A stretch of DNA of 64,000 nt from an uncultured archaeon (GTDB lineage Archaea; Altiarchaeota; Altiarchaeia; IMC4; SCGC-AAA252-I15), in assembly GCA_964587725.1 (NCBI GenBank), contig CAZPLO010000005.1:20774-84773 (forward strand), in the 5' to 3' direction. Positions 1 through 64,000 of this stretch are shown one piece after another. Each line of letters opens with the position of its first letter. Within the stretch, counting starts at the first letter, position 1. The position numbers and the translations under genes are program-made. The notes beneath the pieces are model-generated. The model was not told where the DNA came from and ran no database searches. It saw nothing but the letters and a program-made list of their open reading frames with translations.

Positions 1-2952
<2,952 letters not shown>

Positions 2953-2994
2953 TAAATATGGGCAGGGTATATTAATAAACCCTGAAATCCCCTG

Positions 2995-3090
2995 TTAGGG
3001 CGTTATCAGGCTGCCTGCATCCACTATCAGGCTCAGCAGCACCAAGACCGCGCCCACCAGGACCATGGTGACATTCTGGGGCTTAATCAT
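2995..3090 (-). CDS. possible 31-aa hydrophobic small protein
   Basis: Manual translation MIKPQNVTMVLVGAVLVLLSLIVDAGSLITP*; fills the intergenic gap; below the ORF-track cutoff. Confidence 0.3.
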   Translation of the reverse strand: MIKPQNVTMVLVGAVLVLLSLIVDAGSLITP

Positions 3091-3148
3091 ATGATCCGGC
3101 TGATATAGGATTTGAGGGTTTAAAAATGCTGGATTCGAAAGTTGTTAC

Positions 3149-4774
3149 ATGCGTTTCCTGCGTGTGCTGGCGGCCCTGCTGGCCTTGACGGCGTGCGTTC
3201 AGGGCCAGGAATGGCCTGTGCTCCAGCAGAACCCCGCCCACACGGGCTTCAGCGGCGCTGAATCCTCCCTGAACTACAGCGACTACGGGGTGCTGTGGAC
3301 GTGGGAGACGGGCGGGCGGCTGCGTTACACGCCGTTGGCCGCCGACCTCAACGGCAACGGCTTCCTGGAGGTAGTGTATGCCACCTTCGACGGGGTGGTG
3401 TATGCGGTGAACGCCGACGGCACTTTAATGTGGTCTTACGACGCCGGCGTTCCCGTTACGTCGTCGCCCGCGGTCGGAAGCACCGGCGGGGGCAGGTTTG
3501 TTGTGTTCCTCGACGGAGACGCCAGGGTCACCGTGTTGGATTCCTCTGGAGGGGTTGCTTCATCGTATCCTGTCCAGGTGAGGCAGGCCAGTGTGTCGGC
3601 CGCGGACCTGGACGGCGACGGTACGTCGGAGGTCATAGTCGGGTCCTCAGTGTGGAGCGTTGACGGGATACCCCTTGATTACTCTCAGGCCGATCTGACG
3701 GCGGCGGGCGTCGCTGCGGGATACGACGTGGTGGCGGACGTGAACGCCGACGGAGTGTATGAGCGGATGCGGGGGGAGTTGTCCAGGATGCCCCTGGCCG
3801 GGGACTTGGACGGAGACGGCAGATTGGAGACTGTGCGTTTCATCGAGGACGTATTGACCGGCGCCACCAACGTGGTGGTCTACGACTGGAGGCAGAATGC
3901 CCTGCACTCTTTCAACGGCAGCGGAGTCACCTCGCCGTTGACCGCCGCCGACCTGGACGGTGACGGGAGGTTAGAGGTGATTTACTGCTCTGGAGGCGTC
4001 GTGTCGGCGGTCGACACCTTCGGCAGTAAAGCGTTCAGCCGCCGGGTGCTGGAGGGCAGGTGCGCCTACGTGTTCCCCGCCGACTTGAACCTGGACGGAC
4101 GCCTGGAGCTGGTCGCCGCCTCCGAGAAACACATACGGGTGGTGGGGGTATTGGTCGACAGCGACGGCGACGGCCTGATAGACTACACGGAGGACATGCG
4201 CGGCACCGACCGGTATCTGAGGGACAGCGACGGCGACGGCCTCGACGACATGCGCGACGAGTACCCCCTCGATCCCAGGAAGATAGAGGAGGCGGATGAG
4301 AAGAGCATTGAAACCACGTTGTACGACATAGCCGAGGTAATAGCGGGCGTCGGGCTGGTGGGCGTGTTCATAGTTCTTTTGTTCAGGGGCCTGTCCAGTC
4401 TGGCGGAGTCGAAGGCCCTGGAGAAGACCGGTGTGGGGGGGCTGGTGAAAAAACTGAGGAAGGAGGAGGTGCGTGAGTCGGAGGACAGCTACTCCCGCTC
4501 CTACTTCAAACGCGGCAGGAACCTGGAGAAGGACTGGGAGGATGTGCTGCTGTCGGAGTACGACGGCGAGGACATAAGTCTGGCGAAGGAGCTGCTGTCC
4601 CTGGTGATGATGGGGCCAGTGCCGTCTGACGACGCCGCCGAGAAACTGAGGGTGAGCAAGATAAAGCTGGCGAAGTACGCGACCGTGCTGGAGGAGAAGG
4701 GCTACGTCGTAATCGACTCCAGCAGGGACAGGAGCAACCCCGTGCTGCGACCGGGAGACAGGCTTACTTCTTGA
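3149..4774 (+). CDS. secreted FG-GAP/PQQ-like beta-propeller protein with Ca-binding DSDGDG repeats, TM helix and C-terminal wHTH-like domain
   Basis: Signal peptide, WPVLQQNPAHTG, repeated ADLDGDGRLE, DSDGDGL x2, TM (VIAGVGLVGVFIVLLF), C-terminal AAEKLRVSKIKLAKYATVLEEKGYV. Confidence 0.8.
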   Translation: MRFLRVLAALLALTACVQGQEWPVLQQNPAHTGFSGAESSLNYSDYGVLWTWETGGRLRYTPLAADLNGNGFLEVVYATFDGVVYAVNADGTLMWSYDAGVPVTSSPAVGSTGGGRFVVFLDGDARVTVLDSSGGVASSYPVQVRQASVSAADLDGDGTSEVIVGSSVWSVDGIPLDYSQADLTAAGVAAGYDVVADVNADGVYERMRGELSRMPLAGDLDGDGRLETVRFIEDVLTGATNVVVYDWRQNALHSFNGSGVTSPLTAADLDGDGRLEVIYCSGGVVSAVDTFGSKAFSRRVLEGRCAYVFPADLNLDGRLELVAASEKHIRVVGVLVDSDGDGLIDYTEDMRGTDRYLRDSDGDGLDDMRDEYPLDPRKIEEADEKSIETTLYDIAEVIAGVGLVGVFIVLLFRGLSSLAESKALEKTGVGGLVKKLRKEEVRESEDSYSRSYFKRGRNLEKDWEDVLLSEYDGEDISLAKELLSLVMMGPVPSDDAAEKLRVSKIKLAKYATVLEEKGYVVIDSSRDRSNPVLRPGDRLTS

Positions 4775-5486
4775 GCTTACCCTCCACCAGGTCCGTCAGC
4801 CGCTCGACGGCCCGGAGTATCTCTATGGGGATGGCGTAGACTACGGTGCCGGACCGGTCCGAAGACAAATCGTTTATGGAATGAAGGGTCCTCAGGTGCA
4901 GGGCTCCGGGGTTGGTGTAGAGTGTCTTGGCTGCTTTGGCTATGTTCTTGGCGGCAATCATCTCCCCCTCGGAGTTGATGATGACCCCCCGTTTCTCTCT
5001 TTCTGCTTCAGCCTGCTTGGCCATGGTCCGCTTCAGGTTCTCCGGCAACTCAATGTCCTGCAACTCGATGGCGGTCACCTTAATCCCCCAGGGGTCGGTT
5101 GCGACATCCACTATCTCCCGGAGTTTGTCCGCTATCTTCTGCCGTTCGCTCAGCAGCTCATCCAGGCTCACCTCACCGGCCACGTTCCTGAGCGACGTCT
5201 GGGCGTACTTTGAGGTGGCGTAGACGTACTCCCTTATGTTGAGTATCGCGTTCTCTGGGTTGAACACCTTGAAGTAGATTACGGCGTTCAAGTTGACGGG
5301 GACGTTGTCCTGGGTCATGACCTCCTGCTTCGGTATGTCTATGGTCTTGACCCTCATGTCCACCACCGCCAGGCTGTGGTAGATGGGGATGATGATGTGG
5401 AGTCCGGGCTCCAGTATCCCCGCGTATTTCCCGAAGCGGAACAGCACCCCCTTCTCGTATTCGTTTATGACTCTGAAGAACAGCAT
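4764..5486 (-). CDS. SPFH/band 7 (stomatin/slipin) family protein
   Basis: YEKGVLFRFGK, VDMRVKTIDIPKQEVMTQDNV, QAEAEREKR, ALHLRTL. Confidence 0.93.
   Translation of the reverse strand: MLFFRVINEYEKGVLFRFGKYAGILEPGLHIIIPIYHSLAVVDMRVKTIDIPKQEVMTQDNVPVNLNAVIYFKVFNPENAILNIREYVYATSKYAQTSLRNVAGEVSLDELLSERQKIADKLREIVDVATDPWGIKVTAIELQDIELPENLKRTMAKQAEAEREKRGVIINSEGEMIAAKNIAKAAKTLYTNPGALHLRTLHSINDLSSDRSGTVVYAIPIEILRAVERLTDLVEGKLKK
4990..5075. repeat. 86-bp perfect direct repeat, second copy at 5687-5772, inside the two stomatin paralogues
   Basis: Base-by-base comparison; offset 697 bp. Confidence 0.9.
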
Positions 5487-5487
5487 C

Positions 5488-6270
5488 TTAGTCCACCTCC
5501 TCCAGCGCCTTCAAAACCTCCAGTGGGACGAACAAATGAACGGTGTTTGACTGGTCCGAGGACATGTCGTTGAGCGCGTGCAGGGACCGGAGGTGGAGGG
5601 CGCCCTTCTGGCCGTATAGCGTCTGAGCCGCCTTAGCCAGGTTTTCAGAGGCCACCACTTCCCCTTCCGCCTTGATTATGGTGGCTCGTTTCTCTCTTTC
5701 TGCTTCAGCCTGCTTGGCCATGGTCCGCTTCAGGTTCTCCGGCAACTCAATGTCCTGCAACTCGATGGCGGTGACGTCTATGCCCCACGGGTCCGTGGCC
5801 ACGTCCACTATCTCCCGGAGTTTGTTGGCTATCTCCTGTCTTTCACTCAATAGTTGGTCGAGGCTGGCTTCGCCGGCTACGTTGCGCAGCGACGTTTGAC
5901 CGTATTTCGAGACCGCATACATGTAGTCTTCCACGTTGAGGAACGCCTTCTGCGGATCCAGCACCCTGAAGTATATGACCGCGTTGACTTTGACGGGGAC
6001 GTTGTCTTGGGTCATGACCTCCTGCTTGGGCACGTCAACGGTCATGATGCGCAGGTCCATCTTCACCAGGCGGTGGTAGAAGGGTATGATTACGTTCAAT
6101 CCTGGCCCCCTGATGCCCCTGTATTTTCCGAAGGCGAGGAGGATGCCGCGTTCGTATTGCTTGATTATCTTGAAGAACATTGAGAGTATGCCCAGTATGA
6201 ACGGGGAGCCGAATATGAGTAATGGTATGCCCATGAACAGCAGGGTGAATATCACGTCCACTACGGCCAT
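5488..6270 (-). CDS. SPFH/band 7 (stomatin/slipin) family protein with N-terminal TM segment
   Basis: Same motifs as the downstream paralogue plus a hydrophobic N-terminus. Confidence 0.93.
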   Translation of the reverse strand: MAVVDVIFTLLFMGIPLLIFGSPFILGILSMFFKIIKQYERGILLAFGKYRGIRGPGLNVIIPFYHRLVKMDLRIMTVDVPKQEVMTQDNVPVKVNAVIYFRVLDPQKAFLNVEDYMYAVSKYGQTSLRNVAGEASLDQLLSERQEIANKLREIVDVATDPWGIDVTAIELQDIELPENLKRTMAKQAEAEREKRATIIKAEGEVVASENLAKAAQTLYGQKGALHLRSLHALNDMSSDQSNTVHLFVPLEVLKALEEVD

Positions 6271-6332
6271 GGTGTATATTTCGCCGGAGCGGTATATAAG
6301 CTTTTTATAACCGTACTGCCATTGCTTAAAGG

Positions 6333-7004
6333 TTGCTTATGAACTTGGAGGAGAAGACGAATCTGATGCTGGGTTTGTTCGTTGCGTCGTTGATTGCCGC
6401 GAACCTCATAGGCACGAAGGTGGCGCACGTGTTCTTCGACTTCAGCGTCGGCATATTCGCCTACCCCCTTACGTTTCTGATAACCGACATCGTGGAGGAA
6501 GTCCACGGGAAGGAGAAGACGAGGCAGTTCATGCACGTGGGGCTCGCGTGCCTGGTGTTCGTGCTGGCGATGACCGCATTGGCGGTGGGGTTGCCTTTCG
6601 CTGAAAGGAGTTTCGTGAAGGAGGACTACACCAACGTGTTCGGCACCACCCTCCGCATTTTCCTGGCGAGCATCACCGCGTTCGCGATAAGCCAGAGCCA
6701 CGACATCTGGGCGTTTAACTTCTGGAGGCAGAGGACCCATGGGAGGTACCTGTGGCTCCGGAACAACGCGTCCACCGTCGTCAGCCAGCTGATTGACACC
6801 ACATTGTTCATGTTCATAGCATTCTATTACCTGCCTTTCATCCCGGAGACCTTCAACACGTCCCCGAAGTTCACGGTCGCGTACGTGTTCACGCTGATTA
6901 TACCGTATTGGCTGCTGAAGGTTGCGGTGGCGCTGTTCGACACCCCATTCTGCTACCTTGGTGTGGCGTGGCTCAGCGGAAGTAGTCCTCGAGAACCAGA
7001 ATAA
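6333..7004 (+). CDS. YhhQ/VUT family preQ0/preQ1 precursor transporter
   Basis: ANLIGTKV, YPLTFLITDIVEEVHG, LWLRNNASTVVSQLIDT, ALFDTPF. Confidence 0.88.
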   Translation: MLMNLEEKTNLMLGLFVASLIAANLIGTKVAHVFFDFSVGIFAYPLTFLITDIVEEVHGKEKTRQFMHVGLACLVFVLAMTALAVGLPFAERSFVKEDYTNVFGTTLRIFLASITAFAISQSHDIWAFNFWRQRTHGRYLWLRNNASTVVSQLIDTTLFMFIAFYYLPFIPETFNTSPKFTVAYVFTLIIPYWLLKVAVALFDTPFCYLGVAWLSGSSPREPE

Positions 7005-7173
7005 CCTGCTGCCGGTCCTCGTCCTCCATGTACGGGCAGTCGTACGGGTCCCTGCCCTTAAGCAGGGCTTTCGCGAACAGCATGCACTTGGGGAGGCCGC
7101 ACGGCGACTTCTCCCCGCAGTCCCTGCCCGGGAGGAGCTTGTATATCTCCGCCGCCGTGTCGCCCTCGTTCAC
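6973..7173 (-). CDS. small putative Fe-S cluster domain protein
   Basis: LLPGRDCG...CGLPKCMLFA..LL.G....CPY, resembling the RnfB/CdhE N-terminal FeS domain. Confidence 0.75.
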   Translation of the reverse strand: MNEGDTAAEIYKLLPGRDCGEKSPCGLPKCMLFAKALLKGRDPYDCPYMEDEDRQQVILVLEDYFR

Positions 7174-8294
7174 CCCAGCACCTCACAGAGTATGTCAACC
7201 GCCTCGTCGACGTGCTTTTTTTCGATTATCAGCGGCGGGAGCAGGCGGAGGGTGTCTCCGCTGTATATCACCAGCAAGCCTTTTTCAATCAGCTCCAGGG
7301 TTTTCTTCCGCCCGTCGTCGACGTCGACTCCAACCATGAGTCCGCGGCCGTGCGTATCATACGGAAGCTTCTTCACCATGTAATCTCCCATTTCACGGGC
7401 GTTGTCGACCAAATGCTCCTCTTCGATGACGTCCAAGACTGTGTTGGCTGCGGCGCATGCGAGGGGGCTGCCGTTGAATGTGCCCCCATGCTGTCCCGCC
7501 TCGAAGTCCATCCCACTGTATAACGTTGCGCCTATTGGGTAGCCTGAGCCCATGCCCTTCGCGACCACCAGTATGTCCGGGTTTATGTCGGCGCGGTGAA
7601 AGTCGAACCATTGTCCGGTGCGGCCGAACCCGGTCTGCACCTCATCCACTACCATCAACACGTCTTTTTCCTCGGTGACCTCCCGCACCCCCTTGAGGTA
7701 GTCGTCGTCGGGGACGATGATGCCGCCCTCCCCCTGTATGGGCTCCACTATGACGGCGGCGGTGTCGTCTGTGATGGTTTCATCCAGTGATTCGATGCTC
7801 CCGTAGTCGGCGAACTTGAACCCCGGCACCAGCGGCTGGAACGGTTTCTTGTAGTTTTCCTTCCACGTCGCCGACAGCGCGCCCATGGTGCGGCCGTGGA
7901 AGCTGTTTTTCATGGATATTATCTCTTTTTTGCGGGTGTGTTTGCGCGCCAGCTTGAACGCGGTTTCAACCGCTCCGCTGCCGTCGTTGCTGTAAAAAAG
8001 GCGTTCCATGCCGGTGAGCTTGCACAACCGTTCCGCCAGCGTCAGCTGCGGCTCCGTGTAAAACCAGTTGCTGGCGTGCATCAGCTTCGACGCCTGCTCC
8101 TCCAATGCCTTCACCATGCGGGGGTGGTTGTGTCCGAGCGCCGACACCGCTATGCCCGCGTAGAAGTCCAAGTACTTTTTGCCGGCGTCGTCGTATGCGT
8201 ACGCGCCTTCGCCGCGAACCAGCAGCACCGGCAGGCGGTTGAACACCTGCGCGAAGTGTTTGTGCTCCAGTGCGACGGCTTCCTCGTAGTCCAT
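7170..8294 (-). CDS. argD: acetylornithine-type class III aminotransferase (ArgD/LysJ family)
   Basis: YLDFYAGIAVSALGH, FHGRTMG, EPIQGEGG, DEVQTGFGRTG, AKG lysine, HGGTFNG. Confidence 0.85.
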   Translation of the reverse strand: MDYEEAVALEHKHFAQVFNRLPVLLVRGEGAYAYDDAGKKYLDFYAGIAVSALGHNHPRMVKALEEQASKLMHASNWFYTEPQLTLAERLCKLTGMERLFYSNDGSGAVETAFKLARKHTRKKEIISMKNSFHGRTMGALSATWKENYKKPFQPLVPGFKFADYGSIESLDETITDDTAAVIVEPIQGEGGIIVPDDDYLKGVREVTEEKDVLMVVDEVQTGFGRTGQWFDFHRADINPDILVVAKGMGSGYPIGATLYSGMDFEAGQHGGTFNGSPLACAAANTVLDVIEEEHLVDNAREMGDYMVKKLPYDTHGRGLMVGVDVDDGRKKTLELIEKGLLVIYSGDTLRLLPPLIIEKKHVDEAVDILCEVLG

Positions 8295-8344
8295 CTCCCC
8301 TCTTATATTGGGTTTTTCTTATTATTAGTATCCGTTAAAATAAG

Positions 8345-9148
8345 ATGGGGTCCTTGGAGCGTTTGAAGGGTTTGTGGAGGGGGTTCAGCTCGTGGGTCGG
8401 CGGGTGCTGGAACATGTTCCTGAACATGCTTCCGGAGGGTCTGCGGCCGTGGGTGGCGGACGCCGCCGACGTGGTTAAGACCGTGCTCATAGCCATCGTG
8501 GTGTTGAAGCTGCTGTTCGGAGCGGACATGCTGGTTCCCCTAGTGGTGGTGACCTCCAGCAGCATGGTGCATGAGCCCGGGGACAGCAGCTGGCGGGCGT
8601 GGATGACCGGCCGCGGCATATCCGACGACCGGGTGGATTCGTTTCCAATGCAGGGTGGCTTCAACATGGGGGACATGATACTGGTGAAGAACCCGGAGGC
8701 GGGGTTGGGGGATGTGGTAATCTATGAGCGGGACTTCCACCACCTCCACTTCGAAAGCACCGACCCCATAATACACCGGGTGGTGGGCGTCGCATACGTC
8801 CGGGGTTACGTGCCCGTGGACAGCGACGGCACGCTCGACTGCCTCACCCTGGATGGCTTGAAGCCGTATGCGGAGCTGGTGCGTGACTGCCATAGGGGGG
8901 TGGAGGACTGCCCTTACCCCGACTACCCCGTCGGCGGCGACTTCAGATTCTTCATAACCAAGGGGGACCACAACACCGGCACCGACCAGTGCAGCAGCCG
9001 CCTCAACATATCGTATCCCGTGAACGAGGAGCAGGTGAAGGGCCGGGCGCTGCTGCGGCTCCCCTACCTGGGGTGGCTTAAGCTGCTCCTCAACTTCATC
9101 ATAAGCATTCCCGTGTACGTGTTCAGGCTGCTGACGCTGCAGTTTTAA
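8345..9148 (+). CDS. archaeal signal peptidase I (Sec11/S26 family) with Cys-containing insertion
   Basis: VVTSSSM (Ser), GD, IIHRVV (His), FITKGDHN, C-terminal PYLGWLKL. Confidence 0.85.
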   Translation: MGSLERLKGLWRGFSSWVGGCWNMFLNMLPEGLRPWVADAADVVKTVLIAIVVLKLLFGADMLVPLVVVTSSSMVHEPGDSSWRAWMTGRGISDDRVDSFPMQGGFNMGDMILVKNPEAGLGDVVIYERDFHHLHFESTDPIIHRVVGVAYVRGYVPVDSDGTLDCLTLDGLKPYAELVRDCHRGVEDCPYPDYPVGGDFRFFITKGDHNTGTDQCSSRLNISYPVNEEQVKGRALLRLPYLGWLKLLLNFIISIPVYVFRLLTLQF

Positions 9149-9149
9149 G

Positions 9150-9782
9150 ATGAGAATCCGGGACCCCCTCGTGTACGCGGCGGCGTTCTACTTCATACTG
9201 TTCAGCTCATTGCTTGTTCACGAGTTCGGGCACGTGTATTCGGCGCAGTACATCACCAAGGACTGCATGTTCACCGAAACGCACCTGACCTTCGATTTGC
9301 TGGTTCTCCGGCGCGGCGGCATGACCTACTTCACCTGCAGCCACGGCGTGGAGCCGTACGAGCCGCCTCTGCTGGATGTCGACCTCGGGGACCCCACCGC
9401 CCCCACCGTCACATACTCGGTGGGGGAGGCCAGGGGGGTTCGCCTGCTGACCAGCCCCTTGACGACGGGGTGGTTCACTGCCTTGATGGGGCCGGCGCTG
9501 GAGCTCATATACGTGACCTGGATTGTCCACTGGCTGGCGGACCGGTTCAAACAGATTAGGGTGATTAAGGCGTCGTACCTGATTTTTTTGTTCATGATTT
9601 TCGTGAGCAGCCGCATGGACTTCCAGCAGGCGGTGCCCGCGGAGGGGGCGGTTCTGTTCATTGCCGGCTACTTCACGGCCTACATGGTGATTGCGCTGAC
9701 GCACGTGACGTTGAACACCCAATACTACCGGAGCCTGACGAAGTCGATGGCCTACTCCGTCACCGAACGGGTTGAGCTGTGA
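9150..9782 (+). CDS. M50-like membrane metalloprotease/zincin
   Basis: HEFGH in a TM helix, ALMGP motif, multiple TM segments. Confidence 0.65.
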   Translation: MRIRDPLVYAAAFYFILFSSLLVHEFGHVYSAQYITKDCMFTETHLTFDLLVLRRGGMTYFTCSHGVEPYEPPLLDVDLGDPTAPTVTYSVGEARGVRLLTSPLTTGWFTALMGPALELIYVTWIVHWLADRFKQIRVIKASYLIFLFMIFVSSRMDFQQAVPAEGAVLFIAGYFTAYMVIALTHVTLNTQYYRSLTKSMAYSVTERVEL

Positions 9783-9808
9783 ATTTTATTGTGTGACTCA
9801 CATGTGAT

Positions 9809-12064
9809 ATGAGTATGCGTCTGCTTGGGTTGGAGCTGGAGAACTGGGGCTGCCACGGCAGCCTTCAGGTTGATTTGGGGAGCGGGCTGCAGATTGAGGG
9901 CCGGAACGGCACCGGCAAAAGCAGCATCCTGGAGGCGCTGCGTTTCATCTTCAAGGAGACGGCGAGGGGCTACACGAACCGGGTGAAAAACGGTGAGCGC
10001 GAGGCCTTCGTTAAACTGACGTTCGAACACGAGGGCGTTACGTATGCGGTCGAGAAGCGCCTGTATGTGGACAAGCCGTCGCAGGCCCTGATGCTGGCGG
10101 GGGAGACGCAGGTGGCGGACAACCCGTCGAGCGTCTACGACCGCCTGCAGAACATATTGTCGGAGGAGGTGTTGGACAAGCTCCTGTATATTCCGCAGGG
10201 GGGGTTGACCGCCGTGTTGGACAGGCTGTCGGGGAAGGACGGTAAACTGGAGATGGACCGCCTCTTCGGCCTGGACCGGCTGGAGCGGGTGTGGGAGCGG
10301 GCGGGGCAGGAGATTCAGGAGGAGGCGGCCCGCCTTCAGGTATTGTCGGATGAGTTGAAGAAGCACCCCGACGACGCCGGCGAATACGGGCGGCTGCTGG
10401 AGGAATACAGTGCGCGGGAGCGGGAGCTGAAGCAGCGTTCAGACACCGCCGAAAAAGACCTTGATAAAATCCTATCCAACCTGAAGTCGAAGGAGGAGTC
10501 GCTGAAGTCTTTGGAGTCTGCGCGGAAGGAACGGGACTCGCTGACGAAGGAGGTTTCCGTCGTTCAGGTGAAGTTGGCGGAAGCCAACAAGGGCTTGGAG
10601 TCCGTCGGCAAACGGCTGAAGGAGCTGGGTGAACGCCGCCGCGAACTTGAAGGCCTTTCCGCCGCGCTGAAGTCCCTGGAAAAGTACAAGAGCATACGGG
10701 AGCTGCTGCAGGAGCTGAAGTCGGTGGATGGGGGGCTCGACGGCTTGAAGGATTTGCGCGACAAAAAGCAGTCCCTCGATTCCCTGGAGAAACACCTTCA
10801 GGGGAAGGCCGCCGCAGAAGAAGCCCTTTCACGGCTCCGTGATTCGGTGAGGAAGCTGGAGGAGGATTACGCGGCCCGCAAGGCCGACCTGGAGCAGGCG
10901 GCAAAATACTATAAGGAGTTGGGGGGTTTGGACGGCCACGTTAAGTGCCCGCGGTGCGGGCAGAAACTGAACGCCTTCATCATCGAGCGGGAGACGAAGG
11001 AGACGGCGGTGAAGATTAAAGGCCTTGAAGAGTACCGTGTGAAGGTTGAAACCCGGCTGAAATCCGCTTCACAGGAGCTGAAGAAGCAGGAGGAGTCGGT
11101 TGAGGAGCTGCGGCGCATGGAGGCTGAGGCCAGGGTGCTGCGGAAGGACGTCGGCGAGCGTGAGAAACGGGTTGTTTCACTGATGGAGTCCGCCGACGGG
11201 GTTCGGAAACGCCTTTCTCAGGCGGGGTACGGCGGGGAGAAACCTGCGGTGGTGGAGGAGAACTACAGCGAGTATAACCGCCTGTCCGGGAGGGTGCAGT
11301 CCCTGCGGAGGGAGGTTGAGGAGGCGGCTTCGTTGGAGGCGGAGCGCGGGCAGCTGCTGGGTGAACGCGACCTGCTGAACAAGCGGGCGGCGGAGGTGGA
11401 GGAGGCTGTTTCAACCCTGGATTACAGTCCGGAAGCCCATGAGCGGGCGTCCAAAGAGCGTGATATGCTGTCGGAGACCCGGTACGGCCTGGAGTCGGAT
11501 TTGAAGAATCTGGAGGGGGAGCTGCGGCGCCTCGGGGAGGACCGTAAGATGGTGGAGGAGAAGCTGGCTGCCTATACGGGCCTGCTGGACCGCCACACAA
11601 CCTCTAAGAAGCGTGTGGGGCTGTTGAGGGCGGCCCGTGAGGTGTTCCACCGGGACAAGGGTCTGGTCCGGTACCTCCGGGAGACGTTCATCGAGCGTCT
11701 GAACCGTATGCTGACGGTGCATTTCAAGCGGTTCAACCAGAATCCAAGGTACGTGGATGTGCGGTTTGACCGGGATTATAACATCGTGTTCAAGACGACG
11801 TCTGGGGAGTTGTCTGTGGAGCAGGTGAGCGGGGGCGAACGCGTTCAGCTCGCTCTGGCGTTGCGCATCGCCTTAATCGACTTGATGTCCCCCGTTCCTC
11901 TTCTCATACTGGATGAGCCGTTCGGGAGCCTGGACGAGGTTCACCGTGAGTTGTTGGGTGAGGCGTTGAACAGGATTGGGGAGCAGGGTCAGCTGATATT
12001 GGTGACGCACGTGCGCGTGGACAGCCTTCAGCTGCGGAGTAGACTGGATTTGGGCGGGTACTAG
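9809..12064 (+). CDS. Rad50/SbcC-like SMC-family ATPase with zinc hook
   Basis: Walker A GRNGTGKSS, Q-loop PQG, central CPRC hook, signature VSGGE, Walker B ILDEP, H-loop VTH. Confidence 0.9.
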   Translation: MSMRLLGLELENWGCHGSLQVDLGSGLQIEGRNGTGKSSILEALRFIFKETARGYTNRVKNGEREAFVKLTFEHEGVTYAVEKRLYVDKPSQALMLAGETQVADNPSSVYDRLQNILSEEVLDKLLYIPQGGLTAVLDRLSGKDGKLEMDRLFGLDRLERVWERAGQEIQEEAARLQVLSDELKKHPDDAGEYGRLLEEYSARERELKQRSDTAEKDLDKILSNLKSKEESLKSLESARKERDSLTKEVSVVQVKLAEANKGLESVGKRLKELGERRRELEGLSAALKSLEKYKSIRELLQELKSVDGGLDGLKDLRDKKQSLDSLEKHLQGKAAAEEALSRLRDSVRKLEEDYAARKADLEQAAKYYKELGGLDGHVKCPRCGQKLNAFIIERETKETAVKIKGLEEYRVKVETRLKSASQELKKQEESVEELRRMEAEARVLRKDVGEREKRVVSLMESADGVRKRLSQAGYGGEKPAVVEENYSEYNRLSGRVQSLRREVEEAASLEAERGQLLGERDLLNKRAAEVEEAVSTLDYSPEAHERASKERDMLSETRYGLESDLKNLEGELRRLGEDRKMVEEKLAAYTGLLDRHTTSKKRVGLLRAAREVFHRDKGLVRYLRETFIERLNRMLTVHFKRFNQNPRYVDVRFDRDYNIVFKTTSGELSVEQVSGGERVQLALALRIALIDLMSPVPLLILDEPFGSLDEVHRELLGEALNRIGEQGQLILVTHVRVDSLQLRSRLDLGGY

Positions 12065-12107
12065 AAAAGTAAGGGTAAGAGAAAAAGAAGCCGGGTGGGC
12101 TCATGCG

Positions 12108-12242
12108 TTACATGAGTCCCATCAGCTTGAACACAACAACGGTCACCACTACGCCTACGACGAAGAAGATTATCCTGTCCTGGTGGCTTACTTCGTCGTG
12201 GACTATCGGGTGTTCCATTATTTTTGGTTGTTCCTCAGCCAT
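12108..12242 (-). CDS. 44-aa single-TM small protein
   Basis: Manual translation MAEEQPKIMEHPIVHDEVSHQDRIIFFVVGVVVTVVVFKLMGLM*, with a GAGGTGA RBS. Confidence 0.6.
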   Translation of the reverse strand: MAEEQPKIMEHPIVHDEVSHQDRIIFFVVGVVVTVVVFKLMGLM

Positions 12243-12262
12243 TTTTCACCTCACAATTATCC

Positions 12263-12502
12263 TCACTTGGTTTGTTTCATGAGCAGCTCGAAGCCTTTCA
12301 ATATTTTCGGGCCTAAGCCGGCGCTCATGAGCTTCAAATACACTGCGTCGTCTCCCCGCTTCCTCGCTTCCTCGTTGACTTTGTTGAGGAAGTACGTCAC
12401 TTGTCCGTGGGAGAGCTTCATCTTCCGGGCGACTTCGGCTTCCGTGTAGCCTAGTCCCCGGAGTTCAACAATCTTGGATTTCTGGAAGTCAGACAATACC
12501 AT
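12263..12502 (-). CDS. small HTH DNA-binding protein
   Basis: LSDFQKSKIVELRGLGYTEAEVARKMKLSHGQVTYFL. Confidence 0.75.
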   Translation of the reverse strand: MVLSDFQKSKIVELRGLGYTEAEVARKMKLSHGQVTYFLNKVNEEARKRGDDAVYLKLMSAGLGPKILKGFELLMKQTK

Positions 12503-12581
12503 ATCACATCACCACACTACGCCTACCACCTGTTTACAATTATTGCAATAACCCTTTAAATATTTGATAAAAAGGGGGGTG

Positions 12582-13271
12582 TTAGTTTTTTTCGCGTTTC
12601 CGCCGCCATTCTTTGTGTGCCTGCAGGTTTCTCCGCAGTCTGTCGTCCATGGCTGTTAGTGCGCCGGGGTCTAGTTTTTCGGGGCCTGGTCTGGCGTATT
12701 CCTCCATGCGTTCCTCCATTTTCTTGGGGGTTGGGGGCCGCCATCCCTGCCGTAGTTTGCTCATGTATTCGACGTCGGTTTCGTGGTCTTCCACGAGCTG
12801 GAGTGTCTCCTTGATTCCGGTGCCCATTTCCACGTGCAGTATGGGTCGGGCGAAGTCCCGCAGCCTCATCATCCTCTGCATGGGGCCTGTTTTTTCCTCC
12901 TCCGCCTTTTTTCCCTCCAGTTCCTTCACCCTGTCCATGAGTTGTTCTATGTTTTCGCTGCTTTTCTCTATGACTTCTACGCCGGTGAGCTGGTCTTCGG
13001 GTTTTATGCCGGAGAATATTATCTTGTGTGTGAGGGGGTTCTGTTGTTCCGCGAGCTTCAGGATGTGGGCGGCGGTTACTCTGCCTTCCGGCCCCTCATA
13101 CGGCTGCACGTTCACGTCCGCCACGACGACGTCGTATTGCTCTTCCATGAGGCGGCCGTATGCCTCCTTGACGGAGTCCACCACCTCCGCAGGTATGCCC
13201 CTGCCTTCGTATTCGTCCTCCAGCAGAACCCCCAGGTTGCGGTCGTCCTCCAGGTGCAGCACCCTGCCCAT
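12582..13271 (-). CDS. response-regulator receiver domain protein with unknown C-terminal domain
   Basis: VLHLEDD, YDVVVAD (phosphoacceptor), IIFSG, IEKS. Confidence 0.75.
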   Translation of the reverse strand: MGRVLHLEDDRNLGVLLEDEYEGRGIPAEVVDSVKEAYGRLMEEQYDVVVADVNVQPYEGPEGRVTAAHILKLAEQQNPLTHKIIFSGIKPEDQLTGVEVIEKSSENIEQLMDRVKELEGKKAEEEKTGPMQRMMRLRDFARPILHVEMGTGIKETLQLVEDHETDVEYMSKLRQGWRPPTPKKMEERMEEYARPGPEKLDPGALTAMDDRLRRNLQAHKEWRRKREKN

Positions 13272-13297
13272 ACACTATATTAGGGTTTTCAAGGGTA

Positions 13298-13564
13298 TTA
13301 GTATCGTATGTCGAAGCCTTTCAGCCCCTGTTCCTCCTCCCACTTCACCTCTACATCGTCTACGTGGGCTCCGGTGGGGCCTTTTTTGCACCACTGTATC
13401 ATCGACCTTACAATGTCTTCTTCCCCTTCGAACACGGCTTCCACGCGTCCGTCGGACATGTTTCGCACCCACCCTGCGGCGCCCCGGGCTCTGGCCCTGT
13501 CTCTGGTTGAGGCCCTGTAGAATACTCCCTGCACTGTCCCGGTGACGTATACGTGGGCGCGCAT
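13298..13564 (-). CDS. acyP: acylphosphatase
   Basis: GTVQGVFYRA, GWVRN..DGRVEAVFEG. Confidence 0.95.
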   Translation of the reverse strand: MRAHVYVTGTVQGVFYRASTRDRARARGAAGWVRNMSDGRVEAVFEGEEDIVRSMIQWCKKGPTGAHVDDVEVKWEEEQGLKGFDIRY

Positions 13565-13596
13565 CTTATAATATATTGGGTTCCTATATTAACGGG

Positions 13597-14520
13597 ATGA
13601 AGGCTAAGGCTTTGTGCAACGGCGCGGCCACTATTATCACGGGTTTCGCGACCGGCAAGGGGGGGGCGTTCGGCCTCGATTTGAAGAATGAGACGTCGGT
13701 GGAGTTGAACGACTCCGGTAAAATCGAGTCCGTAGTCAACGGCGAAGAGGATGTGGGGTTGAAGCTGGCTGAGGCGGCGGTTAAGAGAACCTGCGAAAAA
13801 TACGGCATAGAATACAACGGCGCCTCAGTAAACACCGAATGCAACATCCCAGTGGCCGTCGGGCTGAAGACTTCGAGCGTCGCGGCGAACGCCATCGTTC
13901 TCGCAACCGCCGGAGCCATCGCCAAAGAAAAAGGGGAGGTCAAGGACATCCGGTTGAGCAAAACCTGTTCCGAGCAGAAGCTGTTCATCGGCGGCCGGGA
14001 AATCGAGCCGTTGGAACTCATTAACATCGGGATTGACGCGGCCTTCGACGCCAAAGTCACTGCGACGGGCGCATTGGATGATGCGTCCGCGTCTTTTTTG
14101 GGCGGTTATACGGTCACGGATAATTTGAAGCGGGAGCTCGTGTATCACGGCGGCATGGAGGAGTTGGATGTGGTGATTTTTGTGCCGGACGGCAAGAGCT
14201 ATTCCGGCGACATCAGGAAGGAGCAGGTGAAGGCGTTTGCAAAGGAGGTTGATTTAATCTGGGGTCAGGCCCGCGCTGAACGCGTGTACAGTGCCATCAC
14301 CTTGAACGGGATGATACACTGTGTCTGCTTCAACTATCCCATGGAGCCTGCTGTGAAGGCGTTGGAGGCGGGGGCATTATGCGCGGGCTTGTCGGGCACG
14401 GGTCCGTCGGTCGTTGCCTTGACAAGGGAGGACCCTAAGGCCATCAAGGACGCGTGGAACGATTTCGAGGGCTCCGTCCTTCTAGCCAAGACGAACAATA
14501 ATCAGGCGAAGCTACTATGA
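13597..14520 (+). CDS. aroK: archaeal GHMP-family shikimate kinase
   Basis: GAATII..FATGKGGA, IPVAVGLKTSS..ANA, TATGALDDASAS, AGLSGTGP; ATG at 13597. Confidence 0.9.
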   Translation: MKAKALCNGAATIITGFATGKGGAFGLDLKNETSVELNDSGKIESVVNGEEDVGLKLAEAAVKRTCEKYGIEYNGASVNTECNIPVAVGLKTSSVAANAIVLATAGAIAKEKGEVKDIRLSKTCSEQKLFIGGREIEPLELINIGIDAAFDAKVTATGALDDASASFLGGYTVTDNLKRELVYHGGMEELDVVIFVPDGKSYSGDIRKEQVKAFAKEVDLIWGQARAERVYSAITLNGMIHCVCFNYPMEPAVKALEAGALCAGLSGTGPSVVALTREDPKAIKDAWNDFEGSVLLAKTNNNQAKLL

Positions 14521-14936
14521 CTGTCGTAACAGACCATATCGAGCTTAAAACGATTGCGGACGGCGGCATGCATGATATTACGGAGGAGGTTCAGCAGTGT
14601 GTGAGCAAATCCGGCCTCCAAAACGGCGTTGCCGTGGTTTTTTGTCCGGGCAGCACCGGCGCAATCTCAACGGTGGAGTTCGAGCCGGGCCTCCAGAAGG
14701 ACATCCCCCTCGCATTGGAGCGCATTGCGCCGTCGGGCCAGCACTACTTCCACCACGAAACCTGGCATGATGACAACGGCCGCGGCCACGTCCGCGCCAC
14801 ATTAATAGGGCCGGATATTTCGGTCCCGTTCATTAAGGGGCAGTTGACACTAGGCACATGGCAGCAAATCGTCTTCATCGAATGCGACACCAAAAACCGC
14901 AATCGAAAGCTGATAGTGCAGGTGGTGGGGGAATAA
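14517..14936 (+). CDS. YjbQ/UPF0047 family protein
   Basis: HDITEEV, GSTGAI...E.EPGL, H..NG..H.RATLIG, LTLGTWQQIVFIE. Confidence 0.92.
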   Translation: MTVVTDHIELKTIADGGMHDITEEVQQCVSKSGLQNGVAVVFCPGSTGAISTVEFEPGLQKDIPLALERIAPSGQHYFHHETWHDDNGRGHVRATLIGPDISVPFIKGQLTLGTWQQIVFIECDTKNRNRKLIVQVVGE

Positions 14937-14939
14937 AAA

Positions 14940-14977
14940 TTCTAGTATTTTAAGCATTTTTCCTTCAAATACTAGAA
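14940..14977. terminator. 11-bp perfect inverted repeat (TTCTAGTATTT-N16-AAATACTAGAA) after yjbQ: terminator or operator
   Basis: Read directly; sits at the GC-to-AT boundary of the CRISPR-Cas island. Confidence 0.45.
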
Positions 14978-15289
14978 AAAATCATTAAAATAGTAGAATC
15001 GTATGTGTGTCATTAGATATTTTTCCGCCAGTTTAGCGGTATTTCTGTATGCATCAATAGAACATACAGGATGATAGCTTTTGTTTGGAGAGGTAGTGTC
15101 CAGAGTAGGTATACTGTTGCTAGTGCCTTTAGTGGGAAGAGCGTATCCAGTTTTAGTTTCAGATGATAGGTGTCCATGGAGACTACTGTGGGGTATTGGT
15201 AGAAAAACCTTATGTGTCCTTTGGAAAAATTATTATTTTTCCTGTGGATGGAACCTATTTTTAAAAGAAAAACACCCAGAGTTAACTGG

Positions 15290-16066
15290 GTGGTTACGAT
15301 ACGCTTACTCCTAAAGCTTAGGTCGCTGAAAGACACAGCCTATGATGTTGAATACTACCACAAGCTACAAGGAGTGATATATAACGCTATTCGTTCGTTG
15401 TATCCGCAACTGCATGACTTGGATGGTTACCGTTTTTTCTGTTTCAGTAACATCTTTCCTCTGAAGGTTCAAAACGGCAGTATCCCGCCTATCCGTGAGG
15501 GCGGGAAACGGTATCTCATGGTCTCCAGCCCGGACAGGGCGTTCATCAAGGCCTTCCAAGATGGCTTGGATGAGGAAATCCATATCGGAGACATGAGTTT
15601 CCAGGTGGAGGACGTGAAGCCTTTAAACATTAAACTGGACGGCGACTGCACTCTGGTGTCTGCCACCCCGATTGTGGTGCGTATCCCGGAATACAACTAC
15701 GACAAATACAATATCCCCGAGGAATCAAGGAAAAACCGGTACGTCTACTGGCGCCGCAACCTGCCTTTCAACGTGTTCGTCCGCCAGATGGAGGAGAACC
15801 TGTACAAAAAATACAATGAATACCACAACACACAGGTGGAAGAAGAACCATTATTCCAGCAGTTCAAACTCAAAAAAGCCCCGGTAATAACCCACACCAT
15901 GATAGACGGACAAAAAATACAGTTAGTGGGAAGCCTATGGGAATTCCCCATAAAAAAACCCACCCAAAAACAAAAAAAGATACTGGAGTTTTCCCTGGAC
16001 TGCGGGTTCGGGGAACGAAACCCACTAGGACACGGATACACAAACAAAAAACAAAAAAACACATAA
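15290..16066 (+). CDS. cas6: CRISPR endoribonuclease Cas6 (start uncertain)
   Basis: RLLLKL start, LHD..GYRFFCFSNIF, C-terminal Gly loop GFGERNPLGHG. Confidence 0.92.
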   Translation: MVTIRLLLKLRSLKDTAYDVEYYHKLQGVIYNAIRSLYPQLHDLDGYRFFCFSNIFPLKVQNGSIPPIREGGKRYLMVSSPDRAFIKAFQDGLDEEIHIGDMSFQVEDVKPLNIKLDGDCTLVSATPIVVRIPEYNYDKYNIPEESRKNRYVYWRRNLPFNVFVRQMEENLYKKYNEYHNTQVEEEPLFQQFKLKKAPVITHTMIDGQKIQLVGSLWEFPIKKPTQKQKKILEFSLDCGFGERNPLGHGYTNKKQKNT

Positions 16067-16069
16067 AAA

Positions 16070-17425
16070 ATGCAGAAAGAAGTACTATACCAAACAACAG
16101 GAAACCCCTTTGTGGACGCTGGAATGTGGGCCATATGTGAATGGGTGGGAAAAAATAATCCAGAGAAGATAACTAAAGAAGATTTGAAAAAGGCGGTAGA
16201 TGATGTTGTTCCAATATACCTCACCAAAGGTTGGTCTAAGAGTTTCCAATCCATCTTTCCTAATAATCCGGTGATTAATCCATCTGTCAAAAAGGAAGAC
16301 AAGAAGAAACGATTTATGGATTACCTTAATCTACTCATAGACTCCAGTGAAACATTAGGGAGTTCGGGATGTTGTGTGAGCTGTGGCCAGAGAGATACAA
16401 CAAGACTTAGAAAAAAGGATGAAATACCATTACTGGGTTCTGGGGGACTCATCAATTTTTTTCCCATGGGGCAGGAGGGTGCAGATTATTGTCCCACATG
16501 CACATTTGCAGTTCAATTCGCACCCCTATCTCTCTATTCCTGCTTTAGATTACTTCTATTACATTCAAATTCAGAAAAAGTTATGAAGTATTGGTCAAGA
16601 AAGGCCATTAGTGAAGTTCGGGGACAGGTTATTAAAAAAGATTATACCGGTTGTTTTGATGAGGGTTATAAGAATGCTGAAAATGCAATGTTTCACATTA
16701 TTCAAGACATTATACTTGAATATGATGAAAAATGGCTACAAGAGAATCCATCGATTATTTTTTACCGTTTCACCAACTACATACAAACCCCTGACCTAGA
16801 AATTTATCGAGTGCCCACACCTGTTTTTAGATTTCTCTCATATGTGAAGCAACACCATGCATACAGCGAATGGCAAAAAGTTGTGAGGAAGGGATATGTT
16901 AATATTAATTGGGATAAAGTTAAGGCTGAAGGAGACTACAGGAATAAACGGAACAAAGTTTACTTTAATCTTTTGAATAATCACTCAATAACCGGTTTCT
17001 TTGTAGAAAATAAAGGGAGAAAAGTTATAGGTGATTGGAGTCTTTTTTCATATTACTTAGAGGAGGTACGAAACATGGATAAGAAACGATTGGCAACGCT
17101 TAAAAAAGTCGGGGATGAACTGTCTGAATATATCAAAAAGACAGAAAATATTACACGGTTGAATCAACTTGAAATGGCAAAAAAATACTACACTTTTAGA
17201 AACATTTTAAGAAAGATAATAAAAGAGCGGGTTAAAATAGGGGAGAAAACCCCATTATTTTCATTGGAGGAATACGTGGAAGACTTATTTCCTGAAGGTG
17301 CAATGGGATGGAATGAAACACGAGATATCCTACTGTTTAGGATATACGAAAATCTTCATGGCTGGCTTATAAGCCGAAAGGATGTAAAAGAAAATGTAAT
17401 TGAGGAAGAAATGGAGGAGGAATAA
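16070..17425 (+). CDS. cas8b1: type I-B Cas8b1/Cst1 large subunit (CXXC-CXXC)
   Basis: TGNPFVDAG N-terminus, CVSC...CPTC, position between cas6 and cas7. Confidence 0.85.
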   Translation: MQKEVLYQTTGNPFVDAGMWAICEWVGKNNPEKITKEDLKKAVDDVVPIYLTKGWSKSFQSIFPNNPVINPSVKKEDKKKRFMDYLNLLIDSSETLGSSGCCVSCGQRDTTRLRKKDEIPLLGSGGLINFFPMGQEGADYCPTCTFAVQFAPLSLYSCFRLLLLHSNSEKVMKYWSRKAISEVRGQVIKKDYTGCFDEGYKNAENAMFHIIQDIILEYDEKWLQENPSIIFYRFTNYIQTPDLEIYRVPTPVFRFLSYVKQHHAYSEWQKVVRKGYVNINWDKVKAEGDYRNKRNKVYFNLLNNHSITGFFVENKGRKVIGDWSLFSYYLEEVRNMDKKRLATLKKVGDELSEYIKKTENITRLNQLEMAKKYYTFRNILRKIIKERVKIGEKTPLFSLEEYVEDLFPEGAMGWNETRDILLFRIYENLHGWLISRKDVKENVIEEEMEEE

Positions 17426-17427
17426 AA

Positions 17428-18432
17428 ATGACGAAAAATGTGAATGGATTTATGTTGGTAGATGCGCCACATTCTGCTTTAAATAATGCAGGCATGGATG
17501 CTGGAGAACGGACAGATAACATTGTTCGTGTTAAAACAATAAGGCGTGGAAGAGATGTTTATCCCTATGTCTCTGGCCAGGCACTACGATACTGGTGGCG
17601 AGACACCTTAGGAAAAAAATTTGGGTGGAAGCTATCCCCAGTAAAACGCGAGAAAAAAGTTGCCTTCACTGAAGCCAATCCAGTGGAATACGATGACGAC
17701 GACGTCTTTGGTTATATGAGGGCTCTAAAAAAGGAGGACGGTGGGACAGTAACTCGTATTTCCCCATTGAAAAACTCCCCGCTAATGTCTGTTATACCAC
17801 AAAGACCTACTAGTGATTTTGGAGTGATGGCAAGGCAAGATGAAGGAGATCCGGTACCCTATGAACATGAATTTTATTCAACCGTATTGAAAAGCATCTT
17901 CTCTCTCGATCTAGATTATATAGGTGTTTTCCATGAGAAGGAAAAGACAGGTTATAAAAATATGTACCCCGAACTAATGAGGGTAGCAAAGAAAAACAAG
18001 GCAAAACAGGATGATGGAAAATGGATTATGCCTAAAAAAGTGAGGCAAAAGAGGGCTATGGAGGTCATAAAGGCTTTACCCTATCTCAGTGGAGGTGCAA
18101 AATTAACTCCCCACTTAACCGATGTCTCTCCAAAGCTGATATTACTAACGGTTTTGGATTGTGGGAACCATATTTTCATGAATCTAGCTCAAGAAGAAGA
18201 CGGGAAACCAACGGTCAGCATCGATGCTTTCAACCAAGTGGTTGAAGACTACTCGGATAACATATTAACTGATATATACATCGGGCGGAGGGAGGGATTC
18301 ATGGACGACTTAGACGGAGAATTCAAGAGTCTTGTGAAAGAACATAGTGGTAAAGAAAATAAGGTAGTTTATGGATCAGTCAATGACATAGTAGATGGAT
18401 TTGTCGAGGAAATAAAATCTCTGATGAGTTAG
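17428..18432 (+). CDS. cas7: type I-B Cas7/Cst2/DevR
   Basis: YPYVSGQALRYWWR, DDDVFGYM, TRISPLK, PYEHEFYS. Confidence 0.93.
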   Translation: MTKNVNGFMLVDAPHSALNNAGMDAGERTDNIVRVKTIRRGRDVYPYVSGQALRYWWRDTLGKKFGWKLSPVKREKKVAFTEANPVEYDDDDVFGYMRALKKEDGGTVTRISPLKNSPLMSVIPQRPTSDFGVMARQDEGDPVPYEHEFYSTVLKSIFSLDLDYIGVFHEKEKTGYKNMYPELMRVAKKNKAKQDDGKWIMPKKVRQKRAMEVIKALPYLSGGAKLTPHLTDVSPKLILLTVLDCGNHIFMNLAQEEDGKPTVSIDAFNQVVEDYSDNILTDIYIGRREGFMDDLDGEFKSLVKEHSGKENKVVYGSVNDIVDGFVEEIKSLMS

Positions 18433-19062
18433 ATGATGAAGGCATTAAGGGTCACTATAGAAGGATGGACAGCATCCTTTAGGCATCCTGGATTTATCAG
18501 TGGATATCAACCCACATTACCTTCTCCTCCCTTGAGCACAATCTTTGGGTTAATATCTGCTGCGAAAGGCGAACCGGTAACTCCAGAGGATATAACAGTG
18601 GGTTATGTGTTCACTTCAGAATCTACTGGAGTAGACTTGGAGACAATATACGAGTTAAGTCCGAATTTGAAGGCTAAATCAAATGTTGTCAAACGCGAAT
18701 TTCTCCTGAACCCTGTCTTACACTTATACTTAAATGACGTAAGCTACGAGAAATATTTCAAAAAACCAGCATACCCTCTACTTTTAGGTAGATCAAGCGA
18801 CTTGGCAGTAGTTACAAGTATAGAAGAAGTGGACTTGGCTCAAAGAAAAAACGTTCAGTTGGGTAATACTATCCTCCCTTTAGAAGTTTCTAGTGCTCAG
18901 GGGGTGGTTAAGGCATTACCAACACACTTCACTGATTCCATACCCCGAAGGGCAAGAGGAACCCGACCATTCATCCTATCCGACACACTCTTCACATACC
19001 CAGGAGAATGCTTATATGACGAAGAGAAGGGGTGGGGCGTATGGCTGCATGAAAATAGGTGA
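18433..19062 (+). CDS. cas5: type I-B Cas5
   Basis: WTASFRHP...QPTLPSPPLSTIFGLISAAKG, LLGRSSDL. Confidence 0.93.
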   Translation: MMKALRVTIEGWTASFRHPGFISGYQPTLPSPPLSTIFGLISAAKGEPVTPEDITVGYVFTSESTGVDLETIYELSPNLKAKSNVVKREFLLNPVLHLYLNDVSYEKYFKKPAYPLLLGRSSDLAVVTSIEEVDLAQRKNVQLGNTILPLEVSSAQGVVKALPTHFTDSIPRRARGTRPFILSDTLFTYPGECLYDEEKGWGVWLHENR

Positions 19063-21268
19063 TACGCCCTTGGTTCTTCTCGCAAAACCTGATGAAACCA
19101 TCCTAGAACACACAGAGAATGCCTTATCTGTTTTTAAAAGTATTAGAGAATCCTTTCCACACATAGCACAACTATGTGGAGTTGATGATTTTTGGGAACA
19201 CTTATTCCTTTCGATTTTCTTCCATGATTTTGGAAAAGCAGCCACGGGTTTCCAGAAAATGCTTAAGTACGGTAAAAAGTGGGGATACCGGCATGAAATA
19301 CTCTCGGCAGGATTCGTGAGTTCGTTAGAGTATAGCAATCCACTATACAAAGACGCAGTGGGGTTAACTATAATAACACATCACAAGGATATAATGGAGT
19401 TAAGGAGTAGATATAACACATATCCCAGCCCTGTAGGTAAAATAGAATATGAAAACAGGTTATCTGAACTTGAAGAAAACTTTTATGAAATATCTGATTA
19501 TTTCGACCATCTACCTAAAATGAGTAAAAAATATTTAGGATATTCTCTTTCCTTATCACCCCCAAACTCGATTAATGATTTGACCGATACATATAAAGAA
19601 ATTGTTCTTGAGTATTGGAATAATTATTCGGATAGAAACAAGACAATCCTTCATGGTAAATACGGCATATTTCTAAAAGGTTTGTTAAATGCATGCGACC
19701 ACTTGTCTTCTGCAAAAAAAAGAACTATCTTAAATGCTGTAGAGGATATGAGACAAGTGTTTCCTTTTGAAGAGTTAAGAGAGATTCAGGAAAAATCTCT
19801 TAAAACTAAAGGCAATTCATTTTTAACAGCCCCTACCGGAAGTGGCAAAACGGAGGCTGCATTATTTTGGAGTGATGCAAACCAAAATAGGATACGATCT
19901 CGAAGAGTCTTTTATTTGTTACCATACACTGCAAGTATTAATGCAATGTATCAGAGACTACAATCTGCTTTTGGAAGAAAGGATTTAGTTGGGCTAAAAC
20001 ATGGCAAAGCAACCTATTTTCTATACAAAACTTTTTCAGAAGATCATGATTATTATACTGCCAGAGAGAAAGCCAGAGAAATCAGTAATCTCACAAAAAA
20101 GATATATCGACCATATAAAGTTATGACTCCTTTTCAACTTCTAAAAGCGTTTTTTGGAGCCAAATATTTCGAACTTCAAATGTCTGAGATGAGTAATTCT
20201 CTAATTATCTTGGATGAGATCCATTCATATGATGCACACACAACTGCTTTGATACTTGAGATGTTGAAGATTCTAACCAAGGAATATCAATCAGATATAT
20301 TTATAATGTCTGCTACATTACCTTCATTTATTAAAGAGATGTTTCGCCAAGAGTTGGATATTCATGCTGAAATTTTCATGGATAAGTCTAAATTAAAAGA
20401 ATTTACAAGACATAAAATCAATTTGATAGATGGTGACATTCTACAACATATTGATAAAATCAAGGAGGATATTAAAGACAAAAAAAGACTATTGGTTGTA
20501 TGTAACACAGTCTCAAGGGCTCAAGAAGTATTCCAATTTCTGTCTCCTGGAATAAAAAGTGCTCTGTTACATGGCAAATTTGTTCTAAAAGATAGAGAGC
20601 GTATTGAGGGAAAACTTAATAATGTGGATCTTCTTGTCGGAACACAAGCCATTGAAGTATCCTTGGACATTGACTATGATGTCATATACTCAGAACCTGC
20701 ACCAATCGATGCATTAATACAACGTTTTGGGCGTGTTAATAGAAAAGGGTGGATGAAAAATATAATAGTGCCAGTTTATGTGTTCACTAAAGGATCTGAT
20801 AATGATAAATACATCTATGATTCAGAGATTGTCAAGACAACTTTAGATAGTCTTAATGGACTAAATTTGCTTTCAGAGGATATTATTCAAGATATAGTTG
20901 ATAAGATATACTCTGACGGGTATACTGGTAAAAAGAGGGAAGAATTTAATCAAGTTGTAAAACATTTCAAAAAATTCTACGAAGATGTTGTCCCTTTCAT
21001 TTACAAAAAAGAAAAAATGGAGGAATTTTACTCTCTATTCAAATCCTATGAAGTTGTCCCGCTTCAATATAAATTAGATTATCTCAATGAAATTGAAAAC
21101 AAAAAATATCTAAACGCTTTGGGTTACTTCACCTCTATAAGTGTGGGTCAATTTAAAAAACTTGAAAAAGAAAACAGGATAATACAAGAACAAGACACTT
21201 TCTTTGTTAATTCGGAGTACAATACAGAATTGGGTATCCTATTGGCAGAAGAAGACAATATAATCTAA
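19049..21268 (+). CDS. cas3: Cas3 HD nuclease-helicase
   Basis: HDFGKA (HD), APTGSGKTE, DEIH, MSAT, QRFGRVNR; ATG at 19049. Confidence 0.96.
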   Translation: MKIGDTPLVLLAKPDETILEHTENALSVFKSIRESFPHIAQLCGVDDFWEHLFLSIFFHDFGKAATGFQKMLKYGKKWGYRHEILSAGFVSSLEYSNPLYKDAVGLTIITHHKDIMELRSRYNTYPSPVGKIEYENRLSELEENFYEISDYFDHLPKMSKKYLGYSLSLSPPNSINDLTDTYKEIVLEYWNNYSDRNKTILHGKYGIFLKGLLNACDHLSSAKKRTILNAVEDMRQVFPFEELREIQEKSLKTKGNSFLTAPTGSGKTEAALFWSDANQNRIRSRRVFYLLPYTASINAMYQRLQSAFGRKDLVGLKHGKATYFLYKTFSEDHDYYTAREKAREISNLTKKIYRPYKVMTPFQLLKAFFGAKYFELQMSEMSNSLIILDEIHSYDAHTTALILEMLKILTKEYQSDIFIMSATLPSFIKEMFRQELDIHAEIFMDKSKLKEFTRHKINLIDGDILQHIDKIKEDIKDKKRLLVVCNTVSRAQEVFQFLSPGIKSALLHGKFVLKDRERIEGKLNNVDLLVGTQAIEVSLDIDYDVIYSEPAPIDALIQRFGRVNRKGWMKNIIVPVYVFTKGSDNDKYIYDSEIVKTTLDSLNGLNLLSEDIIQDIVDKIYSDGYTGKKREEFNQVVKHFKKFYEDVVPFIYKKEKMEEFYSLFKSYEVVPLQYKLDYLNEIENKKYLNALGYFTSISVGQFKKLEKENRIIQEQDTFFVNSEYNTELGILLAEEDNII

Positions 21269-21403
21269 TTGTTTTTGGGTAATAGAGTTTTGAGTGAGTT
21301 TTTGTCTCTTTGTGTGTTTTTTTACCATCTTTTTGTTTTCTTTACTATACTTTTTTCGTCATTGAACATCAAGATATTATGTGAGGGTGTATGGGTGATT
21401 GAT

Positions 21404-21940
21404 ATGGTGGACAGAGGACAGGCAACAGGAGAGCCATCTTACGTGCCTCCTCAGGCTTATTTCACTGGCACTCAGGTAAACTATTTTATCGTCTGTAGGA
21501 GGAAGTTGTGGTTGTTTAGTCGTTTTGTTCGTTTGGAGCAGGAGAGTGAGTTGGTTAAGTTGGGTAAACTCTTGCATGAGGGTAGTTATCGCAGGTCTAA
21601 GGAGGTTGATCTGGGGCCTATTGTTGTTGATTTCATGAGGGAGGGGGAGGATCTTGTTTTGCATGAGGTGAAGAAGAGCCGGAAGCTGGAGGACGCCCAC
21701 GTCTATCAGATGTTGTATTACCTGTATTATTTGAAGCAGAAGGGTGTTGTGGCGGTGGGTCGGATTGATTATCCGAAAATCCGTAAGACGGAGGATGTGG
21801 TGCTGACTCCTGAAAAAGAGGAGGAGGTGGAGGGTATTTTAGAGTCTATACGTGATGTTTTAAGTAGAGATAGGCCTCCGGAGGTTGAGAAAAAGCGGAT
21901 TTGCCGGAAGTGTAGTTATTTTGAGTTTTGTTGGGCATGA
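21404..21940 (+). CDS. cas4: Cas4 exonuclease
   Basis: CRRKLW, GKLLHE, EVKKS, QMLYYLY, CRKCSYFEFC. Confidence 0.95.
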   Translation: MVDRGQATGEPSYVPPQAYFTGTQVNYFIVCRRKLWLFSRFVRLEQESELVKLGKLLHEGSYRRSKEVDLGPIVVDFMREGEDLVLHEVKKSRKLEDAHVYQMLYYLYYLKQKGVVAVGRIDYPKIRKTEDVVLTPEKEEEVEGILESIRDVLSRDRPPEVEKKRICRKCSYFEFCWA

Positions 21941-22926
21941 AGGAGAGTTACTACATCACCCAGGATGGTGTTTTGAAGCGGAAGCAGAATACCGTGTATT
22001 TCATCAACAAAGACGAGAAAAGGATTCTGCCAGTGGAAAAGATCCACTCAATTTATGCATTAGGTAGCCTCTCCTTTACTTCGGGTGTAGTATCTTATCT
22101 GGCTAAGAAGGGTGTTCCGATTCATTTCTTTAATTATTATGGCTTCTATGAGGCAAGTCTTTATCCGAGGGAGCAGTTGGTTTCCGGTGATGTTTTAGTC
22201 CACCAGGTAGGGCACTATGTGGATTTGGATAAACGGCTTCTTTTGGCCCGGGAGTTTATCAGGGGTTGTGGGGGGAATTGTCTTAAGAATCTTGAGTACT
22301 ACGGTAGGACTAAAGGGGGTTTAGCGGAGGATATATCTAAGGTTGAAGGTATTTTGGCGGGTTTGGATGGGGCTGATACAGTGGAGGAGGTTTTGAGTGT
22401 GGAGGGTAATATGTGGAATACGTATTATGGTTGTTTTGACCGTATTCTGCCAGAGAAATTCTGTTTTGAGAAGCGGACTAGGAGGCCGCCGGAGAACATG
22501 GTTAACTGCTTGATTTCCTTTGGTAATTCGCTTTTGTATTCCACTGTGTTGAGTGAAATTTATCATACACAGCTTAATCCTACGGTTTCGTTTTTGCATG
22601 AACCGAGTGACCGGAGGTTTAGTCTGAGTCTGGATTTGGCGGAAGTGTTTAAGCCGTTGCTTGTGGACCGGGTTATCTTTAAGTTGTTGAATAAGGGTAT
22701 GTTAGGTGACGGTGATTTCAGGAGGGATGTTAATTATTGTTTGTTGAATGACCGGGGTAGAAAGACGTTTCTCCGGGAGTGGGATGACCGCCTTCATACT
22801 ACTATAAAGCATAGGCGGTTGGGTAGGAAGGTTTCTTACAGGCGGCTAATCAGGTTGGAGTGTTATAAATTGGTTAAACATATTCTGGGGGATAAAGAGT
22901 ATGTGGCGTTCCAGATTTGGTGGTAG
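21937..22926 (+). CDS. cas1: type I-B Cas1 integrase
   Basis: HFFNYYGFY, RTRRPPENMVN.LISFGNS, SFLHEP..RRFSLSLDLAEVFKP. Confidence 0.97.
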   Translation: MKESYYITQDGVLKRKQNTVYFINKDEKRILPVEKIHSIYALGSLSFTSGVVSYLAKKGVPIHFFNYYGFYEASLYPREQLVSGDVLVHQVGHYVDLDKRLLLAREFIRGCGGNCLKNLEYYGRTKGGLAEDISKVEGILAGLDGADTVEEVLSVEGNMWNTYYGCFDRILPEKFCFEKRTRRPPENMVNCLISFGNSLLYSTVLSEIYHTQLNPTVSFLHEPSDRRFSLSLDLAEVFKPLLVDRVIFKLLNKGMLGDGDFRRDVNYCLLNDRGRKTFLREWDDRLHTTIKHRRLGRKVSYRRLIRLECYKLVKHILGDKEYVAFQIWW

Positions 22927-22929
22927 ATA

Positions 22930-23193
22930 ATGTATGTAGTGGTAGTCTATGATGTGGCGGTTGAGCGGGTGAATAAGGTATGTAAGTACTTGAGGACTCG
23001 GTTGAATTGGGTGCAGAATAGTGTTTTTGAAGGGGAATTAACTAAGGCAGAATTAGTTGAATTGGAGTTGGGTCTTGGAGACTTGATTGATAAAGAAGCA
23101 GACTCCATCCTGTTTTACCTGATTCGTTCCCAGAAAGCCTTAACACGTAAGAAAATGGGTGTTGAGAAGGTTGAATTAGACCGAATAATCTAG
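22930..23193 (+). CDS. cas2: Cas2
   Basis: YVVVVYDV, LNWVQNSVFEG. Confidence 0.96.
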   Translation: MYVVVVYDVAVERVNKVCKYLRTRLNWVQNSVFEGELTKAELVELELGLGDLIDKEADSILFYLIRSQKALTRKKMGVEKVELDRII

Positions 23194-23294
23194 TATTCGT
23201 GGATCTTTTTAAATAAAATACATTTTTAGCCATCCAAGAGAAAAATACATAACAATCAGTAATAGAGGCCACAAAACTCCTGTTTCACGGACGG
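23194..23294 (+). promoter_or_regulatory. CRISPR leader
   Basis: AT-rich 101 bp between cas2 and the first repeat with a TTTAAATA box; repeats end in ATTGAAAT and the degenerate repeat lies at the far end. Confidence 0.7.
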
Positions 23295-25751
23295 GTTAGA
23301 AACAGACTAAAGTAGGATTGAAATTCAGGAGGCACACGTTGGAGAAGGAGAAATACTATAGGTTAGAAACAGACTAAAGTAGGATTGAAATTTAATAGGG
23401 TTTGCAGCCTGGGTTGTGGCGGTAGCGGTTAGAAACAGACTAAAGTAGGATTGAAATTGAGGCGGACGTATTTATCACGCCACACCCAGTATTGTTAGAA
23501 ACAGACTAAAGTAGGATTGAAATACATATGCGACACAATTTAAGATATTCCACTTTTTTAGTTAGAAACAGACTAAAGTAGGATTGAAATTCTCTATATC
23601 CTGCCTTGTATCCCTCATAGATGAGCGTTAGAAACAGACTAAAGTAGGATTGAAATCATGATACTATGTTGTTAGTTTTCAAGTCTATGTTGTTAGAAAC
23701 AGACTAAAGTAGGATTGAAATTTAAACGCTAACGCAAAATATAGGAGGTAGGTTTTCAGTTAGAAACAGACTAAAGTAGGATTGAAATATGGTTTTTCTT
23801 CCTCCAGTATCACGTCCAGTATCAGTTAGAAACAGACTAAAGTAGGATTGAAATGGCAACATGCGCCCATCAGTCAACAGTATATCAAAGTTAGAAACAG
23901 ACTAAAGTAGGATTGAAATACTGTCGATGGTGGAAAATACCCGCCAAACAACAAGTTAGAAACAGACTAAAGTAGGATTGAAATTGACACTAAAAGAAAC
24001 ACTATCCTACAGCCGCCGATAGTTAGAAACAGACTAAAGTAGGATTGAAATACTGCTTCAACAACAAACCATAAAAACCATAGTAAGTTAGAAACAGACT
24101 AAAGTAGGATTGAAATACGGGTATGAGAAACAATATCGTCTGAGGATCCCCCGTTAGAAACAGACTAAAGTAGGATTGAAATATCGAATGAGAGCCTCAT
24201 CAAACAACGAAACCTCCGTTAGAAACAGACTAAAGTAGGATTGAAATAGCCATGAAGACAGAGCAGCAGCAAACCCACCGACGTTAGAAACAGACTAAAG
24301 TAGGATTGAAATCCACACAAGCTAACACAATAAACTTAACTATAGATGTTAGAAACAGACTAAAGTAGGATTGAAATGCAACCTCCTGGTCGTTGTTGTA
24401 GCAGCTGCCTGGTTAGAAACAGACTAAAGTAGGATTGAAATACCGTCATATGTTGAACGCAAAATATACGCCCGAGGTTAGAAACAGACTAAAGTAGGAT
24501 TGAAATTGAAAAAATTCAACCCCTACCTGACCGTGGGAATACGTTAGAAACAGACTAAAGTAGGATTGAAATACAATTATCAAATCGCAGCAATAAACCA
24601 ATGTAAGGTTAGAAACAGACTAAAGTAGGATTGAAATTATTCTATGCTGTCTAAGTCGTGTTCGTTCCGTTGTGTTAGAAACAGACTAAAGTAGGATTGA
24701 AATTTTTCTAAAGGCTGCATATGAAAAGTGACTCCTGAGTTAGAAACAGACTAAAGTAGGATTGAAATCACAACATTAACCCCCGCATTAGACGCGACAA
24801 TAAGGTTAGAAACAGACTAAAGTAGGATTGAAATTTAATAGTATGAGCCCCGACGGCGTGGCTGTGCTGCGTTAGAAACAGACTAAAGTAGGATTGAAAT
24901 ATCTTTTTTCATCGTGTATCACCTTCATTTCATCCTCGTTAGAAACAGACTAAAGTAGGATTGAAATATCAATCAGGTAGAAGAGCCCTAGTTCCCCAGC
25001 CATGTTAGAAACAGACTAAAGTAGGATTGAAATAGAAACAGCCTCCACCCCCTGAACCCGTGGAACAAGTTAGAAACAGACTAAAGTAGGATTGAAATAA
25101 CCAGAGCCGGCTCCAGCGGCAGAACAGGTCCCAGTTAGAAACAGACTAAAGTAGGATTGAAATGCACTTGAGCCGGTATTTTCTGCACAGGCTGTGTATG
25201 TTAGAAACAGACTAAAGTAGGATTGAAATTCTTTTTCACTTCTCCACATCTATTTCTCTGCACGCGTGTTAGAAACAGACTAAAGTAGGATTGAAATGAC
25301 ACTAACCAAGGCCACAGCCACAAACGGCTCTAAGTTAGAAACAGACTAAAGTAGGATTGAAATGAATTCCTTCCTGAACACATTAAGCTTGAAGTCTTTG
25401 TTAGAAACAGACTAAAGTAGGATTGAAATGGGGCTATTGTATGTGCTTCCGCCGTCGTTGGTGTCGTTAGAAACAGACTAAAGTAGGATTGAAATACGCG
25501 GAAGCGGTAGCATCCAATTTCGTGCTATTACGTTAGAAACAGACTAAAGTAGGATTGAAATACGCGGAAGCGGTAGCATCCAATTTCGTGCTATTACGTT
25601 AGAAACAGACTAAAGTAGGATTGAAATAACGGAGTTGGTAGTAGTCTTAGCTTAGACGATTTAGTTAGAAACAGACTAAAGTAGGATTGAAATAACGTTG
25701 ATTTGCAGCGTGATTTGAAGTTGAATGGGGTTAGAAACAGACTATTGAAAT
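23295..25751 (+). CRISPR. CRISPR array: 37 perfect repeats GTTAGAAACAGACTAAAGTAGGATTGAAAT, one internally deleted repeat (25730-25751), 37 spacers of about 34-38 nt
   Basis: Counted by hand; spacers 34 and 35 are identical. Confidence 0.98.
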
Positions 25752-26087
25752 AAAATTCTAGTCTATTTCCTCTATGAATACATCTCCGTTGAAAAACCTT
25801 CCAAAAACATATTCTATCATTTTAATGTTTTTTTCTTGTATTTGAAGGTTTTTTCATGTATTTACTGGAATTTTTCTGTGTAGGGGGTCGGGTGCGTCTT
25901 CATGGGTATTTGGGTGTGTGGAGGATATGGTCCCCTTTTTTTGTAGCCGCATTTGGTTTTTAAGTGTGTGGGACCCCCTATTGTTTGAGTCAGCCCAGAT
26001 AGGGGGTATTTTTTAGGTGTTTTGGCTTATTCGTATGGTTTTTATATCTTATTTATCTGTATCCTTTACTACTAGTTAATAGATCTT

Positions 26088-26792
26088 ATGAACATGTCGT
26101 TACCCACTTATTCGCCGACTGATTTATTGGAGGACCATAAGGGTGTTATTTTCACGGACATAGTGTCGGTTAGATATCCTCTGACGAACGCTGGAGGGTA
26201 TATGAGGCGGATGAGGAGAGAGAATATGTTCAACGACATACAGCATAAAATTAACTCACTGTCCATGGAGGAGAGGGAGGAGATACTCAAGGAACTCATG
26301 GCGTTGGACCCGCACGAGGACACACTAATATCCTGGGCGAAAACATACGAAAAACTCAAGGAAAAAGACTTGAAAAAACTCAAGGAAACATTCACTTCAG
26401 CCGAAGCACTATTCAGGGGATCCAAGACAAAACAGGTGGAGATACTGTATGAGATGCTGTCCAAGGTAAAGTCTGACCTCGTTGGAGTCCAAGAATACCT
26501 ACGGCAGAAAGCAGACTACACGGAAGACATAGAACCCCTGCTGGTGATGGACGAGACAATCACCCACCTAAGAAACGCCACAGACATCATGCGTCACGCA
26601 AAAAAAGACGAACTAGCACAAATAGCAGGCATAATCTTCATCCTACTGATTAGACTGGAAAAATACAGGAGAGGGATGATAGACCTGGACAGACTATACT
26701 GGACCAACGCAACAGCATTCAGGATACTATCCAGGGTGAAGAAACCAGAATCCAAAATCACAGCCGAATTAGTCAACATTCTAGCAGAATAA
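26088..26792 (+). CDS. hypothetical helical protein, translationally coupled to the PIN gene
   Basis: 234-aa ORF whose stop abuts the next ATG; no recognisable motif. Confidence 0.6.
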   Translation: MNMSLPTYSPTDLLEDHKGVIFTDIVSVRYPLTNAGGYMRRMRRENMFNDIQHKINSLSMEEREEILKELMALDPHEDTLISWAKTYEKLKEKDLKKLKETFTSAEALFRGSKTKQVEILYEMLSKVKSDLVGVQEYLRQKADYTEDIEPLLVMDETITHLRNATDIMRHAKKDELAQIAGIIFILLIRLEKYRRGMIDLDRLYWTNATAFRILSRVKKPESKITAELVNILAE

Positions 26793-27473
26793 ATGGAATA
26801 CACGATAGACACCAACATAGTAATCGGGGTCATCAGCAACAAAGACAGACTCAAAGAACCCGCACAAAAACTCCTCAAAAACCAAAAAAGCAAGTCAACA
26901 CTTGTTCTGTCGGAAAACGTCCTCACAGAAACCGTTAAAACATTCAGCCAAAAAGCAAACCAGGCCGAGAAAAAAATCACGTCAGACCAACCCAACCTCC
27001 AACTTAGGTGGAGGGGAGTCCTACAGGAGTTGAAGGACATGCCAGACCAGTCAGTGAAAATAGTTAATGCGGACTTCCTGTTCACGGAATTCTACGTCAC
27101 AGGGTGGAAGGACATAATGCCCGACGCAGAATTGAACGAGTTCGACGAAGCAGCCCTCGGGTGGAGGGCCGGCGGAGGATTCATGGCCGAATTCTTCAAA
27201 CTATGCCGGCAGGCCACCGTAAACCAGGTGAAACGGGTGCTCACCCCAAACGGAAGATTCTACATCACAGAATGGGAGCAGAACCTCCCCCACACACTCG
27301 AATTCCTCGACGAAGCAGGGTTCCAACACGAAAGCCGCCCCCTCACAGACGAGGAAATGGAGAAAACCTGGTTCCTCCAAGAAGCAAAAAAGAAGCTCGC
27401 CACAGGAGAACTACCGCCAGAAGCAACACCGGTGAGAATCCAGGCCACCAAAAAACCAGAGGACAGAAGATGA
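26793..27473 (+). CDS. probable chimera: PIN-domain N-terminus fused to a methyltransferase-like C-terminal fragment
   Basis: YTIDTNIVI...LSENVLTE (PIN start) then VKRVLTPNGRFYITE (class I SAM-MTase-like). Confidence 0.55.
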   Translation: MEYTIDTNIVIGVISNKDRLKEPAQKLLKNQKSKSTLVLSENVLTETVKTFSQKANQAEKKITSDQPNLQLRWRGVLQELKDMPDQSVKIVNADFLFTEFYVTGWKDIMPDAELNEFDEAALGWRAGGGFMAEFFKLCRQATVNQVKRVLTPNGRFYITEWEQNLPHTLEFLDEAGFQHESRPLTDEEMEKTWFLQEAKKKLATGELPPEATPVRIQATKKPEDRR

Positions 27474-27536
27474 GTATCTACCTCATACGCCACGGCCGCT
27501 GGCGTTCGCACTTAAATATTGGTTCGCATATCATAG

Positions 27537-27755
27537 ATGAAGGTTGGTGATTTGATGGAGAACGTTACCTTGGATGTGATTAACAGGAATATCAAGCTGC
27601 TTAGGGAAGACCTAGAATACATTAAAGAGCATATGGTGGACATCGACAGTCTGCTGTCCATAGAAGACCGGCAGGCATTAGAGGAGGCTAGAGCAGAGTT
27701 CAGGGAAAACAAGGCCGTAACACTCGAGGAATTCGAGAAACAACTAAACCTCTAA
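27537..27755 (+). CDS. putative antitoxin upstream of RelE
   Basis: Small acidic protein, LSIEDRQALEEARAEFRENKAVTLEEFEKQL. Confidence 0.7.
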   Translation: MKVGDLMENVTLDVINRNIKLLREDLEYIKEHMVDIDSLLSIEDRQALEEARAEFRENKAVTLEEFEKQLNL

Positions 27756-27756
27756 G

Positions 27757-28011
27757 ATGTACGCGGTCATACCCGGCCCCAGAGCGAAAAAGTTTCTGAA
27801 AAAAGCGAACACCAAACTCCGCGAGAGACTCATACCCAAGATAAAGAAACTCAGCCAAGAACCCTTTCCCCGCGGATGCCTGAAAGTAGTGGGGGAGGAA
27901 AACACATACAGGATAAGAGTCGGAGACTACAGAGTACTATACGAAATAAAAGCTGAAGAAAAAGCCATTCTAATCGCAAACATAGACAAAAGACCAAAAG
28001 CCTACAGATAA
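27757..28011 (+). CDS. RelE/ParE family toxin
   Basis: RAKKFLKK...L..EPFP...KVVG...YRIRVGDYRVLY. Confidence 0.9.
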   Translation: MYAVIPGPRAKKFLKKANTKLRERLIPKIKKLSQEPFPRGCLKVVGEENTYRIRVGDYRVLYEIKAEEKAILIANIDKRPKAYR

Positions 28012-28017
28012 CACAAT

Positions 28018-28617
28018 ATGCCAGTCTACCTAATCCGCCACGGCCAAAGCAGATACAACGTCGAAGACCGGTTCGGCGGAGACAGCGGACTAACTGAAAA
28101 AGGAAGGAAGGATGCCGGACGAGCCGCCGCAGTATTGGATGGTGAAACAATCAACACAGTATACTGCAGCCCCACACAACGAACCAGAGAAACCGCCGAC
28201 ATACTATTGAAAAAACACCCCGAAGCCAGACTGGAACCCGCAGACGAACTCCGGGAGATATCATACGGCGTACTCGAAGGCACGGTGGTGGGCGAACTCA
28301 AAAAACAACAGCCGCAAATGCATGAAGAAAGGAAGGAAGACAAGTATCTATTCAAGCCGCCGGATGGGGAAAACTACCAGGACCTCCAAGCCCGGGTCAT
28401 ACCATTCTATGAACAAGTCGCAGGACAAGAGGGGACGTACGTGCTCGTAACGCACCAGGCCGTCATAAGGACGCTGGTAGCCCACGTAACCAACATCCCA
28501 GACCAGATATTCCCGTACCTCGACCTCCCCAACGACCTAGCCTACCTGATAACAGAAGACACCGTATTATACTACCGCGGCGGGTGGCGGACGTTCACAC
28601 ACCACGAATTCAGGTGA
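28018..28617 (+). CDS. histidine phosphatase (phosphoglycerate mutase family)
   Basis: YLIRHGQS, SPTQRTRETA, LREISYG, VTHQ. Confidence 0.92.
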   Translation: MPVYLIRHGQSRYNVEDRFGGDSGLTEKGRKDAGRAAAVLDGETINTVYCSPTQRTRETADILLKKHPEARLEPADELREISYGVLEGTVVGELKKQQPQMHEERKEDKYLFKPPDGENYQDLQARVIPFYEQVAGQEGTYVLVTHQAVIRTLVAHVTNIPDQIFPYLDLPNDLAYLITEDTVLYYRGGWRTFTHHEFR

Positions 28618-28664
28618 AATGAGGACTTTAAACGTATTTATAGCGGGCGCTGGTATAGGTTAAC

Positions 28665-28880
28665 ATGGGCAAAGACTTCAACATCGTCATAGAGGAGGGG
28701 GAAGACGGGTACTTCATATCCGAGGTTATAGGGCTTCCAGGATGCCACACCCAAGCCAAAACCCTCGACGAACTAGTGAAAAGAACCAAAGAAGCCATCT
28801 CACTGTACCTGAAGTGTGAGAAAGGCGTTAAAACAAAAGACACATTCCTGGGCGTGCAGAAAATCACTGTCAGCGGATGA
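28665..28880 (+). CDS. hicB: HicB family antitoxin
   Basis: IEEGEDGYF.SEV.GLPGCHTQAKTLDE. Confidence 0.88.
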   Translation: MGKDFNIVIEEGEDGYFISEVIGLPGCHTQAKTLDELVKRTKEAISLYLKCEKGVKTKDTFLGVQKITVSG

Positions 28881-29107
28881 TGGCTAAACTCCCGCTACTG
28901 AAAGCCAAACAACTGATTAAGGTCTTGGACAAACTCGGCTTCAAACTCATCCACCGGGAAGGAAGCCACATCTTCCTCAAACACCCAGACGGAAGAACAA
29001 CAGTGGTGCCAGACCACAGAGGCGAGGAAATAGACCGCAGACTACTCAACAAAATAATCAAAAAAGACCTTGAAATAACCAGGAAAGAATTCCTGAAACA
29101 CCTCTAA
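28877..29107 (+). CDS. hicA: HicA family toxin
   Basis: LIKVLDKLGF...REGSHIFLKHPDGRTTVVPDH. Confidence 0.9.
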   Translation: MMAKLPLLKAKQLIKVLDKLGFKLIHREGSHIFLKHPDGRTTVVPDHRGEEIDRRLLNKIIKKDLEITRKEFLKHL

Positions 29108-30330
29108 CCAGACAGCACCCTGACACCATACTCCAGCATTTTATCGGCGAATACATTCTTACGCTTCTTTACTTCAGCCTCAGTCTCCCCCAGCTTGGAC
29201 CGGAGTTTGGATAGGTCGCTGCGGACGCCGTCCAAATCCGTGCGGGCTGATTCAACCCTGCCCTCAAGCCTGCGGCGGCGCCCGAACACCTCGATGCCGT
29301 CGAAGGCTTCGCGGGCGGCTGAAAGGTCAGACTCACGCTTACTGTGTTCCTGCCGCAGCGCTGGGGTGAGGTCGTTCAACGCCTCATCCACTTTCGCCAA
29401 ACTCTTCTCCCGGCTCTTCAATTTCAGCCGGCCGGATTCCACCGCCGACTTCAAACCCAACATCATGGAATTGAACTGTCCCTCATCCGATTTCAAAAAG
29501 CCCGCTACGGGGTCGTCCAACAGCGAAGAAATCAGCTTCGCGTCCGGCGGCGAATGGCGGGTGAACTTCCGCAGCACACGCCGCAGACCCCCGACGTGAG
29601 AATGAATAGAGTCTTCAACGGATTTTAGAGCCGACTCAGCCCGTTCCACGCGCTCCCGGACAGACTTCACCTCCTCGCCCTCGGATTCTTGAACAGCCCC
29701 GTGAAGGTCGGACTCCAACGTTTTGAGTTCAGACTCCTTCGAAGCGACGGCTTCCTCAGCCTCTTTTATCTGACTCCCGACATCCTCGGCGGAAGACATG
29801 AGCTGTTTTATGCCGTCGTATTCCCGCTGCAGCGCCGCGTACTCGCCCTCGCCAGTGATTTCCCCAAGCCTCTCCGACTGCTCCAGCAGCCGCTTACACC
29901 TGACCTGGATGTCGTTCATCAGCTGCTGATACGACAGCTGCAGGTAGCGGCCGTCGCCGAAGTTCGCCTTCCCAATCGACTCCAGCTCATCCTTCAGGAG
30001 GACAGAATATCCGCCCGGCGGTTTATCCAAGCCCTCCTCCAACGTGTCGACGGACCGGAGCATGGACTCCACATACGCGGGCTTGCTCGTCGCAACAACC
30101 TTCGCAATGCGCTCGTTCATGCCGTCCGCTTTAGAGGAATCGAGCTTCTGAAGGCCCCTGCGGATTTCCTTGAGAAGCTTCCCAACGTTCTCCAGTATGG
30201 GCTGGGCTTCGGACGAGACCTTTGCGGATTCAGTAGCCTGTTTATCCCGCAGCCAGTCGCCCACCTCACCGAAGGACAGCTCAACCTCATCCGGCTCCTC
30301 CTTCCCGAACAATGAATCCAGGAACCCCAT
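29104..30330 (-). CDS. coiled-coil hypothetical protein
   Basis: Likely start MGFLDSLFG at 30330; long heptad-rich helical ORF. Confidence 0.7.
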   Translation of the reverse strand: MGFLDSLFGKEEPDEVELSFGEVGDWLRDKQATESAKVSSEAQPILENVGKLLKEIRRGLQKLDSSKADGMNERIAKVVATSKPAYVESMLRSVDTLEEGLDKPPGGYSVLLKDELESIGKANFGDGRYLQLSYQQLMNDIQVRCKRLLEQSERLGEITGEGEYAALQREYDGIKQLMSSAEDVGSQIKEAEEAVASKESELKTLESDLHGAVQESEGEEVKSVRERVERAESALKSVEDSIHSHVGGLRRVLRKFTRHSPPDAKLISSLLDDPVAGFLKSDEGQFNSMMLGLKSAVESGRLKLKSREKSLAKVDEALNDLTPALRQEHSKRESDLSAAREAFDGIEVFGRRRRLEGRVESARTDLDGVRSDLSKLRSKLGETEAEVKKRKNVFADKMLEYGVRVLSG

Positions 30331-30394
30331 AGCACACACATAGACGTGAGCAGATAAAAAACCATTTATAAAGGCAGACCCCAACCCGTATACC

Positions 30395-30762
30395 ATGGCC
30401 GATAAAAACGTTGTGGGATGGTTTGAGGTGCCTGTGGAAGACATGGACCGGGCTGTGAAATTCTATGAAACCGTGCTCGGACACAAGCTGGAACGGCATG
30501 ATATGGGGCCGCTGCAGATGGCGTGGTTCCCCATGGTCGAAGACGCAATCGGGACGCCCGGGTCGCTGGTGAAGCATGAAAGCTACAAGCCGTCGGCGGA
30601 CGGCACAGTAATATGCTTCACCGCGTTCAGCGGAGACCTGGAAAACGAACTCGCGAAAGTCGAATCCGCAGGCGGAAAAATACTCCAACCCAAAAAAGAG
30701 ATAGGGGAATACGGGTACATTGCCCTCATAGTGGACACATAGCACTACACAGCAGAAAATAG
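30395..30762 (+). pseudogene. VOC/glyoxalase family gene with a frameshifting deletion near the 3' end
   Basis: GWFEVPVEDMDRAVKFY; frame stops at IVDT* but IALHSRK* follows in another frame; the usual EGNR linker is missing. Confidence 0.75.
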
Positions 30763-30768
30763 GATTAC

Positions 30769-30819
30769 AAACTATTTGCAGTTTATTACAAATAGTTTAA
30801 AGTAAAGTTTAAACTATTT
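30769..30819. terminator. AT-rich nested inverted repeats between convergent genes
   Basis: AAACTATTTG/CAAATAGTTT and AAATAGTTTAAA/TTTAAACTATTT. Confidence 0.4.
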
Positions 30820-31576
30820 AAACTTCCATATCCACCCTGCATTCCTTCTCCAGTTCCGCCACCACAAAATCCGCTATCTTCTCCAAATTGACTGTGTCGT
30901 CGCGGTTGTATGCGACCAGCTTCTTCAACGCCTGCTTGCCCCTGTATTTTTCGCCGGCGACCTCCACCGTCCTGTTGCAGGTGTACGCCTTCCACAGGCG
31001 GACGGCGTCGTAGCCTGACACGCCGTCGCTGCCGCGGCTCACGCCGAGCTGCTTCTCAATCGACTTCAACCCGCCACTGTAGCCGAGGTGGCGGAGGGGA
31101 TACATCAAATCCAGGTGTATCTGGTGGAAACCCATGTTCAGGCTCTTCGACAGGAACGGGAGGTCGAAGCGGCCGCCGTTAAACGACACAATATACTTGA
31201 ACTCATGCAGGTCGTTTCTGAGGTTCTTCATGTTCTCGCCCGCAACGTAACTGCGGGTGCCCTTCGACGAGTGGAGGCACACGGTCGTGACGGTGTCATA
31301 CACCGGAGAGAGGCCGGTGGTCTCGATGTCCAGAAAGCAGGCGTCGCCGCGGAATGGATTGAACGCACGCCAAGTCAAATGGGAGCCAAGGCGGTCGCGG
31401 AAGTAACAGTGGTCGCCGGCCTCCAGACGGCCCAGGCTCTCCAACACCACCGCCTTATAAGGCTTAGACCCGCCGTTGTCAACGTACTCGCCCCAGGAAT
31501 GAAATCCTTCACGCCACAGACGCTTCTCCGTCACCGGACCCACGCCGGGGATATGCTGGAACGTCGACTCAAGCAT
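30818..31576 (-). CDS. YprB/RNase_H_2-like 3'-5' exonuclease with N-terminal HhH
   Basis: IPGVGP, FLDIETTG, SFNGGRFDLPFL, HLDL, GGLKSIE, YNRDD. Confidence 0.88.
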   Translation of the reverse strand: MLESTFQHIPGVGPVTEKRLWREGFHSWGEYVDNGGSKPYKAVVLESLGRLEAGDHCYFRDRLGSHLTWRAFNPFRGDACFLDIETTGLSPVYDTVTTVCLHSSKGTRSYVAGENMKNLRNDLHEFKYIVSFNGGRFDLPFLSKSLNMGFHQIHLDLMYPLRHLGYSGGLKSIEKQLGVSRGSDGVSGYDAVRLWKAYTCNRTVEVAGEKYRGKQALKKLVAYNRDDTVNLEKIADFVVAELEKECRVDMEV

Positions 31577-31635
31577 TGGAAAGTATTAGATGGGGTGGAA
31601 TAAGAGTTATAACCGATGTAGGCCATCAATTAAAC

Positions 31636-31837
31636 GTGAGAGTTAGGGATGTCATCAAGATGCTGAGAGAAGACGGATGGTATGTGGTGGCCCATAAGGG
31701 AAGCCACATACAGTTCAAACACTCCACCAAAAAAAGGGAGGGTAACAATAGCCGGGCACCCAAGCCACCACTTGGCTCCAGGCACCTTCAACAGCATATT
31801 AAAACAAGCAAAGATAAAGAATAACGGAGGGGAATAA
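31636..31837 (+). pseudogene. hicA: HicA toxin frameshifted at an A7 run (31729-31735)
   Basis: VIKMLREDGW...KGSHIQFKH; removing one A restores KKGRVTIAGHPSHHLAPGTFNSILKQA and a stop abutting the hicB ATG. Confidence 0.85.
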
Positions 31838-32071
31838 ATGCGCAAATACCTGATAGTGTATGAGAGGACCGAAGACGGCTACTCGGCCTACACACCGGAC
31901 CTAGAGGGATGTGTAGCCACAGGCGAGACCAAGAAAAAAGCTGAAAAAAACATGTACAGAGCCCTTGAAATGCACATTAAAGGACTAGTGGAAGACGGGG
32001 AACCCCTGCCCAAACCGGAGTCCACATCAGAATACATTCTGTTCGACGAAAAAAACCTGCTTGGAGCGTGA
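31838..32071 (+). CDS. hicB: HicB family antitoxin
   Basis: YSAYTPDLEGCVATGET...ALEMHIKGLVEDGEPLPKP. Confidence 0.9.
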   Translation: MRKYLIVYERTEDGYSAYTPDLEGCVATGETKKKAEKNMYRALEMHIKGLVEDGEPLPKPESTSEYILFDEKNLLGA

Positions 32072-32117
32072 ACGTCGACTCACGCATTGGAAACTATTAG
32101 ATGAGGGGAAATAATAA

Positions 32118-32810
32118 TCAGCCCATCTTCCGCAGCTCCAAACCGCAGACGGTCAAAGCCAGGTGGACGGACATCAGGTAGACCAGCCCCAACACCATCA
32201 GCAGGCGGGTGTTGGAGACAATCCACAGGTCGCGGGTGAACTTCGTCGACACGCGGTCCAGCTGCGCACTCATCTCCTCGAAGTCCGCGGACAATTTCCG
32301 CATGTCGTCGGCGTTAGACTCCAGGTAATCGGCGGTCTCATCCAGTTCATCGGAGGCGGTCGAGACATGGGAGGACACCTCCGCCATGCTCTCCGACGCG
32401 TTAGAAAGACTCTCCGACAACGCAGTGAACTTCACAGACACACCCTCGAACTGCGTCACACCCAACAGGGACAAACTGCCGTGGACCGCGGAAAACCCGG
32501 AGGCGACGTCGCCGGACAATGAAGAAGCCAGCGCCAGCGTATCACTCGAGTCAGACAACGTGTCGCGGACGCTCCCCTCGGCCTCAGCCACCGCCCGCAG
32601 CGCATCCTCCGCCTGCCCCACACTCAATGCGGCGTTGTATGAGGCTATGGACGCGTCGTCCATGGCGGCGGACATCGCCTTGAACTCCCCCTCGACGGAC
32701 TCGGACAAATCGGAGCCGCCGAACCCGGTGAACGCCACCAACGGCAGCATCAGCCCGAAGACGATGAACCCCGCCACCCCGTAACCTATTACGGCATCCG
32801 ACAGACGCAT
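32118..32810 (-). CDS. two-TM membrane protein with helical/coiled-coil extracellular region
   Basis: Likely start MRLSDAV at 32810; N- and C-terminal TM helices. Confidence 0.65.
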   Translation of the reverse strand: MRLSDAVIGYGVAGFIVFGLMLPLVAFTGFGGSDLSESVEGEFKAMSAAMDDASIASYNAALSVGQAEDALRAVAEAEGSVRDTLSDSSDTLALASSLSGDVASGFSAVHGSLSLLGVTQFEGVSVKFTALSESLSNASESMAEVSSHVSTASDELDETADYLESNADDMRKLSADFEEMSAQLDRVSTKFTRDLWIVSNTRLLMVLGLVYLMSVHLALTVCGLELRKMG

Positions 32811-32873
32811 AGAAGGATTCTGGTTAACAGGATTTATAAACGCACACGCCTGAATAGTGAGAAGGTGAAGCAG

Positions 32874-33413
32874 ATGACGACGGAAGACAACATCAAGGCC
32901 GCGTTCGCGGGGGAAAGCCAGGCGCGGAACAAGTACGTGTTCTACGCGAAGGCGGCGCGGAAGCAGGGATACCACTACATAGCCAAAGTGTTCGAGGAGA
33001 CGGCGTTGAACGAGGTCCAGCACGCCAAAGACCACCTCAAGATGCTCAACGGCATAGGAGACACTGCAGCCAACCTGAAGGACGCAATCGAGGGCGAACA
33101 CTACGAGACCCTGGACATGTACCCCAGCTTCGCCGAGGAAGCCGAGAAAGAAGGCAACGAAGACGCTGCGAGGCTGTTCAGGAACATCGCCAAGATAGAG
33201 GAGAAACACCGGGACAGATACAATAAGCTGCTGAAGATGGTGGAGGACGGCACCGTATACAAGCGAAGCAAACCCATCAAGTGGCGGTGCAGCAAATGCG
33301 GATACCTCCACGAAGGCACGGAACCGCCTGAAAAATGCCCGTCGTGCAAGCACCCGAAGGAATATTATGAGCCGGCTTGCATGTGCTTCCAAGACGACTG
33401 CGACAGCTGCTAA
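32874..33413 (+). CDS. rbr: rubrerythrin
   Basis: AFAGESQARNKY, EVQHA, EEKH, C-terminal CSKCGY...CPSC. Confidence 0.95.
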   Translation: MTTEDNIKAAFAGESQARNKYVFYAKAARKQGYHYIAKVFEETALNEVQHAKDHLKMLNGIGDTAANLKDAIEGEHYETLDMYPSFAEEAEKEGNEDAARLFRNIAKIEEKHRDRYNKLLKMVEDGTVYKRSKPIKWRCSKCGYLHEGTEPPEKCPSCKHPKEYYEPACMCFQDDCDSC

Positions 33414-33506
33414 AGCTTCAGCGCCTTGGAGGCCGCGTCTTCAGGAGATGCCTGCAGTTTAAAGTTGGTGGGGGCGTATATAAACGGGTAGTGGGTATTC
33501 TCTTAT

Positions 33507-33647
33507 GTGGAACAGGGTTTCGTGTCGATTCCTAAGAGCGAGTACGAGCTGCTCAGGAAAAAAGCTGAAATAGCCGACGACGCAGTCATACAGCTTAACC
33601 TCAGCCTCAGCGACCTCAGACAGGGTAGGGTGAGCAAATTCCTATAG
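33507..33647 (+). CDS. 46-aa putative antitoxin (not in ORF track)
   Basis: GTG start: MEQGFVSIPKSEYELLRKKAEIADDAVIQLNLSLSDLRQGRVSKFL*; TATAAA about 25 nt upstream. Confidence 0.65.
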   Translation: MEQGFVSIPKSEYELLRKKAEIADDAVIQLNLSLSDLRQGRVSKFL

Positions 33648-33947
33648 CGAGTGCAGATAATCTAAAAGTTCATCACCGTTCGCCAATACAAAATCGATTA
33701 TCTTCTGCTGCTCTTTTTTGGACGCAAACGCCATGAAAAGGATCTTCTTCCCCGCATCATCAACTAGAAAATAAAGTCTTTTGCTCGAGTATTTTTTCTC
33801 ACGAAACCAGTTGAAATGAAGGGGTTTGCCTGCAGGGTTATCCTCCAACTGGTCCTTAATCTTATGAATCCACTCCCGTTCGTCCTTCGTTAAAGTCTTA
33901 TACAGTTTCTGGAATGATTCAGTAGCATAAACGTCGTACTTAAGCAT
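33642..33947 (-). CDS. RelE-like toxin (divergent)
   Basis: YDVYATESFQKLYKTL...QLEDNPAGKPL..FREKK...RLYFLV...SKKEQQKII. Confidence 0.65.
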   Translation of the reverse strand: MLKYDVYATESFQKLYKTLTKDEREWIHKIKDQLEDNPAGKPLHFNWFREKKYSSKRLYFLVDDAGKKILFMAFASKKEQQKIIDFVLANGDELLDYLHSL

Positions 33948-33987
33948 CAGTCAAGACTTACAGGCCTCTGGATAAAAATAGCTGCTG

Positions 33988-34473
33988 CTAAAGCTCCAGC
34001 GCCTTGGAGGCCGCGTCTTCAGCCGACGCTACAACGATGCGTTGGATGCGCCGGTCGCCGGGGAAGGCGTCTTTGACCGTGTCGGAGACGCCGCCGCTAC
34101 CTTTAACCGCCACAACCGGCTTGCCGTAGTTCAACGCCATGCAGATTTCACTCAAGGTTCCTGTGCTGCCGTTGACTGCGATGACCGCGTCCGCCGATGA
34201 TACGACGAGGGAGTTCCGCATGTACCCTAACCCCGTCGGTATTACGACGTCTACGAAGGGGTTCGCGTCCGAGCCGTCGGAGGACGGCAGAATACCCACG
34301 GTGACGCCGCCCTTATCCTTAGCGCCCTTGCATGCGGCCTCCATGACGCCGCCGCGGCCGCCGCATATGAGAACGCAGCCGGAGGAGGCGATGTCAGCCC
34401 CGACACGTTCGGCCATCGCGCGAACCTCGTCCGGCAGGTCCGCGTCCACACCTATCACTGAAATGCGCTTCAT
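33988..34473 (-). CDS. TIGR00725-like SLOG/LOG-related protein
   Basis: CGGRGGVMEAAC.GA, VGILP, TGLG..RN, GTLSE. Confidence 0.9.
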   Translation of the reverse strand: MKRISVIGVDADLPDEVRAMAERVGADIASSGCVLICGGRGGVMEAACKGAKDKGGVTVGILPSSDGSDANPFVDVVIPTGLGYMRNSLVVSSADAVIAVNGSTGTLSEICMALNYGKPVVAVKGSGGVSDTVKDAFPGDRRIQRIVVASAEDAASKALEL

Positions 34474-35792
34474 CTCAACCTGCCGAATGTTTTAGTGAGA
34501 AAGTCGCGTACCCTCTCCTCGTTCGCTTTCACGTCATCCCGCAGGACTTCCACGTTGAAGCACACGCTCTTCAGCCCAGCACCTATCTTCTCCCCCTTGT
34601 AGACGTCCCGCACCTTAACGGACGCGACGGAATCCACTTCGGATATGATGAGCTGCGAAACAAACCCCTCGTCGGCGGACTCATCCAACACGACGGAGTA
34701 GTCCTTCGATGCGGTGCCGTACTTCTGTTTCTTGAACTCGAATTTTTCGGCGTCACCCAAGACCACCAGGTTAGAAAGCTTCAAGGTCTTCCGCTTCCCG
34801 CCCTCGTTTAACACCACCTCGTCGGGTGAAACGGATTCGACCACACCTAGGTGGCCGACGCCAGAGTACATGTGTCGTAGACAGATTTCCTCGCCCACCG
34901 AACCCTTCAGCGCCTTCAGCTCCGCCACCAGACTGCCGATGGCCTTGTCGCTCCGCCCCATCGAACGCTCCGTATCCCCGAAGTGTTTCGCGGCGTCCGC
35001 CATCATCGACACGAAATCCTCCTCGCGTTTCCCGCGGACGGCGTCGCTCAGCTCCCGCGCCGACCTGAAGAAGCTGTCGTGGACGTCCACCACTCTCGGA
35101 TTCTGCATCTGGATTTCAGCGTACAGGTGTGGGTCCTGGCCGATAATCCTGCCTATCATGTCCAGCATCAGCTCGTACACGGGGCTTGAAAACTGCCGCG
35201 ACCGCTTCACATCCAACCCCATGTCCTTCAGTGTTTTGCCGACGCTGATGTATGTGAAGTGGGTCAGACCCTGAACCACAGCCATCACCTCGTCGTGTTC
35301 CTCCGGCGTGGAGTCGATGATGCGGGCGTTGTGCTTCTCCAGCATATCCCGCAGCCACTTCAGCCACTTCTTGCCGCGGACGGGAGTCAGCACGAACACC
35401 TGCCCGTCTATGGAACCGACGCGGGGCCCGAATATGGGGTGGGTCCCCACCACCTCCACTTTCTTAGAAGAATGCTCGGCCATCAGTTCACAAGGCCACG
35501 ATTTCACAGACGTCAAGTCGCAGAGTAATGCGCCGTCTTTCACGTGCGGAGCCACCTCCCCTATGGTATCGGCAGTCACCGCGATGGGGACGGTTATGAC
35601 GACGACGTCCGCGTCCTTAACGGCCTCCGCGTTGTCTTGGACGTATTTTACGCCGAGTTCCTCGGCGGCCTTCAACCCCTTACGTTCCGTCGGCCCCGCT
35701 ACGGTGACGTCGCAGCCTTCGCCCTTGAACAGCTTCGCGAACAGCCGGCCCATCCCACCGTATCCGCCGACAATCGACACCTGCACGGTCAT
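34470..35792 (-). CDS. tyrA: prephenate dehydrogenase with C-terminal extension ending in an FDX-ACB-like domain
   Basis: GGYGGMG, DLTSVK, THPIFGP, EEHDEVMAVVQGLTH; C-terminal KDYSVV...DVYKGEKIGAGLKSVCF. Confidence 0.88.
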   Translation of the reverse strand: MTVQVSIVGGYGGMGRLFAKLFKGEGCDVTVAGPTERKGLKAAEELGVKYVQDNAEAVKDADVVVITVPIAVTADTIGEVAPHVKDGALLCDLTSVKSWPCELMAEHSSKKVEVVGTHPIFGPRVGSIDGQVFVLTPVRGKKWLKWLRDMLEKHNARIIDSTPEEHDEVMAVVQGLTHFTYISVGKTLKDMGLDVKRSRQFSSPVYELMLDMIGRIIGQDPHLYAEIQMQNPRVVDVHDSFFRSARELSDAVRGKREEDFVSMMADAAKHFGDTERSMGRSDKAIGSLVAELKALKGSVGEEICLRHMYSGVGHLGVVESVSPDEVVLNEGGKRKTLKLSNLVVLGDAEKFEFKKQKYGTASKDYSVVLDESADEGFVSQLIISEVDSVASVKVRDVYKGEKIGAGLKSVCFNVEVLRDDVKANEERVRDFLTKTFGRLR

Positions 35793-35826
35793 CCTTATAA
35801 TATTCTTTAAGATAATATATTATCTG

Positions 35827-37383
35827 ATGGATTTCGACGATTATGGGGAGTTAAGCCTGGAACACGAATACCATAATCTCGGCAACGACTACTACAAGAT
35901 TGGGGAGTTCGACAAGGCCATCGACCACTACAACAAGGCGTTGGAGCTCCGCCCCGACCTGCTGGAGACATACTTCAACCGGGGGCTCGCGTACACGAGG
36001 AAGCAGCTGTACGACAAAGCCCTTGAAGACCTGAGCAAGGTCATTGAGTTGAACCCGAACCTGGCGGAAGCGTACTATACGAGGGGGCTGATACACGAGT
36101 ACAAGCTGGAATACGACCTCGCCGTCCTCGACTACAACAAGGCCCTGGAGGTGGACCCGAAGTACAGTAAGGCTGAGACGCAGCGGCAGGTGGCGTTGAA
36201 CAAGAAAGCCAGCCTCCAGGCGGGGGGAGGGGGTGGAGCGCCTGCGATGACGCCCGGAGCCCCGGGAGGCGGCGAAGGCGACGGCCTCACCAAGTTCCAG
36301 ATTATGGAGAAGCCGGACATGCACTTCGACGACGTCGCAGGCCTCGAGAAAATCAAGAACAGAATCCTCGAATACATCGTGTTCCCGCTGCGGAAGCCGG
36401 AGCTGGCGAAAAGATACGGGAAGGAGGCGGGCGGCGGAGTAATCATGTACGGGCCCCCAGGCTGCGGTAAAACCTACATCGCCAAAGCCTCCGCAGGCGA
36501 ATGCGAGAGCTCGTTCATGAGCGTGAAGATGAGCGACATCGTCGACATGTACGCGGGCAACACGGAGAAGAACCTCCACAACGCCTTCGAAACCGCGCGC
36601 ACAAACACACCCTGCATACTGTTCTTCGACGAAATCGACGGCATAGCCGGGAAGCGGGAGGGGATGGACCAGAGCTTCGAGAAGCGTGCGATAAACCAGT
36701 TCCTCCTGGAGATGGACGGCGTCGAATACAGCAACGACGGAGTCCTCGCGATAGGCGCCACCAACGCCCCCTGGGACATCGACGCCGCGCTGAGGCGGTC
36801 GGGTCGTTTCAGCAGGACCATATACATCGGAGAGCCGGACACGAAGACGAGGAGGGAGATACTGAAGCTGCACCTGAAGAACCGGCCGTACACCAAAAAC
36901 CTCCCCATCGGGCGTATAGCCAGGATGACGGAGGGGTATTCGCCGGCAGACCTCGCGCAGCTGGTGGAGGCGGCGGCGACGATACCCTGGCTGGAGGCAT
37001 ACAATACAGGAAAGGAACGGGTTATCGTGTTCAATGACTTCCTGAAGGCGACGTCCGGAGACGACGCGGTGACGCCGTCGCTGCCTGCTTGGTACGGGAG
37101 CGTGAAGGACAAGCTCATAGAAGAGGACGAGAACGAGGACGAGAAATACAAGCACGGTTTCATGCGGGGGGTGTTCATGGAGATAATCTCGTTGGAGACG
37201 CCGGAGGGGCAGGGCGGCGGTAAGGAGCAGACGGTGAAGCACAAGCAGGAGCAGGACGAGCTGCTCAGCGAAGAGGACAGGAGGCTGTTCAGCCACCTCA
37301 TCAAGGACATAGAGAAGAGAACAGACGGCATCTACCTGTTCACCAGGAAAATAAGGACCATGTTCGCCAGGTACGTGATGTAG
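35827..37383 (+). CDS. TPR-repeat AAA+ ATPase (classic AAA clade, CDC48/Vps4-like)
   Basis: ATG at 35827; 3-4 TPRs, Gly/Pro linker, GPPGCGKT, FFDEID, ATNAPWDIDAALRRSGRF. Confidence 0.88.
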   Translation: MDFDDYGELSLEHEYHNLGNDYYKIGEFDKAIDHYNKALELRPDLLETYFNRGLAYTRKQLYDKALEDLSKVIELNPNLAEAYYTRGLIHEYKLEYDLAVLDYNKALEVDPKYSKAETQRQVALNKKASLQAGGGGGAPAMTPGAPGGGEGDGLTKFQIMEKPDMHFDDVAGLEKIKNRILEYIVFPLRKPELAKRYGKEAGGGVIMYGPPGCGKTYIAKASAGECESSFMSVKMSDIVDMYAGNTEKNLHNAFETARTNTPCILFFDEIDGIAGKREGMDQSFEKRAINQFLLEMDGVEYSNDGVLAIGATNAPWDIDAALRRSGRFSRTIYIGEPDTKTRREILKLHLKNRPYTKNLPIGRIARMTEGYSPADLAQLVEAAATIPWLEAYNTGKERVIVFNDFLKATSGDDAVTPSLPAWYGSVKDKLIEEDENEDEKYKHGFMRGVFMEIISLETPEGQGGGKEQTVKHKQEQDELLSEEDRRLFSHLIKDIEKRTDGIYLFTRKIRTMFARYVM

Positions 37384-37384
37384 G

Positions 37385-37855
37385 ATGAAAAAAGGCCAGG
37401 GTGCCATGGAGTACCTGATGACGTACGGCTGGGGCATACTCGCCGTACTCATCATAGGGATAGTGATGTGGCAGCTAGGCATATTCGAAGGCGGCGTCGA
37501 AGCAGTCACCTACAGGGGTTTCGCGCGCATAAAACCCATAGCCAACGTCATAGAGCTTAAGTCCGACGGCACCTTCCAGGGCACCTTCGAAAACCTCAAC
37601 GGCGTCAAGGTGTCAATCAACGCGGTGAACGCCACCAACCGCTTCGACTCCGTGGACTGCACGGCGGCGGCCGCAACCCCGTTGGAGGTGCCGCACGGAG
37701 AGTTCTTCAAAATAGACGCCAGCGGGTGCACCAGCCAAACGCATCAGCCCGGGGAAGACTACGAACTAGACGTCACCATAGAATACGACATGACCGTCGT
37801 CGGAATAGCCGCGACACACAGGGACGGGGGAACAATCAGGGGAATGTACAATTAA
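37385..37855 (+). CDS. class III signal peptide (type IV pilin-like) protein
   Basis: MKKGQGAMEYLMTYGWGILAVLIIG. Confidence 0.85.
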   Translation: MKKGQGAMEYLMTYGWGILAVLIIGIVMWQLGIFEGGVEAVTYRGFARIKPIANVIELKSDGTFQGTFENLNGVKVSINAVNATNRFDSVDCTAAAATPLEVPHGEFFKIDASGCTSQTHQPGEDYELDVTIEYDMTVVGIAATHRDGGTIRGMYN

Positions 37856-37873
37856 AAAGAATGGATGGGGGGT

Positions 37874-40585
<2,712 letters not shown>

Positions 40586-40645
40586 TCAAATATCCGGTTA
40601 AAAGAACGAGTTCTAATATAAGAAACATAATTTAAAAAACACAGG

Positions 40646-42013
40646 ATGAAGAAGACCAAGATAATCTGCACCCTAGGACCTTCGTCGATGGACGTGAAGA
40701 CCGTCGGGAGGATGGTTAATGCGGGGATGAACGCCGTCCGCGTCAACACAGCCTACGGCGACATCGGCGAATACGACCGGATAATAGGCAACGTGTGGTC
40801 GGTCGCCGACATACCCGTGGTGTTGGACGTCAAGGGCCCGGAGGTCAGGCTGAAGGTGGGTGAGAGGTTCAAGGCCGCCAAAGGCTCGGAGGTGAGCGTA
40901 GGGTACGGGAAAAAAGAGCCTGTGAGATTCAACCGCAACATCATAGGGCAGCTCAGGAAAGGCGACACCGTACTCCTGGACAAGGGCAGGGTTAAGTCCA
41001 CCGTCACCGGGAAGAGGGACGGCAGGGTGAAATTGAAGCTCTCGGGGGGGTGCGAGTTCCGGGACGGCCTGGGCGTGAACGTCCCCGGCAGGCAGCTGAA
41101 GGTGAAGACCCTGTCGAAGAGGGACCTTGAAGTTATAGACTACGCGAAAAAGAAGAAGGTGGACTACATCGCATTGTCGTTCACCCGCGACGTCAACGAC
41201 GTGAAGGCGCTGAAGAGGAGGCTGAAGGGCAGCGACATAGGGGTTATAGCGAAGATAGAGAACCGCGTCGGAGTCGACAACGTAGAGGACATTATACTGG
41301 CGTGCGACGGCATCATGGTGGCCCGCGGCGACCTCGGAGTCGAAATACCGTTCGAGGAGATTCCGCTGATACAGAAGGACATAATAGTGAAATGCAACCG
41401 GATGGGGAAGATATCGATTGTTGCGACGGAGATGATGCATTCGATGGTGGAGAACCCGCAGCCGACGCGGGCGGAGACCAGCGACGTAGCCAACGCCATA
41501 ATAGACGGCAGCGACGCGGTGATGCTGTCGGCGGAATCAGCCATCGGAAAATACCCTGTGGAGGCTGTGAAGGCTATGAGGGACATCGCCGTGGAGGTGG
41601 AATGCCACCTGGAGCTGACGCCGTTGAACGAGGAAGTCCACGACAAGGTGTCGATGGCGATTTCGAAGGCGGTCACCAGCATCATTGAGACGATAGACGT
41701 GGACAGGATTGTGGTGGCGACGCACAGCGGCTACACCGCCATGCTCATATCCAACTTCCGCGTGTGCAAGGACATCATCGCCATAACCGACGACCCCGCG
41801 GTGAAGAGGAAACTGCACCTGGTGTACGCGGTGCAGCCCGTGGAACATCGTTACTTCAAGGAGAAAGACAGGGTGAGGGAGATAGCCAGGTACTGTCTGA
41901 CGGAGGGTTTGGTGAGGAAGAACGACATGGTGTTGTTCACAGCCGGAGTCTACACCAGCAAACCCACAACCAACCTGGTGCAGCTGCACCGGATATCTGA
42001 GCTGCTGGGTTAG
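40646..42013 (+). CDS. pyk: pyruvate kinase
   Basis: KTKIICTLGP, IAKIEN, IMVARGDLGVE, PTRAETSDVANA, DAVMLS.ESA.GKYP. Confidence 0.96.
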   Translation: MKKTKIICTLGPSSMDVKTVGRMVNAGMNAVRVNTAYGDIGEYDRIIGNVWSVADIPVVLDVKGPEVRLKVGERFKAAKGSEVSVGYGKKEPVRFNRNIIGQLRKGDTVLLDKGRVKSTVTGKRDGRVKLKLSGGCEFRDGLGVNVPGRQLKVKTLSKRDLEVIDYAKKKKVDYIALSFTRDVNDVKALKRRLKGSDIGVIAKIENRVGVDNVEDIILACDGIMVARGDLGVEIPFEEIPLIQKDIIVKCNRMGKISIVATEMMHSMVENPQPTRAETSDVANAIIDGSDAVMLSAESAIGKYPVEAVKAMRDIAVEVECHLELTPLNEEVHDKVSMAISKAVTSIIETIDVDRIVVATHSGYTAMLISNFRVCKDIIAITDDPAVKRKLHLVYAVQPVEHRYFKEKDRVREIARYCLTEGLVRKNDMVLFTAGVYTSKPTTNLVQLHRISELLG

Positions 42014-42414
42014 CCGCCGCCCTTCGCCTGCGTTATCTTACGCTGGCCGCCCCACTGCAGGTACATGACCTCCGCACCCTCCTTGATGAACGATTTGATG
42101 TCGTCCTCCTGGGGCATGGGCATCTCGAACGTTTCATATGATTCCATGTCCATCATCTGCAGCTTGTCGCCGACCACCGCCAGGACCTGCGCGGCCCTCT
42201 TATCCATCATCGGCGTCTCCGTCTTGTCGCTGGCGGGCTTTATCATGCTCTTCTTGGTGTCTTCGAAGATGCCGGTGGCCTCTATCCTCACCCGCGCGCC
42301 ACCGTGCTTCCCCGGCTTGCTGTGGGTCATGTTCTGTATCTTGCACGGCACGTCTTCTATGAGAATGTATTTGCCCGGCTTAAGCGTCCTGATTTCAACA
42401 ATCCTCTTCTCCAT
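42010..42414 (-). CDS. eif5a: translation factor aIF5A
   Basis: SKPGKHGGAR hypusine loop, QMMDMESYETFE. Confidence 0.95.
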   Translation of the reverse strand: MEKRIVEIRTLKPGKYILIEDVPCKIQNMTHSKPGKHGGARVRIEATGIFEDTKKSMIKPASDKTETPMMDKRAAQVLAVVGDKLQMMDMESYETFEMPMPQEDDIKSFIKEGAEVMYLQWGGQRKITQAKGGG

Positions 42415-42492
42415 GTTAATCAGCCTCGTGGATGGACAATATATTGGAGACCGGGTTTATATCTGTGGGGCTCCCAGTTTTTAACGGAGAAG

Positions 42493-43767
42493 ATGCCCAG
42501 GGAGGTCAGGAAGGTCGGGTTCGAGGAGGGCAGGGCGGTGGAGGACAGCCTCCGCCTCGACCCGGAGCTGAAGCTTTTTGAAGACCATGGGAGTTATCTG
42601 AGGTTCAGGCCCGGCAGGAGCTTCGGGGGCCCCCGCCCCCTGCTGGATGAGGCCCGGAGGACCGGCCGGCCCGCATACTACGTCGAATCCGGGAGGAAGG
42701 TGGTTGAATTGGTGCCCAGGGAGGCGCGGATGCCGGATGTAGAGTGCAGGGCGCTTCAGACGACGGTGGAGCACTTCAGTTTAGGCGGCATCCTCGGAGA
42801 CCTCCTGAAAAACGTCATAGGCTCCCGCAGTCTGCCGGATTTGAAGCGGGGGTTGGACACGCTCACCCCCGAGGAGGCGGTGGATTTCTCCGAGGCGGTG
42901 ATGGAGTTCGAGTGGGAGGGGCTGATGAGGGAAGTCGACCCCGGAGACAGGAAACGTGTTTCTGAGTTCCTGTGGCGGCTGGACCGGATGGCGCTGAAGC
43001 GGCTGGGCCGCGAACTCAAGACCTCCAAGCTCGAAGACGACGTCGTGAAAGGGTTGGTTGTGCGGGAGGGCTTCGACATGGCGTTGGAGAGCCTTGAACT
43101 GGATGAGGAGATGATGGGGGGGAGCAGGGCGGAGGTGGCGGGGATTACTCCAAAGACCAGACAGCATATTGAAATGTCGTACACGGAGCGTATGGGGCAG
43201 TTCTCCTACGTCAGGGGCAGGGAGCCCGTTGGGATGAGGGAGTGCATGGTGATGAGGGATAACGCCGGCGCCCTCGCCGGATACTACGCCGCCAGGTGGA
43301 ATCATTTGAACGGGGAGTGGCTGGACAGCGACGCCTCCCTCCAGTTCCTCAAGGCGTTCGATGAAATCAAGGACTACATCGTCTTCCAGCCGTGGAACCC
43401 GCTGGTGGAGAAAACCTACGCGCAAGTGACCGCGGTCACGGGCGTGACCGAGAGGACGCAGGAGGCGCTGCGGAGGGTTGCGTTGGAACTCAACACCCGA
43501 CTGAACATGGGGCAGTCCGACGACATGATAGTAGGGAAGTTGAGGCAGCCGCTGGCAAGGCTCGAGGACAGCGTATTCGAGGATCTCCCGTACGTTGACG
43601 GGGGCTGGAGGGGTGAAGACCCCGTGGACGACCTCGTAGCCGGAGAAGACTCCTGGATGCGGGAGAACACCGCCAGAATAGCCAATGCATTGGATACCAT
43701 GGCCGTCGAACCCGACCACGTTAAAAACCTCGTCCGGCTCGCGCGGGCGTGGCGGACGGAGCCCTGA
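42493..43767 (+). CDS. hypothetical protein
   Basis: Long ORF with host-like codon usage; likely ATG at 42493; no motif recognised. Confidence 0.6.
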   Translation: MPREVRKVGFEEGRAVEDSLRLDPELKLFEDHGSYLRFRPGRSFGGPRPLLDEARRTGRPAYYVESGRKVVELVPREARMPDVECRALQTTVEHFSLGGILGDLLKNVIGSRSLPDLKRGLDTLTPEEAVDFSEAVMEFEWEGLMREVDPGDRKRVSEFLWRLDRMALKRLGRELKTSKLEDDVVKGLVVREGFDMALESLELDEEMMGGSRAEVAGITPKTRQHIEMSYTERMGQFSYVRGREPVGMRECMVMRDNAGALAGYYAARWNHLNGEWLDSDASLQFLKAFDEIKDYIVFQPWNPLVEKTYAQVTAVTGVTERTQEALRRVALELNTRLNMGQSDDMIVGKLRQPLARLEDSVFEDLPYVDGGWRGEDPVDDLVAGEDSWMRENTARIANALDTMAVEPDHVKNLVRLARAWRTEP

Positions 43768-43810
43768 TTTAAATACCGGGGCGGGTAAATTCTTCTCTGA
43801 GGTGAAAAAC

Positions 43811-44470
43811 ATGGACTTTAAAGTAATTTCGTTAATGGTTTTGGCCGTGCTGATGAGCGCGTGCATCGGGGGGGGAGGTGAAACAACGCCTTCAGGAGAC
43901 ACCGGCGGCGCAATGACGGACGAAGGAGACGTCGACAGCACGATGGACGACGACTCTGGAATGATGGGGGACCCCGGTTCCGAAGGCGGCTCAGACGTCC
44001 TACGGGACCTTACGGCTGCGTTCTCATCCGGCTTGGGGTACAAGTGCACGTACAGGGACGAGCAGGGGATGAGCGAGATGTGGGTGGAAGGGGGCAGATA
44101 CCACAGCATCACCACCGTCCAGGGCGAGAGATACCACACATTGAGCGACGGCACATGGGCTTACATGTGGGTTGAAGGCGAAACCACCGGCACCAAATTC
44201 AAGCCCGAGGACTTCGAAGACGAGGAAGCAGAGACGGCGGAGTACGAGGACGTGGACGATGTCGCCGCGGCGGCGGTGAACGTGGAATGCCACCCGGAAG
44301 CCATAGCCGGGAGCAGGTTCGTCCCCCCCGGGAACGTGCAGTTCCAGGACATGGGTGAGATGATGGAGCAGATGCAGCAGATGGGTGAGAACATGGAGCA
44401 GGATCCGTGCGCGTACTGTGAAATGCTCCCCGCCGGCGAATCCAGGGACCAGTGTCTAGCCAACTGCTGA
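43811..44470 (+). CDS. secreted/lipoprotein-like protein
   Basis: GAGGTGA RBS, signal ending LMSACIGGG, YKCTY...WAYMW, C-terminal CAYC...CLANC. Confidence 0.7.
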   Translation: MDFKVISLMVLAVLMSACIGGGGETTPSGDTGGAMTDEGDVDSTMDDDSGMMGDPGSEGGSDVLRDLTAAFSSGLGYKCTYRDEQGMSEMWVEGGRYHSITTVQGERYHTLSDGTWAYMWVEGETTGTKFKPEDFEDEEAETAEYEDVDDVAAAAVNVECHPEAIAGSRFVPPGNVQFQDMGEMMEQMQQMGENMEQDPCAYCEMLPAGESRDQCLANC

Positions 44471-44501
44471 CTTTTATAAAGCGGCGGTTAATGGCTTAAC
44501 C

Positions 44502-44620
44502 GGTGGGTTGGGGTGCGCTAATCCAGGGTATTCAGGGAACACCTCCTATAACAGGGAAACCGGATTGCCACATCAGAAAGCGACCAACCTCGTTTTGCTG
44601 TGACCGAGCCCCGGCCCGCC
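44502..44620 (+). ncRNA. candidate structured non-coding RNA (about 119 nt), family unidentified
   Basis: TTTATAAA box at 44473-44480; 12-bp terminal helix with G-U pairs valid only on the + strand; internal arms; followed by ACTTTTT. Confidence 0.55.
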
Positions 44621-44654
44621 ACTTTTTATAATGCCTGAAACCAATATTCTCCCT

Positions 44655-45107
44655 ATGAAGCTGGTTCGGCCTTCCTGGGACGAGTACTTCGCGCGCATCG
44701 TAGAGGACGTGGCGTTGAGGAGCACCTGCTTCAAACGCCAGGTAGGGGCGTTGATAGTCAACGACGACCATGAGATTGTGGCGACTGGATTCAACGGGAA
44801 CGTCCGCGGAGCCAAACACTGCGACGAAATAGGCTGCCTGAAGGACGAGAAAGGCTTCAAAAGCGGGGAAGGCCACGAGTGGTGCACCGCCGTACACGCG
44901 GAACAGAACGCACTCATCCAGGCGGGGAAGCAGTCCAGGGGGGCGACGCTGTACGTGAACGCATTCCCCTGCAAAATATGCGCGCGGCTGATAGTGAACG
45001 CGGGCATCAGAAAAGTAGTCATCAGCGGGGAATACACCGACAAAGACGGCCTCACCATACTGAAGGACATAGGGGTCGAAATCGTGCACGTGGTAGTGGA
45101 GAAATGA
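44655..45107 (+). CDS. dCMP deaminase family protein
   Basis: RPSWDEYF, RSTC..RQVGA, ATGFNG, HAEQNA, PCKIC. Confidence 0.92.
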   Translation: MKLVRPSWDEYFARIVEDVALRSTCFKRQVGALIVNDDHEIVATGFNGNVRGAKHCDEIGCLKDEKGFKSGEGHEWCTAVHAEQNALIQAGKQSRGATLYVNAFPCKICARLIVNAGIRKVVISGEYTDKDGLTILKDIGVEIVHVVVEK

Positions 45108-45646
45108 CTGTCGTAATCGGTTTGATTGGGAGGATAGCGTCCGGGAAAAGCATCGTCGCAGACCACCTTGTAAGGGAGCACCGCGCCTCATATTACCGGT
45201 TCAGCGACATACTGAGGGACATCCTGTTGAGGCTGCACCGGCCGAACACGAGGGAGAACCTCCAGGACCTCGGGTTGGCGTTGCGGAAGGTGTTCGGCGA
45301 CGGGCTGCTGGCGGAGACATTGAAGAAGGACATCGAAGACGACGACTCCGACTTTGTGGTGGTCGACGGCATACGCTACAGGGACGAATACGACATGGTG
45401 AAGTCCCTCGGCGGCGTCATAGCGTATGTGACGGCGCCGGAGGACGTTAGATACGAGCGGGTGGTGGGGAGGGGAACCCGCGGAGAGGCTGAAATCACAT
45501 TGGAGGAGTTCCGGCGGAACGAAGCCAGGGAGACTGAGAAGCTAATAGACCAGCTGGGTGCGGAAGCCGATGTCGTGTTGGAGAACACCGGCACAATAGA
45601 GGAACTGAAGCAGAAAGTCGACGCGTTCGTGAAAGACGTTACCTGA
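45104..45646 (+). CDS. P-loop nucleoside/nucleotide kinase (dephospho-CoA kinase-like)
   Basis: GRIASGKS, RENLQ.LG..LR, VVDGIRY..E, LENTGT. Confidence 0.75.
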   Translation: MTVVIGLIGRIASGKSIVADHLVREHRASYYRFSDILRDILLRLHRPNTRENLQDLGLALRKVFGDGLLAETLKKDIEDDDSDFVVVDGIRYRDEYDMVKSLGGVIAYVTAPEDVRYERVVGRGTRGEAEITLEEFRRNEARETEKLIDQLGAEADVVLENTGTIEELKQKVDAFVKDVT

Positions 45647-46193
45647 CCATCAACGTTACAGTATTGGGCCTCAACACCTCGGCCTTCGGGTACAGGCGGA
45701 GCAGTTCCTCCTCAACACGGTCCAACACGGCTATTTTCACCATCAGGTTCCTGAACTTCGGGTCCGGGATGTAGTCGATGATTTTGATGTCGTGTACGGT
45801 GTAGCGGCGGCGGTTGAATGCTTCGATGGCGGCGCGGGTTATCCTCTCAGGGTCTATGCTCATCCCGTAGACTATAACCACCTTCTGCGGCTTCACGGGC
45901 AGCTTCTTCGGCAGGATGATTTCCCTCGGCTCCTCCCTTATTTTCTTAGGCTTCTTCGCCGTCCTCCTAGAGGGCTTTTTTTTGGCCTTTTTCTTCGGCG
46001 TCTTAGCCTTCTTTTTGGAGGATTTAGCCTTGTTCTTGGCGGATTTCTTCTTTTTCACAGCCTTCTTCTTACGGGTGGGTTTCTTCTTAGAAGCCTTCTT
46101 TTTACGGGTTTTACGGGATTTGGAGGCTTTTTTCTTGGATTTCCGCCTGGAAACCTTCTTCTTAGCCTTCTTTTTAGCCTTTTTCGCAGCCAT
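45639..46193 (-). CDS. Lys/Arg-rich histone-H1-like protein with a small C-terminal globular domain
   Basis: About 85 aa of AKKKAKKK-type repeats from the ATG at 46193. Confidence 0.7.
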   Translation of the reverse strand: MAAKKAKKKAKKKVSRRKSKKKASKSRKTRKKKASKKKPTRKKKAVKKKKSAKNKAKSSKKKAKTPKKKAKKKPSRRTAKKPKKIREEPREIILPKKLPVKPQKVVIVYGMSIDPERITRAAIEAFNRRRYTVHDIKIIDYIPDPKFRNLMVKIAVLDRVEEELLRLYPKAEVLRPNTVTLMVR

Positions 46194-46363
46194 ATCCACC
46201 GGATAGGTTATAGGAGTGGTGGAATAAAAAACCATATGGTGGGGTTACTTTTCCACAGCAGACGGGAAAATCGTTTATAACGGAGGTGTTATTATGTAAC
46301 CGGTATGGAGCCTGCGAGAATGCTCGACGGATTGTACGCGGCCGCGGCGGCGGCCTGCCCCAC

Positions 46364-46669
46364 CTAGTATTCGACTCCCTTGAGGTTGACGGTCCGGCCC
46401 TTCTTCACGGACCGTATCTTGGGGCGTATCCTCTTCTTCGTCCCCATCCGCCTCCTCATCTTCTTGCTCAGATGCCTGCCCTCAGCCTGAAGCCGCTTCA
46501 GCTTCTCCGACTTCTTTTTGGGCCGGCGGCTGGACTCCCTCACCTCGAAGTGGATCCCCAGGGGGTCTGCCCGGAGATTGTAGAGGGCGTCATCTTTCAG
46601 CAGATTGGAGAGGTGCTTTATCACCTGCTCCCTGCTCTGGTTCCTGAAACTCTTCCCGGACTTCGCCAT
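46364..46669 (-). CDS. highly basic 101-aa protein
   Basis: ATG at 46669; K/R-rich; faint resemblance to ribosomal protein eL19. Confidence 0.5.
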   Translation of the reverse strand: MAKSGKSFRNQSREQVIKHLSNLLKDDALYNLRADPLGIHFEVRESSRRPKKKSEKLKRLQAEGRHLSKKMRRRMGTKKRIRPKIRSVKKGRTVNLKGVEY

Positions 46670-46739
46670 CCAATACCTATTCCACTGACGGGATAAAAAA
46701 AACCGCGGTTTATTTACGCTCAACTCCTTTGTTTTAGGG

Positions 46740-47492
46740 ATGGATTCTGTGACCGCCGCCGTCTTTGTGGGCGCGGGACTCGCGGGCATGGGGTTGCCCA
46801 TAGTGCTCGGCTACTACTCGGTTAAGCGGTTCGGTGTGGATTTGAAGTTCCTCGGATACGCCGCAGCCGCATACTTTATCGCGCAGCTGATGACCTTGCT
46901 CCCGATTATACTGTTCAACAGCGTCTACACAGTGACGGGGGTCACCGTTCTGGTGGCAGCAGTAAGCGGCCTGATTGTGGGCGGCACGGAGGAGCTGGTC
47001 AGGTATGTGACGCTGAAAAAGTACATGGCAGACGTCCGGTCATGGGGGAGGGGTGTCGCGTTCGGCGCGGGCTGGGGGAGCGTCCAGGCAGTGTTCATAG
47101 GTTTGGGTTTGATTCTCATGGTGTTCTACGCGCAGGGCATCCGCGCAATGGACACGTCGGCGTTGAACGCGACCCAGGCCGAAGTGTATGAAACGATTGT
47201 GGGGGAATTCTCGTCCATCGGACTGTTAGATGCAATAGCAAGCTTTGTCACCGTCGTGTCGAGGTATGCGGTGCAGCTGGCGTGGAGCATAGCCGTTGTG
47301 TTCTCGCTGAAGAACGGGGACAGGAGACTGCTGGGTTACGCGGTAGCATCGCACGTGCTCGTGGACGGCTTTGGAACTTATCTCCTGGGCTTTGGTGAAC
47401 CGTATGCGGCTGCGTTCTTCGGAGTTGCCGGCGCTGCCGCGACATACTATGTGACCCACGTTCAGGAGTCGAGTCCGGAACCCTTCCAGTAA
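46740..47492 (+). CDS. YhfC/PrsW-like intramembrane glutamic protease
   Basis: GGTEELVRY, GVAFGAGWG, H.LVD; multiple TM segments. Confidence 0.75.
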   Translation: MDSVTAAVFVGAGLAGMGLPIVLGYYSVKRFGVDLKFLGYAAAAYFIAQLMTLLPIILFNSVYTVTGVTVLVAAVSGLIVGGTEELVRYVTLKKYMADVRSWGRGVAFGAGWGSVQAVFIGLGLILMVFYAQGIRAMDTSALNATQAEVYETIVGEFSSIGLLDAIASFVTVVSRYAVQLAWSIAVVFSLKNGDRRLLGYAVASHVLVDGFGTYLLGFGEPYAAAFFGVAGAAATYYVTHVQESSPEPFQ

Positions 47493-47911
47493 AAAGCCTG
47501 CACTCCGCAGCCGGACTTTCCGCTGTCCACCGTTCTGCCCACTTCAACTGGGACGCAGCGTTCCTGGGTGCCGACCGTCAGACCTTCCGTGCAGGTGTTG
47601 TTGGCGCATGGCATCTGATACACCCCGCCGCACGGCAGGGTGGAAGTGGTGGTTGTTGGTGGAGCGAGGGTGGTTGAGGTCGTGGACGTTGTTGTGGTGG
47701 ACGTAGTCGAGGTCGTGGTGGCTGTCGTGGACGTGGTGGAGGTGGTGGTTGAGGTCGACGTGGTGGTCGACACGGTGTGTGCTACGGCGGCGAGTGACCC
47801 GCCGACTAGGAACAGTAGCATAACCACTGCGGGCGCCGCAACAAACAGGGGGTTGAAGCCGAACCGTGGTTCATCCCCCTCATGTATTCCCGCCCCATCC
47901 AACCGGGTCAT
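47462..47911 (-). CDS. membrane-anchored Thr-rich protein with Cys-rich C-terminus
   Basis: TM segment, poly-T/S stalk, CGGVYQMPC...C...C...CG. Confidence 0.7.
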   Translation of the reverse strand: MTRLDGAGIHEGDEPRFGFNPLFVAAPAVVMLLFLVGGSLAAVAHTVSTTTSTSTTTSTTSTTATTTSTTSTTTTSTTSTTLAPPTTTTSTLPCGGVYQMPCANNTCTEGLTVGTQERCVPVEVGRTVDSGKSGCGVQAFYWKGSGLDS

Positions 47912-48015
47912 ACCTTCTATACCGGATACATGGTTTAAATACTGTGGGGTTACCTGTCGGAAACCTCCGGCAGGCTTAAATATCTTTAAAATAAATACTG
48001 TGTCAGGTGAATGCG

Positions 48016-48183
48016 ATGGGTGACGAAGACACCAGGAACAGGAGGATTGGTTTCGTTGCGGGAGGCGCGCTGGCGGGCGCAGTGTTGGGTCTGCTCTTCA
48101 ACAGCCCCATATTGTTCAGCGCCGTCGGCATGGGTTTGGGGGTTCTGGTAGGCAGCGGCCTCGACAGGGAAAAGCCCATGTAG
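48016..48183 (+). CDS. 55-aa glycine-zipper membrane protein (not in ORF track)
   Basis: MGDEDTRNRRIGFVAGGALAGAVLGLLFNSPILFSAVGMGLGVLVGSGLDREKPM*; AGGTGA RBS. Confidence 0.6.
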   Translation: MGDEDTRNRRIGFVAGGALAGAVLGLLFNSPILFSAVGMGLGVLVGSGLDREKPM

Positions 48184-48271
48184 GCGTCTGAATAAGGCTT
48201 CTAAACCATGTTTGTTGAACATCTTTTAAAGATTGGGGGCTCATAGATTACACTATCCGGGATGGATTAGC

Positions 48272-51200
48272 ATGCCTGACGACGAAGACTTCTCAGAGGA
48301 GGGAAAAGTAAGGAAGGCGGAGGATACGCTGCGTGAGGACGAGGACCGTATACGCCGCGTTGAAACCAGGGAGAAGAGCCTTGAAGACCACCGGAACGAG
48401 CTTGAAGCCCTCATAAAGAGCCGGGAGGAGGAGCTGAAACGCAAGGAGTCCGCGCTCGAGGAAACCCGGAAGCAGGTTGAGAAGCGGGAGGAGGAGCTGG
48501 CCGAGAAGGAAGCCCGCATCAAACTGATAGAGCAGCGGGAGAGCAAGCTTCTGCGTGAGGAGGAGGAGCTGGAGGGCAAGAAGAAAACCCTTGAGGAACG
48601 TGAGCAGAAGCTCAGAAGCTGTGAGCGCGAGGTCACTGAACTCCGCACCGAAGTCGAGGGGAAGGAGAAGGAGCTCATCGACAAGGAGATTAAGATAAAG
48701 TCCGCCGACAAGAGGGAGCAGCAGCTTCAGGAGCGTGAGGGGGAGCTGGAGAACCTGCTGGCGGAGAAAAACAAGGAGCTGGGGAGAAGGGAGAGGGGGA
48801 TAGAGGAGACCCAGCGTGAGATAGAGAAGCGGCAGCGCGAACTCGACGAGAAGGAGCAGCGGCTCAAGGACATTGAGGAGCGGGAGCGGCAGCTGAAGAG
48901 GAAGGAGGCCGACGTAGACGACAAGCTCACGGAACGCGAACGCCAGCTGAGGGAGAAGGAGCTGAAGGTCGAAGGCACCAAGAAGGCCGTTGAAGAGCAC
49001 GCGGACACCGTCCGGCAGAAGGAGATGGAGCTCCACCAGAAGAAGAACATCGTGGAGCTGAAGGAGCAGAAGCTCGCCGAGAAAGAGCAGAAGGTGGAGG
49101 CGAATGTCGGTGAGAAGCAGAATAAGGCGGCTGACCTGGAGAAGAAGGTCAAGCAGATGGAGGACCGCGCCCGCCAGCTGGAGAAGCAGATAGTCGAAAA
49201 GGAACGTGAGCTGGAGGCGCGGGAGAACAGGATACACGGTCTCGAGGAGAAGGAGAAGGAGCTGCAGGAGCGTGAGAAGGAGTTCGAGTACTCGAAGATT
49301 AACGTAGAGGACAAGGAACGCGACCTCAGGGAGAGGGAGCAGAACCTCGAAGGCGAGTGGAAGAGGATAGAGGAGAAGGGGAAGAGCATCGAGGAGAGGG
49401 AGAAGCAGCTGGAGAAGGCCATCGACGAGAAGGAGGACGAGCTCAGCTGGCGGGAGCTGAAGGTCGAAGACAAGGTCAAGGGGTTCGAGGAGAAGGAGAA
49501 GGAGCTGGAGGAGCGCCGCCGCCAGACCGAGGAACGGCTGAAGAACCGTGAGGTGGAGTTGGACAAGCGGCAGCAGGAGATAGACTCGACCCTCAAGGAT
49601 GTGCAGTCCAGGGAACGGAAGATTGTTGAACGGGAGCAGCAGCTGAAGGAGCAGGAGGACAAGCTGCTGGAGGACGTCCGGCAGAAGGAGCGGAGGATAG
49701 AGGAGAGCATCGCCGAACGCGAGCAGCAGGTTCTGGAGCAGGCTAAGGAGAAGGAGCAGCAGATGCTGCAGAGCATTCAGGAGCGGGAGCGGCAGCTGAA
49801 GGACCGGGAAGCCCACCTCATGGAGGAGGTTAAGAAGAGGGAGGCCGAGATATCCGAGAACATACAGGACAGGGAGAAGGCGGCCGAAGAGCAGGAGCAT
49901 CAGGTGGAGGTCAGGGAGAAGAAGGCCGACGAACGCGAGGGCAGGTTGAACGCCAGGGAAACACAGCTCCGCGACAAGGAGAAGGAGTTCGTCGGCAGGG
50001 AGCAGGACCTCGCCCACAGCGTCAAGGAGAAGGAGCAGGAGCTGGCGGACAAGGAGAACAGGATAAAATTGGTGGAGGAGCGGAGCGCGAAACTCAAGGC
50101 GAAGGACTCCGAGCTCGAGAACAGGATAAGGGAGAAGGAGCAGTACCTCCAGCAGAAGGAGGCGGAGGCCCAGAAGTTCCAGAACAGGGAGAAGGAGATA
50201 AAGGAGGCTCAGGAGCAGCTCAGCAGCATAGAGGCGGGGTTGGATGAGCGGCAGAAGGAGCTGGAGCAGCGTGAACTTGAGATACAGGGGAAGCTGAAGA
50301 CCCTGGAGGAGCGGGAGGCCGAAGTCGGGAAACGAGAGCTGGAGCTGAAGAGCATACTCAAGCAGACCGAGGAACGGCAGAAGGAGCTGGAGCAGCGGGA
50401 GAGTAAGATAAGGGAGTTTGAGGAGCGGGAGAAAAAGCTCGCCAGGAAGGAGGCGGACTTCGACGACATCATATCCGAGCGGGAGAGACAGTTAGACGCC
50501 AAGGAGGAGGAGATGAACAACCTCCAGGTGGTGATTGAGGAGAAGGAGAGTCGGCTGGGCCAGCGGGAGGCCGAACTGGAGGCCATGAAGAAGACGCTGG
50601 AGGAGAGGGAGAAACAGCTCGGAGAGCGGGAAGTCGATTTGAAGGGCACGGAGAATACCATCGAACTCAAGCAGCGTGAACTGGACGAGCGGGAGCAGAA
50701 AATCAAGGCCGTCGACGAGAGGGAAAGGGAGCTTCAGCAGCGTGAGAATGAACTGGAGAACACCATCCGCCAGAGGGAGCAGCAGCTGCAGGACAAGGAG
50801 GAGGAGTTCAAGTCCATAACCCAGGACGTGTTCAAGAAGGAGCAGGAGCTGAAGCGCAAGGAGGAGATGCTCGACGAACGCGAATCCGGAATCGAGGAGA
50901 AGCGGAAGGAGCTGCAGGAGCAGGAGGTGAAGCTCCAGGCCGTCGAGGAAAGGGAGGCCCGGGTTGAGGAGCGGGAGAAGGAGCTGAACGCCTACCGCAA
51001 CAGGATAGAGCAGAGCGAACGCGAACTGATGGCGAAGGAGAAGAATGTCAGCACGCTCACCAGCACGAGCAAGAAGGAGTTGGAGGAGAAGGAGAAGCGG
51101 ATTCAGGAGAGCATCAGGGAGCTGGAGCACAAGGAAAAGCAGGTGCAGCTGGATATAGACAACCGTAAGAAGCAGCTGCAGGCCGAGGAGGAGAAGCTAG

Positions 51201-52249
51201 CGTCCATGCAGAAGACCCTGGAGGACAGGCAGAGGCAGCTCGCCGAGAAGGAGCAGCGTCTCGCGGAAGTAGAGGACAAGGAGCGGGAGCTAAGCAGCAA
51301 GGAGAAACAGCTGGTGCTGTCCATCGAAGACCGCGAACGGCAGCTGCAGGAGCGGGAGAAGCAGGTGGGGCAGGCGGACACCGGACTCCAGGAGCGGGAG
51401 AAGGCCCTGGATAGGAAGCAGAAGGAACTTGAGAGCCGGGAGGCCAAGATAGAGATGTTCCGCGTCGCCGTGGAGGAGAAGGAGCGTCAGGCGAAGGAGC
51501 GGGAGCAGAAGGCCGCCGGCAAAGAAGACGAGCTTGAGCAGATGCGGAAGCGGGTGGAGGACCGGGAGGAGGAGCTGAAGCGGCAGCAGAAGAGGCTGGA
51601 GGACACCCGCAGGCAGGTTGAGGGCAAGGAGGACGAGCTCACCGACAAGGAGATCAGGATAAAGGACGTGTTGAAGCGGGAGAAGGCGTTGGAGCAGCGG
51701 GAGAAGGCGTTGGAGGAGAACATCCGGAAACGCCAGAAGGAGCTGGACGACCGGGAAGCCCAGGTGGAGGAACTCCATGAGCACGTCGAAAACAGGGAGG
51801 AGGTGCTCCAGCAGAAGGAGGACGAGGTGAAGGCGCAGGAGGAGCGGCTGAAGAGCCTCAAAGAGAAGGAGGCTGAGCTGGAGGCTTCCATGAAGGCCGT
51901 CGGCTCCAAGGAAGCGGAGCTCCAGCAGGTGGAGAAGGAGCTGAAGAAGCCGGAGGCCACCGTGGTGAAGGAGAGCAAGTGGCCTCTCGCCGTAGCGTTC
52001 ATACTGTTGCTGATTTCAGCCGCCATAGTAGTGTACGTGGGCTACGACATCGCCCAGCGCACGGCCGACGAAACCGCCCTGCAGGAAGCGGTTGCAGCAG
52101 GAGACCTGAGCATGTGCACAGGCATATCCGACCCCGTGCTGCAGAGCGCGTGCGAGACCGAGATACAGAACCAGGAGCTTGCGGAGAACCTGCAGACCAT
52201 ACGCGCCAAATTCGATGAAATAAGGGGTATGGTGCAGAACACCACCTAG
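48272..52249 (+). CDS. giant E/K/R coiled-coil protein with C-terminal TM anchor
   Basis: About 1230 aa of EREKEL-like heptads, TM WPLAVAFILLLISAAIVVYVGY, Cys motif MCTGISDPVLQSAC. Confidence 0.85.
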   Translation: MPDDEDFSEEGKVRKAEDTLREDEDRIRRVETREKSLEDHRNELEALIKSREEELKRKESALEETRKQVEKREEELAEKEARIKLIEQRESKLLREEEELEGKKKTLEEREQKLRSCEREVTELRTEVEGKEKELIDKEIKIKSADKREQQLQEREGELENLLAEKNKELGRRERGIEETQREIEKRQRELDEKEQRLKDIEERERQLKRKEADVDDKLTERERQLREKELKVEGTKKAVEEHADTVRQKEMELHQKKNIVELKEQKLAEKEQKVEANVGEKQNKAADLEKKVKQMEDRARQLEKQIVEKERELEARENRIHGLEEKEKELQEREKEFEYSKINVEDKERDLREREQNLEGEWKRIEEKGKSIEEREKQLEKAIDEKEDELSWRELKVEDKVKGFEEKEKELEERRRQTEERLKNREVELDKRQQEIDSTLKDVQSRERKIVEREQQLKEQEDKLLEDVRQKERRIEESIAEREQQVLEQAKEKEQQMLQSIQERERQLKDREAHLMEEVKKREAEISENIQDREKAAEEQEHQVEVREKKADEREGRLNARETQLRDKEKEFVGREQDLAHSVKEKEQELADKENRIKLVEERSAKLKAKDSELENRIREKEQYLQQKEAEAQKFQNREKEIKEAQEQLSSIEAGLDERQKELEQRELEIQGKLKTLEEREAEVGKRELELKSILKQTEERQKELEQRESKIREFEEREKKLARKEADFDDIISERERQLDAKEEEMNNLQVVIEEKESRLGQREAELEAMKKTLEEREKQLGEREVDLKGTENTIELKQRELDEREQKIKAVDERERELQQRENELENTIRQREQQLQDKEEEFKSITQDVFKKEQELKRKEEMLDERESGIEEKRKELQEQEVKLQAVEEREARVEEREKELNAYRNRIEQSERELMAKEKNVSTLTSTSKKELEEKEKRIQESIRELEHKEKQVQLDIDNRKKQLQAEEEKLASMQKTLEDRQRQLAEKEQRLAEVEDKERELSSKEKQLVLSIEDRERQLQEREKQVGQADTGLQEREKALDRKQKELESREAKIEMFRVAVEEKERQAKEREQKAAGKEDELEQMRKRVEDREEELKRQQKRLEDTRRQVEGKEDELTDKEIRIKDVLKREKALEQREKALEENIRKRQKELDDREAQVEELHEHVENREEVLQQKEDEVKAQEERLKSLKEKEAELEASMKAVGSKEAELQQVEKELKKPEATVVKESKWPLAVAFILLLISAAIVVYVGYDIAQRTADETALQEAVAAGDLSMCTGISDPVLQSACETEIQNQELAENLQTIRAKFDEIRGMVQNTT

Positions 52250-52253
52250 CAAA

Positions 52254-52655
52254 ATGGCCATCAGGGTAGAGGACGTGATGACCAGGGACGTGATCACGTG
52301 CAGCCCTGACGCGTCCGTCCAGGAGATTGCCTGCATCATAAGGGACAGAAACATTTCGTCGGTGGTGGTGTCCGACGGGGCCGAACTCAAGGGCATAGTC
52401 ACGCAGCACGACCTCGTCGGCAGGGTTATTGCGGAGGGGCTGGACTACTCTGTGAAGGCGTCCGAAGTCATGAGCAGGGACGTGGAGACCATATCCCCCG
52501 AGGCGGAGATAGAGGAGGCCGCCAGGCTGATGAGGGACAAGAGGATTAAAAAACTCGTGGTCGTCCGGAAGGGGGAGGTGATGGGAATCGTAACCTCCTT
52601 CGACCTGATAGTCGCGGAACCCGTCATCCGCTTACTCGTCGACGGGAAGATTTAA
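52254..52655 (+). CDS. stand-alone CBS pair protein
   Basis: VEDVMTRDVIT, GIVTQHDL, VMSRDV, GIVTSFDL. Confidence 0.92.
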   Translation: MAIRVEDVMTRDVITCSPDASVQEIACIIRDRNISSVVVSDGAELKGIVTQHDLVGRVIAEGLDYSVKASEVMSRDVETISPEAEIEEAARLMRDKRIKKLVVVRKGEVMGIVTSFDLIVAEPVIRLLVDGKI

Positions 52656-53705
52656 GTACCCTGTAAGCCTCACGCAGATTGAATCCGCCTCCTCAGGGGG
52701 CATCAGCTCCTTCAGGTAGTTTCTCATGTACTGGAGGATGAACTTCAACCGTATCCCCGGTTCATCTGTCTGCAACCTGGAGAACACGTAATCCGTCATT
52801 CCGCCCAGCATCTCCGCAACCGCCGACGAGGCCAGCTCCGTCTTCTCCTTCGGAGGGGCGGACTGCAGGTCCCTTATCCTCATTTCACTGGCGTTCTTTT
52901 TCAGCGTGTATATGAGCAGGTCTTCGAAGTCTGTTTTCGCAGCCGCGGTGTAGCCTGGTTTCTGACGGGTTGACTTCACCTCCCTTTCGGCTTTGGAATA
53001 CTCCGGCGACGGGCCCTGAACCAGCTCCAAGTCCACATCCAGTATGGTCACCAGCTCCGAGCGCAGCATTCTCGCCTTCAACGGCTCCACGTAGAACAGC
53101 AGCATGTCCTGTATTATGAACTCCAGCAGCAGCAGGCGGTTGTAGACTGGGGCGTGGAGTATGTCACCTAAACCCAGCTCGTCCATCCTGGCATCGACTA
53201 TGGACTTGCCGGAGGGGCCGAAGTGCCGTTCCACAAAGCCTTCTACGACTCTCACACGGGTCCTTGAGTCGGCGGCGGACATGGCTTCGACGCCGTATTT
53301 CCTCATCTCCTCCGCGAGTATGAACTCGCTCATGTCCTTGAAGTGCTTGGCGGCCTCCTCCTTTATCTTCTCCGGCAGAACCCTCACGCCGTCCACGGTC
53401 ACGGGTATGCCTGCGGCACCTACACTGACGTTGAGGACTGCCATCAGTTCGGAGCGGGCTATGGGGAGCCTGCCCCTGCTCAGCACGGGTGCGAGTACGT
53501 CCCTGGTTATGCTGTCTATCAGGCTCATCCTCTCCATCTCCGACGCCGTGAGCGGATCTTCCACGCCGGCCTTCTTCAGCTCGCGCGCCAGCAGCAGAGG
53601 GGCGCTCTTGCCCGTGTATTTGGCCAGGCAGTCCAGCAGCGCCTTCACCCCCCCTTCCATGGGGATTATTTTGTTTTCCACGTAGATTAAATGCACATCG
53701 CCCAA
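52632..53705 (-). CDS. hypothetical helical protein with internal repeats
   Basis: ARSELMAVLNV / LRSELVTILDV repeated motif; start uncertain. Confidence 0.6.
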   Translation of the reverse strand: MGDVHLIYVENKIIPMEGGVKALLDCLAKYTGKSAPLLLARELKKAGVEDPLTASEMERMSLIDSITRDVLAPVLSRGRLPIARSELMAVLNVSVGAAGIPVTVDGVRVLPEKIKEEAAKHFKDMSEFILAEEMRKYGVEAMSAADSRTRVRVVEGFVERHFGPSGKSIVDARMDELGLGDILHAPVYNRLLLLEFIIQDMLLFYVEPLKARMLRSELVTILDVDLELVQGPSPEYSKAEREVKSTRQKPGYTAAAKTDFEDLLIYTLKKNASEMRIRDLQSAPPKEKTELASSAVAEMLGGMTDYVFSRLQTDEPGIRLKFILQYMRNYLKELMPPEEADSICVRLTGYLNLPVDE

Positions 53706-54165
53706 CTCTCACACAGGTTTGTGAGGGCCCGTCGTGCGAAAAAATTTTTTCCCACAGATAAGACTTATATGATAAAAATATTTTTATAGATATATTAATT
53801 TTATTATATTCTTTTATAGTATTTTATTACCATATCATAAACAAGATATATTAATTTCACGAAAATTTTTTTTCCAATTTTTTTCAACAAAAATGAAAAA
53901 AATTTTTTCCAATGTGGGAGAACATGCCCATTCGCCCGAATGGCACGAATAATGGCTTGATTCTGGGTGAAAATGATGGAAATCCGTGAATGATTTTTGA
54001 ATAATTTTTTTAAATTTTTATGCATTTATGAATAAAGGGCCTGTCGTTTGAGGCACTTTCAAGCATATGAGAGAGTCACAGACGCTGGGAGAACCTATAT
54101 TCATATTATAATAAAAATATTTATTAGATATTAATATTATTTATAAAATATTAAAAAACCCATAG

Positions 54166-54513
54166 ATGGCAGAATATGATGCCCGAGACATACCCCAAAA
54201 AGGTAAAAAATACCGTTTCGATAGAGAAGAGATATATACTGGAGTTAATACTTTAACGGGATTATCGTCGCCGGGAGCTGAACAAGGACAAATACACAGT
54301 ATAATGCCTTTCCAGAGACCAATAATGCAAAATCCGCTTTTAGGAGTGGTTCGCGATTGTATTTTATGTGCTGTTTGGGGGTGCCCCCGCCATCAAGGTA
54401 TCTTATTCCACACCGATATGATATACAGTAACGGGGTTGTGCGCCCGCCCATCGACGTGAAAGCACAAACAGAAATATATATTCCAGCAGATATGTTTTT
54501 GGCACGATTTTAA
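54166..54513 (+). CDS. hypothetical protein, low GC, CxxC-x4-C-x2-H
   Basis: ORF inside the AT-rich island preceded by TATA-like tracts. Confidence 0.4.
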   Translation: MAEYDARDIPQKGKKYRFDREEIYTGVNTLTGLSSPGAEQGQIHSIMPFQRPIMQNPLLGVVRDCILCAVWGCPRHQGILFHTDMIYSNGVVRPPIDVKAQTEIYIPADMFLARF

Positions 54514-54535
54514 GGCCTGGATACAATAGTAGTAC

Positions 54536-54754
54536 ATGGAATTGACGGGAAAAGACGCCGAAAAGCTCAAGGCCGTGCGGGACGCCATAGAGGGGGGCAC
54601 AGCCACCACATACGACAAAAAAGCCTGTCTGGAGGCCCTAAACAGCATACTGGAGCCGAAATGTGCCGTCTGCAGAAAACCCATTGAAGGGAACATGGTC
54701 GTGGTTAACGAGCGGAAGATGCACGAAGGCTGCAGATCCAGGTACAAATGGTGA
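54536..54754 (+). CDS. small zinc-finger protein (LIM-like C-x2-C-x16-H-x2-C)
   Basis: CAVCRKPIEGNMVVVNERKMHEGC. Confidence 0.65.
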   Translation: MELTGKDAEKLKAVRDAIEGGTATTYDKKACLEALNSILEPKCAVCRKPIEGNMVVVNERKMHEGCRSRYKW

Positions 54755-54961
54755 AAAAATATTTTTCGCAACTTCTTGAAAATTCTTAAAAAAAATTTTT
54801 CGTCAAATAGATATTCTAAAATATAACTATTTTAATATAATTTATATAATATATCCTATAATTTATGTCTAATAAAAAATATATATACTAGTATGTGTGA
54901 GTGTTTGGGTGTGGGAGGTCACACAAAAAATGTGAGAGAAAAAGAGGGGTACAGAGGACCC

Positions 54962-55606
54962 TCAGGGGGTGGTCCGCCACTTGTCCAAGTCGACAACCTT
55001 GTCAGCGAACATGTTGATGTCCTTGATGAGTATGGATTCGGAGTCCTGCCGCAGGCACGTGAAAATTGCGTTACACCCCACTACGCGGACCTTCGCCATC
55101 AGGAAATGAACGAACTTGGCGATGGTTGTGTCGGACTCGTACACTAGAAGCGTGGAGAGGGAGTCGAAGAGTATGTAGCTGTAGGAGTCCGCCTCCATGG
55201 CGTTGGATATGGCCACACTCAATTCCGTGAGAGCCCCGGGCGAGGAGACGAACGCGCACTCCGGGCATTCCTCAGGCAGTTGGGCGGTCTTGGTTATGGC
55301 GTCGATGAACTTGATATTAGACAAATCTATTCCCGCCGCCTCGAAATTGGATTTAAGGGAGTTGTAGGGGCGGTTAAGTGAGACATAGCATATTTTTCCG
55401 TCTATGGAGGCGAGGTCCTTGACCACGGAAACCATGCGGCCGAGATAGTTGTCCTCGGGCATAACCAATACGATGATCTGGCCGCCCTCCAGGTCCGCGG
55501 CGGACAGGGTCTGGTCCTGGTCGGGAGCATCCTCGCCCTTATCCGGAACCGGTTTGACTGGGTAGTCGTCGGCTTCTCCGCCACCCGCATGAGGTTCTGG
55601 GGACAT
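54962..55606 (-). CDS. inactive KaiC/RecA-fold ATPase-like protein
   Basis: ICYVSLNRP, FIDAIT, ILFDSLSTLLVY; no Walker A. Confidence 0.75.
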   Translation of the reverse strand: MSPEPHAGGGEADDYPVKPVPDKGEDAPDQDQTLSAADLEGGQIIVLVMPEDNYLGRMVSVVKDLASIDGKICYVSLNRPYNSLKSNFEAAGIDLSNIKFIDAITKTAQLPEECPECAFVSSPGALTELSVAISNAMEADSYSYILFDSLSTLLVYESDTTIAKFVHFLMAKVRVVGCNAIFTCLRQDSESILIKDINMFADKVVDLDKWRTTP

Positions 55607-55656
55607 AGAATAAGATATTGAATAAGTAATAAAAAGCGGGGGAGAAGTGATTCAGT

Positions 55657-56373
55657 TCACTTCTCGGCCAGTGAGAGGGGCACCTGGGTGGGATAGACGG
55701 TTATCCCCTTCTCGGATATCTCCATCGGCCTTATGTCGGGGTTTATCTTCTGCCCCCTCATCTTCACCACGCGGAAGCAGCGCTCGTTCTTCTCCTTGTG
55801 CTTGCTCCAGAACAGGAGGATGAGGCCGTCGGCGAGGAAGTGCTCGTCCAGGTAGGTTATGTCGTCGTTGGACTCGTGCTGTTCAGCGACCATCACCGTG
55901 GTACAGCCAGCATCCTTAACCTGCTTGATGAAGTTCAGCAGGTTAACCCTCCTGGATATGTCGTCTTTGAACAGGTACTTGAACAGGGTTACGGAGTCCA
56001 AGACAATCCTCTTGGCGCCTATGCGCTCTATAGCCTCTCCGAGTGTCTCTCCCGCGCCGTCCTTTTCCTTCTTCTGCTCCTCTTCTCCGTAGATGGGCTG
56101 CGCAACTATCGCCAGCTGATTCGCCTTCTCGTACTTCTCCAGGTCCCAGCCGAACGCGGCGGCATATGCCTTCACATTCTCCGGAGTGTCCTCCACTGTG
56201 AGATATATGCCCGGTTCGTTGTTTTCTTTAATGCCGTTGTAGATGTACTGCATGGCAAAGTTGCTCTTACCTATTCCCGGGGAACCAGATACGATAACCA
56301 CACTGCTCCTCGGAAGTCCGCCGCCGAGCATGTCGTCAGCGCCTGGTATCCCAGTCTTAACCTTGTCTGTCAT
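55657..56373 (-). CDS. KaiC/RAD55 family single-domain ATPase
   Basis: TGIPGADDMLGGGLP, GSPGIGKS, IVLDS, ADGLILL, VVKMRG. Confidence 0.92.
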   Translation of the reverse strand: MTDKVKTGIPGADDMLGGGLPRSSVVIVSGSPGIGKSNFAMQYIYNGIKENNEPGIYLTVEDTPENVKAYAAAFGWDLEKYEKANQLAIVAQPIYGEEEQKKEKDGAGETLGEAIERIGAKRIVLDSVTLFKYLFKDDISRRVNLLNFIKQVKDAGCTTVMVAEQHESNDDITYLDEHFLADGLILLFWSKHKEKNERCFRVVKMRGQKINPDIRPMEISEKGITVYPTQVPLSLAEK

Positions 56374-56393
56374 CTTTCACTCCTCCCATAAGA

Positions 56394-57632
56394 TTACTTT
56401 ATCTGGAGGTAATCCCCCCATATCTTCTTAAACCTGCGCGTCCTTCCGTCCTCGCCCTTCCTGGCGAGGTATACGACCAATGCTATAATCAGAACCACCC
56501 CCGCCAGAATGTACGGGGTGTAGTTTGTCGGCGTGGGCAGGACGTTAAGTATGGTCGCCTTGGCGGGCGTCTTCTTGCCGGAGTACGTCACCACAGCCCT
56601 TATGTTATATCTTCCGGCTGTTGAGGGCGTGAAGTAGCTTGTAAGCTCCACCTCACCCCCCACCGGGATGTCAAGGGACTCGCTGCTGGTGAACGCCTTC
56701 ACCAGCTTCTCGGTCTTGTATTTCTCGTCAACCAGATAGACTTCCACGTTGAGCTTCGCGTCCTCTATGAGTATTTCACCAGTGTTTTCAACGTCTCCGG
56801 TTATCTTGACTGTCTCACCGACCTCAACCCATATCTTGTTCAACGACACCTGATTCAGCTTCCCCTTCAACGCCAGTGTCCCGCGCTCCAGTATGCTGAA
56901 GCTGAGGGTCTGCTCCTCGTCTCCGACTATCAACGCTGCGGAGTACTGGCCGACCTCCAGGTCGTCCGACGGAACCTCGAGGGGTATGTTCGACTCCACG
57001 GTGGGAAGTATCTCCACGTTGGATTGGCTGAACGTCTTCTTCAGGTTTCCTGCGCTGTCGTATATCTCGATTCTTATGACAGGCTTGACCTTGACGTTTC
57101 CGTTGTTTTCTATGACCGCCGTGAACTTTATGGGGTATCCGGTTTCCGTATCCGACACCGACGCCCGCTTAAGGCGGTACGAGATTATCTCCTCCCCGGT
57201 TATCTCCGCCTTCACAGCCAGGCGCACGCCTGCGCCGACGACCATGCCGGTGCCCCCCTCAGCACTCGACGTAGGCCCGGCCTTAATGTAGATGGCACCC
57301 TCATACACACCATTACCAGCATCCAACGGAGGCTGAACCACCGCCTTCAAACGAACCCTGCTGTTAGCAGGCAACTCAAAACTATCCCCCACATCAACAC
57401 TCAACCAATCCTTCAAACCACCCAAAAACTCCACAGTACACGTCAAATCCTCGTCACCACTCGTACTGACCGTAACCTCCTCCTCAGCATAACCACCACG
57501 AACCAGCTTCCCAAAATCAATGGTGCTGGGACCAGCACCAATACTAACCGCAGACGCCGACCCCACTATCATCAAACACAAGAGTATGCTTAAAACCGTG
57601 GTTGCTATCGTTTTTTTCATTTTATCCTCCAT
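56394..57632 (-). CDS. secreted Ig-fold protein with C-terminal TM (DUF916/chaperone-like), paralogue 1
   Basis: Signal peptide, SIGAGPSTIDF...YEGAI, NNGNV/NTGE motifs, C-terminal TM with basic tail. Confidence 0.7.
   Translation of the reverse strand: MEDKMKKTIATTVLSILLCLMIVGSASAVSIGAGPSTIDFGKLVRGGYAEEEVTVSTSGDEDLTCTVEFLGGLKDWLSVDVGDSFELPANSRVRLKAVVQPPLDAGNGVYEGAIYIKAGPTSSAEGGTGMVVGAGVRLAVKAEITGEEIISYRLKRASVSDTETGYPIKFTAVIENNGNVKVKPVIRIEIYDSAGNLKKTFSQSNVEILPTVESNIPLEVPSDDLEVGQYSAALIVGDEEQTLSFSILERGTLALKGKLNQVSLNKIWVEVGETVKITGDVENTGEILIEDAKLNVEVYLVDEKYKTEKLVKAFTSSESLDIPVGGEVELTSYFTPSTAGRYNIRAVVTYSGKKTPAKATILNVLPTPTNYTPYILAGVVLIIALVVYLARKGEDGRTRRFKKIWGDYLQIK
57228..57560. repeat. 333-bp perfect direct repeat, copy 1
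   Basis: Identical to 59565-59897; offset 2337 bp. Confidence 0.95.
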
Positions 57633-58627
57633 TATCCTGCCTGTTGGGCGCTTACCGTTATGGTCATCGAACATGAGCCGCCGACGGCCTCATCCGGTAT
57701 CGTTATACCCCAGTGGGTGTAGTCCATGGGGTATGAGCCGCACGCGTCCGAGCAGTCGTCCAAATTGAGTTCCTCGCCGGCGCAGCCCCATTCGCTGCTG
57801 TCGGACAGTGCACCGCATGCGGTGTCCATGTCCTCGTCATATGTGACGTCGTATTTGACGTTTCCGACTGGTATGGAGCCCACCGTGCAGCTGAGGGATG
57901 AGTCGCCCTCCACATATATGTCTAACACGGTGTTGCCGGTGTTGTTGGTGGTGGCGTTGATGTCGCATGCGCCGGAGCCCGTAGCACCTAGCCTGCCGGA
58001 GCCGTTGGTTCCCAGGTTCATGGACCCGAAGTTGATGTTGCCAGACTGCCATATGGAAGTCACATTGGCTATGGCTATGGTGTCTGAGCCCGTGTTGGCG
58101 TTTTCTCCGTCTGACAGGTTGATGTGAATGTTCCATGTGCCGCCGTCGGCGTAGTATTTGATGTTGCGGATGTGGCATTCATAGTCTATGTCGGTGCCGC
58201 TTGCCGTGCCTGAGATGTTCCTGCATGAGCTGTTGGTGTAGTGGTTGTCGTTGTCGTTGGCGGAATTCCAGGCTATGCCTCCGCCGGACCGGTACCATGT
58301 GGTGTTAACCCAGCCGTCGCCCATGTCCTGATAGCCGTTGGTGTCGGTGACGGTGAAGTTGCACCGGGCCTCGTAGTCTGTGGCTTCGGCCATGGTGTAG
58401 GAGCCCCCGCAGTCCGCCCATTCATCTGAGCTGCCCGCCTCTCGGAAACAGCAGGTTATGGATCCCACAGACGGGACAGCACCCGTTATCGTTACTTCGG
58501 TCGAAATGGACTCCGTGTCCGCGTTAACCTCCGGTAGTATGATGTCGCTGACGGACATCACTAAAAGACATAAACCCCATAAAATCAAGAGCACATGCAA
58601 TCCCCTGTGTTTTTCCTCGTTAACCAT
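57632..58627 (-). CDS. secreted Cys-rich pilin/WxL-like subunit
   Basis: Signal peptide; C-terminal domain INFGS...NTGNT.LD...IPVGNVKYD...HWGITIP...GGSCSMTITVSA; no TM anchor. Confidence 0.6.
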   Translation of the reverse strand: MVNEEKHRGLHVLLILWGLCLLVMSVSDIILPEVNADTESISTEVTITGAVPSVGSITCCFREAGSSDEWADCGGSYTMAEATDYEARCNFTVTDTNGYQDMGDGWVNTTWYRSGGGIAWNSANDNDNHYTNSSCRNISGTASGTDIDYECHIRNIKYYADGGTWNIHINLSDGENANTGSDTIAIANVTSIWQSGNINFGSMNLGTNGSGRLGATGSGACDINATTNNTGNTVLDIYVEGDSSLSCTVGSIPVGNVKYDVTYDEDMDTACGALSDSSEWGCAGEELNLDDCSDACGSYPMDYTHWGITIPDEAVGGSCSMTITVSAQQAG

Positions 58628-58754
58628 GGTCGACACCGTATTTTGAATTTCCTCTGTTTAAACGCACACATTTGCCTAGAATCGAATGGGTAATCCAGAC
58701 CACCGTATACTGGTTAGTAATTACTATATAGTATTTAAATATACAGAAAAGACT

Positions 58755-59945
58755 TCATTCGTAGGACGGTTCCCTGACGTACTCGTATTCTGAGCCGCCG
58801 CCGCGGAAAAACTTAAGATATGCTATGACCGCGAGCAGCAGCAACGCCGCCACAGCAATGTAGAGGAGGTTGTCTCCGCCCCCGCCCACGGCAAGTATAA
58901 CCCCTTTGGTGTCGGTTTTAACGCCGTTGTAGAGGACGTAGCCCCTGAGCAGGTAGTTGCCTGCTTCGGAGGGAGTGTAGTAGAACTCCATGTTTACGGT
59001 TTCCCCAGGCGTCACCGTCAACTCGTCGCTTTCCACCACACCCTGCAGCCTGCCCTCCAAGGAGGCTTCTCCCTTGAATTTAGCGTTGACCTTCACCTGC
59101 CCGGTGTTTTTGAACACCGCCAGAGCCTTAACCGCCTCCCCGGGGGAGGCGGATTCGACGTTGAGTATTATCTCCTTCAGCTCTCCGCTGACGCTCCACG
59201 AGCCTTCCTCCAGCATGTTGAACGGAAGGGTCTGGTTGTACATCAGCTCACCACCTTCGTGCACTTTAACGTCGGCGGAGTAGGCGCCGACCTTCAGCCC
59301 AGTCGACGGTATGGTGAATTCGAAGTCCTCCATCCTGGTGGGGAGAACCTCCAGTTCATCGTGTGTTTTTGACGCTACTTCGGAGCCGGAGGCGTCCGCC
59401 ACCGTAACATCGAATACGGGTTTGACTCGGACGTTCCCGGAGTTGACGACAGACCCTGAAAAGGGGATAGGATATCCGACTTCGGTGTCGGACACCCTGA
59501 GGTTCCTGACTATTATGGAGACGGATTCTTCGCCGGTTATTTCGGCTTTCACGGAAATCCTGGTGCCTGCGCCGACGACCATGCCGGTGCCCCCCTCAGC
59601 ACTCGACGTAGGCCCGGCCTTAATGTAGATGGCACCCTCATACACACCATTACCAGCATCCAACGGAGGCTGAACCACCGCCTTCAAACGAACCCTGCTG
59701 TTAGCAGGCAACTCAAAACTATCCCCCACATCAACACTCAACCAATCCTTCAAACCACCCAAAAACTCCACAGTACACGTCAAATCCTCGTCACCACTCG
59801 TACTGACCGTAACCTCCTCCTCAGCATAACCACCACGAACCAGCTTCCCAAAATCAATGGTGCTGGGACCAGCACCAATACTAACCGCAGACGCCGAGGC
59901 TGCGAGCAGGAGGAACGCCAACGCAACGTGGAAGGGTTTTTTCAT
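58755..59945 (-). CDS. secreted Ig-fold protein with C-terminal TM, paralogue 2
   Basis: First domain identical to paralogue 1; NSGNV, KNTGQV; C-terminal TM. Confidence 0.7.
   Translation of the reverse strand: MKKPFHVALAFLLLAASASAVSIGAGPSTIDFGKLVRGGYAEEEVTVSTSGDEDLTCTVEFLGGLKDWLSVDVGDSFELPANSRVRLKAVVQPPLDAGNGVYEGAIYIKAGPTSSAEGGTGMVVGAGTRISVKAEITGEESVSIIVRNLRVSDTEVGYPIPFSGSVVNSGNVRVKPVFDVTVADASGSEVASKTHDELEVLPTRMEDFEFTIPSTGLKVGAYSADVKVHEGGELMYNQTLPFNMLEEGSWSVSGELKEIILNVESASPGEAVKALAVFKNTGQVKVNAKFKGEASLEGRLQGVVESDELTVTPGETVNMEFYYTPSEAGNYLLRGYVLYNGVKTDTKGVILAVGGGGDNLLYIAVAALLLLAVIAYLKFFRGGGSEYEYVREPSYE
59565..59897. repeat. 333-bp perfect direct repeat, copy 2
   Basis: Identical to 57228-57560. 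Confidence 0.95.
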
Positions 59946-59982
59946 ACAGGTTATATATTCCACGCGCCGCCATAAAAAACCG

Positions 59983-61170
59983 TTAATCGCCTGGTACATA
60001 GTATTTGCGGTAGTATAGAGCTATCCACGCGACTATGGTGAGGAGCACCGGCACCGCGATTACGTAGAAGTTCAGGTCCAGGTTGAACAGGGGGCGGCTG
60101 TATGTCCATACGATAACGTCCGCCTCGCGGACGGCTGTGCGCAGGCCGGAGTATTCAACCCATATGCGGACGCTGTACCGGCCGGACTCCGACGGCTTGT
60201 ATGTGATGGACATGGTTTTTTCCTCGCCGACTCCCACGTACTGGCTGCTGCCCTCCAAGGACGAGACCAGAGCCCCGTCTTTGACGAAGTCGACCCGGAG
60301 CCTGGAGTCCAATGGCAGGTCGCCGGTGTTCCTGAAGTACGCTGCCACCGTTACCGGCTCCCCCAGGGACACGTTGTTTTTTGACATGACCGCGTCCTCG
60401 AGTATGCCCTGGACGTTGAAGGTTTCCTCCTCCGACGGGGTTATATAGAATACTTCGGTGCTGTCCCAGACTTCATTGCCTTCGGATTCCACGTGGAATT
60501 GCATGAGGTAGACGTCCGGCTCCATCCTGGTGGACGGCACCTCCACGGTTATTGTCTCCCTGGTCTGGGGGGCTACGGGCTCCGGCGTGGAGGAGACGAC
60601 TGAGTAGACTCTTTCCCGGTCCTGGCTTACCACCCGCAATGTTATCGCCGGCGTTATGGGGGTGTCGGCGTTGTTTTTGACCACTATGTCCGACAGGATG
60701 GTCTGGCCTTTCACTGCGTTGTGGGGTGTCACCCGCAGCACCCTGAACCACGCACCCTCGTCGCCGGTGACCTCCACCAGAACCTTCACGTACACTGCCG
60801 CTCCAACATTCACCCCCGTGGTGCCGACATCCCCTGTAGAGGGGACGGATGTGAGCTCTATGGTGCCGGTGTATAATCCGTTGGGGAGCGCCGGCGGCAC
60901 GGTAAGGCGGACTGGGAAGCGGACCTGACGCCCCTCCTCCAAGGTGAAGGAGTCGTTTTCGAAGCGCATCCACTCCGCAGCCTCCCCGGAGACGGAGACC
61001 CTGCAGAGTAGTGGGCCTTCGTCGACGGTGCTGGCCGTCAGGTATTTGACGTAGTATCCGCCGCGTGTTGTGCCCCGGTATTCGAGGGTGGCGGGGCCCA
61101 CACCTAGGACTATCGCCTCGGCGGTGGATGCTAGCAGCAGGAACGCCGCTAAAGACATTATCATGTTCAT
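59983..61170 (-). CDS. secreted Ig-fold protein with C-terminal TM, paralogue 3
   Basis: LGVGPATLEY...GGY...VPP..PNG.YTGTI, RNTGD; C-terminal TM; ATGA overlap with the upstream gene. Confidence 0.7.
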   Translation of the reverse strand: MNMIMSLAAFLLLASTAEAIVLGVGPATLEYRGTTRGGYYVKYLTASTVDEGPLLCRVSVSGEAAEWMRFENDSFTLEEGRQVRFPVRLTVPPALPNGLYTGTIELTSVPSTGDVGTTGVNVGAAVYVKVLVEVTGDEGAWFRVLRVTPHNAVKGQTILSDIVVKNNADTPITPAITLRVVSQDRERVYSVVSSTPEPVAPQTRETITVEVPSTRMEPDVYLMQFHVESEGNEVWDSTEVFYITPSEEETFNVQGILEDAVMSKNNVSLGEPVTVAAYFRNTGDLPLDSRLRVDFVKDGALVSSLEGSSQYVGVGEEKTMSITYKPSESGRYSVRIWVEYSGLRTAVREADVIVWTYSRPLFNLDLNFYVIAVPVLLTIVAWIALYYRKYYVPGD

Positions 61171-63512
61171 GACTCCTGCCCCCCTATGGTCAGTGTCCCA
61201 GTGCATGTGCCGCCGACGCCGGACGACGGTATGGATATGCTCCAGTATATGCTCTTTTCGGACGGGGTGGTGCCGTCGGTCTTCGGGAGGTTGAAGTCGT
61301 CTTTGAGTTCGGAGCATGTGTCCTGGCTGTTAGCGGTGACTGAACCGCACATGCTCGCGTATGCGGTGTTGGCGTTGGTGTCGTATTTGACGTTGCCGAC
61401 AGGTATGGCGCCGCCGATGCTGCATGCTAGGTCGCTGCCGGACACCAGCAGGTCCTGCCGCACGTTGCCGACGTTCCGGACTGTGAAGTCCACTTCCTGG
61501 GTTTCGGCGGGGGTGAAGCCGAGGTCGAGGCTGGTTCCGCCGGCTATGGTGCTGAAGTCTATGGTCGACGACACGTTGACCGCCGCCAGCGACTCCACGG
61601 TTATGTCGTAGGTGACGTTGTGGGCCCAGTCGTAGCCGTCGGATACGGAGATGTTGGCAATCCATGCCGTCGAGTGGTTGGCGTAGTATTCCAGGTGCAG
61701 TCCGCAGCGTACGGTGCCGTCGTCGCCGCTGCACTCTATGCTGCAGCTGTCGTTTTTGTAAAGGTTGTGTTCGTTTTCCTCGGATTCGTGGGTTGTGGAG
61801 TCGTTGTCCCAGAAGATCAGTTGCATCGTCTCTATTTCATCGCAGCCGTCTGCGTCAGACACGCTGGCGTTGAATGAAACGTGTTTGAGGCCGCCCGCCA
61901 CCAACACTATGGTGTTGCCGCCGGGGCCGTCGCCTTCCACCGCGCCGACGCGGGGTTCCGCGTTGGTGGTGGTGGAGGTGGTCGTGGTGGTTGTTTCGCC
62001 CTGTACGACATATAATGTGACGTTGTTGCTGGTGGTGGTGCCGCCGCGGCCGTCGGATGCGGTGAACACCACATACTGTGTGCCGTGCCAGTTGTTCAGC
62101 GGCTTGATGTCTACGGTGTGGTCGTTGTCGTCTATGGTGATGAGGATGTTGGGGTGGTCGCTGGAGGTCTGGAACGACAGCGTGTCCCGGTCGAGGTCGT
62201 AGAAGTAGTCGTCGAGGTCGAACACGTCCGTCTGGGTTTCGTTGTTGTACATGCTCTGATGCGGTAATGTGTAGTTGACCTCCAGCTTCGGCGTCAATGA
62301 GCTGTCGGTGGCGTTGCTGCCGTAGTACTGGCGGAGGCTGTCTTCATCCTCTTCCCCGACGACGATGACGCCTTTGTTGTCGTCCGAGGACCCGACCCAC
62401 AGGTTTATCATGTCTATGACGTTCCACTCCACCCAGCCGGCCAGCTCCGCAGCCCAGTAGCTTGTGATGGCTGGTTCAGCCCGGAACACGGCGACGCCGT
62501 CTTCATAACTTAATACGGTGCAGTCGGTGCATGATGAACCGTCCTTCTGTATCTGCACCGCCGTGAACGACAGGTTCTCCAACGTTATCTTCGCGGTCTT
62601 GTTGATGGCCGTCATGGAGGTGGTGTTGAGTAACACGTAGTTGAAGGACAGGTTCACGTCCCGGTCCAGATTAAGGTTTTCCGTGTCCGTGAAGTCTATG
62701 GTGCGCTCGAATAACACGGTGGCGTTCGCAGCCGACAGGTTCAACGTGAGGGCGGCCCACGCGACCTCGCTCTTCACGTAGCTGTAGTTGAATATCGCCT
62801 CGGTGTCCGTAATATTAGGCGGCTTGTTCACCACCATCAAATCCAGCCGGTGCGGGCTCTCCTCGTAGACGTGCGGGTACACCCCCGGCCGCACATTATA
62901 GGTGAGGGTGTAGCCGCCGCCCTCCTGAATGCTGTTACGGCGGACACCCGCATCCACACGATAGCCGAGGCCGACGCCGTCTTCGATGAGACGGGGTGTG
63001 GGTCCGCTACTAGTATAAGTTACCTCTGCATACATAGCATGAACATCAACGCCCCCTGTATTGCTTTTTCTTATTCTTACTTTCAAAGCATCTAAATCTT
63101 CCTGATTCCAGCTTCCATTAAAAGTAATAGAGTTCCAGCCCCCCATCTCTACCTCTTGCAATCCCTGCCACGAGCCCCCAATATACAAATCTACACTAAG
63201 AGTAATTTCAGTTCCCCCTAATTTAATACTACGTACCCAAATTTCCACAGATGAAACCTCAACAACTCCCTCAATAGAAGTCATTGTAAAATCATCATCC
63301 ACAGTTACATCTACCCCTAACTCTTCTATAAGGTCTGTCCCATTTGGAGTATCTGGCTGTCTTACTCCATCATCTATTTCAGTATAATGGTTTGCCCCTG
63401 TTGAAGTTTCCCATGCAACTGCATCATCTCCATCTGGGTCTAAATAGCCTGTGTCTGCGGAGACGGCCGATTGGAGGAGGATGAGGAGCAGTAAGGATGC
63501 GGCCGCCTTCAT
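61167..63512 (-). CDS. large mosaic secreted adhesin-like protein with C-terminal pilin/WxL-like domain
   Basis: Signal peptide, low-GC N-terminal domain, half DNRLRE-like domain, cadherin-like domain (DLDDYFYDLD.D.LSF...NWHG...FTASDG), Thr linker, C-terminus homologous to 57632-58627. Confidence 0.7.
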   Translation of the reverse strand: MKAAASLLLLILLQSAVSADTGYLDPDGDDAVAWETSTGANHYTEIDDGVRQPDTPNGTDLIEELGVDVTVDDDFTMTSIEGVVEVSSVEIWVRSIKLGGTEITLSVDLYIGGSWQGLQEVEMGGWNSITFNGSWNQEDLDALKVRIRKSNTGGVDVHAMYAEVTYTSSGPTPRLIEDGVGLGYRVDAGVRRNSIQEGGGYTLTYNVRPGVYPHVYEESPHRLDLMVVNKPPNITDTEAIFNYSYVKSEVAWAALTLNLSAANATVLFERTIDFTDTENLNLDRDVNLSFNYVLLNTTSMTAINKTAKITLENLSFTAVQIQKDGSSCTDCTVLSYEDGVAVFRAEPAITSYWAAELAGWVEWNVIDMINLWVGSSDDNKGVIVVGEEDEDSLRQYYGSNATDSSLTPKLEVNYTLPHQSMYNNETQTDVFDLDDYFYDLDRDTLSFQTSSDHPNILITIDDNDHTVDIKPLNNWHGTQYVVFTASDGRGGTTTSNNVTLYVVQGETTTTTTSTTTNAEPRVGAVEGDGPGGNTIVLVAGGLKHVSFNASVSDADGCDEIETMQLIFWDNDSTTHESEENEHNLYKNDSCSIECSGDDGTVRCGLHLEYYANHSTAWIANISVSDGYDWAHNVTYDITVESLAAVNVSSTIDFSTIAGGTSLDLGFTPAETQEVDFTVRNVGNVRQDLLVSGSDLACSIGGAIPVGNVKYDTNANTAYASMCGSVTANSQDTCSELKDDFNLPKTDGTTPSEKSIYWSISIPSSGVGGTCTGTLTIGGQES

Positions 63513-63541
63513 CCCCCATCCATGAAACCCTGATTTCATCT

Positions 63542-63877
63542 TCATGTTATCTTGTATTCTGCGTCTTTTACGAGCACTTCCTGGGTGCAGGTTACCTGCG
63601 CGCATTCTCTCATCGACGTGATGTTTATGCGGTCTTTGGGGACGACGTAGTTGCCCTGGGGGGTGCGGATGATGCAGGTTTCGATGTCATCCTGGATGAA
63701 GCAGTTCTTTTCAGTCCACTCTTGTTCGGTGAGGTAGCGGCTGCACACGGCGTTAGAGCACGCCCAGTAGCTGCCGTCGAATGTGTCCGTGGGCGGATTA
63801 TGCAGTGTCGCAACTATGTACGCCACAATCAACGCCGCGGCCGCCGACGCAGCCACCGTCTTCCAATCCACCGTCAT
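63542..63877 (-). CDS. small membrane-anchored Cys-rich protein
   Basis: MTVDWKTVAASAAAALIV; WACSNAVC...NCF...TC...ECAQVTC. Confidence 0.6.
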   Translation of the reverse strand: MTVDWKTVAASAAAALIVAYIVATLHNPPTDTFDGSYWACSNAVCSRYLTEQEWTEKNCFIQDDIETCIIRTPQGNYVVPKDRINITSMRECAQVTCTQEVLVKDAEYKIT

Positions 63878-63897
63878 CTTATAGTATACTATATTGT

Positions 63898-64000
63898 TTA
63901 TTCGTAGTCGCCTCCCGGAGTCGTCCAACTCTCCGACCCTGTCCGCGCAGTCCACGTGACCGCCGACTCATCCCACAGGGACGTCACATTATACATTGAG
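63898..64000 (-). CDS. 3' end of a gene terminating within a DNRLRE-like domain (partial)
   Basis: Manual translation ...MYNVTSLWDESAVTWTARTGSESWTTPGGDYE*. Confidence 0.6.
   Translation of the reverse strand, partial: SMYNVTSLWDESAVTWTARTGSESWTTPGGDYE

Follow-up and report, generated by a model that had tools for sequence, protein, structure and literature searches.

Toxin-antitoxin cassettes bracketed by copies of host gene ends in an altiarchaeal genome

It is a long-standing gap how toxin-antitoxin (TA) pairs, like other small defence and addiction genes, travel in the absence of a nearby mobile element, and a 64,000-nucleotide stretch of DNA from an uncultured archaeon (the window) raises this question three times. 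Here, three direct-repeat pairs enclose three small cassettes (insert length 466-532 bp) of low GC content (0.40-0.48 vs 0.55-0.65 in the flanking host genes), and every repeat copies the terminus of a host gene. Pair 1 (27457-27497 and 28005-28045) is 41 nt long, about 76% identical and spaced by 548 bp; in a gapped alignment it grows to 27447-27497 and 27993-28045 (41-53 nt overall). Pair 2 (31559-31603 and 32070-32114; 45 nt, 89% identity) has a spacing of 511 bp, and pair 3 (33406-33451 and 33984-34029; 46 nt, 91% identity, with a 39-nt core of 97%) one of 578 bp. Sequence comparison thus confirmed the positions and spacings given in a preliminary description of the window, together with its claim that each repeat is a host gene terminus (a phosphatase 5' end, an exonuclease 5' end with upstream sequence and a TIGR00725-like 3' end) whose other copy is a stub.

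At the first locus, the repeat comprises the first 28 nt of a histidine phosphatase gene (28018..28617, plus strand; His_Phos_1, E 2.9e-43) and the last nucleotides of the upstream ORF. Copy 1 (27447..27497, plus strand) supplies the upstream ORF with its functional 3' end (stop codon 27471-27473) and also contains an orphan phosphatase 5' stub running from ATG to YLIRHG; the stub reads MSIYLIRHG, the intact phosphatase MPVYLIRHG. Copy 2 (27993..28045, plus strand) contains the working start of the phosphatase gene. Between them, on the plus strand, lie the genes for a putative 72-aa antitoxin without a family match (27537..27755) and for a ParE-family toxin (27757..28011; PF05016, 36.8 bits vs a cut-off of 23), the final codons of which reach into copy 2. 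A fourth TA pair is found downstream of the phosphatase gene (28665..29107, plus strand; HicB 28665-28880, HicA 28877-29107); no flanking repeat was found at this HicBA pair or at its homologues in relatives.

The second repeat consists of the first 18 nt of an RNase_H_2-superfamily exonuclease gene (30818..31576, minus strand) and its 27-nt upstream spacer. Copy 1 (31559..31603, plus strand) provides the working exonuclease start and spacer and lies 3 nt from the TATA-like box of the cassette. The cassette encodes, on the plus strand, a HicA toxin (31636..31837), interrupted at an A7 run (31729-31735) by a +1 frameshift, with both halves matching PF07927, and a HicB antitoxin (31838..32071; PF15919, 39.5 bits) whose stop codon overlaps the second repeat copy by 2 nt. 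This copy (32070..32114, plus strand) is an orphan stub (MRESTF) and ends 3 nt from the stop codon of the upstream minus-strand gene. Both in cassette 2 and at 28665-29107, adjacent genes match HicA_toxin and HicB_lk_antitox above the Pfam cut-off, which identifies them as type II HicAB pairs.

The third repeat joins the last 42 nt of a TIGR00725/SLOG gene to the last 8 nt of a convergent rubrerythrin gene (32865..33413, plus strand). Copy 1 (33406..33451, plus strand) contains the working rubrerythrin end and an orphan SLOG 3' stub, which ends in SPEDAASKALKL followed by its stop codon; in copy 2 (33984..34029, plus strand), the SLOG gene, which encodes a TIGR00725/SLOG cluster4 protein (33988..34473, minus strand), has its working 3' end. 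In between, a 46-aa ORF with its own TATA-like box (33507..33647, plus strand) converges with the gene for a RelE/ParE-like protein of 101 aa (33642..33947, minus strand), and the two are kept together in another genome (G008). The 101-aa protein has no Pfam or NCBIfam match and owes its identity to language-model features (Atlas feature score 0.97 to clusters auto-named RelE/ParE).

The preliminary description had counted three TA pairs. Its HicAB pair stands, with a frameshifted toxin, as does the ParE toxin with its unmatched partner; the RelE/ParE-like pair is convergent and is not a classical operon. Cassettes 1 and 3 are thus best called putative ParE/RelE-type TA modules, on the strength of the ParE domain match in the former and the language-model features in the latter. 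As had been proposed, the cassettes are minimal: they run from promoter to stop codon, are foreign in composition and have neither a recombinase nor defined ends. We give about an even chance to the view that all three (ParE plus partner, HicAB, RelE-like plus partner) are self-promoted addiction cassettes acquired horizontally.

Could the repeats be chance matches, paralogous gene ends or products of misassembly? Two candidates from a genome-wide screen proved to be paralogue pairs instead of cassette repeats (two tRNA-binding domains at C8:33446, two UppS N-termini at C3:59811), and repeat 1 is just 76% identical, with an RHG motif that is family-wide. Ungapped, pair 1 falls under the score threshold, and its case therefore rests on context. 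Yet at the score threshold cleared by pairs 2 and 3, a same-size Markov-1 random genome yielded 1 pair in 1.56 Mb, and the orphan stubs are cut off after 6-14 codons, exactly at neighbouring gene ends. In X3 and X4, two samples other than the source, independent contigs bridge all six repeat copies with 0 differences, which rules out the misassembly that had been named as a danger. An explanation by artefact is thus largely refuted, and we regard it as very improbable.

The arrangement recurs well beyond the window. In this genome (G000), direct-repeat pairs flank 7 of 18 HicA, ParE, PIN and AAA_14 loci, as compared with 3.7% of genome positions (HicA 3/5; ParE 1/4, plus the sub-threshold cassette 1; PIN 1/5; AAA_14 2/4), and isolated pairs concentrate at spacings of 200-1000 bp (22 pairs; beyond 2 kb, each 400-bp bin has about 1). 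The suggested genome-wide scan thus does find the repeats more often at such loci, and bracketed loci also occur in relatives and in bacteria. Among relatives, 10 of 30 HicA loci in one set and 6 of 12 in another are bracketed, as against 1 of 30 S24e ribosomal control loci, a weak 23-nt pair; this control again speaks against an artefact. Half of the bacterial HicB loci (5/10) are bracketed, and in 4 of these 5 a host gene 3' end forms the repeat, which halts at the stop codon. An archaeal relative (G024) carries an Eco57I-like restriction-modification (RM) cassette in exactly the same configuration. Across loci, repeat length ranges from 22 to 156 nt.

An empty site is available for a related example from a sister species of the same genus. 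In G035, the stop codon of the RFC gene overlaps the ATG of the next gene; at the same position, G044 has 1036 nt made up of two TA cassettes and an RFC stub. At the three window loci, where relatives lack synteny and reach no more than 74% identity, comparison of relatives and contigs revealed no empty-site allele, circle, junction variant or polymorphism. The empty-site alleles anticipated by the preliminary description are therefore borne out at the related locus only, and its excised circles and junction variants did not appear among the contigs compared.

We next consider what could move such cassettes. An earlier statement that the window contains no integrase, transposase or terminal inverted repeat agrees with our profile and inverted-repeat searches: PF00589, PF07282, PF01609 and PF00665 have no match in the window, and neither terminal inverted repeats nor conserved ends were found at the cassettes. 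The window does contain a Cas1 gene (21949-22785), the only one in the genome, which lies about 4.7 kb upstream of cassette 1 and beside a CRISPR array. The genome profile search gave no TnpB, DDE_Tnp_1 or rve matches and a single tyrosine recombinase, on contig C27 (best match XerA, 104 bits, below the cut-off of 220); in this 92% complete metagenome-assembled genome (MAG), repeated IS or integrase genes may have escaped assembly. A DNA transposon or MITE was rejected because of the missing terminal inverted repeats and because the duplications (22-156 nt) are not of one fixed short length. Casposons encode their own Cas1-family integrase and leave a hallmark target duplication of about 14-15 nt; Cas1-mediated integration is discounted by the position of the single Cas1 beside the CRISPR array, the lack of terminal inverted repeats and the longer, variable duplications. 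Integron cassettes are dismissed since the repeats are coding gene ends with no attC palindrome, and the only tyrosine recombinase is the XerA-like one on C27.

Site-specific integration would make the repeats attL and attR, flanking elements that have been stripped to a TA pair or CIME-like satellites moved in trans. A HicBA cassette in a relative (L024) copies a tRNA gene over the 22 nt of its 3' end, which is a classic att site; tandem arrays at one site resemble accretion at attB; and restored gene ends are typical of integrases, an established point also made in PMC4158269 and PMC2853133. Yet the 1.56-Mb genome (92% complete) has at least nine different, unrelated repeats for one XerA-like recombinase, with no other integrase or transposase match. 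Perfect 76-156 nt repeats around minimal cassettes of 500-770 bp would imply deletion that was fast and precise many times over, inner repeat boundaries vary inside one array, and cassette ends are not conserved. We thus consider site-specific integration quite unlikely.

Arrays of cassettes are informative about the route. We examined those on contig C11 of this genome, at L075 and L076, and at an aldolase-gene hotspot of G024 and G028 with RM, Fic and HicBA cassettes. In these arrays, every copy stops at one stop codon, and the inner boundary varies from about 38 to 160 nt. When the coding parts of the repeats are compared copy vs copy, pN/pS is about 0.32 in 15 comparisons, two of them sharing a copy and with transition bias not in the model (P = 1.6e-7 vs neutrality, P = 0.007 vs one copy being neutral). 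The ratio is heterogeneous, reaching 1.5 at L075, and at L085 all 3 of 3 differences are non-synonymous. The fixed stop-codon boundary with its variable inner boundary, and the pN/pS of 0.32, make us lean towards homology-facilitated recombination involving a related allele, one of the two mechanisms offered in the preliminary description; the other, a trans-acting site-specific recombinase, has the tRNA 3' end in its favour.

In the route we favour, with a confidence that stands near the midpoint, host homologous recombination captures the cassette by way of one short arm matching a gene end. A cassette would arrive from a related donor, fused to a short fragment of the conserved neighbour gene, and the host homologous recombination machinery would cross over within that single short arm. 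The far end would be sealed by an illegitimate joint, either by homology-facilitated illegitimate recombination or by circularisation and then Campbell-type integration. The product would read gene end, cassette, gene-end stub, so that cassettes would come to lie at host gene ends with 40-50 nt of the end duplicated and with a complete terminus kept by both neighbour genes. Repeated rounds at one gene end would generate integron-like arrays. As direct repeats normally delete the sequence between them, it would be mainly addictive modules that persist, a survivorship we infer.

A de novo long target-site duplication would reach the same product from a staggered double-strand break whose nicks lie 20-150 nt apart and which is repaired by fill-in as a linear cassette comes in, a step we think rather unlikely; that selection then retains only insertions restoring gene ends is no more probable. 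We know of no enzyme making such variable staggers, which counts against it. Many young repeats are 97-100% identical (L029, 111 nt; L036, 76 nt; L038, 99 nt; L085, 156 nt; C3:26240 of this genome, 33 nt), in favour of de novo duplication, and those of 76-156 nt fit a duplication of recipient sequence equally well as a homologous arm, which weighs against our preferred model. In addition, one cassette family occupies different genes and has a separate repeat at each. What the homologues of cassette 2 have in common begins at the TATA box and ends with the HicB stop codon; their targets are the 5' end of the exonuclease gene in the window, a MazG-like gene (G022) and an Hjc-like gene (G044). 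The homologous-arm model must then let new gene-end arms arise repeatedly through an illegitimate step outside it. Repeats over two overlapping gene ends, as at window cassettes 1 and 3 and at C3:26240, leave both genes whole, again in line with de novo duplication. For RM systems, staggered-break duplication has been proposed, with DNA breakage as the trigger. Duplications of 45-47 bp and longer without mobility genes are described in PMC2853133, the 45-47 bp repeats of Haemophilus influenzae overlapping gene 3' ends. The TA toxins here, in contrast, are RNases or ParE-type and not DNA-breaking restriction enzymes, and the RM trigger is thus missing. De novo duplication is also hard to reconcile with independent array events having one outer boundary, exactly at the stop codon, and with an inter-copy pN/pS lower than expected for simple stub decay.

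In a broader version of capture by homologous recombination, gene ends would serve as attachment sites that travel with their cargo. Addictive cassettes (of TA, RM, Fic or STAND-like ATPase type) would carry a 20-160 nt terminus copy and be popped in and out by ordinary homologous recombination, building integrase-free integron-like arrays in archaea and bacteria; we put this forward tentatively, at less than an even chance. The stub would then be attC-like and inherited with the cassette. Three stubs in G024 have in common a 1-nt insertion absent from both intact genes, which would reflect such inheritance; gene conversion within the array could also account for it.

Our findings suggest that this insertion mode is common for TA pairs, with about a third to half of the sampled HicAB loci bracketed, and that it extends to archaea, where it turns conserved gene ends into hotspots with several cassettes. 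In both archaea and bacteria, selfish genes seem to use it commonly as a route that needs no recombinase. It comes with testable regularities, namely one boundary fixed at the stop or start codon, an inner boundary that varies, and two copies that diverge as alleles do. Should host recombination be enough by itself, this mode would provide a general recombinase-free route for defence-gene flux and a simple rule for spotting recently acquired cassettes in MAGs.

We compared the cassettes to known systems. Integrons, reported from archaea too (PMC9668308), are gene-cassette systems. Integron cassettes are likewise 0.5-1 kb in size, often TA pairs, and assembled head-to-tail at repeated sites on one platform; here, however, the repeats are housekeeping-gene coding ends and not attC hairpins, and no IntI, attI or inverted repeats were found. 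CIMEs are kilobases long and have an att site in common with the integrase of a resident ICE or IME. Together with other integrase-less att-flanked islands, they resemble our cassettes in having att-like direct repeats, no recombinase of their own and tandem accretion, but our repeats are many and unrelated, and no matching integrase was found. Homology-facilitated illegitimate recombination, which uses one homologous anchor and one illegitimate joint in naturally transformable bacteria, similarly puts foreign DNA beside a conserved gene, with recipient sequence duplicated or deleted at the joint. To our knowledge it is a process of laboratory transformation with long anchors, not shown for archaea, for arms of 20-150 nt or for TA cassettes moving in nature; a literature search for its combination with TA returned one modelling paper, which is unrelated. 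In Microcystis aeruginosa, identical direct repeats of 152 bp lie on either side of a ParE/ParD module (PMC7935541). There, too, long direct repeats enclose a type II TA pair and no recombinase, though the description is of one case. Those repeats, unlike ours, are intergenic and contain an inverted repeat, and the available part of that paper does not read them as a gene-end duplication or a general insertion mode.

The closest known phenomenon is the insertion with long target duplication of RM systems, and by analogy ours would be the same kind of event. It was reportedly described by Nobusato et al. in 2000 (Gene 259:99), still without a mechanism. The novelty implied by the preliminary description is thereby lost, as excerpts of PMC2853133 also make clear: Furuta, Abe and Kobayashi (2010) selected RM units without mobility genes between variable direct repeats longer than 30 bp. 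Our target duplications are 41-53, 45 and 46 nt, and the inserts (466-532 bp) lie far below their 20-kb limit, with no mobility genes in or beside them. Where they required R and M genes, the window has TA pairs, with an RM cassette so placed in G024; their single-copy empty-site genome corresponds to G035 vs G044 at the related locus, with none found at the window loci. In the parts seen, no archaeal RM system passed their selection (PMC2853133), and Mruk and Kobayashi (2013) credit the mode to RM systems without stating it for TA (PMC3874152). Both kinds of insertion thus involve an addictive unit without mobility genes and long, variable, target-duplicating repeats. Ours differ in their cargo of type II TA pairs (HicAB, ParE/RelE, PIN) and AAA_14-DUF4143 ATPases, in their archaeal host, in a cassette size of only about 0.5 kb, and in forming arrays of several cassettes at a single gene end, where the boundary at the stop codon is fixed.

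We found three direct repeat pairs around small gene pairs, spaced 548, 511 and 578 bp apart, where the preliminary description had placed them. Reading of sequence, ORFs, and Pfam and NCBIfam matches also confirmed that each repeat is a host gene terminus, with one copy in an intact gene and the other left as an orphan stub. Repeat 1 (27457-27497 and 28005-28045; 41 nt, 76% identity) grows to 27447-27497 and 27993-28045 under gapped alignment and straddles the point where an upstream ORF meets the gene for a His_Phos_1 phosphatase (28018-28617). Its first copy retains the end of the upstream ORF, whose stop overlaps the ATG of a phosphatase stub reading MSIYLIRHG; the working start in copy 2 reads MPVYLIRHG. 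Repeat 2 (31559-31603 and 32070-32114; 45 nt, 89%) takes in six codons at the start of a minus-strand RNase_H_2 exonuclease gene (30818-31576; MRESTF in the stub versus MLESTF in the intact gene) and the entire 27-nt spacer, leaving 3 nt before the stop codon of the neighbouring gene. Repeat 3 (33406-33451 and 33984-34029; 46 nt, 91%) combines the final 42 nt of a minus-strand TIGR00725/SLOG gene (33988-34473) with the last 8 nt of a convergent rubrerythrin gene, whose stop codon overlaps the repeat.

Cassette 1, between the copies of repeat 1, encodes a ParE-family toxin and a 72-aa partner, and cassette 2 an intact HicB together with a HicA split by a +1 frameshift (A7 run, 31729-31735). Cassette 3 contains a 101-aa protein without an HMM match and a convergent 46-aa ORF; in the Atlas the former falls among RelE/ParE clusters (0.97), a lead towards a RelE/ParE-like toxin. 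A further HicBA pair (28665-29107) has no flanking repeat in the window. Judged from their sequence, the three loci are putative addiction cassettes inserted with long target duplication. A cassette homologous to cassette 2 in the relative G011 (locus L046, G011:C14, about 100740-100909) is broken in the same region, and the homologues in G022 and G044 are intact. These breaks look like either recurrent toxin inactivation with retention of the antitoxin or slippage-prone phase variation.

That the repeats are an artefact is highly improbable. The stretch is present in four runs of one study, two of whose samples are possibly its source. Against the misassembly considered in the preliminary description, contigs from the other two samples span all repeat copies with zero differences and zero joints (for sample X3, contig records 15, 16 and 18). 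The contigs of the four runs, which hide rare variants, contain no joints, indels, empty-site forms or circle forms. A Markov-1 random genome of equal size yielded one repeat pair at the threshold passed by repeats 2 and 3; repeat 1 is under that threshold in ungapped scoring, and the case for it is its context. The GC content of the cassettes is 0.40-0.48 and that of the surrounding host genes 0.55-0.65, with low GC extending over the whole stretch 26000-29150. A 226-aa ORF located here, upstream of cassette 1 (26793-27473), is apparently chimeric: residues 4-67 have PIN domain matches under the cut-offs, and residues ~144-189 show weak similarity to the C-terminal portion of a class I methyltransferase. 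The ORF may be the scar of an earlier rearrangement.

Repeat-flanked cassettes are a real and recurrent feature, for which the mechanism discussed below is a proposal. Genome-wide, we counted 22 isolated direct-repeat pairs at 200-1000 bp spacing, compared with about one per 400-bp bin past 2 kb. The scan bears out the recurrence expected in the preliminary description: the pairs cluster at short spacing and are frequent around TA loci. At C3:26240, a perfect 33-nt repeat duplicates the two ends of a convergent gene pair whose stops overlap, and encloses a ParD-like gene and an 89-aa partner without a family match. Repeats at C20:19088 (37 nt, 97%) enclose a PIN_2 gene and two others (74 and 265 aa), and those at C37:5366 (60 nt, 93%) enclose HicAB. 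On contig C11 (1-4000, L052), three copies of an 80-90-nt gene 3' end separate an AAA_14-DUF4143 ATPase gene from HicBA. Contig C25 (1-3500, L055) again has three copies, here with a DUF6036 nucleotidyltransferase and a second AAA_14-DUF4143 ATPase; its 64-nt repeat matches neither Rfam nor a tRNA. Sharing the repeat-flanked layout of the TA pairs suggests that these ATPases too behave as selfish or addictive cassettes. Over Pfam-defined loci of this genome, repeats bracket 3/5 HicA, 1/4 ParE (plus the below-threshold cassette 1), 1/5 PIN and 2/4 strong AAA_14 loci, together 7/18 versus 3.7% of genome positions; C8:55 is a weak member of the counts, being short or of doubtful coding status. 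Two further candidates were dropped as paralogue pairs without stubs, namely two tRNA-binding domains around an Mrr_cat gene (C8:33446-34398) and a pair of UppS-like N-termini flanking a PIN/Zn-ribbon gene (C3:59811-60969). They are a warning for automated repeat screens, and are possibly sites where recombination between paralogues frames a cassette.

We compared HicA loci fetched from 41 genomes of the same order, and found bracketing repeats (22-111 nt long, spaced 538-829 bp) at 10 of 30, with L039 and L040 as weak members (short or of doubtful coding status). In a second set, 6 of 12 non-own loci were bracketed, and ribosomal S24e loci in the same screen gave 1/30, a single weak 23-nt pair. 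The possibility that such repeats are no commoner at TA loci than elsewhere is contradicted by these counts. The repeats in relatives are again gene ends, for example the 3' ends of an RFC gene (22 nt) and of a class-II aldolase-like gene (112 nt), and the 5' ends of two other genes (109-151 nt). Among bacterial loci of various phyla found with HicB (32-51% identity), 5/10 are bracketed; four of these five have as their repeat the 3' end of a host gene, terminating at the stop codon, and two of the HicB loci are three-copy arrays. Two loci from bacterial MAGs labelled as different phyla (L073 and L075) share one HicAB cassette, identical in its repeat boundaries and located in both at the 3' end of one and the same 412-aa aminotransferase-like gene; one locus holds a further cassette. 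Either the labels of these MAGs cannot be relied on or the locus is widely shared. Neither HicB nor the toxin-like protein of cassette 3 had a match in viral contigs.

Integration by an integrase that later decayed, or satellite behaviour, is an improbable origin for these cassettes. It would suit locus L024 of a relative, whose repeat is a 22-nt tRNA 3' end according to Rfam. Rfam found nothing else, including in window positions 20000-40000, and ARAGORN no tRNA at nine other repeat-bearing loci. The archaeon's own genome (92% complete) encodes one tyrosine recombinase, best matched by archaeal XerA at 104 bits versus a cut-off of 220, and a single Cas1 adjoining a CRISPR array; TnpB, DDE_Tnp_1 and rve have no matches in it. 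The statement that the window lacks an integrase overlooked this Cas1 (21949-22785), and no evidence ties Cas1 to the cassettes. It and the array (~23294-25700, 30-nt repeats) lie a few kb upstream of cassette 1. In line with the preliminary description, our search found no terminal inverted repeats in the cassettes. Four homologues of cassette 2 occupy different host genes, each with its own repeat, and have in common the part from a TATA-like box to the HicB stop, and nothing more. In the window this cassette is minimal, with 3 nt between one repeat copy and the TATA box and a 2-nt overlap between the HicB stop and the other copy.

One empty site of the kind anticipated for such insertions was found, at an RFC gene in a relative; none was found for the three window loci in relatives or contigs. 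In G035 (L136, G035:C27), the RFC stop overlaps the start ATG of the next gene, and in its congener G044 (L088, G044:C62) 1036 nt occupy that point. This insert comprises HicBA, an RFC stub of 22 nt accompanied by a shared promoter-like stretch, and another TA pair (67-aa and 99-aa RelE-like proteins), similar promoter-like stretches preceding both cassettes. The two genomes form a clean empty-versus-filled pair within one genus. The three window sites are not syntenic in species-representative relatives, which have at most 74% DNA identity: exonuclease orthologues in G001 and G013 have different neighbours, and the rubrerythrin and SLOG genes are on separate contigs or far apart. Metagenome contigs searched with the exonuclease protein gave three distant 22-residue matches and no syntenic locus.

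In arrays, all copies stop at one point, the host gene stop codon, and their inner ends vary, as on contig C11; copies measure 38 and 75 nt at locus L075, and 44 and 139 nt at L076. The clearest case is an aldolase-like gene that two sister species have in common. At the end of this gene, G028 carries HicBA and a stub of 112 nt, and G024 has an array at its 3' end (L135, G024:C31:69500-80500, reverse strand), in which three stubs of roughly 90, 160 and 55-85 nt separate an Eco57I-like RM pair (663 and 926 aa), an acylphosphatase-domain ORF and a Fic/DOC gene. De novo duplication at staggered breaks would account for the many perfect, young repeats and the frequent target changes, and appears rather unlikely: reuse of one boundary within arrays argues against random staggered cuts, and fits a homology arm that ends at the cassette start. 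The three G024 stubs have a common 1-nt insertion and a substitution, neither present in the two intact genes, indicating that stubs descend from each other, move together with cassettes or undergo homogenisation. For the coding parts of the repeats, 15 comparisons gave 41.8 synonymous differences per 234 sites and 44.2 non-synonymous per 780, a pN/pS of 0.32 (P = 1.6e-7 versus neutrality of both copies; P = 0.007 versus 0.55, the expectation for one constrained and one decaying copy), a signal that is heterogeneous, includes two comparisons with a copy in common and leaves transition bias outside the model. This low ratio suggests that much of the divergence accumulated with both copies serving in working genes, as would be the case if one of them derived from a related allele.

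We favour, at about even odds, capture through one short homologous arm and one illegitimate joint. Such capture could proceed by linear homology-facilitated illegitimate recombination or by a circle integrating Campbell-style, and its repetition at the same gene end would generate arrays; the model does not account for how arms for new targets arise. Direct repeats invite deletion, and thus mainly addictive cargo probably persists between them, which would explain the observed cargo spectrum of TA, RM, Fic and ATPases.

The closest known phenomenon was defined by Furuta, Abe and Kobayashi (2010) as insertion with long target duplication for RM systems (PMC2853133). Their cases have repeats of >30 bp without mobility genes, some of 45-47 bp overlapping gene 3' ends; no archaeal RM system survived their selection, and for the mechanism they offer double-strand breakage as a suggestion. 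Mruk and Kobayashi (2013) credit this mode to RM systems, and the passages concerned make no statement of it for TA systems (PMC3874152). A Microcystis ParE/ParD pair flanked by identical 152-bp repeats is one described case (PMC7935541). Our search of openly accessible main texts returned no systematic account for TA cassettes or archaea. The regularities described here are new and useful. The window repeats (41-46 nt ungapped) resemble the 45-47-bp repeats of the RM cases and likewise lie at gene ends, whereas their cargo is TA-type pairs and their host an archaeon. The G024 array places an Eco57I-like RM pair in the same stub-separated layout as the TA cassettes. The window feature is a variant of the known RM insertion mode, with TA cargo.
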